Positions 1 to 64,000 of a stretch of 64,000 nucleotides of DNA are shown one piece after another (position 1 is the first letter of the stretch; each line of letters begins with the position of its first letter). Below the pieces are notes generated by a model that was not told the origin of the DNA, made no database searches, and worked only from the letters and a program-made list of their open reading frames with translations. The stretch comes from Geosiphon pyriformis uo1 (taxonomy: Eukaryota; Fungi; Glomeromycota): positions 397,669 to 461,668 of the forward strand of contig JAAOMT010000503.1 of assembly GCA_016748015.1 (NCBI GenBank). The letters are read 5' to 3'. The translations under genes were made by a program, and so were the position numbers.

Positions 1-2976
1 GAGTTATGATAATGTATTTACTAAGGAATCTTCTAAGTTTCACAAGCTAGAACTTTTGGTGTCTAAACTAGTTAAAGCATCATGTTTGGTTTCCTCTGAA
101 GAATTTGTTGCATTACTGGGTACATGGAACTTGTTAGACGCTACAAATGTTTCTGTGGTGGAGTCTCTTTTTCTTTCAGGGTCGCATTTTGAGGTTATAA
201 GATCTGTCTTGTTCAGAGTCAGGAAGTTGTATCATTCCTCTAAATTGTCCAAGTCAAAGCATGCTGAAAAATTTCGTATTAGATTGGTAGTTAGTAGGAG
301 GATAGAAAGTTTTGAGGTGAATAAGGGTCATACAATTAGGAGTGTGCTAAAGCACCCCTTTCACAAGGTAGTATTGGATCACTTGGTTGTCAATGATGAA
401 CTGGTTTTGGATCCTAATTTAGTTAAATTTAAGGTGGATATTATCATGGAAGACTGGACCAGAAAACGCAAGTTGGTCACTGATATCTCTGCTGATTGGT
501 GTCGTCAATACCAACCCTTGGAGTACATATTTGATGATGCATTTTCGAGAATAATGGACCCTATTAGTTCTGTTGAGTTGCTTGATGTTGTTTTGGATTT
601 GTCTAATGATAAGGCTACTGGTTTGTCTGGTATTTCAAACGAGCTTTGGAAGCATTGTGATGAATCAGTTCTGGATATGTTGTTGGTGTTCTTAAACTCT
701 TGTTTGCTCTGTGAGTCAATTTTTGGTCTTTGAAAGGAAGCCTGGGTGTCTATGATTCCCAAGCCTTATGAGTGGGAGGGAGTTCTTATGAACACCCAAC
801 CCATTGTTTTGATTGAAACCACTTGTAAGATTCTTTCAAAGATCCTCTCAAACAGGATTTCTTTGGCATGCAATACTCACAACATTCTCCACGGGTACAA
901 TTTTTTGGTTTTGAAAAATACAATGACACAGTCTCCTATCTTTGCTGTCAGCTCTGTGGTTGAGGATACTCTGGAAAAGAACTGTGAGCTTTGGCTGATA
1001 TTGCAGAACATGAAGAAGGCCTATGATTCTGTTGGCTGGGAGCATTTAAAAAAGAGTCTGATTAGGATTAAAATGTGTGGCAGATTCATTCGATTTTTTG
1101 GTGGCATTCACAATAACTGAGTCAACAGAGTAATGACTGATTTTGGCTTAACTAATAGTTATCAAGTCCATGATGGTCTCGATCAAGGGGAAGTGTTCTC
1201 ACCTCTTCTCTGGCATATATTTTATGATTCNNNNNNNNNNNNNNNNNNNNNNNNNNNNNNNNNNNNNNNNNNNNNNNNNNNNNNNNNNNNNNNNNNNNNN
1301 NNNNNNNNNNNNNNNNNNNNNNNNNNNNNNNNNNNNNNNNNNNNNNNNNNNNNNNNNNNNNNNNNNNNNNNNNNNNNNNNNNNNNNNNNNNNNNNNNNNN
1401 NNNNNNNNNNNNNNNNNNNNNNNNNNNNNNNNNNNNNNNNNNNNNNNNNNNNNNNNNNNNNNNNNNNNNNNNNNNNNNNNNNNNNNNNNNNNNNNNNNNN
1501 NNNNNNNNNNNNNNNNNNNNNNNNNNNNNNNNNNNNNNNNNNNNNNNNNNNNNNNNNNNNNNNNNNNNNNNNNNNNNNNNNNNNNNNNNNNNNNNNNNNN
1601 NNNNNNNNNNNNNNNNNNNNNNNNNNNNNNNNNNNNNNNNNNNNNNNNNNNNNNNNNNNNNNNNNNNNNNNNNNNNNNNNNNNNNNNNNNNNNNNNNNNN
1701 NNNNNNNNNNNNNNNNNNNNNNNNNNNNNNNNNNNNNNNNNNNNNNNNNNNNNNNNNNNNNNNNNNNNNNNNNNNNNNNNNNNNNNNNNNNNNNNNNNNN
1801 NNNNNNNNNNNNNNNNNNNNNNNNNNNNNNNNNNNNNNNNNNNNNNNNNNNNNNNNNNNNNNNNNNNNNNNNNNNNNNNNNNNNNNNNNNNNNNNNNNNN
1901 NNNNNNNNNNNNNNNNNNNNNNNNNNNNNNNNNNNNNNNNNNNNNNNNNNNNNNNNNNNNNNNNNNNNNNNNNNNNNNNNNNNNNNNNNNNNNNNNNNNN
2001 NNNNNNNNNNNNNNNNNNNNNNNNNNNNNNNNNNNNNNNNNNNNNNNNNNNNNNNNNNNNNNNNNNNNNNNNNNNNNNNNNNNNNNNNNNNNNNNNNCCC
2101 CCCCCCCCCCCCCGGCTGAATGAGCAGTTCATCCTGGCTGGTGGTAGTTCTGTTTCAGGTAATTCTAGGTATTTTGTGCATAACATTTATTGATCCATTC
2201 ACTGTTCACATTGGGGTTTCAGTTCGGGTACTAGAGTTGTTGCTGGCAAATTGCTCACTGATATCAATTGATGCAGGTCTTCTTTTGTTTGGCATTCCGA
2301 TTCACACATGACTGCTGACTTTACCAGTATACGGACTGCTGGTTTGCACACATATTTTATGAAAGCTCTGCATCATAGACTGCCTGTGACCATTCACAAA
2401 TGCCTTTATAATAGAAGTTACCCTAGTGTGGTTTGCTTGTATTGTGAATATGTAGAGGTCTTGGACCATGTCTTTTCCTGTGATTCTGACTTTGCTAGTC
2501 GTGATTGGCTGCTTGGTGATTTTGCAGTTAAATAGGAAAATATTTTTGGCCTTTATTGTCCTTCTTCTTATGTGCTGCGAACTCTTTCTTCATGTGTTAT
2601 TAACACCTCAGTCCATGTTGCTCTATGCAAAAGCTTTGTTTTTAATAATTGGTTTTTTGAGGTGGTTTCTGTTTTTGGTGATTTGAAACTTGCTGGTGTG
2701 AAGATTGTGGACTTTGTCTGTGATTTTTGCCTAGCTTTTAGAAATAAGGTTTGGTTGGTTCGTGTTAAACATCGTGCATTTATGGAGAAACATGGGTTGA
2801 TTCCTCGAGACGGTTCTATGCCAGCTGCTATTTCTGGTCTGTTTTCACTGTATTTGGCTGGGATTGTCAGGTTGTTGGGTATTGATGATGCATTGGGTGT
2901 TAAGTTTGGTTTGTGTAAATTTAATTTGTTCATTTCAGGTGCTTTAAATGCGGTTTCCATTCATATAAATGCATAG
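1..2976 (+). pseudogene. LINE ORF2 remnant (RT N-terminal part, C-terminal Zn finger), interrupted by stops and an assembly gap
   Basis: ORF-track fragments 56-733, 746-1120, 1133-1230, 2308-2535 and 2572-2976. Stops fall at Trp/Arg codons (TGA/TAG). Confidence 0.9.
1231..2097. other. Assembly gap (867 N) followed by a C16 run
   Basis: N run seen directly; poly-C at 2098-2113. Confidence 0.99.
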
Positions 2977-3346
2977 TGTTGTTCTGATTGGCCTAAGTGG
3001 CTAGTCACGTATAGAAAATGCATGATTCACACCTAATTTAGATCAATTATTTGATGTATAATATTAGGTAGTATTTGAACTTCATTCAATAAATGTAAAA
3101 AAAAAAATGTTTATAATTCATACTTGTAATATTTAATAATTCATAACTTTTTACTATTAGTATAAGTTATTTTAAATGTTAAATTTTTTAAAATTGATTT
3201 TCAAATCCATTAAAGAATAAAAAATTTAAATCTAACAATGAATTTTTAATTTAAATTCTGCTAATTCTGATAAAATTGCAGTAAAACAAACTAATATTTC
3301 TATAATTAAAACTGTTATATAATAATGTAATATTATTTGTTCAACA

Positions 3347-3838
3347 AAATAATTATTAATTATATAAGTAATCAAATCAGAGTTTTAAATTATTCTAAGT
3401 TCTAAATTATTATTAATTATATGAATAATTAAGTTAGAATTTTAAATTGTTCTAAGTTTTAAATTATTATTAATCTTATAAATAATTAAGTCAGAATTTC
3501 AAATTGTTTCAAGTTCTAAATTATTATTAATTATATAAATAATCAAGTTAGAGTTTCAAATTGTCTCAAGTTCTAAATTATTATTGATTATATAAATAAT
3601 TAAATTAGAGTTTTGAATTGTTCCAAGTTTTAAATTATTATTAATTGTATAAATAATTAAGTTAAAGTTTTAAATTGTCTTAAGTTCTAAATTATTATTA
3701 ATTATATGAATAATTAAGTTAGAGTTTTGAATTGTTTCAAGCTTTAAATTATTATTAATTGTATAAGTAATCAAATTAGAGTTTTAAATTGTTTTAAGTT
3801 TTAATTTAATATCAATTATATAAATAATCAAGTCAAAT
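3347..3838. repeat. 57-bp tandem repeat, about 8.5 diverged copies
   Basis: AAATTATTAT recurs at 3404, 3461, 3518 and onward (period 57). Unit is roughly AAATTATTATTAATTATATAAATAATCAAGTTAGAGTTTTAAATTGTTCTAAGTTCT. Confidence 0.93.
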
Positions 3839-3901
3839 TTTTGGATCAGTTTTATCTAATTAGAGTTTTAATTATACTTTTTTTTGTTTTTTAATTTTAT
3901 C

Positions 3902-4633
3902 ATGTCTAATAGCAAAAAACATACTATCTTTTTAGCTTATATTCCATAAAGTTATAAAAATGCTACACTTTATAATAAGCTTATAATGCTTAATTAATAT
4001 TATACAAATGATAAAAACCAATCAAAAACTGCAAAACATTTTAAAAAAAACAGTTTTCTATATATAAAATAGTATTTAATTTTGGCTTGGATCAAAGATA
4101 AACCAAATTTTTGTTCATAAGCAAATATAATATATGACTTAACTAATAAGTATATATGCATAGTATGTAATCCTAACTTTAATAAAGCATTTGTTATTTT
4201 TGTTTAAAAAGCAAAATTACATAAAATAATACTTATTAGAAATATAATTCGAGCTGTTGGCATAAAGTTTTATAATCAATTGGATATTTTAGAAAATAAG
4301 CACCAAAAACTATTTAATAATTGGCTTAAGAGCTTTAAAAATCATATTAAATTGCATTTACTTTACTTTCATAGTAATGTATCATCAGCCAATATTAAAC
4401 ATATTAAAGATAAATAAATATATGTAATAATACTTCTTGTTAATTAGAAATTATGTAATATTTTTAACATAGATAAAACTGTATTATTTTATATTATATT
4501 ACCAAATTAAGATCTTACTACAATATTATATTATGACACCAAACAATTAAAAGTGTGACTAATATTTGCTTTTACAATTAATACTAATAAAATTAAGTGT
4601 TTGTCATCATTTATTATTGATTATGCTAAATGT
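3902..4633 (+). pseudogene. pogo/Tigger-type transposase fossil, N-terminal half (CENP-B-type HTH and first DDE Asp region)
   Basis: Hand translation gives NNWLKSFKNH (cf. SNGWLxxFKxR), IFNIDKTVLFY (cf. IFNMDETGLFY) and FAFTINTNKIKCLSSFIIDYAK (cf. NADGxEKLPPLxIGK). Cut by Gypsy A. Confidence 0.8.
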
Positions 4634-5606
4634 TGTTACTGGAGGTTTTTGGTCTTTTTTTTTGAATGTTGTTAATGTTAATTTGCTGTGAATTCACATT
4701 TCCAGGAAGTAGTTGGACTTCCAGTAACTGAATTTATTTTCAAATTATCTCCTATAATTTGAACTGCTGGACTTATAAGTAGAATGGCCAATTTCTTGCC
4801 AGTTACTTTATGTAGTTATGTTGTAATAAATGTCAACTCTTTTCCAGAAATTGCTCATCTGGAAGCTCACTAAAAATGTGTAGTTACTTTGCTGTAAAAG
4901 TCAACTCTTCTACAGGAATTTCATCTGTAGACTACCCAAATAATTATAATAAGAAAAAAAAAGAAATATAAAAGAAATATAAAAGAAATAGAATTCTGTC
5001 AAGGGAAACGTTTTCTATCCAGGCCTAGAGTCACTAACAGTTTATTGAAATTGGTAGCTAATCAATTTCAAAACATTAGTTGTGTTAAGGAAATTTCAAG
5101 TGTAATAATTTAAGAATTTGGTTTTCGAATATTTAATTTTTATTTGATTTTGTAAAAAGGTGATTTGTTTCAATTAAGATATCTAAAGTAGGATGCTATG
5201 GTAAGATACTATGAGAAGATATATTTTCCTGAAAAGAGAAGCTTTTCTTTTATACAACTTGTTGTAGTACTATTTTTTGAACTTGCACTTTTCTTTTTTC
5301 TTCAATTTGGATGAACTAAAGATATATTTCGGCAAATTTACAAGTTATTTCACTGAACTATTGATTATTTCGGCAAATTTTCATTAATTTCGGCGAATTT
5401 TGGCTATGTTAAATGGTTTAGGGTATTGTGTAATTTGATCATCTTAATTTCTAGAGTACAAATTGGATTATTGATTGAGTAATAATATTTGATAATTTGA
5501 TTAAATAATAAGTAATACTCGAAATAATAATAATATATGCTACTTAATAATAGGAATTATAAAGGTAATTTCATGCTAATTAATAGCTAAAATTCCACTA
5601 ATAACA
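4634..5606 (-). repeat. Gypsy A 3' LTR
   Basis: Direct repeat of 13555-14527; preceded on the element strand by PPT GAGGAGGAAATTA (5619-5607). Confidence 0.96.
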
Positions 5607-6294
5607 TAATTTCCTCCTCAAGACTGAGCTCTGTTGAAGTCCAAGTACTATCTGTGATATTTAGATAGTGGTCCAAAATAATTGAAGTGATCTGATCTGA
5701 AAATTGTTGAAATTTCAGTTCTGTGAGTTTTCCAATGTATTGAATCTTTATTGGATGGAGTATTGAATTTTGTAGAATATTTTCACAAGTGTTGAATAAA
5801 TCATAGAGTCTAAATGCTGCTCTAAGTTTGTAGCAAGTGTTTGTTGGTCCGGCTGCTATTTTGAATTCATTATAAATTTGTTTCTGTATAGTTTCAGGAG
5901 TGATGTTGGTTGCTTCAAGTTCTAGTTTTCGTTCATAAAGTGTTTTTCCAATATGAAAATATCTATATATAAGGATATGTTCATTGTTCTGTCTATTAAG
6001 GAATAGTAGAAGTTTTTGTTGCATTGTGACATTTGGTGGAATGTCAATAGAAGCAATTAAAAGATTTTCTTTTAGTGCTTGCTTCAAAAGTTCTGGTAAC
6101 CTATTTCCAAAGTAACCTCTTGTTTTTTTTCTATAAGGGTAATAGTTTTGAGAAATATTTACTATTGGGGCTGTGGTTTCTTTCTGAATGTAATTAATTT
6201 GACTTCTATTAATTGTTATAAATAAGTCAAGAAGTGTTTTCAAAGTTAACATTAATTTTTGGGATATTTGTTGAATATTTCGGAGAATAATTAT
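5587..6294 (-). CDS. Gypsy A ORF3 (unknown ~235-aa protein; start codon decayed ATG>ATA)
   Basis: Open frame 5587-6252 extends to ATA at 6294. Same length (708 nt) as, and closely similar to, C ORF3 at 40383-41090. Confidence 0.8.
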   Translation of the reverse strand: MIILRNIQQISQKLMLTLKTLLDLFITINRSQINYIQKETTAPIVNISQNYYPYRKKTRGYFGNRLPELLKQALKENLLIASIDIPPNVTMQQKLLLFLNRQNNEHILIYRYFHIGKTLYERKLELEATNITPETIQKQIYNEFKIAAGPTNTCYKLRAAFRLYDLFNTCENILQNSILHPIKIQYIGKLTELKFQQFSDQITSIILDHYLNITDSTWTSTELSLEEEIMLLVEF

Positions 6295-6461
6295 GATAAA
6301 AATGACTAATTAATAACAAAGTTTAAAAAGAATAACGAAAATTATTTTTGGGTATAGGGTTTTTATTTGTTTTTGGGTTAAAATGTTTCTTTGTAATTAT
6401 TTACTATTTTTGATTTTATGTTTTGTGAGTTATTAAAAAATTATTGTAAAATTATGTTGAA

Positions 6462-7847
6462 TTAAGTATTCAAGTTTGGCTGTTGTTTTATTATAATTAT
6501 TGGTTCTAAATTTCGGGGAATATCTTCAGGATTAACTAAAAGAGAATGTGTATTAATTTGTGAAATTAATGGTTCAGGATTGTTTCTGGAATGATAGTGT
6601 TTTAATTTATCTCCATGTGCAATTTTTGTTAGTATCTTGTCATCAAGTCTTAACTTATATGATCCATTGCCTAGAATTTTGTGAATATAAAATGGTCCAT
6701 TCTATTTGTTTTCAAATTTTCTACTCCATTGTTTTTCAGTCTTAGTTCTGTGTAGGAGAACTTTATTTTCAACTTTAAATTTGTTGATTATGAGTGGTAA
6801 TTTGTTGTCATGTCTTTTTTTTTGTTGAGCTTGGGAATGTTCAATATAAGTTGCTGCTATCCTTTTTTTTCCTTTCAGTGTACTAAAAAGAGTATAAGCC
6901 CTTCTTTGAAGTGTTTTTTGAAAGTTTTTTTCATTGATTGGTTGCACTGGATATGTTTCTACTGTGAAATTAATTGGTAGTGTTGCTGTTTTTCCATAAG
7001 TAAAATCAAATGGTATGTGTTTCATAGTATCTTGTTTTAGTGTTCTGTATGCTAGTAACACTGATGGAATAAAGATATCTCATTTCTGTTCAAAATCTGT
7101 TAAGACTTTGGCTAAAGATTTACACAATGTTTTGTTGAAATGTTCTACAAATCTATTTGTTTGAGAGTGATAAGGTAATAATAGAGGTCTTTTGATATTG
7201 AATTGTTCACAAATTTTTTGTATTAAGTTGTTCACAAAATGTGTTCCTTAATCAAACAAAAGTTTAATTGGACATCCATGTCTACAAATAATGTCTTCAT
7301 AGATGAAATTTGCTACTGATTTTGCATTTGCTCTTTGAATGGCTTTAGCTTTAGGCCATTTGGTGAGATAATCTACTGCAACTGCAATATAACAATTTCC
7401 TTGGGTTGTAATAAGTAGTGGTCTGACTAAATCAATTCCAACTCTGTCAAAAGGTTGTCCAACTTTAATTGGATTTAAAGATTTTGTGCGGTGAGTTCCT
7501 TCTTTTCTTTGACAACTATCACAAGATTCTACATATTGTTAAATGTTTTTTTGCATGTGTGGCCAAAAGTAATGTTCAAGAGTTCTTTGGATTGTTTCAT
7601 CTCTTCCCAAGTGTGCTGAAGATGGGTCTGTGTGTATGTTGTATAGGATTGTTTCTTTTTTATTCTTCTGTACTAATTTGAGTGGTTGGTTTGGGTTTCT
7701 ACAATTTTTGTAATAAATTTTGTTGTAGTGTATAAAATATTGTTTGAATTGGTGTTGTAACTGATGTTTTTCACTTGAAGACCAATCTTCTAGTATGGTA
7801 AGAGTCTCCAAATAGTTTTTAAGATTGTTGTAATTTCTGTAATTTAT
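6462..7847 (-). pseudogene. Gypsy A integrase (HHCC, DDE core, GPF motif), separate ORF
   Basis: HTDPSSAHLG...CDSCQ, VGIDLV, GTHF, and GPFYIH motifs; 1386 nt, the same as the C integrase. Confidence 0.88.
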
Positions 7848-7902
7848 TATTGTTTTGTTGTTTTGTTGGTTGTAGTAAGTTGTAATGGAATTGTTGGTGG
7901 TA

Positions 7903-10900
7903 TTAATTTTGTTTTATTCTTGAGAGGCTATTAATATTGGTGTGTAGTTTTCCTGGTTTGTAGTGTACAATATATTTGTAGTCTGCTAAAAAATCATTCC
8001 ATCGAAACTGTTTGGCACTTTGTTCAGTTTTCTTTTTATTGAGCTATTTGAGGCTAATGTTGTCAGTTATAATATCAAATTTTTTTCCATTCTTCAAGTA
8101 TTGTTGAAAGTGTTTAAGAGCCCAGATAACTGCAGTCGCTTCTAATTCAGTTGAGCCATATTTAAGTTCTGTTGGCTTGAGTGTTCTGCTGGTATAGACA
8201 ATAACTTGTTCTTGGCCATTTTTATTTAATTGTGATAAGATGATACCAAAAGCTATGTGTAAAGCATTAGTGGCTAGTTGGAACTGTTTGTTGAAGTCTG
8301 GGTAGGCAAGAACTGAAGCTGTTGTCAATCTTGTTTTGAAGGTTTCAAAAGCTTTTTGTTGTTCTTCTGTCTATTTGTATAGCACATTTTTGTTGGTGAG
8401 ATAATTGAGTGGTTTGGCAATTTTTGAGAATCTTTTGATGAATTTCCGATAGTAGGAGGCTAATTCTACAAATCTTTTTAGTTCTGTGGTGTTTTTGAAA
8501 GTTTGGAAGTTTTTGACAGCACTGATTGTTCCAGGATTTGGTTTGACTCCATCTTTGCTAACAATATGTCTAAGAAAGATTAAACTTGTTTTTCCAAAGT
8601 GATATTTCTCAATGTTTAATTTCAATTCTGCTTTCTATAATCATTGAAAAACTTTTCACAAGTGAATGAGATGGGCTTCAAAGCTTGGTGAGTATACATC
8701 AATGTTATCAAGGTAGATAACTACTGATTGCCACAGAAGTCCTTCATATATAACATCTATGAGTTGTTGGAATGTTGCTAGTGCATTGCAGAGTTCAAAA
8801 GACATAACATTGAACTCATAGTTTCCTTCTTGAGTGGTGAATGCTGTTTTGGGTCTATCTTTTGGATCCATTTCAACTTGCCAGTATCCACTTTCTAAGT
8901 CTAAAGTTGAGAAGAACTTGGCTTTTCCTAAAGCATCTAGCATGTTATCAATTTTTGGAAGAGGGTAGACATCTCCAATTGTAACATTATTCAGTTGTCT
9001 ATAATCAACACAGAATCTGATTTTTCTGTTTTTTTTTTTAACTAAAACTACTGGTGAGGCCCAAAAACTTCTTGATGGTTGAATCAATTCGTTATTGAGC
9101 ATTCTTTGGACCTTTTTTTTGATGAATTGGTGGCTGGCAAGTGACACTCAATAAGCTTATTGTCTTTTTAGTGAAGCATCTCCTGTGTGGATTTGATGTT
9201 GAACAATATTAGTTTTTCCAAGGTCATTGTTGTCTTTTGCAAATATATTTGCAAATTCAGCTATTAGCTGTTTCAATTGTCTTTGTTGTTGAGGTTCTAA
9301 GGGACCCATGTTAATTTGAGAGAGTTTTTCTTCCAAAAGATGGTAGTTTTTAGTGGTAGAGATGATGTTTGGATTTGGAAGTAGAGTGTGTCTTACAATT
9401 TCGATGAAATTAGAGACAATTTGAGAGTTTTCATCTTGAAAAATATTACTGTGTATGATTCCAATCTCTAATTTGTTCAATAGAACAATAGGGTAATTAT
9501 TGGGGTTGTAGAATGTAACTCGAAATTTCTTTATTCTTTTGGGAATATAAACATTTGGAATTGAGATTTCATGCTTCAAACAGATTTGTTTATTGGATTT
9601 AAAGATTTGTTGGGTAGTGGTGGGTTTTGAACAAGTGTAAATTTCGTGATATTCTCCAAAAGGTAAAATAATAATTGATTGGGAAAGTTGAAGAATCTGG
9701 TGAGATTCATTCTGTGTATTGAAAGCTATGTTTACTGGTACTGTAAATCGTCCAGTTGAACCCAAACCTTGCATTCCTCTTTCACTTTTTCCCAATTGTT
9801 TTCTGTTGTTAATTGATTGTAGACCCAAAATGTTGATTAAGGATAGGTAAATTGCTTGGGCAATTTTTTCAGCATGTTTAATCTTGAATGGTTTGTTTGT
9901 TTCATTCTGTAACATGATGGTAATGTCTTCAGTATATCCTGCATCTATAACTCCTCCTTTAATGTTGATTCTTTTGCTTGCCAATGATGATTTGGACGCA
10001 ATTTGAACCATTGCTCCAGATAGAATTTCAAGAGCAATTTTGAGATTGATTTTTCTTAAAGACTTTGGTTAGAGAACCAAAGTATTTTTTTCTGGATATC
10101 TTAAGTTATACCCAGCATCAATTTTGTGTGTTTTTTCTGGTCTGATTCTTTGGCCATGGTTGTCGAAATATTTAAGTTGTAGAGGTGGTTGATTTTTAAG
10201 AAGATAGATAAGGGTGGTTGGTAGTTCTTCTACCAGTTCAGATACTCCAAATTCGATTTCATTTTCATTATTTTTATCTGACAGGGAAATGCTAAGAGCA
10301 TAAACACTATTGGTCATTACAAGGCATAACACATTTTTCACATAATTAAATGTTCATTTGCTTTAATCGTTGAATTTGAGCTTTTTTGGTTGGGTATATA
10401 TGACTTGCAATTTGGTGGTAGGTTTTTACTTTATCTTTATAGTTGAGTTCAGCTAATTCTATTGTATACTTAATATATTCAGCTTCTTTTATTTGGTGAA
10501 CATCTTCTTGTGTGGCTCTATTGATTAATGCCATTGCTAAATCAAAAATTATTTCAGTATTATGAGGATAGTGGTAAAGTTTATTGAGAGTATTGTTGTA
10601 TGCTGCATCAAATAGTGTTCCTCTTCTGACTTTTTCCGAGATTGATAAAGCATATTGACAGGTCTGATCACATATTTTTCCTCTCATTGCAACATCAATC
10701 CAGTTGTATTCTTCTGATAGTATATCTCTACATATGAGACAAAATGTTTTGTCCCATTTTTCATTTCTTTTGGGATATCCAAATAATTCTCTATGGCATG
10801 CTTTGCAAAAGTAGTAGGTATGAGTTTCATATTCCTCTTTTGGAGAAATACAAGCTCTCATTGATAAAAGTTTCTTCTTGTAATCTTTGCATTTTAGTAG

Positions 10901-13509
10901 GATGTATGGTGGTTTTTTTCGTAGTTCTGGTGTGGAATATCTAACTTTCTTCTATCTTCTTGATTCTTCAAAAATCTCCTGTTCTGTTTCTTCAGCCCAA
11001 TTGGATGTTGATCCAAGAGTTATGTAGGTTTTAGTAAGTGGCATTTTTTTTTCCTCTTCAAATTCAAATACTGGGGCTTTTTCTGATCATTTGTTGAAAG
11101 TACCACAAGTAGCAGATACTATAGTGTATTGTCCTTGGTATGAGATTTTTAGTTCCTGAGTTTCCCAGTCTAAGTTTGTATTGGTCTTAAGAAGCCAATT
11201 ATTTCTGATCAGAGCTTGATATTGAGATGCATCCATAACTAGAACTTTGACTAGAATAGTGATTCCATCAATGATAAATGAGAAATTGTCAATTTCTCCT
11301 ACTGGTGTCTTTTTTATACCATCTGCTATAACAATTACAGTTTGGACTGGTCTGTCAACAGTTCTTTGAAGCTGTTGCATTAACTGGTAGGTGATAATAC
11401 TTCTAGTTGATCCACTGTCTAGAATTAATTGGATGGGCTTTTCTTCAACTATAGCTTCAGTGTACATGGCAGTAATAGCTTTTTGTTCATTAGCTGCTGC
11501 ATTACTAAGCAAGAATAGTAATTTATTTGCTTCAAATTCGAATGGGAATATATCTGAGAGGTTGGCATTTTGGGCAATTTGAGCTGGTGGAATGGTATTG
11601 TTGGAAGGATTTGATCTTGGTGCTGCAACTTTACCTTCAGAAAGTGCAAGTTGTTGAAAATTCGATCTTTCAGGCATTATAAGATAATTGGATTGAGTAT
11701 AATAGTGATTGGGTCTTTGTTGACCAGAATTTCGGAGAACCAACTAGTTATTTGGGTTGGTTCTGTTGTTGTTATTCTGAAATTGATTTTGAGGTGTGAA
11801 TTGGTTATGTTAAACCAATCTTCTGGCTGGTACCTGATATTGTTGAGTGGGTGGTGTCTGATATTGCTGAATTGGTAAAGATTGCTAATATTGTTGCTGC
11901 ATTAGTTGTGGAGCTGGTTGATAGTAATTGTTTTAATTTTGTGGTCTTGGTGAATAATAAGTTGGTGGTGGAGGTTGGTAATAAGATTGTTGTAGTGAAG
12001 AATAATGTTAATTACTCCTGTTTTGTTGGTCTCTTTGCAATTTTCTGCAATCTTGTTTCCAGTGTTCTGGAATTCCACAATAATGACAATTCTGAAATTG
12101 GTTATTGGATGATGATCCAAAGTTGTTTTGGTTTCATTGTTGTGGTGGTTGATATCTTTGTGGTTGCTGTTGCTGTTATTGTTGGTTGGTGAAATAGTTT
12201 TCAACTTTTTTTGTGAGTTGGTCTATTTTCTCTTTAGCTACTGAGCTGGTTTCTCCAATAGCTAGGTTGACAAGTTTGGTGTGGTTTGCTTCTTCCATTG
12301 TCATTTCATAATTTTTTGCATGTCTAATAGCAGTTGCTAAGTCTGCTGGTGCATGTGAACAGACTTTCTTAATCAATTTGTCTTTTAATCCTGCTATAAA
12401 CTGATCCAAAATCTGAGCATTGGAATAGTAGTTGTTGGTTTCTAATTGTCGAATTTGTCAAAGAAGTTTGTTGAATCTTCCAAGATAGGTCATGACAGTT
12501 TCAGATGTTTCTTGTTTGATATTGTGAAAGTGATTGTGGAGAGTAATAGAGATGTTGTTGTTAGTGAATTGTTGTAAGAAAGCATTTTTAAATGCTTGCC
12601 AGTTCTCAAATGGTTCTTCTAAATTTTCAAATCATTCTCTTAGAGAAAGTAGGGAATTGCTTTGAGCATTCTTGCTGCAATCCAACTATTTGCATCTTCT
12701 GCTTTTTGAACTTTGTCAAGCCATTCTTAAGGACTGGTATCATTATTTTTACCAGTAAACTCTGGGATTTTTGCAATGTAAGCAGTTGTCATTTCTTCTT
12801 CATTTTCTGTAGTTTCTTCTTGTTCTGATTCAGTTTCTTCACTTTCCAAGTTTTTTGATTGATTACTTTTGTTTTCTTGTAAGTACTTAATAATATTGGT
12901 GCTTGTTGATATGGGTTTTTGCTGTTGAATAGGATTTTTAGATAACTGATAATCTTTTGGTCTGGAGAAATGATTAAGTGGTGAACTTGGTGTTTGTAGT
13001 TGAACAAGTGAAATTGGAAATAGTGTAATAGAAAGTGGTAATTTGACACTGGTTCTTTGTTCAGGTGTTTGCAAGTGTTTGGCAGTTGTCTTTGGTAGTA
13101 TTGGAGTATTTGGGGTGGTTCTTAAGTATTGTTTCATGTTTTGTTTGCCTTTGTTGCTTGTTTCGGTTTCTGATTCAAAGTTAATAAAATATTGAGATTG
13201 TACTGAATATGTTTTTTCACAGTACTTGATAATGTTAAAATTAAGTTCTTGGAAGTAAGTGACAAGTGTTTTACTGTTAAGGTCTTCAGTTTCCAACTGT
13301 AAATAATGCACTAAATTATTGTAAAGATTACTTCTAACTTCTGAAATGTTGTAATCTCCAAGAAGATAATTGTTGATGTGGTTTTCAATGTATTAGTATA
13401 CTGATTTCTTGACAATTTCAATTCCGTCTGGGATGTTGAATTTTTGCTTGCAGTAGGTGTAAATTGACTGATAATACTCTAGAGTTGTTGTGTCTGGTGT
13501 GGTCGTCAT
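7903..13509 (-). pseudogene. Gypsy A gag-PR-Cys-rich-dUTPase-RT-RNase H polyprotein, fragmented
   Basis: IAKIPEFTG capsid start, CCHC knuckle, LILDSGS protease, RFCVDYRQLN / LDLESGYWQV / YLDN (decayed YLDD), RNase H STELEA. Ends SLSRIKQN* at 7905-7903. Confidence 0.92.
9751..10180 (-). pseudogene. dut: dUTPase domain in Gypsy A polyprotein
   Basis: DAGYNL, ASKSSLA, GGVIDAGYTE, KIAQAI and RGMQGLGSTG match the five motifs of homotrimeric dUTPases. Confidence 0.92.
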
Positions 13510-13554
13510 TTTGAATTTGTTGTTGCTGTGTTATTTCTGTGGAAGAGCACTAAA

Positions 13555-14527
13555 TGTTACCAGAGATTTTTGGTCTCTTTTCTTGTATGTTGTTAATGTT
13601 GATTTGCTGTGAATTCACGTTTTCAGAAAGTAGTTGGACCTTCAGTAACTGAATTTATCTTCTAATTATCTCCTATAATTTGAATTGCTGGGCTTATAAG
13701 TAGAATGGCCAATTCCTTGCCAGTTACTTTATGTAGTTATGTTGTAGTAAACATTAACTCTTTCCCAGAAATTGCTCGTCTGAAAGCTCACTAAAAATGT
13801 GTAGTTACTTTGCTGTGAAAGTCAACTTTTCTACAAGAATCTTGTCTGTAGACTACCCAAATAATTATGATAAGAAAAGAAAAGAAAAATATAAAAAATA
13901 TAAAAGAAATAGAATTCTGTCAAGAGAAACGTTTTCTATTCAGGCCTGGAGTCACTAACAGTTTATTGAAATTGGTAGCTAATCAATTTCAAAACATTAG
14001 TTGTGTTGAGGGAATTTCAAGTGTAATAATTTAAGAATTTGGTTTTCAAATATTTAATTTTTATTTGATTTTGTAAAAAGGTGATTTGTTTCAATTAAGA
14101 TATCTAAAGTAGGATACTATAATAAGATACTATGAAAAGATACATTTTTCTGAAGAGAAAAGCTCTTCTTTTATACAACTTGTTGTAGTACTATTCTTTG
14201 AACTTGCACTTTTCTCTTTTCTTCAATTTGGGTGAACTAAAGATATATTTCGGCGAATTTACAAGTTATTTCACTGAACTATTGATTATTTCGACGAATT
14301 TTCATTAATTTCGGCGAATTTTGGCTATGTTAAATAGTTCAGGGTATTGTGTAATTTGATCATCTTAATTTCTAGAGTACAAATTGGATTATTGATTAAG
14401 TAATAATATTTGATAATTTGATTAAATAATAAGTGATACTTGAAATAATAATAATGTATGCTACTTAATGATAGGAATTATGAAGGTAATTTCATGCTAA
14501 TTAATAGCTAAAATTCCACTAGTAACA
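13555..14527 (-). repeat. Gypsy A 5' LTR
   Basis: Direct repeat of 4634-5606; followed on the element strand by decayed PBS TAGTGCTCTT. Confidence 0.96.
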
Positions 14528-15443
14528 ATGTCTATGCTGTTTTTAAAAGAAAACAGAAAAACAACTTGGTTTTTAGTATTATTTAAATACTTGTGTTTAA
14601 ATAATTGGTAATATTTTTTAACAATAGCTTGTTAATTAGGACTATTAACTACATAAAAAAACCAAAACATATTGTTATTAGTAGACAATTTTGCTAATTA
14701 CAATTATAATACAAAATTTATTACAAATATTTATATTAAACAGTTTGTATCTAACTTAATAACACATATTTAGTCTATAAATATTGAAATTATTTATTGT
14801 TTTAAGACATATTACTATTATTATTATTATTTACTATATATTAGATTTTTTTAATAATAGTGCCAATAATATTTATGTAATCAACTAACTTCAAACAATG
14901 TGTTTAATTTATAGAACATAGAAAAATGTTTCAAATAAAATAATTGTTTATTGTTAGCACAAAGTTGGCATTTTTCTAATTAATACAAATAACAACTTTT
15001 AGAATAAAACTACAAACTCGAAAATAATAATTAATTATAATCAAAAAATAATATTAATAAAAATTAAGAATTATTACAAAAAGTTCAATTGCATATAGCT
15101 AAATTGTACATATTTATTAATTGAAAACTTGATAAATCTATTTGAAAAAAACAATACAATTACTTTAGAACATCTGAATGATAATAAGATTATAAACTAT
15201 ATTATAACAAATCATAAAATAAAACATAATAGCTTTAATAAAAAACAAAAAATACAAAAAGTAATAAATATTAAGAATATACTAATTGTTATTACAAATT
15301 TTAAACAGTTTATAAAACTTAAAAATAGCAAAGAATTTTATGATGTAGTTAATAAGTTTACTTATATTAAATATATATTTCATAAAAGAATACAAGATAA
15401 ATAAAAACAAATAATTATTATAAGTTTTTTTAATATTGCATAA
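14528..15443 (+). pseudogene. pogo/Tigger-type transposase fossil, C-terminal half (DDE_1 domain, PIP-box-like tail)
   Basis: Continues the left half across TSD ATGT: decayed PRCF..KQLGF.YY.N..AWM...IF, NILLLVDNFA, SNLITHI*SINIEIIYCFKTYY (cf. PNxTxxxQPxDxGIIxxFKxxY), and KQIIIISFF (QxxIxxFF) before the TAA at 15441-15443. Confidence 0.8.
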
Positions 15444-17381
15444 ACTATTTAAAAATTCCTATAAAAATATGCAAATAATTTATTTTTTAATAATATTATA
15501 TCTATTTTTATTATATATATACTATATATACTTAAATTTAAGAAAACTTATAATATTTAATTTTATTATAATTATAAATGAAATAACAAAAACATAATAA
15601 TAAATTTTAATCTAAATTGGTTTTTGGATTTATTATTTAATATATTGATTTTTATTAATTTTAAAAACAAAACAAATTATATTTTTATATGTATTTTTAA
15701 TTAATTAATTTATTAAGTTATTTAATTTAAAGAATTAAACTAATTAAATAAAAACTAAAACTATTTTTTTTGGTTTTTTAATAATAATAATATTAATAAT
15801 ATTTAAAAAACAATTATTAATTATTAAAATTTTTCTGAATAAATAGTTTTTATTTTAATGTTTAATGTTTTTTTAAATTAAAATTGGCTTATATTAAGAC
15901 TGTTTTTTAGTTTAAACATTATTTTATTAATGTAAAATTAATATTTAAAAATAATATAAAACAGTTTTATATAAAATTTGTCTTTTTATTTTTTTACTTT
16001 TAAAATTGCTAGGTTTTTGGTAATTTTATTAATAAAATTAAGATTATACTTAATATTTTTGATAAAATCTCTTAAATAATATTAAAATTTGTTAATATTT
16101 AATAATATATTGTTATTTGTTTTAAAATTTTTAATATAAATATAGCTGTTTTAATTAATTGATTAATTTTGGTAATTAAAAACAATATTAAATTTTTTTT
16201 ATTAATATAAAAAAAATTATTATTTTTATAATATGTTTAAAATTAAGTTAATTAATTTTTTTTAATTATATAACTTTTGAAATTAGTAAATTAATTTTTT
16301 AAGTTTATAATTATATTTGTTTTATTCTTTGTTTTTTTAATTATTTTAGTAATTATATATAATTATTATTTTTGTTTTTAAGAAACTTAAATATTGTAAT
16401 TATAAAAATTAATATTATTATGTTTAAAAAAATTTTTTTTATTAATTAAAATTATTTGGTTTTAATTTTAATCTTTTTTTTTAAGTTTTTATTTGAATTT
16501 GTAATTAGTTTTAAAGTTTTTAAATTTTGTTTTATTAATACTAAGTTTTATATTAAGACTTTTGTTTTTTTTGTTATTTTGTCTTTAATTATCTTTGTTA
16601 TTATTAATATTATTAATTTTTTGGTTGATTTTTAATTGGTTTTTTTAAATTAAAATTAATTCTATTGATTTCACTAATTAAATTTGTTATTAAACTTATT
16701 AGTATTTTAATTTTTTGGTAATTAAATTAATGTTTTTTTTTGTTTTATATATTAAATTAAAAAACAATTGTATTGTAATTAGAAAAAAAAATTAATATTT
16801 TTAAAAATAAAAAAATAAAAAAATTAATAAATTTAAAACAAAATATATTAAAGATAATATATAAATGTTTTAAGCAATAAAGTTAATAAAAAAATATTTG
16901 TTTAAATAATTATTTTTTAAAAGCTTTAAACTTTTAAAATTAAGTTAAACATAAATAATAGTATTAAATAAATAAGTATAATAATAAAAATAATTGTATT
17001 TTGGTCATTTATATATATAAAATGTTTTTTTAAAGTAAATTTTTCTTATTAAATTTAATATAATATGATTTTAATTAAATTTAATAATAAATAAACTTGA
17101 TATTTTTTTTAATTTTATAAGTAATTATATTTTTTTATAATATTATAAATTATATTCATATAATAATATTATTTTTAAAAATATTATATAGCTTTTGTAA
17201 AATAATAATATAAAATCTTAATATCTTTATATACTTTTAAAGATATATAGTTACAAAATAATACTTTTTTGTTAATAATATTTATATTATCTTTAAATAT
17301 AATACTTTTAAAAAACTTGTATTAAAAAATTGATAACAAAAAACAACAATTTAATTAACAAATTGCTTTTTTATTATATAT
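15444..17381. other. Extremely AT-rich DNA, probably end-stage decayed repeat; continues at 27356-27930
   Basis: Almost no C or G and no ORF of 60 aa or more in the track. It is the host site of Gypsy B. Origin not identifiable. Confidence 0.5.
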
Positions 17382-18257
17382 TGTTACAGATAATTATTTG
17401 GAGTCTCAAGTCAAATAACAAATCCATAACTTGGTGCTTAATTGGTACTCGGATGTTGATATCTGAAGGTTTTGTTGTAAAGTCCTTTGTATAATAGACA
17501 GAGATTTAATTGTTGTCTTTTCCATAGCCTCCCAGAATCGCAATTCTGTTAAATTTCTTTCTCAGCATAGTGGCCAGTAATCTTGACAGAGATGCTCTTC
17601 TGATAAGCTATCTTTAAATTTTCAATTCTTATATCCTTCCTTTGGGGTCTTTTACCAGGCTATCCTTGATGTTAATAACTTAGTGCTTAACTCTTTAATC
17701 AATTAGTAAAACAAAGAAATGAAAACATAAAAGAAATAAAAGAAAATAAAGAAATAAACAAAAGCAATTGCAAGTTAGTATCCTGTCAATAGCCATAATC
17801 AAGAGCTATTGTTCTAGCATGGTTAAGTATTAATTACTATCAACATGAAATGTTGATAATGGAGAGTGGATTTGGATGGTAAATAGTTATTTATTTGATA
17901 TTTGTGAATAAAAGGTTGCTTAAATCAAATCTAAACTGAGAGGTCTGTTTTTTTCTACTTCTAATGCTATCACTATATATACATAATTGATGTTCTATGA
18001 GATCACTCACATTTCTGAGCAATGTGCTATGATTTCTTGAGCAATGCTCACATTGCTAAGCAATGTGCTCTAATTTCTAACATTGCTCCATATTGCTAAG
18101 CAATGTGCCATGTTTTCTGATATTGCTTCACATTGCTGAGCAATGTGCCATGATTTCTGACATTGCTTTACATTGCTAAGCAATGTGCTCATGTGCTAAA
18201 TACTATTCTCTTATTGGTCTGCTATTTTCTATATCTGTTTTCTTTTTATGAGTAATA
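17382..18257 (-). repeat. Gypsy B 3' LTR (876 bp)
   Basis: TGTTAC...GTAATA; matches 26678-27351 apart from internal indels. Confidence 0.94.
18008..18187. repeat. 40-bp tandem array of CACATTGCTNAGCAATGTG palindromes in the B LTR
   Basis: Copies start at 18008, 18049, 18089, 18129 and 18169. Confidence 0.9.
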
Positions 18258-18271
18258 TTATCTCCTTCTTT

Positions 18272-18907
18272 TTAATATTGAGCTCCATTGAAATCTTTGT
18301 TTTGAATTAATTCCAATACTTCTTTTTCAAGTATTGTTTGTTTGACTCTATTTCTTATGTCTTCTACTTGTGTATTGTTTATTCTTCCCCATTGGTTAAT
18401 GGTTATGGTTTCCATGTCAAAGTGTAACAGTATTTCTGAATAGTTTCAAAATATGTTGTATAGTTAGTACATTGTTTTAACATGTAGTGTTGAATTCATT
18501 TTCTTTCCAGTAAATTCTTCAATTTGTTGTATTATGGCTTGGTTGAATATTTTCTTGGATTTGTTGATATACAATTTCTGAATATTCAACTTCCGACCTA
18601 ACTGGTAGTAACAGTATGATATTGGAAGTTGTTCTGTTTATTGCTTCCAATTCTCTTTTGTAAGTTCTTCTGTTGGTGCCATAATAGGTATTTTTCCAAA
18701 AGTATTCTTTACTTTTTCTATTATGTTATCTGACCAGTTTTTATCATTCTTTGGTAATCGCTAATATAGTGTATTCTTTGTCTTTCTTTTGGTGTTTTGA
18801 TAGCAAATTGTTTGGTTGTTAACAATAATTTCCATGTCCAGAGGTTGTTGACTTAAGGCCTAAGATAATTGTTAAGCTATGGTGTAGATATGATCTGGTA
18901 TTTCTAT
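18272..18907 (-). pseudogene. Gypsy B ORF3 homologue
   Basis: Hand translation (I/M)EIPDHIYTIA*QLS*AL...LPISYCYYQLGRKLNIQKLY...DFNGAQY* aligns with D ORF3 FPINYCYY*LGKHLNIQTLY...DFDRAQS*. Confidence 0.8.
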
Positions 18908-18963
18908 TTTATCTTGGTTGTTTTTGTTACATATACTGTGCTCTTATATATTCTTTTGGTTGT

Positions 18964-20333
18964 TCAATTTGACGTGTTTGGTTCAATAATTATGATTGGT
19001 TCCAAATCTCATGGAATCTTATCTGATTGAATTAGTATTCTTTGTACTCTCAGTCATAGAATGTTATTGGTGAATGATGATGCTATCTGGTGATATGGTT
19101 TCAGTTGATCACTATGTGCTGCTTTGGCTAAAATTTTATTGTCTCATCTTAATTTATAAGCTTCATTTCCAAGAATTTCTTCTATGTGAAATAGTCCATT
19201 CTATTTGGGGTCAAATTTTTTACTCTATTGTTTTTCCACTTTGGTATAATGTAGAAGTACTTTGTCTTCAATCTTGAATTCAACTGGTTTATTTGGTAGT
19301 TAGTTATCATGTCATTTTTTTTGCTTTTCTTGTAACTTTTGAATATTGTTAGCTGCTTTTTGTTGTTTGTTTTCTAGAGTTTCCATCAAGTCATATGTTC
19401 TTCTTAGCAAATTATCTTCAGTTATTGGTTCTGTTAGATAAGTGTTGACTTCTATCTCAATTGGTAATGTTGCTGTTCTACTATATACTAATTCAAATAG
19501 TATTGTTTGTGTAGTGTCTTGTTTCATTGTCTGATAAGCAAATAATATTGATGGTATGAACAAATCTCATTGTCTTGGTTTTTTTGACTGATTTTGGCGA
19601 TTGCTTCACACAATGTTCTGTTAAATCTTTCAACTAATCCATTGGTTTGTAGATGGTATGGTGATGACAATAGTCTTTTAACTCCAAATCTTTGACTTAA
19701 TTCTGCCAGTGTTCTGTTCACAAAGTGAGTTTCTTGATCTGATAGTAATTCTTTTGGACATCCATGTTAACAGATCAAATCTTGATAAACAAATTTAGCA
19801 ATGGATTCTGCATCTGCTCTTTGAATGGCTTTTGCTTCTGGCCATTTAGTAAGATAATCCATAGCTACTGCAATATATCTGTTGCCTCTGCTGGTAATTG
19901 TTAATGATCTGACTAAGTCAATTCCAATGTAATCAAATAGTTGTTCCACTTTGATTGGTCTTAATGGTTCACTGGATCTTGTTTTTTCTCTTCTCTGACA
20001 AGCATCACAATTTTAAACATATTAAATAATATCTGGATACATTGATGGCCAATAGTATCTTTTTCTGGTTCTTTTCATGGTTGCTTCTTTATGAAAATGT
20101 TCTGCTGTTAAGTCTGAGTGCATGTTGAATAATATTGTCTCTTTCTCTGATTCTGTAATTACTCTGATTGGTTGATCTGGATTTCTTCTGTTCTTTTGGT
20201 AAAGTATATTTTGATGATTGATAAAATATTTTGATTGTTGTTTTATGTTGTTTTGTTCTTTTTGAAATAATTTCTTCTTGAATGATTGAGCATTTATATA
20301 ATATTGAAGTTGTTAGTATTTTTGTGTATTCAT
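18964..20333 (-). pseudogene. Gypsy B integrase, separate ORF with intact ATG
   Basis: ATG at 20333 (MNTQKY); HSDLTAEH...CDACQ, IGIDLV, NGLVERFNRTL; ends DLEPIIIIEPNTSN*. Confidence 0.88.
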
Positions 20334-20363
20334 GTTTTGTTATATTTTTGGTTTGAAATGTTT

Positions 20364-23300
20364 TTAGATTTGTCTCATTCATGACAATCCGTTAGCATTT
20401 TCATTGTCTTTTCCTTTTTTATAATGTATTGTATAATTAAATAGTGAAAGTTCTATTTTCTATCTGGCATGGTGATTGTCTACAAATTTTTGTTTTTGAA
20501 TTGAAGTTAATCCCTTGTGATCCATATATATTTCAAACTTTTGGCTCAAGTATTCTCTCCATTTTATGACTGTCCAATAGATTGCTAGATGTTCCAGTAC
20601 TGGTGTTCCATAGTTTTTTTCAGCTGGATTTAAGTTTTTACTGGCATAAGCTACTGGATCTTCTTTTCCATCTGGTCTTTTTTGTGATAGTACTGCTCCC
20701 AATGCTTGATCTGATGCATCTGTAGTGATAATAAATGATTTGCTGTGGTCTGGATACATTAACACTGGAGCTTAAATAAGCTTTCTTCTCAATATGTTGA
20801 ATGCTTTTTGTTGAGCTTCAGTCTATTCATACTTCACATTTTTGGTTTGTAAATGGTAAAGCAACTGGACTAGTTTAGAAAAATCCTTAATGAAGCAGTG
20901 ATAATAGTCTGCGAATTCCAAAAATGCCCTTAGTTCTGGCAAGTTTGTTGGTACTAGAAAGTTTTTTACTATTGCAATTTTATCTGGATCCGTTTGATAC
21001 CATCTTTGCTTACCACATGTCCCAAAAACTTGAGCTCAGTTTTGCCAAAGAAGCATTTGTTGGCATTTGGTTTCAATTTTGCTCATCTGAGTCTTTTAAA
21101 TACTTATTAAAGATGATGTAAATGGTCATCAAATGTCTTAGAAAATACATTTGTGTCGTCTAAGTATACAACTACTGATTTCCATAGTAATTCAGTATAG
21201 ACAATTTCCATAAGTTATTAAAATGTTGCTGAAGTGTTCATCAAGCCAAATGGCATGACTTCAAATTTGAAATTCACTTTTCTTGTTGTGAATGCAGTCT
21301 TTTCTTTGTCAGCTGAGTCCATAGCTACTTGCCAGTAGCCACTATCTAAATCTAGTGTTGAAAACCATTTATTTTCTTTAAAAGCATTGAACAGTTCTTG
21401 GATCTTTGGAGTTGGGTAGCTATCTTCTTTGGTTACTCCATTCAATTTCTGGTAATCTACACAAAAGCAAATTTTTCCATTCTTCTTTTGGACTAGTACC
21501 ACTGGTGATGACTATGAATTCATTAATGGCTGAATTAGCCTATTCTCAAGCATCCGATTGATTTCTTGACAAATGATCTCATGGCTAGCTGGTAGTACTC
21601 TGTATGTTCTTTGCTTAATTGGCATTGCATCTCCAGTCTTGATCTGATGCTGGATGATGTTGGTGTGGCCAAATTCATTTTTACTTGCAAAAATGTCATT
21701 GAAATTGCTGAGTAACATTTTTAGTTGCATTTGTTGGAGTGGGTCTAGATTTCCCATGTTCATCTGTTCCAATTGTTTGAGTTGGAACAAATAACATTTG
21801 CTTCGTCTGTAAATGGTTTGTAATGTAATGTCCATATATTCACAAAGCTATGAAAAGTCTGGAATGTGATTTGGTGATTGCTTCTCAACTTTGGTGATCA
21901 AATATCTAATGATGGTTCTCTTTAGTATTTCGATGACATTTTCTGTTGTGTTGTAGATAGAGATTTTTATATTTTTGGGGCTCTTAGCTAATATGTAGAG
22001 ATTAGTGAGTCCAATCTTTCCTGATTCACAAATAGTGGCTTTTGCTTCAAACAACTGAGCTTGATTCTTTATTTTTCTTTTTATGGTTAACATATACTGG
22101 TCATATGATAGAATGGAAATTGTTTAATGAGTTGAGATAATTTCTCCTTTGTTAATAATCTCTTCCTCCACCATATTAATTGGTATATCTATTCTACCCA
22201 TTGATCCAAATCCCTGTATTCCTTTAGCTGTGATCTCTAATTTTTCCCTGTTTCCCACTAACACTAGCTAAGCTACTTTCACCAGAGATAGAAATATTGC
22301 CTGTGCTATCTTTTTATTTGGATCTATGATATATGTTTTTTCTGAGTCATTTTGTAGCATAGCAATAATATTTTCTATGTATTCTGTGTCAATTATTCCT
22401 CCTCTGATGTTGATTCCCTTTTTTGCTAAACTACTCCTGGATGCTAATTGAACCATTGTTGTTGCTGGAATTTCCAGTGCTATTTTCAGATTAATGCAAA
22501 TGTGTGAGTAAGGTTCCAATTTGATGAGATTTTTTCCTAGATATCTCAGATCAAATTCTGTATTAGTACCATGTGTGCATTTAGGCATAATACTTTCATT
22601 ATTATTACTGAACCATTTCAGTTCTTGTTTCTTGGTAAGGTCAGGGAGGGCAATATATGTTTCGGAGTTTGAATTAGGGTCCGAATTGTTGTTATTTTTG
22701 TTGCTGTATTGAGCAGAACTAGAACTGGTGTTTTCATCATTATCATTGTCAGAGTTTAAATTGGGATTGAAAATTGATTCCAATTCTGATGCACAGTTGC
22801 TCATTGGTTCATCTTCTTCTGGAATAATGTAGATCATGTGTGATGGTGAATTGTAAATAAGATCACACTTATTACAATACTTGAAGTCACATGGAATCAA
22901 ACAGTAGTCACATAATTGGGTGTTTATTTCTTCTAAGCATTGTTCCTGTTCTTTTCTAGTGGGTGCTAATTGTTGGTAATATTTATGAAATTCCTCTGAA
23001 TCATCTTCGATGTTGCCAAAGACATCAAAAGTTTGGATGTATTTAGGTTCAGAAAGTGATAAAAGGTTGTTTTTGATTTCCAGTAATTCACTGGTTGTCA
23101 TGCCTTCTGCTTTTGTATATGTCATTCTCCAGAGTTTATGTTTGTCATGGGAATATCCTTCTAATCGTCACAATGCTCTTTTTCAGGTGTCATTGATTGA
23201 AGTGCCTTTGCATACTCAGTCATTAATTAGGATTGTATATTGGCACATTTCATCGCACATTTCTTCTTGTCCAAGAATGTTGTTCCACATTCTTTTATCT

Positions 23301-26300
23301 GGAAGAGTTTTTCCACAAGCTAAACATAGTGTATTATCCTATTTTCCCACTTATTTTGGTCTTCTAAAACATTCAACAAAACATGCGTGGCAATAAAACT
23401 TAGTTGCTGTCTGGTATTCTTCGTCATCATCACAGCATGTATCCATTAACAACAGTTTCTTGTCACAATCGACACATACTAGTTTGGGTCAGCAATAGGT
23501 AGACTGTTGTGATAGAGTGTAGGTGGCTGGAATATAAGTGTTGTTGGCTTGGGTGGTGTCTTTTTCTTTCCCTTTTCCTTTGTTTTTTCCTTTATCTTCT
23601 TCCCACTTCCAATTGGATGTCAGTTCATCATTGTCTGTTTATGTTAAATTGTCAGTCTCTCAGGTGAGTTCTTCTTTTTGTTTTCTTTTTTCTGGCTCAT
23701 CCCATAATAGTATTGGTGGTAGTTCATTGTGATCTTCATTGGCCCAAGACACTTGATAGGCTTCCCAGATAGGTTTTTTCTCTTCTTCTTCTAATTCAAT
23801 GAATGGTGTTGTTGGGGTGAGGATTTTGAAATGACCACACTTGGTGGGTACCTGTGTGTGTTGGCCATTCTGGCTAAGCTGTAGTTTTTGTGTGTTCCAG
23901 TCAAGCACAACATTTGCTTTGACTAACCAGTTATTACCAATTAATGCCTGGTACTGAATAGCTTCTATTACCAAAACTTTGATTAATGTAATAATACCGT
24001 TCACTTCAGAGGGAAAATCATCAATCTCACTGATAGGAGTTTTGGTTGCTCCATCTGCAGTAATGATTTGTGCACTGGCAGCTCAATCAACTTGGCGACC
24101 TAATTGGTCCATGAGTTGTCATGTGATTATACTGTCAGCTGATCTACTGTCTAGGATTAGTTTAATAGCATGGCCATCAACTTTTGTGTCAGTGTACATA
24201 GCGGTGATTGATTTGGTGTCAAGAGCAGCTCCACTAAATAATGGAACTGGTATAGTTTCTTCAAGTTTGAATGGGAAGATTGCTACTAGTGATTTGTCGT
24301 TGGTAACAGTGGCTGAAGGTATATTACTGGTGATTAGTTGTTTTTAGTTGGTTGCTGTGTTGTTGGGTGAGACGTTTTCTGGGATAACCAGAAGACTTAA
24401 ATAGTGTTGTGCATTCGGGTTTTGGCCATACCTGGTGCCTGAATTCTGTTGTCAAAATCCTGATGACAGGTTTACAGAACTGGGGATCGGTTGATGGACT
24501 ACTATTGACAATTTCCAGCTTTGTTGTGTTAATCTTGGTCTTTGAGTTCTATTTTGAGGTAAGTTATGTGGCAGTGTCTGATTTTGTTGGGGTGAATAAT
24601 TTATCTGAGACTGCGGCTGATAAATAGGTTGGGACTGCAGTTGATAAATTGATGCTGAAGGCTGATAGACTAAAGGTGAGTATAATTGCTGTATTATTGG
24701 GGTTTGATATATTGGCTGCATTATAGGTAGGTAATTTGGTTGATATAAAGCTGAGTTTGATTGATTACTGATGTAATTTTGAGTTTGTAGTTGGCAATCA
24801 GAGTTTTGATACTAATTAGTTAATCTTTGGTTGCTTATCTTTTTTCAACATTCAAATTGTAAATGTCTTTGTTTATCACAATAGTGGCATACATGCGTTT
24901 CTTGCTGCCACTGTTGATTGGTCAAGGATGATACTGGATGTGACTGATTTTGGGAGTGATTTCCATTTCCCTGATTGTTGCATCATTGGAGCAGTTGATA
25001 AATGATTTGATTAGTGTTAGCTAAGTATCCCTCTAATTTTTGATTGATTGATTTGCTGATTTGTTTTAATTTGGAATCCAGTTCAGATGGTTTATTCATT
25101 ACTAGATTTACTGCATGGACATGGTTGGCTTCGAGTTCAGTGGTTTCAAAATCTCTGGCATTCATAATAGCAGCTTGAAGATTTACTGGATGCATTGGGT
25201 GAATGTGTTAAAGAATACTACTATGTAGGCCTCTAATAAATTGATTCAGGATCTGTGGCACTGTGAAATAATCAGTCTGTATGGTCTGGATTTGGCACAG
25301 ATTTCTGTTGAAGTATTCTAAGTAAGTGGTAACTGCTTCATTTTCTTCTTGTTTGATGATGGTGAAAGTGTTGACTAGACAGTTGATACTATTATTATTA
25401 CTAAAATATCCCAGGAATGCAACTTTAAATTCCTGGAATGTTTGAGATTTGGCAACTAAACTTTGATACCACAAGTCAGCAGTATCTTATAGAAAATAGA
25501 GGATAGCTTGGAGTGCTCTTGCATTGTTCTATCTATTAACTGTGATGGCTTTTTCAACATTGTTAAGCCAGATTTGGGTGTCATCTTCTTCACCAGTAAA
25601 TTTCTTGAGTTTTGCTATTGGAGTGTAGGCCATTAGATCTAAGTTTGGTTGTTGAAGTTGTTGTTGTGGCTGTTGAAGTGACTGCTGAGATTGTTGAGAG
25701 GGTTGAATTGATTCAATAATTGGTTCAATTAATGGCTGATTAATGATGATTACTGGAGATAAGTTTGGCTGATTAATTGATTTGAGGTTTGAATTGTTTT
25801 GATTTCACAGTGTCTGAATATTTGGGGTTTTGATTTCTGGATTTTCTAAATCTAAATGTTGTTGAGCTTGGAGATTTGGGGTTTCAATTGTTGGATTTTC
25901 TGGGATTGGGTTTTGGTAAGTAAATTCTTAATTCTCAGATTCTTCTTCTTGCTCTTCTTCTGATTTCATTATTTCCTATAAATCAGAGATTCCAAAATCT
26001 GGTGGCAATGGCAGTGATTAAAGTCCTGATGGGGTTGGCGATCATGAATTAAATCCCTCGAAGTATTTATTATATGGTCCTAGTAGATCTGTTTTTCTTT
26101 GTTTACTTTGGAATACAAATCATCCAAATGTTGAGGTTGCATTTAATGTGAATGCATTTGCTAATGTAATATTGATGACACTTCCAGAAGTATAATAATA
26201 TGATGGATTTGTGGATGCTTTAACTCTGTGTTTCTTCCAAATGGGTGGTTGGATCCATTAAGGTGTTACTGCTGGTGTTTGTAGTTTTCCTTTGTCTTTG

Positions 26301-26614
26301 CTTGCGTAGGTAATTGAGTATTTTTGTTGTGTGTGATGTTCAATTTCTTTGTTAATCTCAGTGATGATGGATGCAAAATTATGATTTGTTGATAAGCTGG
26401 TGTTTTGGATTAATTTGTGGTAAAAGATTTTTCTTGCTGATTCAATATTTACTGGTGTTTCTAACAAATAGGCAATTCTTTCGTTGACATAAAAATTGAA
26501 GGCTGATTCTACTGATATATAATTTTGGTTTAATCCCAAATGTTGACAGTAGTGTTGAAATAAGAATTTTGTGAATCCTAAATGGTTTGCTCCTATACTT
26601 TCTGATTCTGCCAC
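20364..26614 (-). pseudogene. Gypsy B gag-PR-Cys-rich-dUTPase-RT-RNase H polyprotein, fragmented
   Basis: GTG start; CHYCDKQRHLQFEC knuckle; LILDS protease; ASRSSLAKKGINIRGGIIDTEY dUTPase; LDLDSGYWQV; YLDD; TTDASDQALGAVLSQ. Ends GLS(R)MRQI*. Confidence 0.92.
22196..22620 (-). pseudogene. dut: dUTPase domain in Gypsy B polyprotein
   Basis: TEFDLRY, ASRSSLA, GGIIDTEY, KIAQAI, KGIQGFGSMG. Confidence 0.9.
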
Positions 26615-26658
26615 TTTTGGGATAGGTGTAGTTGGTGCTAGTTCTCTGTAAAATTATA

Positions 26659-26675
26659 CCTCACAGAGAGCACCA
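26659..26675 (-). promoter_or_regulatory. Gypsy B primer-binding site TGGTGCTCTCTGTGAGG
   Basis: Starts with TGG 2 nt after the 5' LTR; complementary to a tRNA 3' end ...CCUCACAGAGAGCACCA. tRNA identity not determined. Confidence 0.85.
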
Positions 26676-26677
26676 AA

Positions 26678-27351
26678 TGTTACAGATAATTATTTGGGGT
26701 CTCAAGTCAAATAACAAATCTGTAACTTGGTGCTTAGTTTGTACTCGGGTGTTAATATTTGAAGGTTTTGTTGTGGAGTTCTTTGTATAATAGACAAAAA
26801 TGCTATTCTTAAATTTTTAATTCTTATATCCTTCCTTTGGAGTCTTTTACCAGACTATCCTTGATGTTAATAACTTAGTGCTTAACTTTTTAATCAATTA
26901 GTAAAACAAAGAAATAAAAACATAAAAGAAATAAAAGAAAATAAAGAAATAAACAAAAACAATTACAAGTTAGTATCCTGTTAATAGCCATAATCAAGAG
27001 CTATTGTTCCAGTGTGGTTAAGTATTAATTACTATCAACATGAAATGTTGATAATGGAGAGTAGATTTAGATGGTAAATAGTTATTTATTTGATATTTGT
27101 AAATGGAAGGTTGCTTAGATCAAATCTAAACTGAGAGGTCTGTCTTTTCTACTTTTAATGCTATCATTATATATACATAATTAATATTCTATGAGATCAC
27201 TCACATTTCTGAGTGATGTGCTATGATTTCTTGAGCAATGTGCCATAATTTCTGATATTGCTCCACATTGCTGAGCAATGTGTTCATGTGCTAAATACTA
27301 TTCTCTCATTGGTCTGCTATTTTCTATATCTGTTTCTTTTTATAAGTAACA
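26678..27351 (-). repeat. Gypsy B 5' LTR (674 bp, internally deleted relative to the 3' LTR)
   Basis: TGTTAC...GTAACA; lacks the segment between the GACAGAGAT direct repeats and has fewer 40-bp units. Confidence 0.94.
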
Positions 27352-27934
27352 ATATAAATAATTATTTAAAACTAATAAATATTAATATTTAACAGTTTAT
27401 AATACTAAATATAATTATAAATTATTTAATAATATTGTTAAACATTTTATTATTCAATAACTTAAATCTAAACAAAAAATATTAATTTTATAAATATTAA
27501 GTATAAATATTATATTAAAGATAATTTTAACAATATTATAATAAAAAAATCTTAAATAATATATAATTTTAAAAATTATTTATAATAAACAGATATATTT
27601 TCAAGAAATAAAACTTGTTAATTATTTATTTATATTAATATTATTAAAAATACTTAAAAAAACCAATTATTAATATAATTGTATTTGTAATATTGCCAAT
27701 AAAATTATATATTTGTTTTATATATATTTTAAATATATTGCTTTTACTTAAAAATATTTATATATTATTTTAATAAATTATAGATATAAAACAAATCAAT
27801 TTTAAATGTTTATATTTTATATTATTAATATAAATAGCTTTAATATATTTTTTATAATTGTTGTTGTTTTATTTATAAAAAAATATAAGCATATTATTAA
27901 TAAGTTTTAGAGTAAATTATAAAGTTTTATATAT

Positions 27935-27953
27935 TATTACCAGTGAAATTTTA
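27935..27953 (+). repeat. First ~19 bp of an old A/C-family solo LTR split by LINE copy 2
   Basis: TATTACCAGTGAAATTTTA resembles the LTR start TGTTACCAGTAGAATTTTA; the rest resumes at 55507; outer TSD ATAT/ACAT. Confidence 0.75.
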
Positions 27954-28089
27954 AAAAAAATACCAAAAAAACTTTATCTTTCATTGATCCTCTGACCACA
28001 ATAAAAGCTTGGAGTTGTTGAAAAGATAGCCTTTCTTACCCTTTTTTCTCTTTGTCCTTTTTGTTATTTCTTTAAACATACCTCTATTT

Positions 28090-30018
28090 GTGCTTATAGA
28101 TCCAGTGGGCTCTTCTGCTGGTGTTTTGGGTTTGAGTTCAGCTGGGTTGGGATCCCAGTCTGACAGTAAAAAGATTAAAGTGCATGTTGAGAGTGTATAC
28201 TCACATGGCCCTTTATACAAGAAAATGAAGTTATCTGGTGTCTCTAGTGGTGTTGTGGACTTGTCGGCTGGCCCGCTTTCAGTGGGTATGTTGCATAGTA
28301 ATGGTGTTAGACTGCAGAGATTTTGAGGTAGCGAGGTGGATAGTGAAGAGGCAGGTGTTAGTGAAGTGTTAGATGTCAAGGATTTAGAAAACACAGTTGC
28401 TGAGGAGATGAGTTATGTGGATCCCAATGCTTCTAAGACTGATAATATGAAAGACAATGCAACTCCTAGGAAAACGTGTATGAGGACTTTCATTTTGGAA
28501 CAGCCGCCCAAGGTGATTTCTTTCACAAGCATAAGTGACAACAATTCTGAGGTGGTGCTTTCTGGAGCTAAATTTGCTGGTTCCAATTGGCTGCCACCTG
28601 CAATTTCACGTGTTTTGGTACATTGCATTTTTGGACCAGTTAAATTGTTCGCCTTGGATATAGAGTTGTCAAAAGTACTTGGAAAGACTAATAGTGATAA
28701 GTTGATTTCAATTAAAAATTTTTTTTATTATATTGATGGCTTTAGGGGGGCTTTGACTTCTTCAAAATTTCCTGGGATTATAAGATCAACATTCACAAGT
28801 GAATCTAGTTTGAATAAGGCCAAATTAATGGCAGTCAATGAAAATATTATTGTCAACAGTGATCTTAAGAAGATAAACATTTATTTGGATTGGAAAGTGA
28901 TTATCAAGGAAATTTCTGTTGATCTCCCAAAATCAGCAATTGAGGCAGTGTTTTCTAAGTTTGGTGTGATTAATTCAATCAAGATACAGTTGATCGGTTT
29001 GTGGCAAAAAGCTGTCATTGAATTTGAATCAGCTGAGGTTGCTTGTTTGATTGTTTCTAAATGGTCTGTTCTTGTGGAAAAAGATTCTGTGCAAGTAGCT
29101 TTGACTGTTGGTGACAAACAGATGTGGGTGTTAAAGGACTATCATCAGGTTTTGCTCTATATTCTTCTGATTGGTATGACTGCTCATGATTTAACGGACT
29201 TGTTAGAGTCTTATGGTGGAAAAATGTGTTTCATTGGCCATAATTCTAGCTCGTATGCACATGATAGATGTGCTATTATTTGTTTTAAGAATGAGGCTTC
29301 CAAATTGGCTGTTTTTGGTTTGGTTCTGGTTTTTAAGAAAGTGAGTTTGCGCTGGGCTGGTCTTTCTCTGGCTCACTGCACTGCATGCAAACAGTATGAT
29401 CATACTAGTGAAGAGTGTCCAATAGGTGGGAATTCTGGTAGCCATGGGAAAAAGGTGATGACCAATCTGGATCGTGTTTGTTTGGCCAGAATTTATAAGA
29501 AAAAGCAAGCACCTGTCACTTGTTCAGTCTCTTTTGGTGGCAGAACTTGGGTATTAGTAGTTGATGCTCCTCCAGTGAGTAGTTTTCATGATGCTGGTTT
29601 GATTCTTGGTTCCAACAAAGCTGGTAAATCTCTCTCTCCTATTGTGAATGATTTGGAAAAGCATTTGGTAAATATTGAAAGCAGTCTCATCAGCCTTGCA
29701 GGACAAATTGGTGAGTTGGCTAAGAGATTGGATTCACTCATGCCAGCAGTTCCCCAGCCTAGCCCTGGATGTCAGCTGCCAGTGACCCCCCCATTACAGA
29801 ATCAAGGGAAGGATATAGTAATAGGAGTGGGTTCAAGTGAAGCCACAAATGATGAGGCTGTGAATACTATTACAGTAGAAGACTCATCTGTATCCCCCCA
29901 TGTTACCAAGTTAAAGAATATGTTAGAAGGCCTTGCTGCTTTGGTGCTGAGTTTGTCTGCTTATTTTGACAGTTTGGTTCTGGCTGGTGGTGTGTTTCTA
30001 CAACCTCCTTCCCAATAA
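28090..30018 (+). pseudogene. LINE copy 2 ORF1 (RRM-like, CCHC knuckle, coiled coil)
   Basis: IEAVFSKFGVINSIKIQLIGLWQKAVIEF (RRM-like), CTACKQYDHTSEEC, heptad-like LEKHLVNIESSLISLAGQIGELAKRL; one internal TGA at 28324-28326; start position uncertain. Confidence 0.88.
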
Positions 30019-30634
30019 GTAATCTTATTTGGAGAATTGTTACTTGTAACATTAGAGATATAAATGTTCTTGTTAAACAAGACAACATTATTTGATGGCA
30101 TAGAGATATAAACAATTTGGTTTCGATCTTCACAGAGACTAAGTTAAAGGATAAGGCTTGCCCATGGTTGGCTTCCAAATTTGATGGTGTTCCTGTTTTC
30201 TCTTCTGGTTTGAACTCTGGCTATGTGGGCATTGGTGTGGCAATTGTTATGAACAACTCTTTGGCCAAACATGTGTGTAATGTTTCTAAGGTTTCGAGTC
30301 ATCTTCTTTTCATCAGATTACTTTTCAAGAATAAACTTTTGGTTTTGATTTTGGGGCTCTATGCTGGTGTCTCTCTGACTGTTTGGTTTTCTCAGACAGC
30401 TGAGATCAATTCTCTAATCATAAAAACTGTAAATAAATCTTTTTTTGTTATCCTTGGTGGTGATTTTAATGAGGATAGTTCACATAAGTGTGCTAGTTTC
30501 AGGAAATGCCATGATTTGGGGTTAATCAATTCTTTGGGTGTGGGCCCTTTGGCTAAGCAACTGACATGGAACAATTCTCGGGGCATTGTAAAGATAATTG
30601 ATTATGTGTTTGTTTCTTCAAATTTGGCTAACGC
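30015..30634 (+). pseudogene. LINE copy 2 ORF2, APE endonuclease part
   Basis: IVTCNIR, IFTETKL, GVAIV, ILGGDFN, TWNNS..IDYVFVS motifs. Confidence 0.9.
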
Positions 30635-31508
30635 TGTTACAGGATGGTTTTTTTGTTATATTTAATTGCTGATATCCTGTTTTAATTGCAATCAGTCTTT
30701 TGTGAGTTCCTCAATTCTATTTGTGTGATAATGTCACTATTATACTGAAAGCTTTCTTTTTAATGTTGTGATATAAGTTATTCTTCGATTCCTGATTGTT
30801 GTGTGTGTTTATGTACTTCTTTTCAGAGGCTAAACTGAAATCTACCCACTGTCTGGGGTCTTCTCTAAGGCTATTTTTGCAATTGCCTAATGTGTTTCTC
30901 TAATCTAAAAACACAGAATGTTAATAGTCTTTAGCATTTTTTCTAATTCTTACAATAAAGCTTTTATCAATTAGTAACAATGTGAATAATCTTGATCAAA
31001 AATTATTCTTTCAAGAGATTCAGCTGATGAATAATAGTTTTATTCAATAAATAATACAAGTAAGTTTCTTAATACTTTGAGTTGTGATAATTCAGTTTTA
31101 AATATTCTTTTTCATTTCTTTTTGATTTAAAGGTTTCTTGGGATATTTAATTTGAAAGTACGATTTAAAGTGGAGTTTGTTGGATAAAATTGGATCTATT
31201 GCTTGATAAGTTATGATTTTTATTACTTGATTGTCTTTTCCCAATATTAAAGCTACTGTATATATACATGTTTGTAGTTCTACGAGAAAACACATTGTAA
31301 TACTTTCTTTTTGATATTTCAATCTGGTGTTTGCTGCTATTACCAGTTGGTGTTGGCTGCTATTGTGAATTGGTGCTTGCCATTATCACAAAATGGTGTT
31401 TGCTACTATGTTAATTATTACCTTTCTAAAATTATTACTGCACTATATTATGATTGAATAGTTTGTATTATTTTTATGATTTTTTTGCTAAATTCTTAAA
31501 CCATAACA
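30635..31508 (-). repeat. Gypsy D 3' LTR
   Basis: TGTTAC...ATAACA; direct repeat of 49450-50323. Confidence 0.96.
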
Positions 31509-31521
31509 TTATTCCCTCCTT

Positions 31522-32120
31522 TCAAGATTGAGCTCTGTCGAAATCGAAGTTAATTTCTTCATTAAATTCTAAGTTACTATAATGATTCAATACTGTGTTA
31601 TTAATTTGTTGTTGTAATTCTTAAAATTGCGAGTTGGTAAGTCGTCCAATACTGTTGGTTGTTATTATGTTCATGGTTGGGTCCAACAATAGTTTGTGAC
31701 AGTTTTCAAATGCTTTGAAAATTCTGTAAACTGTTTTTGAATGGAATATAGTGTTGGTTTTTTCAATAAAAGATTCTAATAGTTGGATAGTTGTTTTGTC
31801 AAACACTCTAGTTGAGTCTTTTGAGTATAATGTTTGTATGTTCAAGTGCTTTCCTAGTTAATAATAACAGTAATTAATTGGAAATTTCATTTTCAAGTTG
31901 CTAAATGTGTCTGGTGTTAATTCACTTATTTCTATTTCTTCCATTATTAATGTATTGCCCAATGTTATCTCTAATTTTTCAATAACTTTACTGATAAATT
32001 TGTTGTTATATTTGGTAATATTATATGATTCAAAATTATGTTCTTTTTTTGTTTTTGGATTTTCTATTGTTTTTTTTATGTATGTTATTTTGGAGCTATT
32101 AACTGTGATTTTCAGATCGG
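31522..32120 (-). pseudogene. Gypsy D ORF3, C-terminal part (N-terminal part at 42090-42163)
   Basis: Removing C rejoins MILIPENINNITQQLIESLQQLKS|DLKITVNSSKITYIKK, homologous to C ORF3 MIIPQNIQKIFQKLMLALKTLSDLFITINGSQIKYIQK. Confidence 0.85.
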
Positions 32121-33113
32121 TGTTACCAGTAGAATTTTAGCTATTAATTAGCATGAAATTACCCTTATAATTTCTATAATTCATTAGTATATTAATATCA
32201 TTTCAAATTATCATTTATTATTTAATCAATTATTACATATCACGATTCAATTAAAATAATTTAATTAGTATAACAAAAAGTAAGATGATCAAATTACACA
32301 ATACCCTGAACTTTGTAACATTCAAAAATTCGCCGAAATTTACAGAAATTTGCTGAAATTTATAAGAAATTTGCCAAAATTATGAATAGTTCACCCAAAT
32401 TAATTAATAGTTCAGCAAAATAACTTGTAGTTCATCAAAATGTATCTTTAGTTTGCTGGAATTTGGGCAAAAAAGAAAAAGTGCAAGTTCATAAACTAGT
32501 ACTACAACAAGTTGTATAAAAGAAAAGCTTTTCTCTTTTGGAAAATGTATCTTATTTTAGATTTATCTCTTAAAACCGTTCCTATATACACAAAAAGAAA
32601 TAAATATCAAATAATTCGAAAAAACCAAATTCTTTAATTATTGTACTTGGAAAATCCCCAAAACCCAACTAACATTTCGAAATTGATTAGCTACCAATTT
32701 CAGTAAACTGTTAGTGACTCCAGGTCTGGATAGAAAATATTTCTCTTGACAAAATTCTATTTCTTTTACATTTCTTTTATTTTCCTTTTCTTTTCTTATT
32801 ACAATTATTAGGGTAGCCTACAAACAAGATTCCTGTAGAAGAGTTGACTTTCACAGCAAAGTAACTATACATTTTAGTGAGCTTCCAGATGAGCAATTTC
32901 TGGGAAAGAGTTGACGTTTACTACAACGTAACTACATAAAGTAACTGGCAAAGAATTGGCCATTCCACTTATAAGCCCAGCAGTTCAAATTATAGGAGAT
33001 AATTTGAAGATAAATTTAGTTATTGGAGGTTCAACTACTTCCTGAAAATGTGAATTCACAGCAAATCAACATTACCAACATTTAAGAAAAGAGACCAAAA
33101 ATCTCCAGTAACA
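32121..33113 (+). repeat. Gypsy C 5' LTR (993 bp)
   Basis: TGTTAC...GTAACA; near-identical to 41071-42089. Confidence 0.97.
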
Positions 33114-33115
33114 TT

Positions 33116-33131
33116 TGGTGCTCTCCCACGG
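33116..33131 (+). promoter_or_regulatory. Gypsy C primer-binding site TGGTGCTCTCCCACGG
   Basis: TGG 2 nt after the LTR; shares TGGTGCTCTC with family B. Confidence 0.85.
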
Positions 33132-33158
33132 AAATAACACAGCAACAACAAATTCAAA

Positions 33159-36100
33159 GTGGCGACCACACCAGACACAGCAACTCTAGAGTATTACCAG
33201 TCAATTTACACCCACTGCAAGCAAAGATTCAACATTTCAGACGGAATTGAAATTGTAAAGAAATCAGTATACCAATACATTGAAAACCGCATCAACAATT
33301 ATCTTTTTGGAAACTACAACATTTCAGAAGTTAGAAGCAACCTCTACAATAATTTAGTGCATTATTCACATTTGGGAACAGAAGACCTGAACAGTGAAAC
33401 ACTTGCTACCTACTTCCAAGAACTTAATTTTAATATTATTAAGCATTGTGAAGAAAAATACCCAGTACAGTCTAAATACTCTTTTGACTTTGAATCAGAG
33501 ACAGAAACAAGCAATAAAGGCAAACAAAGATTAAAGCAATACTCAAAAACCACTCCAAACACTCCAACACTACAAAAGACAACTGCCAAACACTTGCAAA
33601 CACCTGAACAAGGAACCAGTGTCAAATTACCACTTTCTATTACACTATTTCCAATTTCACTTGTTCAACCACAAACACCAAGTTTACCACTTAGCCATTT
33701 TTCCAGACTAGAAGATTTTCAGTCACCTAGAAATTCTACTCAACAGCAGGAACCAATATTAACAAGTGCCAATATCATTGATTACTTACAGGAAAACGAA
33801 AGTAATCACTCAGAAAGCTTGGAAAGTAAAGAAACTGAATCAGAACCAGAAGAAATTCCAGAAAACGAAGAAGAAATGGCAACTGCTTACATTGCAAAAA
33901 TCCCAAAATTTACTGGTAAAGACAATGATACCAGTCCCCAAAAATGGCTTGACAAAGTTCAAAAAGCAGGAGATGCAAATGGTTGGGTTGCAGCAAGAAT
34001 GCTCAAAGCAATTCCCTACTTTCTCCAAGGAACAGCAGGAGAATGGTTTAAAAATTTAGAAGAACCATTTGAAAACTGGCAAGCATTCAAAGATGCTTTT
34101 CTACAACAATTCATCGACAACAATACCTCTATCACTCTCAGAAACCATTTTCACAATATCAAACAAGAAACATCTGAATCTGTTATAATCTATTTTGAAA
34201 GATTTAACAAACTTCTCAGATGAATCTGACAATTGGAAACCAATGACTACTATTCTGATGCTCAAATTCTGGATCAGTTTATAGCAGGGTTAAAAGACAA
34301 ACTGATTAAAAAAGTCCATCCACATGCTCCAGCAAACTTAGCAACTGCTATTAGACATGCAAAGAGCTATGAAATGGCAATGGAAGAAGCAAATCACACC
34401 AAGCTTGTAAACCTTGCAATTAGAGAAACCAGCTCAGCAACTAAAAAGAAGATAGACCAACTCACAAAAAAAGTTGAAAGCTACTTCACAAACCAATAAC
34501 AACAACAACAACAACCACAAAGATATCAACTCCCACAATGATGCAACCAAAACAATTTTGGATCATTATCCAACAACCAATCTCAAAATTGTTATTATTG
34601 TGGAATTCCAGGGCATTGGAAACGAGATTGTAGGAAATTACAAAGAGACCAACAAAACAGGAGTAATCAACATTACTCTTCACCACAACAATCTTATTAC
34701 CAATCTCCACTACCAACTTATTATTCACCAAGACCACAAAATCAAAACAGTTACTATTCACCAGCTCCACAATTAATGCAGCAACAATATCAGCAATCTT
34801 TACCAATTCAGCCATATCAGACACCACCCATTCAACAATATCAAGTACCAGCAAGAAGATTGGTTCAACATAACCAATCCACACCCCAAAATCAATTGCA
34901 AAATAACCACAACAGAATCAATCCAAATAACCAGTTGGTTCCCCGAAATTCAGGCCAGCAAAGACCCAATTACTATCACACTCAACCCAGTTATCTTACA
35001 ATACCAGAAGAATCGGATTTTTAACAAACTGCACTTTCTGAAGGTAAAATTGCAGCACCAAGATCAAACTCTTCCAACCACACTATTTGCCCAGCTCAAA
35101 TTGCCCAAAATGCTAATCTGTTAGATATATTTCCATTTGAATTTAAGGCAAATAAATCACCATTTTTGCTTAGTAATGCAGCAGTCAATGAACAGAAAGC
35201 AATTACTGCCATGTACACAGAAGCTACAGTGGAAGGAAAACCCATTCCCTTAATCTTAGATAGTAGATCAGCTGGAAGTATCATCACTTACCAGCTGATG
35301 TAACAACTCAAACAAAACATAGACAGACCAGCTCAAACAGTTATTGTTACAGCTGATGGTATGAAGAAGACTCCAGTAGGAGAAATTGATGATTTCTCTT
35401 TTTCAATTGATGGAATCACCATTCCAGTTAAAGTTCTTGTTATGGATGCACCCCAATACCAAACTCTAGTCAGAAATGATTGGCTTCTCAAAGCCAATGC
35501 AAACCTGAACTGGGAAACTTAAGAACTTAAAATCTCATACCAAAGACAATATACCATAGTACCTGCAACCTATGGTACCTTTAACAAACAATCAGAAAAA
35601 GCTCCAGTATTTGAATTTGAAGAGGAGAAAAAAATGCCACTTACTGAAACCTACATGGCTCTTGAATCAACATCCAATTGGGCTGAAGAAACCAAACAAG
35701 AGATTTTCGAAGAATCAAGGGGATGGAAAAAAGTTAGATATTCTACACCAGAACCACAGAAACAACCACTCTATATTCTACTCAAATGCAAAGATTGCAA
35801 CAAAAAACTTTCATCAATGGAAGCATGTATTTTTCCAGAAAAGGAATATAAAACTCATATCTGTTATTTTTGCAAAGCATACCATAGAGAACGATTTGGA
35901 TCTCCAAAAAGAAGTGGAAAATGGGACAACACACCTTGCCTTACATGTGAAGAAATACTACCAGAAGAATGCAATTGGATTGATGTAGCAATGAAAGAAG
36001 GAGTATGTGATCAAACCTGTCAATATGCTCTATCAATTTTGGAAAAAGTCAGAAGAGGGACACCATTTAATGCAGCATACAACAGTGCTCTTAATAAACT

Positions 36101-38796
36101 TTACCACTACCCTCATGATGCTGAAATGATTTTTGACTTAGCAATGGCATTAATCAATGGAGCCACTCAAGAAGATATTCGCCAAATGAAAGAAGCTGAA
36201 TATATTGAGTACACCATGGAATTAGCTGGATTTGATTATGAAGATGAAGTAGAAACCTACTACCAAATTGCAAGCCACACATATCTGACCAAAGAAGCTC
36301 AAATTCAACGATTAGAGCAAATGAACATTCAATTGTGTGAAGAATGTATTATGCCTTGTGATGACCAATAGTGTTTAGAATGTTATGTTCTTAGCATTCC
36401 TCTGCCAGATGAGAATGATGAAAATAAAATCGAATTTGGAGTATCTGAACAAGTAGAAGAACTACTAACCACTCCCATCTATCTTCTTGAAAAGCAACTA
36501 CCTCTACAACTTAAATATTTTGACAACCATGGCCAAAGAATCAGACCAGAAAAAGCACATGAAATTGATGCTGGATATGACCTAAGATACCCAGGAAAAG
36601 ATACTTTAATTCTTCAACCAAAGTCTTTGACAAAAATCAATCTAAAAATTGCTCTTGAAATTCCACCAGGAGCAATGGTTCAAATTGCCTCCAGATTATC
36701 ATTGGCAAGCAAAGGAATCAATATTAGAGGAGAAGTTATAGATGCAGAATACACTGGAGACATTACCATCATGTTACAGAATGAAACAGACAAACCATTC
36801 AAAATTGAACATGCTAAAAAAATTGCTCAAGCAATTTACTTACCCTTAATCAACATTTCGGGTTTACAATCAGTAAACAACAGAGAACAATTGGGAAAAA
36901 GTGAAAGAGGAACTCAAGGTTTTGGTTTAACTGGACGATTTACAGTTCCAGTAAACATAGTTCTTAATACACAAAATGAATTTCACCAGATTCTTCAACT
37001 TCCTCAGCCAATTACCATTTCACCTTTTGGAGAACATCACGAAATTTACACTTGCTCAAAACTCACCACTACACAACAAATCTTTGAATCCAATGAACAA
37101 ATCTGTTTGAAGCATGAAATATCAATTCCAAACGTTTATATTCCCAAAGGAATGAAAAAATTTCGAGTTACATTCTACAACCCCAATAATTACCCTATTG
37201 TTTTATTAAACAAATTAGAAATTGGAATCATACACAGCAATATCTTTCAAGATGAAAACCCTCAAATTGTCTCTAATTTTATCGAAATTATAAAGCACAC
37301 TCTATTCCCAAATCCAAATATCATTCCCACTACTGAAAACTACTACTTGTTGGAAGAAAAACTCTCTTGAATCAATATGAGTCTCTTAGAACCTCAACAA
37401 CAAAGACAATTGAAACAATTGATAGCTGAATTTGCAGATATATTTGCAAAAGACAACAATGACTTGGGAAAAACAGACATTGTTCAACATCAGATCCATA
37501 CAGGAGATGCTCTACCAAAACGTCAACAAGCTTATCGAGTGCCACCTGCCAGCCACCAATTTATCAGAGAAGAGGTCCAAAGAATGCTTAATAACGGATT
37601 GATACAACCATTAAGAAGTCTTTGGGCCTCACCAGTAGTTTTGGTTAAAAAGAAAAACGGAAAAATTAGATTCTGTGTTGATTATAGACAACTGAATAGT
37701 GTTACAATTGGAGATGCCTACCCTCTTCCAAGAATTGATGACATGCTAGATGCTCTGGGAAAAGCTAAGTTCTTTTCAACTTTAGACCTGGAAAGTGGAT
37801 ACTGGCAAGTCGAAATAGACCCAAAAGATAGACCCAAAAGATAGACCCAAAACAGCATTCACCACTCAAGGAGGAAATTATGAGTTTAATGTTATGCCTT
37901 TTGAACTCTGCAATGCACCAGCAACATTTCAGCGACTCATGGATGTTGTCTATGAAGGGCTCTTGTGGCAATCAGTAGTTGTTTATCTTGATGATACTGA
38001 TGTATACTCACCAAGCTTTGAAGCCCATCTCATTCACTTGCAAGAAGTTTTTCAACAATTACAGAAAGCAGGATTAAAGTTAAATATTGAGAAATGTCAC
38101 TTTGGAAAAACAAGTTTGATCTTTCTTGGACACATAGTTAGTAAAGATAGAATCAAACCAAATCCAGGAACAATCAATGCTGTCAAAAACTTTCAAACCC
38201 CCAGAAATACTACAGAACTAAAAGGATTTGTGGGATTAGCCTCTTACTATCGAAAATTCATAAAAAAATTCTCAGAAATTGCCAAACCACTCAATTATCT
38301 TATCAACAAAAATGTACCATACAAATGGACTGAAGAACAACAAAAAGCTTTTGAAATTCTCAAAACAAAATTGACAACAGCCCCAGTTCTTGCTTACCCA
38401 GACTTCAACAAACAATTCCAATTAGCAATTGATGCCTCACATATAGCATTTGGTGCCATCTTATTACAATTGAATGAAAATGGCCAAGAACAAGTTATTG
38501 CCTATGCCAGCAGAACACTCAAGCCAACAGAACTCAAATATGGCTCAACTGAATTAGAAGCTGCTGCAGTTATCTGGGCTCTTAAACATTTTTAACAATA
38601 TCTGAAAAATGGAAAAGAATTTGACATAATAACAGACAACATTGGCCTCAAATGGCTCAATAAAAAGAAAACTGAACAAAGTGCCAAACAGTCTCAATGA
38701 AATGACTTCCTAGCAGACTACAGATATATTGTACACCACAAACCAGAAAAACTACATATCAATGTTGATAGCCTCTCAAGAATAAGACAAGATTAG
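33159..38796 (+). pseudogene. Gypsy C single-frame gag-PR-Cys-rich-dUTPase-RT-RNase H polyprotein (~1870 codons)
   Basis: Fragments starting at 33159, 34233, 34776, 35634, 36627 and 37377 share one frame; the only net shift is a 13-bp duplication in 37815-37853. CYYCGIPGHWKRDC at 34590; LILDS; VYLDD; ends DSLSRIRQD*. Confidence 0.94.
36500..36935 (+). pseudogene. dut: dUTPase domain in Gypsy C polyprotein
   Basis: DAGYDLRY, ASRLSLA, GEVIDAEYTG, KIAQAI, RGTQGFGLTG. Confidence 0.94.
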
Positions 38797-38853
38797 TACC
38801 AACAACAATTTCACCACAACTTACCAACTTACCAACAAAATAACCAAACAAGA

Positions 38854-40239
38854 ATAGATCCCAGAAACTACAGCAATCTTAAAAATTATTTGGAGACCCT
38901 TACCATGCCAGAAAACTGGTCTCCAAATGAAAAACACCGCTTATAACACCAATCAAAACAATATTTCATACACCAGAACAAAATCTATTATAAAAATCAC
39001 AGAAAACCAAACCAGCCACTCAGATTAGTACAAGAGAATGAAAAAGAAACAATTTTATACAACATACACACAGATCTGTCTTCAGCACACTTGGGAAAAG
39101 AGAAAACAATTTAAAGAACCCTTGAACATTATTTTTGGCCTCACATGCAAAAAGACATTTAACAATATGTAGAATCTTGTAATAACTGCCAAAAAAGAGG
39201 AGAAACTTGCCCCACAGAACCTTTAAATTCAATCAAAGTTGGACAACCTTTTGACAGAGTTGGAATTGATTTAGTCAGACCATTACCTATCACAACCCAA
39301 GAAAATCATTATATTGTAGTTGCAGTAGATTATTTTACTAAATGGCCTGAAGCTAGAGCCATCCAAAGAGCAGATGCAAAATCAGTAGCAAAATTCATCT
39401 ATGAAGACATTATCTGTAGACATGGATGCCCAATTGAACTCTTATCTAATCAAGGAACACATTTTGTGAACAACTTGATACAAAAAATTTGTGAACGGTT
39501 CAATGTCAAAAGACCTCTATCATCACTTTATCGCCCTTAAACAAATGGACTTGTAAAACATTTCAACAGAACATTGTGTGAATCTTTAGCCAAAGTTTCA
39601 ACAGACTTTGAACAGGAATGGGATATCTTTATTCCATCAGTGTTACTAGCATACAGAACACTAAAACAAGATACTATGAAACACACACCATTTGATCTTA
39701 CTTATGGAAGGACAGCAACATTACCAATTAATTTCACAGTGGAAACATACCCAGTGCAACCAATCAATGAAGAAAACTTTCAAGAAACACTCCAAAGAAG
39801 AGCCTACACTCTTCTTAGTACACTGGAAGAAAAAAGAAGAATAGCAGCAGCTCATATTGAACATTTCCAAGCTCAACAAAAAGAAAGACATGACAACAAA
39901 TTACCATTTATTACCAATGAATTTAAAGTTGGAAATAAAGTTTTCTTACACAGAACTAAGGCTGAAAAACAATGGAGTGGAAAATTTGAAAACAAATAGG
40001 ATGGACCATTTTATATTCACGAAATTCTAAGCAATGGATCATATAAGTTAAGACTTGATGACAAAATATTAGCAAAAGTTGCACATGGAGACAAACTGAA
40101 ACACTATTATTCCAGAAACAATCCTGAACCATTAATTCCACAAATTAGTACACATTCCCCTTTAATTAATCCTGAAGATATTCCCCGAAATTTAGAACCA
40201 ATAATTATAATAAAACAACAACCAAACTTGAACACTTAA
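38854..40239 (+). pseudogene. Gypsy C integrase, separate ORF (start ATA, probably decayed ATG)
   Basis: HTDLSSAHLG...CNNCQ, VGIDLV, LSNQGTHF, NGLVKHFN, DGPFYIH; no chromodomain. Confidence 0.88.
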
Positions 40240-40382
40240 ATTTTACAATAATTCTCTACTAAAAACACAAAGACAAAAATAGTAAATAATTACAAAACAC
40301 CCAAACCCAAAAACAAATAAAAACCCCATATCCAAAAAATAATTTTCTTTATTTTCTCTTTTCATAATTAGTCAATTTTATC

Positions 40383-41090
40383 ATGATTATTCCCCAAAAT
40401 ATTCAAAAAATATTCCAAAAATTAATGTTAGCCTTGAAAACACTCTCTGACTTATTTATAACAATTAATGGAAGTCAAATTAAATACATTCAGAAAGAAA
40501 CCACAGCCCCAGTAGCAAATCATTTACAGAACTATCACCCCTATAAAAGAGAAACAAGAAGTCACTTTGAGAATAGATTACCAAGACTTTTAAAGCAGGC
40601 ACTAGAAGAAAATCTGCTAATTGCCCCTATTGACATTTCACCAAATGCTACAATGCAACAAAAACTACTACTACTTCTTAATGAACAGAACAATAAACAC
40701 ACCTCTATCTATAAATACTTTCAAATTGGAAAAACACTTTATGAACGAAAACTGGAACTTGAAGCAACAAATCTCACTCCTGAAGTTATACAAAAACAAA
40801 TCTACAATGAATTCAAAACAGCAGCTGGACCAACAAACACTCGCTACAAACTTAGAGCAGCTTTTAGACTCTATGACTTGTTTAATACTTGTGAAAATGT
40901 TCTACAAAATCCAATACTGCAATCAATAAAAGTCCAATACATTGGCAAACTCACAGAACTGAAATTTCAACAATTTTCAGACCAGATTACTTCAATCATT
41001 TTAGATCACTATCTCAATATTACAGATAGTGCTTGGACTTCAACAGAATTCAGTCTTGAGGAAGAGATTATGTTACCAGTAGAATTTTAG
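40383..41090 (+). CDS. Gypsy C ORF3, intact 235-aa protein of unknown function
   Basis: Open ATG-to-TAG frame that reads through the PPT and 20 bp into the 3' LTR; homologues in A, B and D. Confidence 0.85.
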   Translation: MIIPQNIQKIFQKLMLALKTLSDLFITINGSQIKYIQKETTAPVANHLQNYHPYKRETRSHFENRLPRLLKQALEENLLIAPIDISPNATMQQKLLLLLNEQNNKHTSIYKYFQIGKTLYERKLELEATNLTPEVIQKQIYNEFKTAAGPTNTRYKLRAAFRLYDLFNTCENVLQNPILQSIKVQYIGKLTELKFQQFSDQITSIILDHYLNITDSAWTSTEFSLEEEIMLPVEF

Positions 41091-42089
41091 CTATTAATTA
41101 GCATGAAATTACTCTTATAATTTCTATAATTCATTAGTATATTAATATCATTTCAAATTATCATTTATTATTTAATCAATTATTACATATCACGATTCAA
41201 TTAAAATAATCTAATTAGTATAACAGAAAGTAAGATGATCAAATTACACAATACCCTGAACTTTGTAACATTCAAAAATTCGCCGAAATTTACAGAAATT
41301 TGCCGAAATTTATAAGAAATTTGCCGAAATTATGAATATAAGAAATTTGCCGAAATTATGAATAGTTCACCCAAATTAATCAATAGTTCAGCAAAATAAC
41401 TTGTAGTTCATCAAAATGTATCTTTAGTTTGCCGGAATTTGGGCAAAAAAGAAAAAGTGCAAGTTCATAAACTAGTATTACAACAAGTTGTATAAAAGAA
41501 AAGCTTTTCTCTTTTGAAAAATGTATCTTATTTTAGATTTATTTCTTAAAACCATTCCTATACACACAAAAAGAAATAAATATTAAATAATTCGAAAAAA
41601 CCAAATTTTTTAATTATTGTACTTGGAAAATTCCCAAAACCCAACTAACATTTCGAAATTGATTAGCTACCAATTTCAGTAAACTGTTAATGACTCCAGG
41701 CCTGGATAGAAAACGTTTCTCTTGACAAAATTTTATTTCTTTTACATTTCTTTTATTTTCCTTTTCTTTTCTTATTACAATCATTAGAGTAGTCTACAGA
41801 CAAGATTCCTGTAGAAGAGTTGACTTTCACAGCAAAGTAACTATACATTTTAGTGAGCTTCTAGACAAGCAATTTCTGGGAAAGAGTTGACATTTACTAC
41901 AATGTAACTACATAAAGTAACTGGCAATGAATTGGCCATTCCACTTATAAGCCCAGCAGTTCAAATTATAGGAGATAATTTGAAGATAAATTTAGTTATT
42001 GGAGATTCAACTACTTCCTGAAAACGTGAATTCACAGCAAATCAATATTATCAACATTTAAGAAAAGAGACCAAAAACCTCCGGTAACA
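41071..42089 (+). repeat. Gypsy C 3' LTR (1019 bp)
   Basis: Equals the 5' LTR plus one extra 26-bp TATAAGAAATTTGCCGAAATTATGAA unit. Confidence 0.97.
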
Positions 42090-42247
42090 TCGGATTTTAA
42101 TTGTTGTAAGCTTTCAATTAATTGTTGAGTTATATTGTTGATGTTTTCTGGAATAAGTATCATTGTTTTAATTTTGACTGCTATTTTGGAATCTTTTGCA
42201 TGTGGTTTTATGGTTGTTAAATCATTTTTGCTGTAATCTAAGATTAA

Positions 42248-43627
42248 TTATCTTTTTAAATAATGTTCAATTAAAACTATTGGTTCTAAATCTTGTGGAA
42301 TTTGTTCTGGTAGAATTAAAAATAATTGTGTTCTAATTCTGGGTGTCTTTGTTTTTATTACTGGTTTACTGTAATAGAATTTCAGCTGGTTACTATGTGC
42401 TGCTTTTCTTAAAATTTTATCATCTAGTCTTAGCTTGTATGCTTCATTTCCAAGTATTTTGTGAATATAAAATGGTCCATCCCACTTGTGATCAAATTTT
42501 CCACTCCATTGTTTTTCCATTTTTGTATAATGCAACAATACTTTATTTCCAATTTTGTAGCTAATTATATTATCTGGTAATTGGTTATTATGTCTCACTT
42601 TTTGTTGTTCTTGTGATTGTTCAATATTTTGTGCTGCTTTTCTTCTTTTGTTTTCTAAAGTTCCTATTAATTTGTATGTTCTTCTAAGTAGTGTTTCCTG
42701 AAATGTTGCTTCTATGATAATGTCACTTGGATAAATTGAAATAGTAAGTTCAATTGGTAATGTGGGTTTTCTTCCATAAACTAGTTCAAATGGTGTGAAT
42801 TGTATAGTATCTTGTTTTACTGTTCTATATGCTAATAGTACTGCTAGTATGAACAAATCTTATTCTTTTTTATGTTCATTACTAATTTTCACCAGTAATT
42901 CGCATAATGTGCAATTAAATCTTTCAACTAATCCATTTGTTTGAAGGTGGTATGGTGATGACAGTGGTTGCTTGATTCCAAATTTTTGGCTAAGTTCTTT
43001 TAAGATGCTGTTTATGAAGTGTGTGCCTTAATTTGATAGCAATTCTTGTGGACATCCATGCTGGCAAATTAAGTCTTCATGTACGAATTAAGCTATGGAA
43101 ATAGCATCAGCTGTTTTAATAGCTCTAGCTTCTGGCCATTTAGTAAGATAGTTCATGGCTATTGCAATATAATGGTTGTTTCTTGTTGTTATTGGTAAGG
43201 GTCCAACTAAATCAATTCCAATTTTGTCAAATGGCTGTCCAACTTTTATTGGTCTTAATAATTCCATTGTTTTTGCTTCTCCTTTTTGTTGGCATGAGTC
43301 ACAATTTTTTATGTATTGGATTATGTCTGAACTCATTTTTGGCCAATAGTAATGGCTAGTTACATGTTGGATGGTTGCTGTTTTTCCAAAATAGTCTGAA
43401 TGAATATCTGAGTGCATGTTAAATAAGATAGTTTTTTTTTCATCTGTGATTATAACTCTTAATGGATTATCTAGATTTTGTCAATTCCAGTAATAAAGTA
43501 TGTGATTTTAGATAAAATAGTGTTTTGCTAATTTTTGGAACTTAATTAGCTCTTTTATTGATATTTTTTTATCTATTTGTAGTGTTTCCAAGTATTGGCT
43601 GAGGTTTTTGTAAAGGTGGTTGTTTAT
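42248..43627 (-). pseudogene. Gypsy D integrase, separate ORF
   Basis: HSDIHSD..CDSCQ, IGIDLVGPLP, NGLVERFN, KWDGPFYIH; ends QDLEPIVLIEHYLKR*. Confidence 0.88.
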
Positions 43628-43656
43628 TGTTGTTGTGGTGGGTGGGTTGGTAATTT

Positions 43657-46600
43657 TTATGTGTGTCTCATTCTTAACAAACAGTCAGTATTAGCATTTT
43701 TGGTACCTTCTTTGTATTTGATAATATAATTGTATGGTGCTAACATTTGTGATCATTTGGTGTATTTTTTTTTTAGCACTTTCTTGTTATTTAATCAGAC
43801 CAGACCTCTATGATCTGTGGTAATCTCAAAGGGTTGGTACCATAAATATGTGTCAAAGTAAACACAACTCCAGACTACTGCTAAGCATTTAAGTTTATGT
43901 GCTGCATAGTTTTGTTCTGTCATACTGAAACTTCTGCTGGCATAAATGATTACATGTTCTCTTTCATTATCATCTTTTTGTGACAGAATGGCTCCAAGTC
44001 CAGTTCCAGAAACATCTGTGGCCAAAATAAATTTCTTGTTAAAATTCGAATAGATTATTATTGGTAATTCAATGAGCTTTTGTTTAAGGTACTCAAAAGC
44101 TTTTTGTTATGCTTTAGTCCATTCAAATTTCACATTTTTGAATAGTAAGTAATTAAGAGGTTTGGTGATATTTGAAAAGTTTTTTACAAAGCAGCAGTAG
44201 TAAGATGCAAGTCCTAAAAAGCTTCTAACTTCTGAAACATTTTGAGATACTGGAAAATTTTTCACTTTGGCTATTTTTGATGGATCTGGTTTTATTTCAT
44301 TTTTTCTAACTATGTGTCCTAAAAATGCTAGCTCATTTTTTCCAAAGAAACATTTTTTTAGATTTAGTTTAAGTCCAGTGTGTTTCAATCTCTCAAAAAC
44401 TTGTTGTAAATGTTGGAGATGATCTGTGAATTTTGACGAGAAAACATTTGTATTATCCAAGTAAACAACAACAAATTGCCATAGAATTCCAGAGTAAATT
44501 ACGTCCATTAGTCTTTGGAATGTCACAGGAGTGTTTGTTAATTCAAATGGCATTATATTGAACTCATAATTGCCATTTTGTGTTGTAAATGCTGTTTTAT
44601 GCCTGTCCTTTGGGTCCATTTCCACTTGCCAATACTCACTAGTCAAGTCCAGTGTAGAAAACCATTTTGCTCCTCCAAAAACATCGAAGATTTTGTCAAT
44701 TAACAGTATTGGATATGAGTTTTTGGTTGTTTTGCTGTTTAGTTTGCAATAGTTAATGCAAAATTTAATTTTTCCATTCTTTTTTCTTACTAAAACAACT
44801 GGTGAGGACCATGGGGTCATTGATGGTTGGATTATTTCTTTTTCCAACATGCTTTGGACTTTTTCTCTGATAAAATTATGCTTCATTGGTGGAACATGGT
44901 AAGCACGTTGTTTTTTAGGTCTGGTGTCTCCAGTGGGGATTTGGTGTTGAATTAAGTTGGTTCTTCCAAATTTGTCATTTCATGAAAATATATTAGAGTA
45001 TTTTAAAATTAATACTTTTAATTGTTGCTGTTGGTCAGGATCTATTGTTTTAATGTTTAATTTGGCCAATTCTTCTGGCATAAATTGATAGTATTCTAAT
45101 AGTTGTTGCCAATTTATTGAAGTGAGTTTACAGTAGAGAGCAATTTCTAAGAAATTTAGAATTTTTTGTGGTGTTGACGTGTTTTCTAGCTCCGTTCTGA
45201 GATATCCAATGATAGTATCTTCCTGAATGTAGATGGGTTCTTCTGTGGTGTTTGTGATAGAAATTTTTATTCATTGAGCTTTATCAGCTGGAATAAAAAG
45301 GTTAGTAAGTCCTATAAGAAACTGTTGGCAAGTTTCTGGGTAGGATTCAAATATTAGGTCTTTTTCTTTAATTGTCCTTTTTATTTTTATTTCTGATTTT
45401 CCATATAGTAAGAGTGTAATAGACTGCTCATTTTTAATTACTTTGTCTTTTTCCTCTATTGTTTTAGTAAAATTCGCTTCAATTCCTTTTTCTGTTGATC
45501 CGAAATCAAAAGTTTTTCTTGTTGTTTGTGACAATTCTTCACAATTTTCTACTGGCACAAATTTTCCAATTTTTACCAATGGTAGAAAAATTGCTTGTGC
45601 AATTTTTTCCTTAGATTCAATGGTATAAGGCTTTTCTGAATTGTTCTATAGCAAAACCATTAAATTTCCAGTGTATCTGAAGTCAATTACTCCTTCTTAA
45701 ACACTTATTTTTTTTTTCATGAGGCTTGATCATGACGCTATTTAAACTATTATTCCTGGTGGAATTTCAACTGCTATTTTTAGGTCAATTTTGGTGATGC
45801 TCCTGGATGGTAACGTTGTGGATTGGTCTTTTGGATAACATAGATCGAATCTGGCATCAGTTGGATGGGCTCTTTCAGGTATTATTCCTAAGTGCCCATC
45901 ATCAAAGTATCAGATGTTGATCACCTGTTCTAGGTTGGTATAGGCCACAAATTTTTCTGATTCGGAACTGTCAGGTGAGTTTTGTTGATTTATTGATTGA
46001 TTTTGAGACTGCTGATTCTCAATTTCCATTTTTTTTTTAAGTCCCTTTCATCTCAACACTTTTCACAGCACTGATTTTGGCACAGGATAAGACAGTTTTC
46101 GTAGAGGTAAGTGTTGATTTGGATGAGGTATTGTTCTTACTCTTGTCGAGTAGGACATAGTTGTTGATAGTAGTTCTGGAATTTGTCCACTGAATCGAAC
46201 ATGTTGTAGCTGACAACTTTGTCAGCTACTTCGGCTGACTCTTTCCAGTGTCGTATTTCTTCAGTGGTTCCTCCTCTTACTTTGGCTTGTGCAGTGTTGT
46301 ACAACTCATTCTCGTCATGTGGGTAGTGCTATAGTCTTTTTAATGCTCTGTTGAATGCTGCTTCAAATGGCATTTCTCCTCTTATCCAGTTACAGATGAG
46401 GATCGTATATTGGCAAGTTGCATCACACATTCTTCCTCTGCCTGGTATGTCATTCCAGTCATACTCTCTTGGTAACAGTTCTTTACAAGCAAGGCACGGT
46501 TCCTTGTCTCATTTTCCATGTCTTTCTGGGTAACTGTATTTTTTTTTATTACAACGGTTACAATAGTAGTGAGTGGAGTTTCTTGGGTCTTTGTTTGGTA

Positions 46601-49367
46601 CACTGCACACAGTCATAGATGAGAGTTTCTTCTTGCAAACCGAGCATTCTAACTTTGGTCTGTGTTGCTGGTGGTTTCTTCATAGACTTACCTGGTTTCA
46701 TTCGGATCTTTCTTCACTGATCCATGTTGATACAACTGGTAGTTCTGTTCTTTGGTCATTAGCCCAAGAGAGCTGATAGGTTTCGATGGCTGGTAGTGCT
46801 GGATTTTTCTCAAATTCGAAGGTAGGTCTTTGGTTGGCACTGGGTTTTTGGAAGTGGCCACAGGTGGCTGAAATTCTGGCCTGGTGGCTATTATAATTGA
46901 TCAAAAGCTCTTGGGTGGTCCAGTTTAGAGTGGCATTGGCTTTTGTTAACCAGTTATTTCCTACTAACACTTGATATTGTGTAGTGTTCATTACTAATAC
47001 TTTTGTAGATATTACTATGCCATTAATTTCGAAAGAGAATGAGTCGATTTCACCATAAAACAGCTTTGTACTTTCATTGGCTGTTATGATTTGGGATGTC
47101 GTGGCATGATCAACTTTGAAACCTAGTTGGTTTACTAGTTGAAGTATTACAATGCTTCCAATGGATCCGCTGTCTAAGATAAGTTTAATTGAGGTATTGT
47201 TTATAGTGGCTTCTGTATATATAGTAGTGATTGGGCATTTTTTGTCCAATGCTGCTCTACTGAACATAGTTTTGTTTTTCTCTAATTCAAAAAGAAAAAT
47301 AGCTGCGAGGCTGCTATTTTCGGTGGTAACTGCTGGTGGTATTGTCTGGCTCAATTTTTTGGAGGAATTTTTGGTTCTGTTTATGTTTCTACCATCATTG
47401 TTTTCAATGATTAGATTTTCTGGTATATTAAGATAAGTTTGTTGATAATTTTGGTAGTTTAGATTGGTTTGCTGATTGGTTCCAATATGGTTTGGATTCC
47501 TCTGGACCAATGCGTTCTGGTTCTACATGGGCTGATTTCAGGCCTCGGGATGCCAATATGGGTTGGTTATTATGGGCTGTTGCTGGTAAGTTTCTTGATT
47601 TTGATATGTGGTAAGATATTGGCGTGGTATTGGCGTGTACTGGTTTTTGGACATTTGGGATGGCATGTAGTAATTATTTTCACATGTTTTCTGCATTATT
47701 TGCATTCAACATTGACTAATCAAATGTTCTATGTATTTGCAAAAATAGCAGACATGCATTTCTGTTCTGAATTCCTAATGTGACGAGTGATTATTTTGAC
47801 TGTTGCTAACTTCCTGACTGTGTCTTTAGAGTGGTTGGTATGTATTTCTTCTTGGATCCAGGATAAGGTAACTTTCTATTTTCTTAGAGAGTTCCTTCCT
47901 TAATTGCATTACTCTTTTCTTTAATGTTTCTGTCTTATTTTTCTTCATTACTATGTTAACTATTTGATTATGGTTAGCTTTTTTCTCAGCCAATTCAAGG
48001 GCTCTGGCGAGCGTAACGGTTTCTGGTAAGGAATTAGGATAGGCAGGGCGTACTCTTCCTAAAATACTGCTTTTTAATCCTCTAATAAACTGATTTAAAA
48101 CCTGAGAATCAGTGTAGTATCTTTGTTCAATCACTTTAATCTGATGGCAAATTCAATTGAATCAAGCAAGATATTGGGTGAGAGTTTTACTAGTATTTTG
48201 CTTGATAGTATTGAATTTGTTCTGTAGTTGGATTATGGCATTTGGGTTGCTAAAATACTCCAGGAGTGCATTTTTAAATTTGGCGAAGCTCGTGGGTTTT
48301 GTTTCCAGACTTTGATATCACAAGTCGGCTGTGCCTTTCAGGAAGAAAGATAATGTTTGAATTGCTCTTTGGTTGTTCCAGTTATTTGTTTGGATGGCTT
48401 TTTGTGTTTCTCTAAGCCACATGTGCATGTCCGTTTCTTCTTCTTCTCCTGAGAAATCTGTTAGTCTTGTAATATATGATGTGGCCATTTTGTTGCCATT
48501 TTCTGCTGGTGGGCTTATTGGTCTAAGAGGAGGTGGGATGATATTTCCTTGAGCATTCCTAAAGGTGGCTTCCTTTATATCTGGTTTTTTCTCTTGATCA
48601 TGAGTTTTTTGGTTTCTGGACTGGCTGCTTATTCCAGTGACTGGTCTTGTAATTGTTTTTTCACTGGTTTCTTTTTTGGATTCTAATTCTGATTCCTCTT
48701 CTTGGTTTTCAAACCCCATTTCGAATTTTGGCTGAAAAAAAGGGTTTTGGAATAGTGATGAATATCCTCTTGTAATTGGTATGTCTCCTCAGTTACGTTG
48801 TTTAATTTTATCAGTATAACTAAGAGTTCTTGGCATTTGTGGAGTTGATGTTGATGATAATGCAGCTCCTAATGGAATTTGTATCTTATTTTCTGGTGAA
48901 AAATGGTATGATTTATCTTCTAGTGAATAAATACGTTGTTTTTTTATTGATTGAGTGACAGTTTTCTTTGGTGTTTGAGCAGGTGTTCCTAGTTTTTGCT
49001 GGTTACTTTCCTGATTAATTTCTGAATTTTTTTTGGTTTTGTTGGCACATTCCCTAGTGTTTCCTGTGGATATTGGAAAATTTTTGTTGGCATATTGCTT
49101 AATTTTTCGATGAATTTTGACAATAGTTGCGGCTATTACTGCTACTTTTTTTGTAGTGTATTGTGATAATTCTCTATACAATCCAAGTTTTGTGTCATGT
49201 GGTTCTTCTTCCTTTCCTATATGATAATTTATTCTGGCATTGATATAATAAGTGAGAACAGATTCTGCTGGACAACACTCTTCTGGTAATTCAAGATCAC
49301 TTTGATTTTGTGTGTAAATAGCATGGCAGAATTCAAGAACAGTAAGGTTAAGGGTTTTTGTCACCAC
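43657..49367 (-). pseudogene. Gypsy D gag-PR-Cys-rich-dUTPase-RT-RNase H polyprotein, fragmented
   Basis: GTG start; CYFCKYIEHLISQC; LILDSGS; ERAHPTDARFDL...VIDFRYTG...KIAQAI...FGSTE dUTPase (~45490-45920); VYLDN; ATDVSGTGLGAILSQ. Ends DCLLRMRHT*. Confidence 0.92.
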
Positions 49368-49449
49368 TTTTGTCTCTTCCTTTTTAGCAATGAATTATTG
49401 CTAATTATTATTTCCTTTTTGATTTTCTTTCCTCATAGAGTTCACCAAA

Positions 49450-50323
49450 TGTTATGGGATGGTCTTCTTGTTATATTTAATTGCCAATATCTCATTTTAA
49501 TTGCAATCAGTCTTTCGTGAGTTTCTTAATTCTATTTGTGTGATAATGTCACTGTTATACTGAAGACTTTCTTTTTAATGTTGCAATGTAAGTTATTCCT
49601 CAATTCCTGATTGTTGTGTGTGTTTATGTACTCCTTTTCAGAGGTTGAACTAAAATCTACCCACTGTTTGGGGTCTTCTCTGAGGCTATCCTTGCAATTG
49701 CCTGATGTGTTTCTCTAATCTAAAAACACAGAATGTTAATGGTCTTTAGCACTTTTCCTAATTCTTACAATAAAGCTTTTATCAATTAGTAACAATGTGA
49801 ATAATTTTGATCAAGAATTATTCTTCCAAGAGATTCAGCTGATGAATAATAGTTTTATTCAATAAATAATACAAGTAAGTTTCTTAATATTTTGGGTTGT
49901 AATAATTCAGTTTTAAATATTCTTTTTCATTTCTTTTTGATTTAAAAATTTCTTGGGATATTTAATTTGAAAGTATAATTTAAAGTGGAGTTTGTTGGAT
50001 AAAATTGGATCTATTGCTTGATAAGTTATGATTTTTATTACTTGATTGTCTTTTTCCAATATTAAAGTTACTGTATATATACATGTTTGTAGTTCTATGA
50101 AAAAACACATTGTAATATTTTCTTTTTGATATTTCAATCTGGTGTTTGCTGCTATCACCAGTTGGTGTTGGCTGCTATTGTGAACTGGTGCTTGCCACTA
50201 TCACAAGATGGTGTTTGCTACTATGTTAATCATTATCTTTTTAAGATTATTACTGCACTATATTATGATTGAATAGTTTGTATTATTTTTATGATTCTTT
50301 TGCTAAATTCTTAAACCATAACA
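49450..50323 (-). repeat. Gypsy D 5' LTR
   Basis: Direct repeat of 30635-31508; PBS at 49447-49431. Confidence 0.96.
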
Positions 50324-53300
50324 ACGCGATGTTGAATCACTATGTGGTTGAAGTTAGTGAACACTTTGACACTGACCACAAGGCTGTTTCTGTAAACATA
50401 GGCCTGGGTGGTTTGTTGGATGTGAGGCTCTCATCACTGCACAGGTAGACAAACAAAGATCATTGGAAGTTTAATGTCAACAATATTAGTAAGACCAAAT
50501 GAAATGAGTTTAAGGGTGCCTCAGTTGCCAATGCTGCTATGTTTTTGGAAGCATTTGTTGTGGCTAATAGGCTCTCAGATTTGGATGCTATGTGGGATGT
50601 TATTTGCAAGGTTGTGATTTTCTCGGCCAATAAAGTGCTCAAGAAGAGGTGGTTCAGAGGGTTTGATAACATTTTCACTAAAGAGTTTTCTAGGTTTCAT
50701 AAACTTGAATTGTTAGTGTCTAAGTTGGTGAAAGCTTCCCATTTGGTTTTTAGTAACATCTTCGCTTTGCTCTTGGATACTTGGGTCGGACTTGATCCTA
50801 AAGATGCTTCTATGACAAGTTCTCTCTTTCTGTTTGGTTCTGATTTTGATTTTATTCATATAGTGCTGGCTAAAGCAAAAAAATCTTATTGTTCTGCAAA
50901 ATTGTTGGAATCCAAGTATGCTGAAGAGTCTCAAATCAAGCAAGCTATTGAGAGGAAAATAGAGAGTTTTGAATTTGACAAAGGCCATACTATCAAAAGT
51001 GTTTTGGAATAGCCCTTTCATAGAGTAATATTGGATTATTTGGTTACAAGCAATGATTTGGTCCTGGAGCCTGATTTGGTTAAATCTAAGGTGGATGATA
51101 TTATGGAGGGTTGGACTTGAAAGCATGTGGTGGTGTTTGATATCTCTGATAATTAGGTGCACCAGTTTCAGTCTTTAGACTATGTTTTTGATGGTGTCTT
51201 TTCTAGTGTGATGTGTTTAATTGGCTTTGCTGAGATGTTTGGTGTTATTTCAGATTTGCCCAATGGAAAGGCAGCTGGTCTTTCTGGTATCAGTAATGAG
51301 TTGTGGAAGCATTATGACAAATCAGTTTTAGATATGCTTGTGGTGCTCTTGAATTCATGCTTGGATTGTAAATTAGTACCTGGGCCTTAGAGGGAGGCTT
51401 GGGTTTCGATGATTCCTAAACCATATGAATGGGAGGGTGTTTTCACAAATACATGTCCTATTGCTTTGATCAAAATGGTGTTACCAAATGAAATTAGGGA
51501 TATTATTTAACATAAAATTATCTTATAATTTCTATCATTAATTAGCATATATTATCGTTTCAAATTATTACTTATTACATTAGCAAAAATGTCTGAAATT
51601 ATTATTTAATTAATAACCCAAATTGTACACAACATAAATGTAACCTAATTGCAATGATTAATCATGCAATACCCTGAACTATGTAATATTCAAAAGTTTG
51701 CTGAAATTTGTAGAAATTTGCTGAAATAATTGATAGTTCACCGAAATATCTAATAGTTCGCGGAAATAACTTGTAGTTCACCAAAATGTATCTTTAGTTT
51801 AGCAAAATTGTAGAAAATAGCAAAGTTCAAGTTCATAGAATAGTGTTACGACAAGTTGTATAAAAGAAGAGCTTCTCTTTTCGAGAAAATGTATCTTGCT
51901 TTAGATTTATCACTTAGAACCACTCCTACACATACAAAAAAAAATAAATATAAAATAATTCGAAAAACCAAAAACTTTTTAATTATTGCATTTGAAAAAT
52001 TCTCAAAACTCAACTAACATTTTGAAATTGATTAGCTACCAATTTCAATAAACTGTTAATAACTCCAGGCCTGGATTGAAAATGTTTTCCTTAACAGAAT
52101 TCTATTTCTTTTACATTTTTTTATTTTCTTTTTTTCTTACTATAATCATTAGGGTAGTCTACAGATGAGATTCCTGTAGAAGAGTTGACTTTCACAGCAA
52201 AGTAACTACACATTTTTTTGTAAGCTTCCAGACAAGCATTTCCTGGGAAAGAGTTGACGTTTACTACAATGTAACTACATAAAGCAACTGGCACGGAATT
52301 GGCCATTCTACTTATAAGCCCAGCAGTTCAAATTATAGGAGATAATTTGAAGATAAATTCAGTTACTGGAGGTTCAACCATATCCAGAAAATGTAAATTT
52401 ACAGCAAACAAACATCGACAACATTTAAAAAAAGAGACCAAAAACCTCTGATAACAACAGTCCACAAGATTCTTTCAGACAGAATCTCTTCAGCATACAG
52501 TGCATTTGATGTTTTACATGAGAACAATTTTTCTGTTTTGAAGGGTACAACTATGTAGTCACTTATTTTTGCCATTGGTTCTGTTGTTGAAGATGCATTA
52601 AAAAAGAACCGAAAACTATGGCTGGTTTTGCAAGATATGCATAAGGTGTATGATTCTGTTGGTTGGAAACATCTCGAAAGGAGCCTAATTAGAATCAAGA
52701 TATGTGATAAGTTCATAAGATTTTTTGGTAGCATTCACAATGGTTGCTATAACAGGGTTATGATGGATTTTGGCTTGTCTGATGGTTATTGTGTTCATGA
52801 TAGTTTGGATTAAGGAGAGGTTTTTTCACCACTTTTTTGGCACATATTTTATGATCCACTATTATGTGAGATCAAAAAGCAGGAAAGTGTGTGTGGCTAC
52901 AGATTGAATTCTTATTTTATTTCCAAAACTGGCTGGGCTGAATCTTAGGCTGGGCTGACTTCATTTTTAGCTGTCAGTGCTTTTGTCAATGATACAATTT
53001 GGGTTGGTAGCAGCCAGGCTGCTATGCAATACATTCTCAATGTTGCTAGTGATTTTTTTAGGTTCAATAACATTTCAATTAATAATAACAAGACTGTAGC
53101 CATTCTTATCAACTGTTGAGTAGCAAGTCCCTATCTGACTATTAGTGGGTTACCTATTTCCATTGCCAAAAAAGAGGAGTCTCATTGTTATCTGGATATA
53201 TTTCTATCTTCTGAGAGTCTTTCGAAGTTCAGTCTGGTGAAGACTCATTCAGACATTTGTTTTTTTGTCAATTTTGTTCTTAAGAAGACTGTGTTAGATA

Positions 53301-55366
53301 AACAATTCATGTATTTGGTGTCTGTAATTCTTTTTCCTATCATCAATTATAGGACTCAATTCAGTTTTGTTTCTGTTAGTGTGTGTTATAAATGAGATGC
53401 TATAATTTGCAAGGGTTTAAAATCTAAGGCTGGTCTGCCAATTGATTTTTTCAATAATGCGCTCCATCATCCCTCTTTATATGGTTTGAAAACTTTTGAG
53501 CAGATTCAGGCTGAAAGCAAATCAGCATCTGTTATTGCTTTTGCAAATTTGGTTGGTGTTTTGGGTTGTTTGTTCTTTCACAGATCTTTTGATCTCCAGG
53601 CCTTCAGTTGACATCCTCATTACCCTTTGGTGTTTCTGGCTTGTATTGGTGTTAACCTTTTGAATAACTTTCTGGCAGGTGTGGTTCATGTTTTTTCTGG
53701 TTGTGATTTGTCCTTAGATGGCTCTCTGGCCTGTGTTTTTTGCCTTTGGAGTGGCACTCCTATGTCTCTTGTTCTTGGTAAGCCTAATTTTGTTAAGTGT
53801 GTTTCTTCATTCCAGCACTATAGAATCGTTTTTGTAGACCAACTCTGTGATAAAAGTGGTATTCTTTTCAGTTGGCAGACTTTCAAGCATTGGAAGAAAT
53901 TGGACCTCCATGGCCCGGTTCTTTTCTGGTTTGATCTCTCTGTTCATTTTCTCAATGATACTGCTCTTTCTTCTGTTTGTTCCTTGCCTGTGAATGGTTA
54001 TATCTCTTCTAATATTTGTCAATCTCATGATTTTGGTGTTGTTTGTGGCAATCTTTTAAACACTGATATGGCTTGCCTCTCTGCATATATGGATGAGTCT
54101 CTGATTAGTTTGGGAACTGTTAATATGAAAGCTGGTGTGGCTGTTTTTTTTGAGGACATTGGTTCAGATTTGGGTGTAGAGGTGTCTGGTCTGGTTTTTT
54201 CTATTCTGACAGAGCTGTAAGCTATTGCACTGGCTCTTGAGTGTGTTCTCTTTTCCCATTTGGTCAACTTGTTTTCAAACAGCCAGACAGCTTTAGATGC
54301 ATGCAAATCTGAGTCTTTGTTGGTTTGTCCGGATTTCAGAAATCAGTGCTGGATTGAATGGCACCACATTGCTAATGTTATTTGTTGAAAAAATTTAGAT
54401 GTGAACTGAATCAAAGTGAGAGGTCATTCGGGTGTTTTGGGCAATAAGCATGCTGATGCACTTGCTAAGGATGCCGCTTTCTTGCCTTGGCGGCTGTCCT
54501 ATTTGATTAGTGAATGTTTTCTGAGAGCTGGTAGTGTTGTGGTTTCTGGTAATTCTAGGCATTTTGTTCATGATGTTTTCCAGTCTATTAATTGTGCACA
54601 TTGGAAGGTTGGTTCTGGCTCAAAAGTTGTGGCAGATAATTTGTATGGCAATATTGATTGGTCCAGGTCCTCTTTGGTGTGGCACCCAGATTTCCACATG
54701 GCAACTGGTTTTACTAGTATTCAGATGGCTGGCTTTCGTACATATTTTATGAAGGCTCTTCATCATCGCCTTCCTGTTGCTGTGCAAAAGCGTCTGTATA
54801 ATAGAGGTTATTCCAGTGTAGTTTGTTTGTTCTGTGATGAGATTGAAGTCTCAGACCATGTTTTTTCTTGCTCTTCTGATGCTGATAGTTGCACCAGTTT
54901 GTTGGACACTTATGCAGCTGCCTGGGAGGTGCATTCTGGTCTGTCTCATTCTTCTTCGTGCATATTACAGTTGTTGTCAACTTGCATTTCATATGTAACT
55001 GTCAGTACGGTCCTGTGTAAGAGCTTTGTTTTCAGCGATTGGTATCACAAGTCTGTTTCTGTTTACAAGGATCCTAAGATGGCAGTGGTTAATGTTGTGA
55101 ATTTTGTATGTGAATTTTGTCTTGCATTTTGTGATAATATCTGGCTGGTCCATGTGAAACACCAGGCCATTATGGAGAAAAATAAGCTAATTCCACATGA
55201 TAGTTCTATTCCTGTCGCTGTTTCTGGCTTTTCTATGTGGCTTTCGGCTGGGGTGATTAGGTTGTTGGATGTTGCTGATGCACTTGGCATCAGTTTTGGG
55301 TATCATAAGCTTTGTTTGTTTTATGCGGATGTTGGTGATATGGCTTCTGTTCATATAAGTGCATAG
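50324..55366 (+). pseudogene. LINE copy 2 ORF2, remainder (end of APE, RT, RNase H, C-terminal Zn finger), interrupted by a solo LTR
   Basis: DTDH; DMHKVYDSVGW; AFVND (decayed FVDD); RNase H YMDES...TEL*AIALAL...SNSQ...KVRGHSGVLGNKHADALAK; CLFC..E.SDHVFSC. Confidence 0.92.
51479..52456 (+). repeat. Solo LTR related to the A/C family (978 bp)
   Basis: TGTTAC...ATAACA; 3' half near-identical to the C LTR; flanks ATGG/ACAG are consistent with an ancestral TSD ACGG. Confidence 0.93.
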
Positions 55367-55506
55367 TGTTGTTCTGACTAATCTGAGTGTCTGGTCATGT
55401 GTAGCAAAGGCATGATTTGTGCCTAGTTTAGATCATTTGTATAATGTATAGCACTAGGTGGCATTTGGACTTTACTTGTTAAACTTTTAATAATAATAAT
55501 AAAAAA

Positions 55507-56462
55507 AAATTTTAGTCATAAATTAGCATAAAATTACCCTTATAATTTCTATTATTAATTAATATATATTAATATCATTTTAATTATTACTTATTACTTA
55601 ATCAAATTATCAAATATTATTATTTAATTAATAATTTAATTTATACAATAAAAATTAGAATATCAAAATTACATAATATTTTGAACTATATAACATTTAA
55701 GAATTTGTCAAAATTTGTAAAAATTCATCAAAATAATAAATAGTTTACCAAAATAATTAATAGTTCGATAAAATAACTTGTAATTTGTTAAAATATATCT
55801 TTAGTTTATTAAAATCATAACAAAAAAAAAGTTCAAGTTTATAAATTAGTACTACAACAAATTGTATAAAAGAAAAGCTTTTTTTTTTAAGAAAATATAT
55901 TTTATCTTATTATAGATATTTTATTTTCTTTAAAATTATCTTACAGTACAAATTCAAAATAAAAATATATTTTAAAAACCAATTTTAAAATAATTACACT
56001 TGAAATTTCCCAAAATCCAACTAATATTTTGAAATTAATTAGTTACTAATTTTAATAAACTATTAGTAATTTCAGATCTGAACCAAAAAACAATTTCTTT
56101 AATAAAATTTTATTTTTTTTATATTTTTTATATTTTTTATATTGTTTTTATTATAATTATTAGAGTAGTTTACAGACAAAATTCTTGTAGAAGAGTTAAC
56201 TTTTACAGCAAAGTAACTATATATTTTAGTAAGCTTTTAGACAAGCAATTCTTGGAAAAAAGTTGATGTTTATTATAATATAACTATATAAAGTAACTGG
56301 TATAAAATTGTCTATTCTATTTATAAGTTCAGTAGTTTAAATTATAAAATAATTTGAAAATAAATTCAGTTATTAAAGGTTTAATTATTTACAAAAAACG
56401 TGAATTTACACCAAATAAGCATTAATAACATCAAAAAAAGAGACCAAAAACTTCTAGTAACA
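55507..56462 (+). repeat. Old, heavily AT-decayed A/C-family solo LTR (main part)
   Basis: Colinear with the C LTR from AATTTTAG to AGAGACCAAAAACTTCTAGTAACA; followed by ACAT. Confidence 0.9.
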
Positions 56463-56830
56463 ACATATATTAAGCCAGTTATTATTATTATAAACCAAAA
56501 ATATGTATTAATACATGTATTTTTTTATATTTTTTATATTTACATATTTATTTTGTATTTAATATATTCAAAAAAATATATTTATTAATTGTAAAAAATA
56601 TTAACAAATAGAGATAATTAAAACAAATTTTATTTAAAATAAACTAATATTATTTAATCTGTATTACTAAAAGTATATAATATCAAATAAAACCACCAAA
56701 AAATAAAAAACTTCTTTCTCTCTTACCTCCACAAATCTCCAAAAAGTGCATTTTCTGAAAAAGAAGTTTTTTGTTTTTTTTAGTCTGTATTAATATTTCT
56801 TTACCTAATAGTAACTCATTTTTCGTGGAT

Positions 56831-58711
56831 ATGGAGGCTACTGCTAATAGCACTGCACTTAAGAAGAAAGCTCCTAAGGGTGCTTTTCAAGATTCTGCTG
56901 GTGGCTTCTTTTCTCAAAAGAAAAAGGTTGTTCTTGGTAATATGAAACATTCTGGTGATGAAAAGGATATATCCTTGAGCAAAACTAGATCTAGTGGCAA
57001 TGTGTATTCTGATGTAGAGAGTCTTTCTGGTGAGGATGGAGATGTTAGCATGTCTGGGATGAATGGTGGATTTTTTTTGGACTCAGCGGCTACTACACCC
57101 AAGGCAAAGTGAATCAATACTGGTGCTGGTTTTGGTTCTCCACTTGGCTCTCCTAATTTTCATATGGATAATAATGAGATTGTGCTCTCTCCTCACTTGC
57201 CTATCTCTTTAGAGAAGAAATAGATCGACCCTAAAATTATCAAGACTCCTGTAAAAGTGTCAATTAAGAAGTTATTTGCTTTGAATATTAATCTTTCAAC
57301 TGTGGAGGGTAAATTGGCAACAGCTAAGACTCAATTAATTAAGAAAATTTTCTCAAGAGTCAATAGTTTTGGGGAGACCACTACCCCCTCAAAATTTGAA
57401 GGGATCATCAGATCTATCTTTACCTCAGAGATCAGCATGAAAAAGGCCACATCATTGGCCAGGAAAAATAAGATTGTCATAAATACCAATCTCAAAAAAC
57501 AAGGAGTGCATTCAGATCGGACTGTGGTGATCAAAGAAATTCTCATGGACACACCAAAGGATATGATCATCGCCACAGTATCTGAATTTGGAGAAATTAA
57601 ATCAATCAAGATTCAGTTGATTGGAATGTGGCAAAAAGCTGTGATGAAATTTGCTGAATCTAGTCAGGCTGATATGTTGGCTTCAAAATGGTCATTCCTA
57701 ATCGGGAAAGATTCTGTGTGTGTGGCAAAAGCCATAGGAGATTGTAATATCTGGGCCTTTAGGGATTGTTTTAAGGCATTTTTGTTTATTTTGCCAATAG
57801 GAACAACTGCGCATGATCTTAGTAATCTTTTGAATAATACTTGTAGCAAAACTTGCATTATTAATCGTTTGTTGGACACTGGCAATAGAGTTTGTTGTGT
57901 TGTGGTTGGCTTTGAATCTGAAAATAATCTCAATTCTGCTTTTCTTACTGAGTCTGTTTTTGGTGGTGTTTGTTTCTTATGGGCTAAGTTGGATTTGGTT
58001 TGGTGTAGAAAATGTGAGCGTCTTGGTCATTTGGCTCTAGAGTGTGATGCATCAGATATGTCATCTTCTGATCTCTTGAGTTCATTTAATAAAAAACGTG
58101 CTCTTGGTATGGATCATCTTCAGTTGGCCAAATTATATGCAAAGAAAAATGTTCTTATCTCTCACTCTGCTGCCTTTGGTGGCAAATCATGGGCTCAGGT
58201 AGTTTCTTTTGCTTCCTCTTCTGGTGGCTCTCCTTCTGGTTCTGGTCTTGGTGTTGGCTTCTTTCTTTCTGTGACTTTGGGTTTAGGTAGTGGTTTTCCC
58301 TCTTTTACAATTAATGATTCTTTTTTAAATGCTTGTTTGGCGTCTTTGAAACACTCTCTCGAGCTGTTGGCTGACCAGGTTTCTGGTATTTTGAAGAAAT
58401 TGAGTTTTGTTGAATTGGTGCCTGTGGTTCCATCTGCTGGTGCTCTTCTTTTGGTTGGCTCTGTGTCTTTGGTCCCTGTTTTGGATTCTGATATGGCTCT
58501 AGATAGTGAGTTGGTGTCGTCCACTCCCTATCCTTCGAGTGCTGATTTGGATGCTGGCTTCAGTTCAAGTAGTTCAAAGGTTCTAACTACCAAGATGGGT
58601 GGTTTGAAGTCTAAAATGTTGGCTTTGGAGACTTTTGTTGATTCTGTTTTGGCTAGGTTAGATCTTTTATGTTCTGGTTCAGGTTTTCTCTTATCTCTTT
58701 CTTTTCAATGA
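56831..58711 (+). pseudogene. LINE copy 3 ORF1 (RRM-like plus CCHC knuckle)
   Basis: VSEFGEIKSIKIQLIGMWQKAV, CRKCERLGHLALEC; homologous to copy 2 ORF1; two internal stops. Confidence 0.9.
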
Positions 58712-61700
58712 GTGCTTTGATATGGAAATTTGCAATGTATAATGTCCAAGGTATCAATGTTCCTACAAAGTAGGTAAATGTTCTCCATTGGCACGTGAAT
58801 TCTGGTTTGATGGTGTCTTTTGTTAGTGAGATGAAATTAAGATCTTCTATTGGTCCTTGGATCAAGGATAAATTTAATGGTGTTCAAATTTTTACTTCTG
58901 GTTTGGACATTGGTTTTCTTGGTGCTGGTGTTACTATTATCATGAACAATTTTTTGGCTCGTCATGTTTCTAAGGTTAAGGAGGTTCCTGGCCAGGTTAT
59001 TGCTGTGCAGCTTTTGTTCAGGAATAAACTTTTGGTTTCTGTTATTGGTTTGTATACTGGTGCCTCTTCTGGTGTTTGTTTTGGTCAGGCTTCTAAGATG
59101 AATTCTCTTATTGCTAAGGTTATTAACTCCAGTACCTTTGTTGTTTTGTGTAGTGACTTTAACAAAAATAGATCAGGAAAGAGTGCAAGTTTCAAATTCT
59201 GCTTGGGTTTGAATTTGGTCAATTCATTGGTTGGCCAACCTTTGGTTGGGGCTTCTACATGAAGTAATTCTAGGGAGGTTAAGAAGACCATTAATTTCAT
59301 CTTTGTTAGTGAGAATTTGGTTTCTGCTGTTGCTGACCATAGGGTTGGCTCTGTTTCGGACTTTTTTGACACTAATCACAATGCTGTTATGGTTTCTATT
59401 GGTTTGGGTGGACTCTTAGATGTCTGGTTAAATAACTTGCACAAGCAGGCTAACAAGGATCATTGGAAGTTTAATATTAAGAATGCTGATAATGCTGGAT
59501 GGTTTTGTTTTAGGAACTGCTCCTTTGCCATGATTTTGGGTGTGATAGATAAATTTTATGTTACTACTGCGGAACTAGATTTGGATATTATGTGATTGTT
59601 GCTGAAGAAGATGTTGGTGGATTCTGCAGATAAGATGTTTTCTTGGTGTTGGTTTAATGAGTTTCAGTGTTCAAGAAACAAACATTTATCTAAGTTTTTG
59701 GGCTTGGAGTTGTTAATTGTCAAAATTGTCAAAAAGTTTGGCTTGGCTAATACCTCTGATTTTGATCGCCTTGTGTAGAAATGGTCTATGTTAGATGCTA
59801 ATAGAGCTCTTGTGTTGATGGATATGGTTCAGTCTGATCAGAAAGGGGTTGACATTCTCAAGTTTTTATCAATTGTCAAGAGAGGGTACAGGAAATCCAA
59901 AATGTATGAATCAAAATTGTTACAGAAGGCCTCTATCAGGGATGCTATTGAGAAGCGCATAGAAAAATTTTGTTCTGACAAAAGTAGCATGATTAAGAGT
60001 GTTTTAGATTGGCCTTTTCAGAAGGTTGTTCTGGATCATCTGGTTGTTGATGATAAGCTTGTTTTGGAGCCAGAAGAAGTAAAATTGAAGGTTGATAAAA
60101 TTATGGAGGGTTGGATGAGGAGGTGAGTGGTGCTTTCAGTACTGCCAGACTTTTGGGCCCATCAGTATGCTTCCTTGGCCTATGTTAAGGATGATACTTT
60201 TTCTGGTGTTATGAGTGCAGTTAGTTTGAATGAGTTGCTTTTGGTCATTGGTGGTTTGCCCAATGGTAAAGCTGCTGGCTTATCTGGCATCCCTAATGAA
60301 CTTTGGAAACATAGTGGTGAAAGGGTGATGGAGTGTCTCTTGGTGTTGTTGAATGCGTGTCTATCTGTTAGTTCTGTGCCTGCTTTGTGGAAAAAAGCCT
60401 GGGTCTCAATGATTCCAAAACTTTATGATTGGAATAGGGTTTTAACAAATACTCACCCTATTGCTCTGATTGAAACAGCCAGGAAAATTCTTTCCAAAAT
60501 TCTCTTAGACAGAATCTTTTTCATATGTGGCAAGTTTGACATTTTCTATGGTGACAATTTTTCGGTGCTGAAGGGTACTTCTACTTAATTTCTTGTGTTT
60601 GCCATTGGATCAGTGGTCAAAGATGCTTTTGAGAAGAATAGGGAACTTTGGTTGATTTTGCAGAATATGCGCAAGACATATAATTCTGTTGATTGGCATT
60701 ACTTGAGAGCTAGCCTGCATCATATCAAAATGTGTGAAAGGTTTATTGGCTTGTTTGGTGGTATCCATACAGATAGAGTTAATAGAGTGATGACTGATTT
60801 TGGTTTTTCAGGTGGTTATAGAGTACATGATAGCCTTAATCAGGGTGAAGTCTTTTCGTCTCTTCTTTGGAGGATTTTTTATGATCCACTTTTGTGTGAA
60901 ATTAAAAGGCATGAGCATTTGTGTGGATATTGCATTGATACTAAGTTCATGGCAAAAACTGGCAGGATTGAGAATAGTGGTGAGATGACTTTCTTTTTTA
61001 CAGCTGGCACTTTTGTAAATGATACAATTTGGATTGGAGATTGCCAGACTTCTATGCAGTATGCTTTGAACATTGTTAGTGAGTTTTTTTTTATCAATGA
61101 TATTTCTATAAACAATGAGAAGATGGTGGCCATACCAATTAATCAGGGTGTCAAGATTGCTTCTTTAAATATAAGTGGTCAGCTGATTTCTATTGTGAAA
61201 AAGGGTGAGGCTTACAGATATTTGAGAATTTTTTTGTCAACTAAGGGGTTATCCAAACCCAGTCTGGCCAAGGCTCACTCAGATGTTTGGTTTTTCATCA
61301 ATGTGGTGCTCAGAAAAGTGATCATAGATAAGCAGTTTTCCTATTTGGTCTCAGCTGTCTTACAGTCCATTGTTAGTTATCAGATGCAGTTTAGTTTTGT
61401 TTTGTCTGGTGTGTGCTACAAGTGGGACATTTTGGTCAAAAAGGGCCTCAAATCCAAAGCGCATCTGCCTTGTGATTTTTTTGATTCTGCTCTGTATCAT
61501 CTTTCACTGTATGATCTGAAGTTTTTTAAGCAGGTGCAGTCTGAAGAGAAGGTGGCTTCTTTGATCTCTTTTGCTAATGTCTCTGACATTCTTGGCCACT
61601 TGTTTGAGCATAGATTTCTGGACTTGCAGATTCTGGGTTGGGCTCTTTTAGATCTTTTTCAATTTCCTGTCAAGTTGCATGTTAGTCTGGTGAACAATTT

Positions 61701-63399
61701 TTTGGCAGGTGTTGTGAAGATTCTTTTAGACAATAATCTCTCTTTGGTAAACAACATTCCTAATGCTTTTTGTCATCCTGGTCATTTTCCGATGTTTTTC
61801 ATTCTTGGGGAGTCTCTTTACTTTAGTTCTGTTTAGTTTCTTAAACACTTTGGTGTTGCTTTTGGTGATCAGCTTTTCAATAAAAAGGGAGAGTTGTTGG
61901 ATTGGAAGACTTTTCGTTACTGGAAACATTTGGATCCACAGGGCCCTGTGCCCCATTGGTTTGCGGTTGCTTCTAAGTTTTTTTTGGATCAGGGTTTTTT
62001 CTCCCTGGGCTTTACTGGTGCTGTCTATTCTGGTGGTTTGAGTATTATGGACTCTGATGTGTTTTCTTCTGTATGGAATAGTTTACATGAGATTTGGTCT
62101 GGCTGTTTTAAGGTGTATACAAATAGGTTTTTTAGGGGTGCTGGATCTGCTGATGTGTCGAGTGGTGCTGTTGCATACTTCCTGGCTTTGGATTTGAGTG
62201 TTGGTGTCAGGGTTTTTGGTCTTTTATCTTCTACTATGGCTGAGTTGCAGGCTGTTGCTCTGGCTTTAGAGTGTGTTCTGTCATCTTGTTCTGTGGTTTT
62301 GCATCTCGACAGCCAAGCTGCCATTAATGTTTGTGTCTCTGAGTTATTGTTTCTTGTTTCAGACTTTTGTAATTACTGCTGGATTGAAAGGAGGCATATT
62401 TTTAACTTGATTAGGAATAAGGATCTCAGTGTAAGTTGGGTTAAAGTCAAAGATTATGCTGGTGTTTTTGGCAACATGAGAGCCAATAAGTCTGCAGGTG
62501 AAGCTGCTGGCTCTTCTTATGTTTTGCCAATAGGGATACGGAAGCATTGTTTAATGGCTGAAAACACTGTGATTTTGGGCAATGCCCACTACTTTGTTAG
62601 AGATGTGTTTAGATCTGTTTGTCATGCTTGCTGGGAGGCTGGTTTAGGCCAGAATGTGGTCTCAGTTGACATGCTGAGGGATTTTAATTAGACTGCTTCA
62701 ATGAAGGTCTGGCATCCTGACTCACACATACTTGCTGAGTTTACTAGCCAGAAATTGGCTGATCTTCGAACATATTTAATGAAGACTGTACACAAAAGAT
62801 TGCCAGTGGCTGTCAGAAAAAGATTATATAATAAATGTTATCCAGGTGTTCAGTGTTTGTTGTGTGGAGAGGTAGAACTACTAAACCATGTTTTTACTTG
62901 TTCGTAGGATGTTCACACCCAAACGGAAATTTTGCTGGAGGCTTTTGCACACTGAGCATCTCTGGTTGGCAATTGTGATCCATTTTCCTCTTCTGTTCTT
63001 AAAGTTCTTGATTCTTGTCACTTGGATGTTGGCAGATATTTGGTTTTGTGTAAAGATTTTGTGATGAAGAGTTGGTGTGTTGAGGCAGTGGGTGTTTTTG
63101 AGGATGCTAGAAAAGTCTCCAGAATGGTAGTTGAGTTTGTGAGGTTCTTGGTTGAGCTGCATTGATCTAGGATCTAGTTGATTAGATCTAAATTCAAAGC
63201 AGACATGAAGAAGGCTGGCTTGGTCAATAATAATTGTTTGGTTTCGGGTTTGTCATGTGGGATGTATTCTGTGCTTTCAGATAATGTGGTGAGGATGCTT
63301 GGCGTTGCTAAGTTTTTTGCTGTCAGTTTTGGCCATTGTGGACTTTGCCTTTTTTTTTTGGGTCTAGATAGTAGTTCTCGTGTTTATATAGGTGTGTAG
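58708..63399 (+). pseudogene. LINE copy 3 ORF2 (APE-RT-RNase H-Zn finger)
   Basis: ATG overlaps the ORF1 stop (ATGA); SEMKL, SDFN, DTNH, QGEVFS, TFVND, STMAELQAVALALE, LDSQAA, WVKVKDYAGVFGNMRANK, CLLCGEVE..NHVFTC. Confidence 0.92.
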
Positions 63400-64000
63400 T
63401 GTTGTCTAGTCTGGTCTGAGTGGCTAGTCGCATGTAGTCATTGTGTGAATTGCATTTAGTTTGAGCCACTTAGTTTGGTTCTATATACTAAATAGTAGTT
63501 GGGCTTTACTCATTAAATGCAAAAAAAATAAAAATAAAACATATTGAATTATAATTATTTAATAATTTTAGCTTTAATAAATTATTTATTAATAACTTAA
63601 ATTCTATATAAAAAAAAATTTATTGCTGCTTAAATTAATAAAATATATACTTTAATAATATTAATTTATTATAAATAAAAAATTAATATGTTTAATTAAA
63701 AAGCTATCTCAAAATTTTAACAAAAAATTTACAAAAAATTCAATCATAAATATTATATATTTTTAAAAATATAATTAAAAAAATTAAAACACAACAAAAT
63801 ATTAAGTATATTTAAATTTATTTAATTACAACATTTTTTTTTTTTAAAATATTGTATAATAAGTCTTAATTTTTGTCTTAAAAACAGTTTATAAACAGTA
63901 TTTTTTTATATAAAAACTATTAAATAATAATATAATATTTTGTTTTGGTGTTTTTTTAATAATAATAAGTTTTTTATATAAATATTAAATTTAAAATATG

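Follow-up and report, generated by a model that had tools for sequence, protein, structure and literature searches.

Six LTR retrotransposon insertions in a 64,000-nt stretch of the Geosiphon pyriformis uo1 genome (JAAOMT010000503.1, positions 397,669-461,668, forward strand; hereafter the window) each duplicated 4 bp of target DNA around a central pyrimidine-purine (YR) step. On balance we favor a reading in which these elements prefer CG at that step, strongly though not absolutely and probably irrespective of methylation, as part of an [A/C]-CG-[G/T] site resembling that of Ginger1 DNA transposons.

Insertions and their target-site duplications

The window is CpG-poor, as the sequence-only reading of this DNA had held (observed/expected CpG 0.20 across the window). 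The elements, their hosts and their target-site duplications (TSDs) are as follows.

3950..4629, + strand: heavily decayed transposase-like host of A, 18-19% G+C, resuming from 14532
4634..14527, - strand: element A, full-length gypsy of the A/C family; LTRs 4634-5606 and 13555-14527, 6.7% apart; TSD ATGT 4630-4633 / ATGT 14528-14531
17382..27351, - strand: element B, second family; LTRs 17382-18257 and 26678-27351, 7.0% apart; TSD ATAT 17378-17381 / ATAT 27352-27355, within 8% G+C DNA
27935..27953, + strand: first 19 nt of old solo LTR O; TSD ATAT 27931-27934 (just before this piece) / ACAT 56463-56466, discordant
27954..55505 (ends approximate), + strand: LINE inserted into O and hosting D and S; ORF1, endonuclease, RT, RNase H, TAA/A tail
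30635..50323, - strand: element D, third family, within the LINE endonuclease; LTRs 30635-31508 and 49450-50323, 6.4% apart; TSD ACGC 30631-30634 / ACGC 50324-50327
32121..42089, + strand: element C, youngest, nested in D; LTRs 32121-33113 and 41071-42089, 3.6% apart; TSD TCGG 32117-32120 / TCGG 42090-42093
36372..37367, + strand: portion of C pol that includes the dUTPase, upstream of RT (PF00692, E 1.2e-20)
38851..40113, + strand: C integrase, stop-broken; YPYY-type motif, HHCC, rve core, GPF/SH3, no chromodomain
40368..41090, + strand: extra sense ORF3 of C, 240 aa, between integrase and 3' LTR; no Pfam match
51479..52456, + strand: solo LTR S, A/C family, within the LINE RT; TSD ATGG 51475-51478 / ACAG 52457-52460, discordant
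55506..56462 (start approximate), + strand: rest of O, with the ACAT copy of its TSD directly after it

The duplication was 4 bp at all six insertions, with a 5-bp length working at none, and all six pairs were re-read just as the sequence-only reading had written them; the interval to which that reading was assigned holds C, D and S only. Host reading frames continue across D and S once the TSD is counted single. The empty site of C was seen in other D-family copies with the 4-mer single (three contigs, run X1), in a comparison of contigs from three runs of one sample with C's left LTR. The LINE that splits O is ~27.5 kb long, and O's 19-nt left piece matches family 5' ends at 16/20 nt and is the sole match of its kind outside known LTR ends. 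Searches for gene models crossing LTR ends gave no match in one case and two in another, neither usable; one was spliced into mid-LTR, the other was spurious, and both were dropped. The host of A tentatively resembles a pogo/DDE_1 transposase by a motif recognized by eye; Pfam gave no DDE match on either half of it.

Element class and integrase

The elements are dUTPase-carrying, chromodomain-less Ty3/gypsy LTR retrotransposons. They have direct LTRs with TG...CA ends, a PBS and a polypurine tract, and Pfam matches on C (gag, zinc knuckle, RT, RNase H, integrase) and D (protease, RT, integrase) follow the gypsy order gag-protease-RT-RNase H-integrase. One B LTR ends in TA and O starts with TA, both G/C-to-A/T decay. 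Among the matches listed for the C dUTPase ORF, 120/120 are from Geosiphon pyriformis, in which we count 434 related proteins; copies in the public assembly number in the hundreds. No chromo match was found on C or D (Pfam, E<=0.1), whose integrase tails are ~40 aa, and a tail of at least 45 aa occurs in 0/120 integrase homologues (proteins of 231-737 aa only).

The four YPYY positions, assigned from the text description in PMC2836005 and not from its figure, are kept in 99, 96, 111 and 115 of 120 integrase homologues, and GP[YF] in 116-118. C's integrase has all four, and those of A, D and B are without the Pro; GPF is present in C, A and D (the alignment lacks B's segment). Integrases of the three families are 49-58% identical.

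Junctions outside the window

Metagenome relatives of these elements provided sites independent of the window, from the best 80 of 554 loci, most of which were truncated or collapsed through the LTR. Verified LTR-host junctions were obtained at two of the 80. The L065 junction, its end fixed by alignment to the LTR of L011, reads ACGG, and its host frame has a motif reminiscent of a hAT transposase. The L037 junction reads CTGT, with a TG center, and its LTR pair is 1 base apart. Ends called by terminal inverted repeats alone were left out of the count. Those at L018, L077 and L078 proved false, the true ends being followed by a PBS; those at L015 and L060 were spurious; and those at L002 (TAGA next to the end, not YR) and L057 (CCCC) were putative. 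L002 is also the locus whose ORF3 is nearest to that of the window. In contaminant contigs, more distant gypsies whose integrases are 27-33% identical had CATA, ATAG and the 5-bp GGGTC, so a CG center is not general. Contigs from viruses, metagenomes and prokaryote genomes contained no match to the LTR-end pattern, scanning viral contigs at the protein level was likewise negative, and matches to a PBS pattern in four prokaryote assemblies that include contaminant contigs stayed at chance level.

The central step

All six window TSDs have a YR center (P = 1.9e-4), which bears out the central pyrimidine-purine step claimed earlier. The accompanying statement that every center is CG or a deamination product of it is formally true, but CG, TG, CA and TA are all four YR steps, and it thus merely restates YR and says nothing specific to CG.

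What can be said of CG itself depends on the state of each site at insertion. For C and D, which still read CG, it is secure. For S we infer ACGG with high confidence because its two TSD copies disagree and because a C at position 2 is required by the Thr codon conserved in the LINE motif LIET(A/T), and the ancestral ACGG proposed earlier is borne out on these grounds. A and O may or may not have had CG at insertion. Even under the fitted preference described below, the posterior of a former CG is 0.3-0.5 for A and 0.003-0.005 for B (ATAT), and the idea that every site was once CpG finds no support in these values. B was almost surely TA, in 8% G+C target DNA where CpG is absent and TA makes up 20% of steps, and is a counter-example to a CG center; A was more likely TG. 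As for the ACGT previously suggested for A from an Arg codon, decay had already brought the host down to 18% G+C, so that an Arg codon in its ancestor does not date CG to the insertion.

Three secure CG centers among six sites depart from random sites (P = 6e-7 to 4e-4), and the claim that CG is favored beyond YR is supported: against a YR-only rule, before any post-hoc penalty, P is 4e-5 at today's CpG density, 0.006 when back-corrected for decay and 0.027 under a generous null. The CG pattern was itself spotted post hoc, and a three-fold penalty raises the generous value to ~0.08. By likelihood, with decay probabilities estimated from LTR-pair counts and assumed for S and O, the fitted weight of CG over other YR steps is 302, 59 or 27 (95% lower limits 30, 6.5 and 3.4). 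The sample is eight sites in total, six from the window and two from the metagenome, with three families pooled.

Could a generic rule for flexible YR steps suffice, with three CG by luck in hosts that were CpG-richer at landing? YR enrichment is general for viruses with 4-bp TSDs in the available part of PMC4422553, A and B fit TG and TA, L037 is TG, and the generous null gives P = 0.027 before the post-hoc penalty. We nevertheless consider it unlikely. Equal weights for the YR steps are rejected (P 5e-6 to 0.0024), the hosts' present CpG is 0.6-0.7% and that of C's host was only ~1% at insertion, and ACGG turned up at one of the two out-of-sample junctions. Nor does a YR rule predict the outer base, which is A or C in 10/12 window half-sites (P 0.016-0.019) and in 14/16 with L065 and L037 included (P 0.002), in a test devised once the Ginger1 motifs (PMC2836005) were known.

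At the other extreme, a strictly CpG target with all other centers produced by later decay seems to us highly improbable. Every center is formally derivable from CG, and 196/204 LTR-pair substitutions are transitions, but B would require four hits in its two TSD copies, yet its LTRs are 7% apart with intact termini; L037 has its TG beside near-identical LTR ends; and a near-strict model (weight 10,000) lies 2.1-3.7 lnL units under the optimum. Neither unusually durable CpG contexts in TCGG and ACGC (survival 2-4%, the same as others) nor TSD hypermutation after insertion beside AT-rich flanks (LTR pairs show no consistent gradient) was retained as a candidate explanation.

It is also conceivable, if improbable, that the preference is family-specific, the A/C and D families favoring CG and B preferring ATAT like Drosophila 412 and Idefix. 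B is the sole clear non-CG site and the sole member of its family, with an integrase 49-58% identical to the others, and TSD motifs in Drosophila follow clades in the available text of PMC3276498. This account leans on one B insertion, however, and B's target was CpG-free and rich in TA, so that one soft preference suffices.

Comparison with known systems

The closest precedent for the CG-centered 4-bp TSD of our preferred reading is Ginger1, whose TSDs are given as CCGG in 75% and CCGT/ACGG in 24% in the available portion of Bao et al. (2010; PMC2836005). As far as that portion describes them, Ginger1 and these elements share a gypsy-type integrase with YPYY, HHCC, DDE and GPY/F, TGTNR termini and, at some sites, a CG-centered 4-bp TSD; the ACGG variant recurs at L065 and, by our reconstruction, at S, and the outer A/C bias of the window sites matches CCGG and CCGT/ACGG. 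The elements here differ in carrying LTRs, gag, protease, dUTPase, RT and RNase H, in lacking TIRs and an OTU/Ulp1 tail, in being fungal and in their looser specificity (TCGG, ACGC, ATAT), with Ginger1's main CCGG at 0/8 sites. According to the same portion, none of the gypsy lineages joined Ginger1 with significant bootstrap support. Atlas clusters that carry the automatic name "Gypsy retrotransposon integrase-like protein 1", at 0.96, are a lead only on such a grouping.

Retroviral integrases that make 4-bp TSDs, foamy virus among them, share the 4-bp stagger and central YR, and PFV integrase is related in sequence (E 4e-19). The available text of PMC4422553 describes a stagger that demands a sharp central kink, permitted by YR steps, in retroviral intasomes, and speaks of YR enrichment generally, not of a choice of CG among YR steps. 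The gypsy, Idefix and 412 clades of Drosophila have 4-bp TSDs whose palindromic motifs differ by clade; in the part of PMC3276498 available these are AT-rich (TATA, ATAT), and among the window sites only B matches. The gypsies of arbuscular mycorrhizal fungi, represented by "DDE-type integrase" proteins of Rhizophagus and by relatives in soil metagenomes, are 41-51% identical; they belong to the same integrase clade as the window elements and have their PPT/PBS layout and additional sense ORF3. In contrast, a dUTPase was matched in none of the longer metagenome loci.

Methylation and nesting

The sequence-only reading had gone further, holding that a preference for CpG, perhaps methylated, steers insertions into other repeats and explains their nesting. 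That an integrase or partner reads methylated CpG, and so reaches silenced repeats without a chromodomain, strikes us as very unlikely. In its favor, each of the six sites falls within another repeat or decayed DNA, the host frame at L065 likewise looks like that of a transposase, and CG methylation marks transposons in Rhizophagus irregularis according to the available part of bioRxiv 10.1101/2021.03.30.436303. Against this, both TSD CpGs of D survive, with ~3% odds if they decayed like LTR CpGs, and of ~12 CpG sites in the LTRs of D none is still CpG in both copies. A, B and O moreover sit in 8-18% G+C DNA with 0 CpG in 598 flanking steps each, and LTR elements make up 41.2% of the G. pyriformis genome (PMC11952901), so repeat abundance and selection suffice for the nesting. 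Methyl-CpG reading by the integrase, and nesting through it, is unsupported. We give equally little credence to its extension to a chromodomain-less gypsy clade of arbuscular mycorrhizal fungi, in which a Ginger1-type integrase would pick methylated CpG, methylation would be a landing signal into silenced repeats and CpG decay would later retire old targets.

Proposed mechanism and implications

Under the methylation-blind CG preference that we favor, the 4-bp stagger would need a sharp central kink, which a YR step allows, and base contacts by the integrase core and GPY/F-SH3 domain may select CG together with an outer A or C. In targets lacking CpG, as for B and perhaps A, the enzyme would accept TA or TG. 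After insertion, a host C-to-T process would erode the TSD copies separately, giving discordant pairs such as those of S and O, and the choice of region would likely be made by repeat abundance, chromatin and selection, not CpG.

Sequence-specific AT-rich TSDs in gypsy clades and a CG-centered 4-bp TSD in Ginger1 DNA transposons are already known. In the literature searched, which left most subscription papers outside, we found no LTR retrotransposon with a CG-centered TSD and no description of TSDs of mycorrhizal-fungus elements. If correct, our reading would give the YPYY gypsy clade and Ginger1 a common functional trait and would bear on which of the two gave rise to the other, a question raised in the available text of PMC2836005. 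Host CpG decay would then reshape the elements' target space, and a methylation-blind CG preference would favor young repeats and CpG-richer DNA, the opposite of what had been expected from the sequence alone.

Nested elements in the window

The window is a 64-kb stack of decayed transposable elements, in which every ORF of at least 150 aa lies within a transposable element or the N run. G+C content is 31%, and the description of the host DNA as CpG-poor agrees with a CpG observed/expected ratio of 0.20. Of the six gypsy insertions, A, B, C and D are full-length, whereas S and the older O are solo LTRs; A, C, S and O form one family, B a second and D a third (49-58% integrase identity between families). 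C lies inside D, D and S lie inside a LINE, and the LINE lies inside O. The elements carry TG...CA LTRs, a PBS and a polypurine tract, and encode gag, protease, dUTPase, RT, RNase H and integrase; the integrases indeed lack a chromodomain, and the elements are Ty3/gypsy, neither chromoviruses nor Ginger1.

Features of the window
1231-2097: N run, 867 bases
3233-3916: 57-bp tandem array, 9 copies listed
5587-6309 (-), ~31509-32118 (-) and 40368-41090 (+): ORF3, sense, between integrase and 3' LTR
17990-18200: 40-bp repeats, differing in number between the B LTRs (877 and 675 bp)
22268-23167 (-) and 36372-37367 (+): dUTPase of the window families, upstream of RT
27935-27953 and ~55506: LINE insertion point in O, 19 nt from the O start, parting the O 5' end from the remainder by 27.5 kb

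Target-site duplications and their ancestral centres

All six 4-bp target-site duplication (TSD) pairs are exactly as the sequence-only reading gave them (A ATGT/ATGT, B ATAT/ATAT, C TCGG/TCGG, D ACGC/ACGC, S ATGG/ACAG, O ATAT/ACAT), and a 5-bp reading fails at 6/6 sites. The left copy at O is genuine, as the 5' end displaced by the LINE matches family ends at 16/20 nt. The empty site of C, found in three contigs of sequencing run X1, holds the 4-mer once, and LINE reading frames run through the D and S insertion points. The pattern is real: a pyrimidine-purine (YR) step occupies the centre at 6/6 sites (P = 1.9e-4). This is probably explained by the 4-bp stagger, which requires the target to kink sharply from one active site to the other, since YR steps are the easiest to unstack (PMC4422553, accessible text); the geometry of integration resembles that of foamy virus. 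The claim that each centre is "CG or a deamination product" thus holds in that all centres are YR, but the phrase covers all four YR steps and is not CG-specific.

LTR pairs differ by 196 transitions vs 8 transversions (3515 columns). C mutates in all contexts, most at CpG (38-100% of sites in the LTR pairs of A, C and D; the B pair has only two scorable CpG sites), followed by CpC (20-34%), CpT (8-22%) and CpA (6-19%), so back-mutation to C or G is rare. This hypermutation across the LTR pairs of A-D, with CpC next after CpG, and sharply bounded blocks of 8-11% G+C (in 14532-17377 and 27356-27934) look RIP-like, although one paper reports finding no RIP signatures in Gigaspora margarita.

Judged from sequence, the C and D centres were CG at insertion, since CG stands in both copies and back-mutation is rare. 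The ancestral CG proposed for S (TG/CA) is likewise upheld: TG/CA is an ordinary CpG outcome, seen at 6-43% of LTR CpG sites, and paralogous LINEs retain Thr at the codon overlapping the TSD. At A (TG/TG), only ~9% of the element's CpG sites are expected as TG in both copies and the host was already decayed at 18% G+C; under our decay model an original CG is possible but somewhat doubtful. O (TA/CA) is compatible with CA or CG. That every centre was once CG is not supported at B (TA/TA), where four hits would be required.

Strength of a probable CG preference

Against a YR-only rule, secure CG at 3/6 sites has P = 4e-5 with today's host CpG density, 0.006 with a decay-corrected density and 0.027 with a generously high one; a roughly three-fold post-hoc penalty weakens only the last, to ~0.08. 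A likelihood model of all six pairs, whose decay probabilities are our own estimates from small counts, weights CG over other YR steps by 302, 59 or 27 (95% lower limits 30, 6.5 and 3.4, respectively), disfavours a near-strict CG rule, and gives posteriors for CG of 1.0 at C, D and S, 0.3-0.5 at A, 0.8-0.9 at O and <0.01 at B.

The integrase's closest intact relatives are Rhizophagus and metagenome proteins (41-51% identical). Among the best 80 of 554 metagenome loci, two have a verified LTR-host junction, reading ACGG (L065, in a transposase-like host frame) and CTGT (L037); a candidate end call at L002 reads TAGA and counts against CG if true. More distant gypsies show CATA, ATAG and GGGTC. 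The outer TSD base, read on both strands, is A or C at 10/12 window half-sites (P 0.02) and at 14/16 with the outside junctions added (P 0.002), a test made only after the Ginger1 motif was known. Ginger1 transposases generate CCGG or CCGT/ACGG TSDs (PMC2836005); as far as the accessible text goes, their target choice may be like that of the window elements, and their YPYY and GPY/F motifs are shared with the window integrases. In contrast, the 4-bp motifs of Drosophila gypsy clades are AT-rich (PMC3276498, accessible text), and the literature searched, as far as its accessible text extends, yielded no LTR retrotransposon with a CG-centred TSD.

The CG excess and A/C outer base would reflect additional base reading by the integrase, in a preference that is soft because B took TA where CpG was absent. 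Across the eight sites, we consider some kind of CG preference quite probable, and a soft preference of the integrase in precisely this form somewhat favoured.

Methylation and nesting

Methylation would be dispensable for such a choice. CG methylation of transposons is described in Rhizophagus (bioRxiv 10.1101/2021.03.30.436303, accessible text). At D both TSD CpGs survive, although in the LTRs of D the CpG is intact in both copies at 0 of ~12 sites; this speaks slightly against targets that were heavily methylated. The suggestion that CpG choice explains the nesting is not borne out, because three sites have 0 CpG in 598 flanking steps, LTR elements already make up 41.2% of the Geosiphon pyriformis genome (PMC11952901, accessible text), and a methylation-blind CG preference would draw insertions away from old repeats.

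Accessory reading frames

ORF3 is a putative accessory gene of this gypsy clade, judging from sequence comparison: 23 of the 29 loci examined among L001-L081 have an ORF of 119-266 aa at its position, a profile from 19 of these matches the window ORF3 (E 2.7e-8, one-sequence search), and L002 ORF3 matches it directly (E 2e-19). ORF3 matched no Pfam family, and the Atlas result was weak, with recognition below threshold. The element C dUTPase ORF has 120/120 homologues labelled Geosiphon pyriformis among the matches listed, and no match among the metagenome loci of at least 2 kb compared. The gag frame at 32889-33350 (+) is in register with the final 5' LTR codons, but three stops are common to 5/5 aligned copies, which makes it doubtful that coding sequence extends into the LTR.

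In the Rhizophagus and metagenome relatives (P0123-P0242; alignment A2), integrase is predicted as a separate protein of ~420 aa with its own Met, not fused to pol, and in several loci it lies 0.4-2.5 kb past RNase H. Contigs bearing gypsy RT or integrase sequences also occur in prokaryote assemblies (L084, L086-L098), probably as contamination from eukaryotic hosts.

Follow-up and report, generated by a model that had tools for sequence, protein, structure and literature searches.

How is Gag translated from a retrotransposon whose reading frame opens on GTG and whose first ATG lies hundreds of nucleotides downstream, at the start of the capsid? This question is raised by a 64,000-nucleotide stretch (the window) of AT-rich fungal DNA from Geosiphon pyriformis, which carries four decayed Ty3/gypsy elements termed A, B, C and D. 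Self-comparison of the window places A and C (85% identical) in one family, B in a second and D in a third. Element A occupies positions 4634-14527 on the minus strand, B about 17600-27300 (minus) and C 32121-42090 (plus). Element C is nested within the extra ORF of D, which is thereby interrupted and spans 30635-50323 (minus). Target duplications of 4 bp flank A, C and D, whose LTR pairs are about 93-94% identical with TG...CA ends; the B 5′ LTR can be aligned only in part. Two solo LTRs of the A/C family lie at 51477-52456 and 55508-56462. LTR elements account for 41.2% in Geosiphon and are its most abundant repeat class, and a similar LTR expansion is described for Ambisporaceae (PMC11952901).

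Structure, domain order and capsid fold place these elements in the Ty3/gypsy class. The 5′ LTR of C (32121..33113, plus strand, TG...CA) is matched by a 3′ LTR at 41071-42089, with the target duplication TCGG. Directly inside it, at 33116..33133 (plus), is a primer binding site (PBS)-like TGGTG... sequence. TGGTG... likewise adjoins the LTRs of B and D, and no tRNA gene was found in the 64-kb window. A single frame in C runs from the GTG through capsid, zinc knuckle, protease and dUTPase into reverse transcriptase (RT), and RNase H and integrase follow after 13 bases that are extra relative to A. The frame of this copy is interrupted by stops and by the 13 extra bases, near 37814. Pfam identifies the capsid and zinc knuckle (PF03732, PF19259, PF00098) and the order PR-RT-RNase H-IN; no chromodomain was detected by Pfam at the integrase C-terminus of this decayed copy. 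The Ty3/Arc-type capsid domain (Pfam, structure alignment) covers 33876..34388 (plus), and the rest of gag-pol (zinc knuckle, protease, dUTPase, RT, RNase H and integrase; Pfam) covers 34389..40240, the end being approximate. The fungal Ty3/gypsy element PosPlaTy3-5 likewise has a dUTPase between PR and RT (PMC2864245), although its group was collected as chromodomain elements; no passage on a start codon or a single ORF was found in that paper. A slippery-looking sequence followed by TAA at the end of C gag (35024) was considered as a frameshift signal and rejected, given that A and four annotated copies read FQQ in frame there. Between protease and dUTPase lie about 300 Cys-rich codons (35600-36540, C codons about 815-1125) with no Pfam match.

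Annotated copies were used to estimate the inherited state of the elements. We aligned 120 copies for C (of 271 matches), 120 for B (of 147) and 51 for D (52 matches minus P0123, a copy identical to D over the searched region). Every copy is from one species and related to the others by kinship, and the statistics below rest on these kin copies. The copy counts are based on automatic gene models, and the thresholds for calling decay were our own. All copies are decayed. Transitions make up 1047 of the 1271 differences between A and C, with CpG sites most often affected, a pattern that we read as C>T/G>A decay. CG methylation of transposons has been described in Rhizophagus (bioRxiv 2021.03.30.436303).

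The original prediction placed the opening of the Gag frame at AAA-GTG-G, and this was borne out at 33159 (plus) in C, 26614 (minus) in B and 49367 (minus) in D. The motif in C, AAA-GTG-GCG (33156..33164, plus), is proposed as a near-cognate start, its context having A at -3 and G at +4. Element A reads AAA-ATG-ACG at 13509 (minus) where C has GTG GCG, its first codon (13507..13509, minus) being ATG. Among copies with a residue at codon 1, the C family has Val in 90, Met in 14 and Leu in five (109 of 120 examined), the B family Val in 99, Met in one and Leu in two (102 of 120), and the D family Val in 38, Met in one and Leu in three (42 of 51). Hence the consensus is not ATG at this codon; Val/GTG is the majority in all three families. 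The codon-1 column decays to Met and never to Ile, whereas other Val columns do give Ile, which argues that codon 1 was inherited as GTG and not as just any Val codon.

The ATG of element A had been attributed to G>A decay, and the copy alignments agree. At non-CpG GT sites, 42 of 188 sites differ between A and C, or about 12% G>A per copy; this rate is matched by the 13% share of Met at codon 1 of C and is not exceeded in B or D. Met is also similarly frequent in both C subfamilies (9/69 and 5/35). Because the Met share equals the decay rate and is alike in the two subfamilies, the ATG of A reads as a decayed GTG. The Met counts are if anything too high, since gene finders favour ATG and nine of 15 C-family Met cases are gene-model starts. 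The context is conserved as well. Residue -1 is Lys or Thr, giving A at -3, in 90/96 (C), 97/100 (B) and 38/38 (D) copies, and residue +2 is Ala or a decay product of Ala, implying G at +4. These are the two conserved positions of near-cognate starts in fungi (PMC5487733). No unusual RNA structure was found around the GTG (z 0.32).

Sequences upstream of the GTG suggest that it is where coding begins. Peptides just upstream of it fall into three frames in both families analysed, with counts of 63/11/15 and 10 unclassified in B (n=99) and of 33/5/11 and 41 unclassified in C (n=90); the classes come from our own patterns on one nucleotide motif, and the gene models may splice. Subfamilies therefore appear to enter the GTG in all three frames, as expected if coding starts there, and the length upstream seems free to vary by non-multiples of three. 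An in-frame TAA eight codons 5′ of the GTG, reported for A and C, is indeed present in both (33135..33137, plus, in C), but it is not universal. It is the majority state, with CAA in a minority: in the DNA contigs T at 33135 accounts for about 91% of depth and C for 8.5%. Many annotated copies read KQHSKNNFK through this position, and in one group of C copies the vicinity of the GTG is free of stops. Where CAA is present the frame continues into the LTR, whose last 565 nt hold no inherited ATG. The variant calls from DNA contigs are incomplete for clustered sites (one expected at D codon 59 does not appear), and missing calls at the GTGs and at the upstream stops of D were not used as evidence.

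An upstream exon that is spliced on and supplies the AUG of the extension, leaving the GTG as merely a conserved Val, would account for the frame that stays open into the LTR in one C group, and most automatic gene models do attach upstream exons to the N-terminal domain. These modelled exons, however, vary from copy to copy. A spliced AUG also sits poorly with a GTG that is entered in three frames, that is conserved as the codon GTG specifically and that keeps A-3 and G+4, and a long form started by AUG has no need of the AUG-free stretch described below. We regard this explanation as very improbable.

Several further features of the LTRs were noted. A frame of about 55 codons at 32953-33111 in the C LTR is open in many annotated copies (ELAIP...KETKNL); it begins at an ACG that decays to ATG, and many gene models include this frame. 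It may be either a chance product of A/C-rich DNA or a near-cognate upstream ORF. Pyrimidine tracts occur within the LTRs of C (32760-32812), B and D, and those of B and D have in common a branch-point-like TACTAAT that is soon followed by an AG. These motifs are possible splice acceptors.

From the GTG to the ATG at the capsid boundary there are 717 nt in A and in C, 981 nt in B and 879 nt in D. The extension is thus 239 codons long in C (33159 to 33875), 327 in B (25631..26614, minus; GTG at 26614 and capsid ATG at 25633) and 293 in D (48486..49367, minus; GTG at 49367 and capsid ATG at 48488). The prediction that C has no ATG on the plus strand up to 33875 proved correct, and the ATG-free run reaches back to 33049. 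The count of zero in the C extension compares with 6.3 +/- 2.0 in 1000 dinucleotide shuffles, none of which reached zero, and with 4.7 in codon shuffles (p 0.003). Raw depletion against shuffled controls is also significant in A (2 vs 7.0, p 0.011) and B (7 vs 13.3, p 0.012), but not in D (10 vs 12.8, p 0.19). When only ATGs common to A and C are counted, the extension has none, compared with 9.4 expected from the remainder of the element (P 8.5e-5). ATG is the most depleted of the 64 triplets in the A/C extension, and its reverse complement CAT is present at a normal level (6 vs 7.4).

The stretch without an ATG common to A and C (32548..33875, plus) is 1.33 kb long. This gap, of 1331 nt from 32545 to 33876, is the longest in the element, the next outside the LTRs being 443 nt. 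C itself has ATGs within it at 32889 and 33048, where other LTR copies read ACG/ACA. Within the initial 430 nt of the LTR, three ATGs (32153, 32285 and 32545) are common to A and C; were transcription to begin upstream of these, shunting or reinitiation would be required.

Inherited ATGs were separated from those made by decay using one rule for extension and downstream codons alike. Inherited-looking ATGs number 0/237 extension codons vs 14/393 downstream in C (p 0.003), 0/325 vs 7/347 in B (p 0.016) and 1/291 vs 5/257 in D (p 0.11, not significant alone). Pooled, the counts are 1/853 and 26/997 (p 1.8e-6), whereas ATGs made by decay are evenly spread (16 vs 28, p 0.22). The upstream ATGs now visible in B and D had been suspected to be decay products, and all seven in B and nine of ten in D are so classified rather than as ancestral. 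Two D cases are confirmed directly by the DNA contigs of run X1, which carry C for T in 51% at 49239 and in 80% at 49435, within the PBS. Codon 178 of D has Met in 25 of 40 copies, with Thr tending toward the least decayed ones. One candidate inherited AUG in D is out of frame at codons 92-93 (Ala39/Thr5, ambiguous). The AUG gap is a real and statistically strong feature of these elements.

Could this pattern be an accident of decay or base composition, acting on an element whose ancestral start was ATG? Element A has ATG at codon 1, as do 14 of the 104 C-family copies with Val or Met, and Met is uncommon in these A/C-rich proteins. The preponderance of transitions between A and C, read as C>T/G>A decay, argues against this account, as does the Val majority in three families whose extensions are only about 20% identical. 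Moreover, codon shuffles preserve composition and yet predict the 4.7 ATGs that C lacks. On the sequence evidence this possibility is largely refuted, and we consider it barely credible.

The first ATG of C, at 33876 as originally predicted, opens MATAY and has counterparts at 12792 in A (12790-12792, minus), 25633 in B and 48488 in D. It is the first inherited AUG of the frame (codon 240, gaaATGg, 33876..33878, plus) and lies at the start of the capsid domain. The residue at this boundary is Met in 87 of about 97 C copies (counted over two offsets), Met in 50 and Ile in 16 of 66 B copies, and Met in 28 and Ile in six of 34 D copies; Met is the inherited residue in all families. In structural alignments, the capsids of Arc and dArc align over model residues 240-322 (Z 8-9), and that of dArc1 aligns from model residue 240 itself (Z 8.2, rmsd 3.0, 81 aligned). 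Since the Met is inherited and the dArc1 capsid aligns from 240, a product started at this AUG would hold the whole capsid domain.

A conserved Met at this site need not be a start codon. If the GUG were the sole start, the Met could be part of a protease site or a structural residue, and a short form would arise by processing. Its position fits such a role: in all families it is 10-11 residues ahead of the F-x-G capsid motif and directly after a disordered linker. Retroviral-type proteases favour hydrophobic junctions, and a weak start could just hold expression low. What this explanation leaves unaccounted for is the avoidance of out-of-frame AUGs over 720-980 nt, with AUGs returning right after the capsid AUG. 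Also, ribosomes that pass the weak GUG would get to the capsid AUG anyway. We therefore judge exclusive use of the GUG improbable.

The extension consists of two parts. Codons 1-104 (33159..33470 in C, plus) form a predicted four-helix domain that is homologous in B, C and D, and are followed by a predicted disordered linker rich in S/T/P/Q that ends in an acidic run (33471..33875, plus). The original prediction of an upstream domain of ~110 amino acids that is homologous across families was right as to the homology, but the folded domain accounts for about 104 of the 239-327 codons of the full extension. Pairwise comparison with hhalign gives probabilities of 97% (B-D), 83% (C-D) and 74% (C-B), compared with 8.7% for the best of 20 column shuffles each. 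In a protein-guided alignment of the domain, codon position 2 agrees at 179/336 sites and position 3 at 119/336. Structure prediction, which had been proposed for this domain, yields four helices with a mean pLDDT of 79.6 (AlphaFold), and a longer AlphaFold model has disorder at 105-236 and then a confident capsid from about 240.

The domain has no match in Pfam or PDB sequences, and Foldseek searches of PDB and BFVD gave nothing at E<=0.001. Its best fold score (Z 6.8) is to a designed protein, a value that generic helical bundles also reach. A PAZ_2 match of the D domain (E 8e-4, below cut-off) was rejected because it is not shared by B or C. In a protein-cluster search the domain was without match, and P0001 led to generic Retrotrans_gag clusters. 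Such a lack of matches proves neither novelty nor the absence of relatives. For the N-terminal region of C, all 120 matches listed (of 271) are annotated proteins of Geosiphon pyriformis. No relative beyond Geosiphon was found among the 292 matches listed, and ten of ten distant matches looked up are from Geosiphon; the profile search gave 335 matches, and 185 outside those listed could include other species. Viral contigs, metagenomes and prokaryote genomes gave nothing usable as loci, the viral contigs yielding three weak partial matches.

The combination of a non-AUG start in strong context, a stretch cleared of AUGs and an AUG at the capsid boundary resembles a leaky-scanning arrangement. 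We consider it likely that leaky scanning at the two starts yields two forms of Gag-Pol from the single gag-pol frame, the long one minor and the short one major. Under this mechanism, a minority of ribosomes would initiate at the conserved GUG to produce the long form, and the remaining ribosomes would scan 720-980 nt free of AUGs to the capsid-start AUG and produce the short form. The most likely role of the long form would be to equip some of the capsid subunits with the extra domain, which would serve in targeting or regulation. Use of both starts, their location on a single mRNA and the predominance of the short form are inferred from sequence.

This arrangement has a counterpart in a plant virus. 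ORF III of rice tungro bacilliform virus carries the capsid. As in Geosiphon, a non-AUG first start in ORFs I-III of this virus is followed by an AUG-poor stretch toward the capsid, in this case about 895 nt without other AUGs, and leaky scanning has been proven (PMC3542737). The viral ORFs are separate and follow a shunt, whereas the Geosiphon elements have one in-frame extension.

Two forms of Gag could also come from two RNAs, with the long form made from the GUG on genomic RNA and the short form from a separate internal or spliced RNA. Ty1 offers a precedent, being a retrotransposon with long and short Gag in which the short form, p22, is made from the internal Ty1i transcript (PMC5408680), and pyrimidine tracts with branch-like motifs are present in the LTRs here. 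In Ty1, though, seven internal in-frame AUGs precede p22 and are given as the reason that scanning is precluded (PMC5408680). In Geosiphon the whole stretch from 32548 is cleared of AUGs, which an internal transcription start would not require. Ty1 p22 further differs in having AUG starts, in comprising the C-terminal half only and in belonging to the Ty1/copia group. A second RNA thus seems quite improbable as the source of the short form.

Leaky scanning on a single gag-pol mRNA invites comparison with murine leukaemia virus (MLV), to whose glyco-Gag the extension had been likened. In MLV, an in-frame upstream CUG in strong context produces glyco-Gag (gPr80), an extended Gag, beside the AUG form (PMC5778647, PMC3542737). 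Ribosome density on its extension, which is 88 residues long (PMC5120145), is 6.7% of that on gag (PMC5778647). The analogy holds for translation layout: in both systems a near-cognate in-frame start in strong context lies upstream and would lengthen Gag. It fails for function. The MLV extension has a signal peptide and directs the protein to the cell surface, whereas the Geosiphon extension has no hydrophobic anchor (the highest 19-residue Kyte-Doolittle mean is 0.92-1.31 in A-D), and its AUG opens the capsid directly. The sequence and fold searches of the Geosiphon extension listed no counterpart, neither the MLV extension nor retroviral matrix. The Geosiphon version also differs in its length of 239-327 residues, in its predicted globular domain, in using GUG instead of CUG and in belonging to a fungal retrotransposon. 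Finally, it is cleared of AUGs, unlike the MLV extension, which holds an AUG with detected initiation (PMC5778647).

Another parallel is human PEG10, a gag derived from Ty3/gypsy, in which an upstream near-cognate codon and an AUG are both used, as established by mutation (PMC2800197). The Geosiphon elements have the same order of codons in a Ty3/gypsy-type Gag. PEG10 is a domesticated host gene, however, with its CUG just 34 codons upstream and with pol expressed via a -1 frameshift. The Met of the human AUG is not conserved in PEG10 orthologues, whereas the Geosiphon Met is conserved and a whole domain lies between the starts. Among fungal genes, Neurospora cpc-1 has conserved near-cognate starts of an N-terminal extension with A-3 and G+4 (PMC5487733), the context found here, although cpc-1 encodes a host transcription factor under uORF control and its starts are CUG, AUU and ACG.

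An additional ORF of about 230 codons is located between integrase and the 3′ LTR in all three families. It is open in both C (40368-41090, plus) and A (5590-6309, minus), and is found at about 18260-18860 (minus) in B and at about 42090-42170 and 31500-32120 (minus) in D. Homology between families is evident against 300 shuffles (C-D z 21.7, B-D z 35.2, C-B z 7.8), and the ORFs of C and A have no Pfam match. A pyrimidine tract and AG precede it in C (about 40340-40371), an arrangement suggestive of a spliced accessory gene in the env position. A more far-reaching proposal joins this ORF to the two Gag forms. The weak GUG would determine what fraction of capsid subunits bears a domain of new fold on a long flexible tether, giving mixed particles, and together with the ORF this would constitute a system for targeting or movement to other nuclei of the coenocytic fungus, comparable to the accessory proteins of retroviruses but free of env. 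We think this proposal unlikely and offer it as speculation.

Other parts of the window were also inspected. Segments related at 65-72% identity, in which RT and RNase H matches are weak (1-3080, 50660-55470 and 58800-62900), are probably decayed non-LTR elements on the minus or plus strand. Tandem arrays consist of 57-nt units (3233-3916) and of 40-nt units (18048-18190), the latter within a B LTR and differing in copy number between the two LTRs of B. Long open frames at 28327-30018 (plus, 563 codons) and 57224-58711 (plus, 495 codons) have no Pfam match above cut-off. The long ORFs listed at 1231-2097 are artefacts of an assembly gap of 867 N.

Extensions of Gag that start at non-AUG codons are known from the retrovirus MLV and from domesticated PEG10. 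In the open-access literature, at the level of titles and the openings of abstracts, we found no non-AUG Gag start for a transposing LTR element, Ty3/gypsy elements included, and no report of these families. The Geosiphon elements have retained this layout across three families at about 20% identity of the extension, and in their hundreds of decayed copies the selection against AUG over 0.7-1 kb is recorded with unusual clarity. The layout predicts a hidden domain that ORF finders would truncate or join to false exons, as in the gene models examined here, and an AUG-free in-frame leader is a sequence test that we suggest for scanning other LTR elements. For Geosiphon itself, the strictness with which start codons are chosen may be a control on its most abundant class of repeats.

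Follow-up and report, generated by a model that had tools for sequence, protein, structure and literature searches.

We have asked what the dUTPase encoded within the pol region of Ty3/Gypsy retrotransposons of the fungus Geosiphon pyriformis is, where it came from and whether it was kept as an enzyme, by analysing a 64,000-nucleotide stretch of genomic DNA, here called the window. Malar et al. 2021 reportedly list dUTPase among the Pfam domains enriched in Geosiphon. The reading that we favour, and consider probable, is that the window holds decayed, non-chromoviral Ty3/Gypsy copies whose Gag-Pol dUTPase served to keep uracil out of cDNA, accompanied by a predicted non-catalytic second module with the dUTPase fold.

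Ty3/Gypsy elements of the window

Four Gypsy elements with an internal region are present in the window (Table 1), A and B forming one family and C and D two further families, with B nested inside D. TG...CA ends with exact 4-bp target duplications are found in 4/4 and the gene order gag-protease (PR)-reverse transcriptase (RT)-RNase H (RH)-integrase (INT) in A, B, C and D, both as in Ty3/Gypsy elements, with an extra 3′ ORF besides. A PBS-like stretch 3′ of the 5′ LTR and a polypurine-tract-like stretch 5′ of the 3′ LTR are recognisable from the sequence in 4/4. In B, gag shares a frame with PR, the dUTPase and the start of RT. No chromodomain was detected, the integrase tails ending after the GPF/SH3 region in 4/4 elements and a single chromodomain query giving no match under E 1.4.

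At all five insertion sites, target duplications are 4 bp long with a central pyrimidine-purine step (the four in Table 1 and ATGG/ACAG at a solo LTR), which suggests a target preference. One solo LTR lies at 51479-52456 and another, older one within 55500-56470. The window also contains non-LTR retrotransposon-like remnants with weak endonuclease, RT and RNase H matches (1-3100, 28327-30665, 50500-55500 and 57224-62691), an N gap at 1231-2097, a 57-bp tandem array at 3233-3916 and a very AT-rich decayed stretch at 14530-17380. LTR sequence is reported to make up 41% of the Geosiphon genome (PMC11952901).

Table 1. Positions in the window of the four elements, of the modules of element B and of the two dUTPase-fold domains of each element
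Feature	Position	Strand	Remarks
Element A	4634..14527	-	Same family as B, 85% DNA identity; target duplication ATGT
Element B	32121..42089	+	Ty3/Gypsy LTR retrotransposon; TG...CA ends; 4-bp target duplication TCGG
Element C	17382..27351	-	Second family; target duplication ATAT
Element D	30635..50323	-	Third family; split by B (30635-32120 and 42090-50323); target duplication ACGC
LTRs, B	32121-33113 (5′ LTR, ending at 33113); 41071-42089 (3′ LTR)	+	96% alike
PBS-like stretch, B	33114..33135	+	TGG right after 5′ LTR; sequence only
gag, B	33138..34740	+	N-terminal extension, capsid, CCHC knuckle; Retrotrans_gag E 1e-12; has stops
Aspartic protease, B	35205..35570	+	2 stops; Pfam protease matches on D copy
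Cys-rich spacer, B	35571..36500	+	Conserved CxxC pairs; A-B dN/dS 0.39
dUTPase, B	36501..36935	+	Open frame; motif I 36567, II 36687, III 36726, IV 36816, V 36903
Motif-less dUTPase-fold domain, B	36984..37250	+	Predicted fold
RT + RNase H, B	37401..38790	+	Frameshift near 37826 from short tandem duplication
Integrase, B	38791..40200	+	GPF/SH3-like tail, without chromodomain
Extra ORF before 3′ LTR, B	40368..41090	+	240 aa; A-B dN/dS 0.26
Polypurine tract, B	41050..41070	+	
dUTPase, A	9751..10182	-	1 stop, 4 key departures
dUTPase, C	22196..22624	-	1 stop, 4 key departures
dUTPase, D	45487..45921	-	4 stops, 4 key departures and one unaligned end
Motif-less dUTPase-fold domain, A	9436..9705	-	Predicted fold
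Motif-less dUTPase-fold domain, C	21884..22147	-	Predicted fold
Motif-less dUTPase-fold domain, D	45181..45447	-	Predicted fold

Identity, position and intactness of the dUTPase

The dUTPase of B is of the trimeric type, matching PF00692 at E 1.2e-20 with 74 bits against a curated cut-off of 22, and TIGR00576 is matched by 9/9 aligned dUTPase domains. PDB sequences matching it at E<=0.001 number 73, and the 60 listed are all dUTPases or wsv112. A profile search in six frames detects exactly four copies in the window, scoring 163-227 bits over a background below 1 bit. Each is located between PR and RT in pol, in frame with the RT start in 4/4 and with PR in 2/4, A and D having one frameshift each in the upstream spacer. 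The domain adjoins neither PR nor RT, being preceded by a Cys-rich spacer of ~310 residues and followed by a second dUTPase-fold domain. A dCTP deaminase identity was rejected, as TIGR02274 reached 60.6 bits in the first row against a cut-off of 92.8 and dUTPase motif V is present.

An earlier note on this DNA had described a complete dUTPase between PR and RT in every Gypsy copy; the location holds for all four elements but completeness for none, each copy departing three or four times from the canonical residues. Departures were scored at 19 key positions, which, like the five-motif patterns, are our own list, drawn up from dUTPase motifs and checked against PDB alignments. Nor are all five motifs clear in A, B and C, as had been claimed: A and C each combine four departures with a stop, B has three, in motifs II, III and V, with no stop, and no window copy passes the five-motif pattern test (0/4). 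The catalytic Asp and Tyr of motif III are retained in all four. In DNA reads from one run, possibly of the same source sample and not independent, most copies carry letters other than those of B at two motif positions.

Constraint and intact relatives

At family level the five motifs are intact. The longer proteins matching the dUTPase region number 98, of which 96 are from Geosiphon pyriformis (up to 89% identity), and among these relatives the canonical residue is the commonest at 19/19 key positions, so that the catalytic residues are present in the consensus as the majority state. Individually, only 3 of the 61 relatives spanning the dUTPase are without any departure. Many Geosiphon gene models, most of the 96, thus carry a dUTPase domain because they are pieces of retrotransposons.

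In five of the six pairs of window copies, dN/dS of the dUTPase is 0.36, 0.16, 0.25, 0.37 and 0.37, the sixth being saturated, and that of RT is 0.07-0.19 where measurable. Transversions at second positions fall below those at four-fold positions in 4/6 pairs (p<=0.002; pairs share branches and are non-independent), with no significant deficit in A-B (p=0.12) or C-D (p=1.0), synonymous sites being near saturation. These results agree with the earlier proposal that the domain was kept under selection across three families. Between the C and D dUTPases, a transversion is observed at just 1/21 four-fold sites, compared with ~0.3-0.7 in other domains, and A is frequent in both, so this similarity would reflect bias or module exchange.

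Metagenome proteins and loci carry PR-dUTPase-RT in open frames at 50-63% identity. All five motifs are passed by 14 of their 21 dUTPase domains, three of the misses being cut-short sequences, although 11 of the 21 were found via motif I/III patterns, which makes this intactness partly circular, and one is a duplicate. Locus L006 encodes gag-PR-spacer-dUTPase-RT-RH in a single open frame of ~2,000 codons and further shows the Cys-rich spacer, integrase, the extra ORF and an LTR-like region; a single-sequence fold model of the metagenome protein P0058 reached only pLDDT 31. Combined, the canonical majority at 19/19 positions, the intact metagenome relatives and dN/dS of 0.16-0.37 suggest that the dUTPase of the active ancestors was likely functional.

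Decay of the copies

LTR-LTR differences consist almost entirely of transitions (192/200, with 8 transversions). Of 991 differences between A and B, 468 are C>T and 384 G>A, on both strands and about twice as frequent at CpG, and CpG occurs at 0.14-0.26 of its expected frequency. A C>T or G>A change alone could account for 243/265 of the departures at dUTPase key positions in the 96 Geosiphon proteins, compared with 31% expected for random single changes. With both changes on both strands and an excess at CpG, the decay fits deamination of methylated cytosine by the host in copies already inserted, not uracil misincorporation in the course of reverse transcription; G>A hypermutation through the latter was rejected as the cause, as C>T outnumbers G>A between A and B. 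TE methylation has been reported in Rhizophagus (PMC8647823).

A second, motif-less domain

In all four copies the dUTPase is followed by ~90 conserved residues. This second domain, absent from the earlier note, is what is new here. No catalytic dUTPase motif is recognisable in it in 4/4 copies, and it has no Pfam match at E<=0.1. Its profile is colinear with dUTPase profiles over 82 columns (hhalign E ~0.001; reversed controls E 0.06-0.13), with ~17% identity to the adjacent dUTPase. A structural model from a 46-row alignment, the columns of which were checked to contain just that stretch, has pLDDT 73-89 over residues 21-90. Foldseek matches of the model in the PDB are dUTPases in 34/34 listed rows, and the named viral structures matched are almost all dUTPases or relatives. 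VIA, which is independent of Foldseek, compared it with 48,161 chains and ranked dUTPase folds at all of positions 1-20 (Z 8.0-5.6), with the first unrelated row at 5.2; the best match has an rmsd of 3.1 over 87 residues, its Z of 8.0 being middling, and non-enzymatic herpesviral proteins of the dUTPase fold were matched as well. The second domain is thus predicted to be a non-catalytic dUTPase-fold module, for which a structural or partner-binding role is likeliest.

Within family A/B the second domain is constrained (dN/dS 0.18), whereas between families it diverges faster than the dUTPase, with 21-41% identity against 44-52%. Its profile matched 111 proteins. Of 11 metagenome dUTPase proteins examined one, P0058, was matched, P0265-P0382 gave no match at E<=1e-5, and in the sequences searched the domain is confined to Geosiphon proteins and P0058. 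In three outgroup-like Gypsy proteins (P0347, P0308, P0267), RT is immediately preceded by a beta-rich stretch that weakly resembles dUTPases and aligns with dUTPase profiles over 81 columns at E 0.001-0.003 (reversed controls 0.26-0.31).

Other modules

The Cys-rich spacer, which is likely metal-binding to judge from its CxxC pairs, matches no Pfam family and gave nothing usable in Atlas. It has an acidic helical middle, its last CxxC cluster is common to P0246 and P0248, and matching parts occur in A, C and D. The extra 3′ ORF, which is under constraint, has related, decayed counterparts in A (5590-6282), C and D and is also present in L006 at 746-1441; weak similarity to a Mucoromycota cluster was detected in Atlas.

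In three Gypsy proteins of the same RT clade, P0333, P0342 and P0352, gag and PR are separated by a NUDIX (MutT-like) domain, with a Nudix box fitting the pattern in 2/3. The three form a group (99/95) with two further rows, whose sequences begin downstream of where a NUDIX would lie. The possibility that NUDIX occupies the dUTPase slot was rejected, as it sits upstream of PR. In fungal NUDIX subfamily K, 9/14 members are reported to have retrotransposon domains (PMC12210691).

Phylogeny and origin of the dUTPase

When relatives of the RT-RH region of one intact element were collected, two of the best 120, one being the query, carried PF00692 and three carried NUDIX; the nearest named relatives are from Rhizophagus irregularis and R. 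clarus. From this set 43 dUTPase-less, 3 NUDIX and 9 outgroup rows were taken into RT trees of 67 and then 39 rows. The four window elements group together (support 98/93) in a Glomeromycotina-type Gypsy clade. In the best RT tree dUTPase bearers fall into three lineages among dUTPase-less ones, a single clade not being rejected (AU p=0.064).

The dUTPase tree (73 rows) unites 31 element rows with support of 99/98 in a group that also takes in another element-like row and two long rows of viral type. Under a mixture model (40 rows) support for the group is 100/97, an element-only clade not being rejected (p=0.41). Eukaryote-type rows (Salix, Bursaphelenchus) fall outside this group in a tree taken without Glomeromycotina host, endobacterial, Tmt1, Postia or rotifer dUTPases, and the motif II/III signature of the elements, S-R-S and D-x-G-Y-T-G, differs from that of eukaryote-type rows. 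Incongruence of the dUTPase and RT trees, as expected from module swapping, gave no significant signal (AU p=0.19). Phage dUTPases provided no clear donor, with best matches at ~42% or less, and a pattern-limited scan of bacterial and archaeal genomes returned 30 pattern matches, none related; since that scan was pattern-limited, the donor may nevertheless have been endobacterial.

Judged from the sequences, the capture is old, predates the window families and is not specific to the Geosiphon genome, because the same dUTPase group occurs in metagenome elements of two other RT lineages. Most likely the active domain was gained once, early in the clade, from a source not of host type, many sister lineages having lost it since; a single ancient gain followed by repeated loss is the simplest reading. 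That the capture was independent of published cases is plausible. Elsewhere, P0234 is by our own reading a Copia-like polyprotein with a dUTPase before the integrase region, and P0236 and P0216, partial dUTPases from Linderina and Coemansia, group apart from eukaryote-type enzymes.

Proposed function and alternative readings

From the domain order, frame, constraint and intact relatives of these decayed elements we infer the following sequence of events. In active ancestors the Gag-Pol frame would have been translated as one polyprotein and packaged with RT, and the element PR would have cut out the dUTPase, either alone or joined to the second domain. Trimers of the enzyme, inside the particle or close to it, would then hydrolyse dUTP, yielding dUMP and pyrophosphate, and less dUTP near RT would mean less uracil in cDNA and, by analogy with lentiviruses (PMC4531489), less uracil-triggered repair or mutation. 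Non-primate lentiviruses without dUTPase are reported to show more G-to-A mutation and impaired replication in non-dividing cells (PMC4531489). Against the favoured reading stands that most of the best 120 RT relatives lack PF00692. The high-dUTP environment that the earlier note suggested for reverse transcription is, on the present evidence, conjecture.

The constraint on the motif-less copy of the fold raises the question of whether the dUTPase fold as such was kept mainly for a non-catalytic job, as particle scaffold or in binding a host repair or defence protein, with catalysis secondary. An inactive dUTPase-related peptide of BIV is reported to be required for replication (PMC4531489), and herpesviral non-enzymatic proteins of this fold are among the second-domain matches; the catalytic residues of the five motifs, in contrast, are the majority state among the relatives and vary little or not at all between divergent intact elements, and we regard this reading as distinctly unlikely. 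The view of the dUTPase as a neutral passenger, or as a host gene picked up recently in Geosiphon, is barely tenable and already largely refuted by the constraint between families, by the occurrence of the domain in three RT lineages, with metagenome elements at 50-63% identity among its bearers, and by a motif II/III signature unlike the eukaryote-type rows, which group apart; it would accommodate the broken state of all window copies and the many relatives without the domain, and the dUTPase tree had no Glomeromycotina host row. An identical PR-RT position would also be expected if one capture were common, by descent or module swap, to a described group, namely Tmt1, the Postia/Phanerochaete chromoviruses or the rotifer elements Juno, Vesta and TelKA. 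This appears unlikely, as the four integrase tails have no chromodomain, which the chromoviruses that include Tmt1 do bear (PMC12581995), and no named Tuber, Postia or rotifer protein was among the dUTPase-region matches of word-limited searches.

For the second domain, it is quite possible, though we lean the other way, that it did not arise by duplication of the adjacent dUTPase and is instead an older dUTPase relic of the PR-RT slot in many Ty3/Gypsy elements, with the active enzyme added in front later. Its low identity to the adjacent dUTPase and the alignment of the pre-RT stretch of the three outgroup-like proteins with dUTPase profiles are consistent with this, and a dUTPase domain is reported in one vertebrate metavirus (PMC11011659). 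The second-domain profile, however, detected just one of the metagenome dUTPase proteins checked and none of P0265-P0382, and it matches the outgroup stretch weakly (E 0.027 over 28 columns); only 1/71 upstream stretches fit the pattern, and the patchy range of the domain fits local tandem duplication equally well. A wider picture, which we offer as conjecture and think doubtful, is that this Gypsy clade, from fungi of mycorrhizal type, repeatedly collected enzymes that clean the nucleotide pool (dUTPase in three lineages, MutT-like NUDIX in a further one), that the Geosiphon branch fused an active dUTPase to a cooperating dead fold and that this dead fold may be an ancient PR-RT part of many Ty3/Gypsy elements; if so, retrotransposon dUTPases would be ancestral rather than sporadic.

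The favoured function, exclusion of uracil from cDNA, touches a matter called unclear in PMC2864245, namely the role and origin of LTR-retrotransposon dUTPases, and no functional test of these enzymes was found in the literature searched. The clade offers natural contrasts, with sister elements that have a dUTPase, a dUTPase and a dead fold, a NUDIX, or neither, and naturally intact dUTPase domains exist in P0058, P0248 and L006.

Comparison with known systems

Literature searches yielded no paper on Geosiphon together with dUTPase, and none in which the title or opening of the abstract described a Glomeromycotina dUTPase element or a tandem dUTPase fold; the word 'dUTPase' is absent from the main text of PMC8778642, PMC3248453 and PMC6416283. 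In Entomophthora, dUTPase is reported as enriched along with TE domains (bioRxiv 2023.09.13.557621).

The PR-dUTPase-RT layout has been published for Postia placenta PosPlaTy3-5 and Tuber melanosporum Tmt1 (PMC2864245, PMC5408684, PMC12581995) and for three rotifer lineages (PMC5408684). Postia elements are described with the dUTPase at three positions, one being between PR and RT, following earlier cases in Phanerochaete and Tuber (PMC2864245, which has its dUTPase tree in a supplement). Like the window elements, Tmt1 and PosPlaTy3-5 are fungal Ty3/Gypsy elements with a dUTPase between PR and RT, but by description they are chromodomain-bearing chromoviruses, whereas the window elements lack a chromodomain and have their own 4-bp target duplications, Cys-rich spacer, second dUTPase-fold domain and extra 3′ ORF. 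Closer in some respects are Juno, Vesta and TelKA of bdelloid rotifers, which are non-chromoviral and Gypsy-like, with PR-dUTPase-RT across whole lineages and an extra ORF3; they differ in their animal host, and their description in PMC5408684, on which the comparison rests, mentions no second dUTPase fold.

Lentiviral and betaretroviral dUTPases resemble those of the window in being polyprotein-encoded and trimeric with five motifs, and provide a model for function, but belong to enveloped viruses and differ in position, lying between RT and IN in non-primate lentiviruses and fused to NC before PR in betaretroviruses (PMC4531489). Duplicated or catalytically dead dUTPase folds are found in the monomeric dUTPases and dUTPase-related proteins of herpesviruses and in the inactive dUTPase of BIV, whereas in the window elements the first domain has, for the family, five motifs in normal order and the second has none. 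Gypsy elements of Rhizophagus irregularis and R. clarus (P0322, P0361) and the NUDIX relatives (P0333, P0342, P0352) belong to the same broad RT clade; P0322 has no dUTPase between PR and RT, unlike the window elements. Thus, the PR-dUTPase-RT layout was already known, the lineage that carries it here appears undescribed in the literature searched, and the second dUTPase-fold domain is new.

Follow-up and report, generated by a model that had tools for sequence, protein, structure and literature searches.

Small accessory genes that lie near the 3' LTR and regulate their own element are familiar from foamy-virus Tas/Bel1 and retroviral Tat and Rev, with Tas binding poorly conserved LTR sites. 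LTR retrotransposons are likewise known to carry additional genes in the env slot, most of them unexplained. Additional sense-oriented ORFs located after pol and before the 3' LTR are already described as a kind (PMC7264820, which also names Tat and Rev); rotifer elements carry other captured ORFs (PMC5408684). Of the Ty3/gypsy cases, CERV of the Caenorhabditis elegans element Cer1 is described as a nuclear accessory protein, distinct from Env, that is translated from a spliced mRNA (PMC10309623), while gypsy Env proteins comprise a signal peptide, an ectodomain and a membrane anchor, the furin site not always being retained in the gB type (PMC13524379). In the fungus Geosiphon pyriformis, LTR elements make up 41.2% of the genome (PMC11952901), and the window described here, the whole 64-kb stretch of its DNA that was analysed, contains such elements with an extra gene, ORF3, in the env position.

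Repeat analysis and self-alignment reveal four full LTR elements of three families in the window, designated A1, A2, B and C, together with two solo A-type LTRs:

32121-42089, plus strand: element A1
14527 to 4634, minus strand: element A2, of the same family as A1 and 85% identical to it in DNA
about 27351 to 17382, minus strand: element B
50323 to 30635, minus strand: element C
32121-33113, plus strand: 5' LTR of A1, 3.5% off the 3' LTR, with the primer site next to it at 33116
41071-42089, plus strand: 3' LTR of A1
33114-40239, plus strand: gag-PR-dUTPase-RT-RNaseH-IN of A1, a single frame with 17 stops and a 13-nt insertion
36372-37370 (A), 22268-23167 (B) and 45271-45645 (C, weak): dUTPase regions

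By domain order and LTR hallmarks these are Ty3/gypsy LTR retrotransposons. The order runs from gag with a CCHC knuckle through protease, dUTPase, RT and RNase H to an integrase with a Tf2-type SH3 tail, the dUTPase between PR and RT being present in A and B and weak in C (E 0.001); a domain search finds no chromodomain match in the integrases of the window elements. The TG...CA ends read TGTTAC...GTAACA, the primer site is TGGTGCTCTC, the polypurine tract is GAGGAAGAGA, and 4-bp target duplications flank A1, A2 and C, which are all three insertions checked. The two LTRs differ by 3.5% in A1, 6.7% in A2 and 6.4% in C, nearly all of the differences being transitions.

Several further features were observed in the window. 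A cysteine-rich stretch without a Pfam family (35523-36371) precedes the dUTPase in A, and the Gag N-terminus forms a long helical-looking region ahead of the capsid domain (33168-33880 and 48792-49394), which in C scores weakly as PAZ_2 (E 0.0015, below the cut-off). Fragments of non-LTR type with RT, RNase H and zf-RVT matches lie at 28327-30665, 50503-55366, 57224-62691 and 1-3082, their upstream ORFs showing weak RRM or KH matches, and a tandem array with a 57-nt period occupies 3233-3916.

The gene in the env position and its homologues in the window are arranged as follows:

40383-41090, plus strand: ORF3 of A1, ATG to stop, 235 aa, intact
41058-41067, plus strand: polypurine tract of A1, within ORF3
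40343-40371, plus strand: pyrimidine tract with TAATTAG, ending 11 nt before the ATG, a candidate splice acceptor
5587-6294, minus strand: ORF3 of A2, stop-free, ATG changed to ATA, 81% identical to ORF3 of A1
18272-18907, minus strand: ORF3 of B, 211 codons, six stops
42090-42163, minus strand: 5' piece of ORF3 of C, severed by the A1 insertion
31522-32118, minus strand: 3' piece of ORF3 of C, with TAA stops at 31860 and 31623

The A1 copy starts 143 nt downstream of the integrase stop (40237-40239) and ends 20 nt into the 3' LTR; at this base composition, 235 stop-free codons are expected by chance at about 3e-8. A homologue occupies the same slot, from integrase to polypurine tract, in all four full elements and in the metagenome contig L001, so that the position proposed for all three families in the preliminary description is borne out. 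The four shared motif blocks that it listed are likewise all present in the alignments: block 1 reads IPQNIQKIFQKL, IPENINNITQQL or IPDHIYTIAxQL, block 2 SDLFITIN or LDMEIIVN, block 3 YKYFQIGKTL, YCYYQLGRKL or YCYYxLGKHL, and block 4 GKLT, GRIN or GRLT. Its statement that the frame is stop-free in A and C stands for A, with both A1 and A2 open, and falls for C, which carries two TAA stops and is split by A1, inserted 24 codons past the start of C's ORF3 with a 4-bp duplication at 32117-32120 and 42090-42093. Stop-free ORF3 in the window is confined to A1 and A2, a single family; outside it, the Geosiphon annotation contains intact or near-intact copies of the B and C types (P0131; P0142 and P0143, respectively). 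Between intact database copies, identity is 27% over 227 aa for A and C, 22% over 100 aa for A and B, and 32% over 217 aa for B and C. The last 15-20 codons track the conserved polypurine-tract DNA in two different frames: A and the lineages M1 and M2 run into the LTR, and in B, C, D and E the other frame ends ahead of it.

ORF3 is common in the Geosiphon genome. A protein search returns 202 matches, of which the 120 listed are all G. pyriformis 'hypothetical proteins' at up to 93% identity, so naming the family cleans the gene counts of mycorrhizal-type fungi; many copies in the Geosiphon annotation figure as host genes, and the gene caller has often joined them by splicing to LTR, gag or LINE sequence. 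Of 1.84 billion representatives searched with a profile, 76 match at E 0.001, all assignable to ORF3 families, and each of the 82 proteins P0123-P0204 has as its nearest reference one of eight lineages (A, A', B, C, D, E, M1 and M2) with about 22-64% mutual identity. For D and E, the slot appears to be the same, judging from gene models that join the integrase tail to ORF3 pieces. Ten matches were looked up, eight belonging to G. pyriformis and two being full-length metagenome proteins (P0164 and P0166) at 28-29% identity to P0001. In a metagenome scan, two of 150 pattern matches were confirmed as ORF3: L001, a soil-type contig, carries RT-RNase H-integrase, a 316-nt spacer, an intact ORF3, a polypurine tract and TGTTACC, and L002 shows an integrase end followed by an extra ORF and then ORF3. 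This extra ORF (L002 398-811; 137 codons between stops, 128 counted from its ATG) has no Pfam match, and the L002 lineage may carry two accessory genes. The top Atlas match of P0166, a 98-member cluster of mostly Mucoromycota proteins (0.94, 176 shared features, recognition 2186), offers a lead toward a wider ORF3 family. The papers searched contain no description of the family; repeat libraries and supplements may already include these elements.

Purifying selection acts on ORF3 as it does on RT/RNase H. For the single pair A1/A2, NG86 omega is 0.27; because transitions dominate the differences, omega was compared with a spectrum-preserving null, giving a corrected value of 0.50 (p 0.002), and a dN/dS near 1, named in the preliminary description as refuting its proposal, did not occur. 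The signal is carried by aa 100-200 (0.38) and is missing from aa 1-99 (0.89, p 0.36), and only in the coding frame of ORF3 does omega fall below 1. Elsewhere in the same pair, corrected values are 0.45 for RT/RNase H, 0.60 for the post-protease stretch, 0.65 for dUTPase, 0.72-0.73 for gag and 0.91 for integrase, all corrected omegas being upper bounds since selected change is mixed with decay after insertion. There is no good sign of host upkeep of ORF3 after insertion.

The gene is also inherited together with pol. Trees of RNase H-integrase (five rows) and ORF3 (11 rows) both separate A and L001 from B and C with strong support, an agreement that amounts to a single quartet because only four lineages are common to both. 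ORF3 is therefore old in this clade and faster-changing than pol, its branch sums being about 1.5 to 3.3 times those of RNase H/IN, and its protein motifs are kept between lineages whose pol is 49-57% identical.

The predicted protein combines a small N-terminal module, a flexible linker and a helical core:

40383-40493, plus strand: N-terminal segment, aa 1-37, helix and beta-hairpin of low model confidence, conserved across families
40521-40559, plus strand: variable linker with an [RKH]x2-5PY motif (aa 47-54) and a basic patch, a candidate nuclear-import signal
40566-41027, plus strand: core domain, aa 62-215, all-helical model (pLDDT 86.8, pTM 0.81)

The core is predicted to be a compact all-helical domain with a helix-turn-helix-like three-helix unit at about aa 103-167; in fold comparison, a sigma-F row ties with unrelated helical bundles. 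The linker pattern follows the PY-type import consensus R/H/Kx2-5PY (PMC2408616), which belongs in a flexible region with a basic or hydrophobic motif ahead of it, and is kept in six of seven readable lineages, in a region of pLDDT 31-44. It is absent from family E (3/3 proteins) and present in 48 of 84 near-full-length A-type copies, the remainder mostly having P changed to L or S. The basic run upstream of PY is clear in B, C, M1 and M2 and weak in A, and the protein is not consistently basic, with a pI of 8.5-9.3 in A, B and C and 5.4-5.9 in M1 and M2.

Simple hydropathy detects no transmembrane or signal-like stretch in any of nine proteins (highest 19-residue values 0.27-1.31), furin sites (RxK/RR) occur in none of the nine, and each contains 0-3 cysteines. 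The absence of signal peptide, furin site and transmembrane stretch claimed earlier is thereby upheld for these proteins, and the characterization as a conserved, soluble, helical accessory protein distinct from Env agrees with the selection, the co-inheritance with pol, the helical model and the lack of membrane features. No significant Pfam family match was obtained, and the clear match to a known Env or accessory family that would have overturned this characterization did not appear above the cut-off in Pfam. The nearest lead, selected from a scan of 24,736 families, is DUF1016_N (PF17761, YhcG family), with a colinear weak match of Y[WF]xIGxxL ... RxxxxF ... LT over about 60-110 residues; its best score of 15.0 bits lies far under the Pfam cut-off of 32.8 bits, and hhalign gives P 0.007-0.05 with a probability of 1-6%. 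A search for a solved structure related to DUF1016_N, for fold comparison, found none. Unlike ORF3, DUF1016_N is bacterial and fused to a PD-(D/E)xK nuclease.

In each family, a short array of family-specific motifs lies in the LTR ahead of a TATA-like box, as placed here for A1:

about 41280-41440, plus strand: U3 array of the A1 3' LTR, with the TATA-like box at 41490-41498
about 32330-32470, plus strand: motif array of the A1 5' LTR

The A array consists of TT(T/C)GCCGAAAT, with 2-6 copies in five LTRs and none in a decayed solo LTR; B has ACATTGC-TTA-GCAATGT, five times in the 3' LTR and once in the shorter 5' LTR; C has GCAAACACCA in 4 and 4 copies at 23-nt spacing; and L001 has three copies of TTGCCCTAGT. 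Motifs of one family are not found in the LTRs of another and shuffles yield at most one, the motifs having been derived from the same LTRs used for counting. The A array retains CpG within a CpG-depleted element, the CpG counts being small (2-6). No array precedes ORF3, and the A internal regions hold 0-1 A motifs. Such arrays are what a private activator would need, and LTR enhancer repeats bound by host factors would look alike. Family-specific U3 repeats are common in LTRs without any such gene.

Together, the import-like motif, the helix-turn-helix-like lead and the LTR arrays lean toward trans-activation or anti-silencing over movement through hyphae. ORF3 probably acts in the nucleus in some role or other, and we tentatively put first, as a reading that falls somewhat short of an even chance, a nuclear, family-specific activator of the element's own LTR. 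ORF3 would be made from a spliced or internally started message, a separate message being proposed because the gene comes after the pol stop, and would be imported through the PY-type motif. The family's U3 array would be read by the helix that follows the conserved (G/K)xTN turn, with exposed residues that vary from family to family, and the bound protein would activate the promoter or shield it from methylation, an advantage for the element in a host by which transposons are methylated. The fuller proposition, that a clade of fungal LTR retrotransposons carries its own sequence-specific anti-silencing activator, helix-turn-helix-like, remotely akin to the DUF1016 N-terminus and co-evolving with the LTR arrays, is doubtful. 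If true, a retrotransposon would possess a private switch resembling VANC or Tas, which may help explain why LTR elements cover about 41% of the Geosiphon genome.

The LTR leaders contain additional recurrent features. In A, B and C LTRs (e.g. 41735-41790), a pyrimidine tract or TACTAAT is followed by AG, resembling an intron 3' end and suggesting a spliced leader. In A-type LTRs (41760-41910), the pyrimidine tract is followed by a hairpin, AGTT-G-ACTTT/loop/AAAGT-AACT, and a related one in which a pair is changed; the stretch AGCTT..CAGA.GAGCA.T.TCTG is common to A and B, and AAGGATAGCCT...AAGACCCCAAA to B and C. Hairpins and common stretches are possible leader RNA elements.

These leaders bear on an alternative in which ORF3 is a nuclear RNA-binding protein of the Rev or CERV type, translated from a spliced message and escorting unspliced genomic RNA out of the nucleus. 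With intron-like tracts in the A, B and C leaders, unspliced RNA would need an exit route; the acceptor-like tract that immediately precedes the ATG in both A copies, the PY-type motif and the repeated A hairpins as a candidate binding site are consistent with such a factor, and CERV of Cer1 provides the precedent (PMC10309623). However, an acceptor-like tract directly before the ATG is not evident in B or L001, the predicted fold of the A hairpin region is no more stable than that of shuffled sequence (z -0.85), Rfam has no match at the LTRs, and the alignments show no arginine-rich RNA-binding stretch, which makes this role unlikely.

Co-inheritance with pol and the import-like motif would also suit a cofactor that rides with the virus-like particle or integration complex and aids nuclear entry or target choice for a chromodomain-less integrase, whose tail scores solely as Tf2-type SH3. 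An Atlas look-alike, the coat protein of a closterovirus (score 0.93 with 156-161 shared features), points the same way, but its rows lie below the tool's 170-feature mark with low recognition (1880, 2186). ORF3 moreover changes faster than RNase H/IN, and since its gene stands apart, behind the pol stop, the protein does not arrive as part of the polyprotein; a cofactor of this kind is distinctly unlikely.

Silencing suppressors and movement proteins are often small, soluble and fast-changing, as ORF3 is, and aseptate hyphae present little barrier to cross, which counts against a movement aid. In R. irregularis, small RNAs operate on young transposons, which fits a cytoplasmic suppressor of RNA silencing; the conserved import-like motif points instead to the nucleus and no membrane anchor is present, so that a suppressor, or an aid to movement in coenocytic hyphae, is very unlikely. 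A decayed env, or a neutral ORF carried along and held open by the cis-acting polypurine region, fits the env slot and the last 15-20 codons following polypurine-tract DNA in two frames, but is hardly credible and largely refuted by the missing membrane features (neither a signal-like nor a transmembrane stretch, furin sites absent and 0-3 cysteines in 9/9 proteins), the coding-frame selection and the motifs kept across lineages.

Among described systems, ORF3 is comparable in setting to aORF-3S, such as the env-like genes of Athila and Bagy2, sharing their slot, sense orientation, presence in all family copies and possible spliced expression (PMC7264820). A sense ORF between pol and the 3' LTR is found in all four window elements and L001, and in L002 the integrase end precedes ORF3; the gene is kept by selection rather than being a one-off capture. 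It differs from aORF-3S in being fungal and in having no transmembrane domain, which some plant aORF-3S possess (PMC7264820), and it has no Pfam match. CERV differs in its role, which is RNA export, and is likened to ORF3 by description rather than sequence (PMC10309623). Tas/Bel1 and Tat/Rev resemble ORF3 as small genes near the 3' LTR that regulate their own element, a regulation proposed for ORF3; no sequence similarity was found, and the ORF3 host is fungal and its element env-less. VANC of the VANDALs is likewise transposon-encoded, fast-changing and located beside family-specific repeated motifs (PMC5735166), and such repeats are present as candidate arrays in the non-coding DNA of the ORF3 elements. 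VANDALs are plant DNA transposons and no sequence link to ORF3 was found; for VANC, binding and demethylation are demonstrated (PMC5735166), whereas for ORF3 both are putative. With several diverged families, each pairing a protein with an LTR motif of its own, ORF3 elements provide a cross-family test of whether retrotransposons carry private activators against host silencing.
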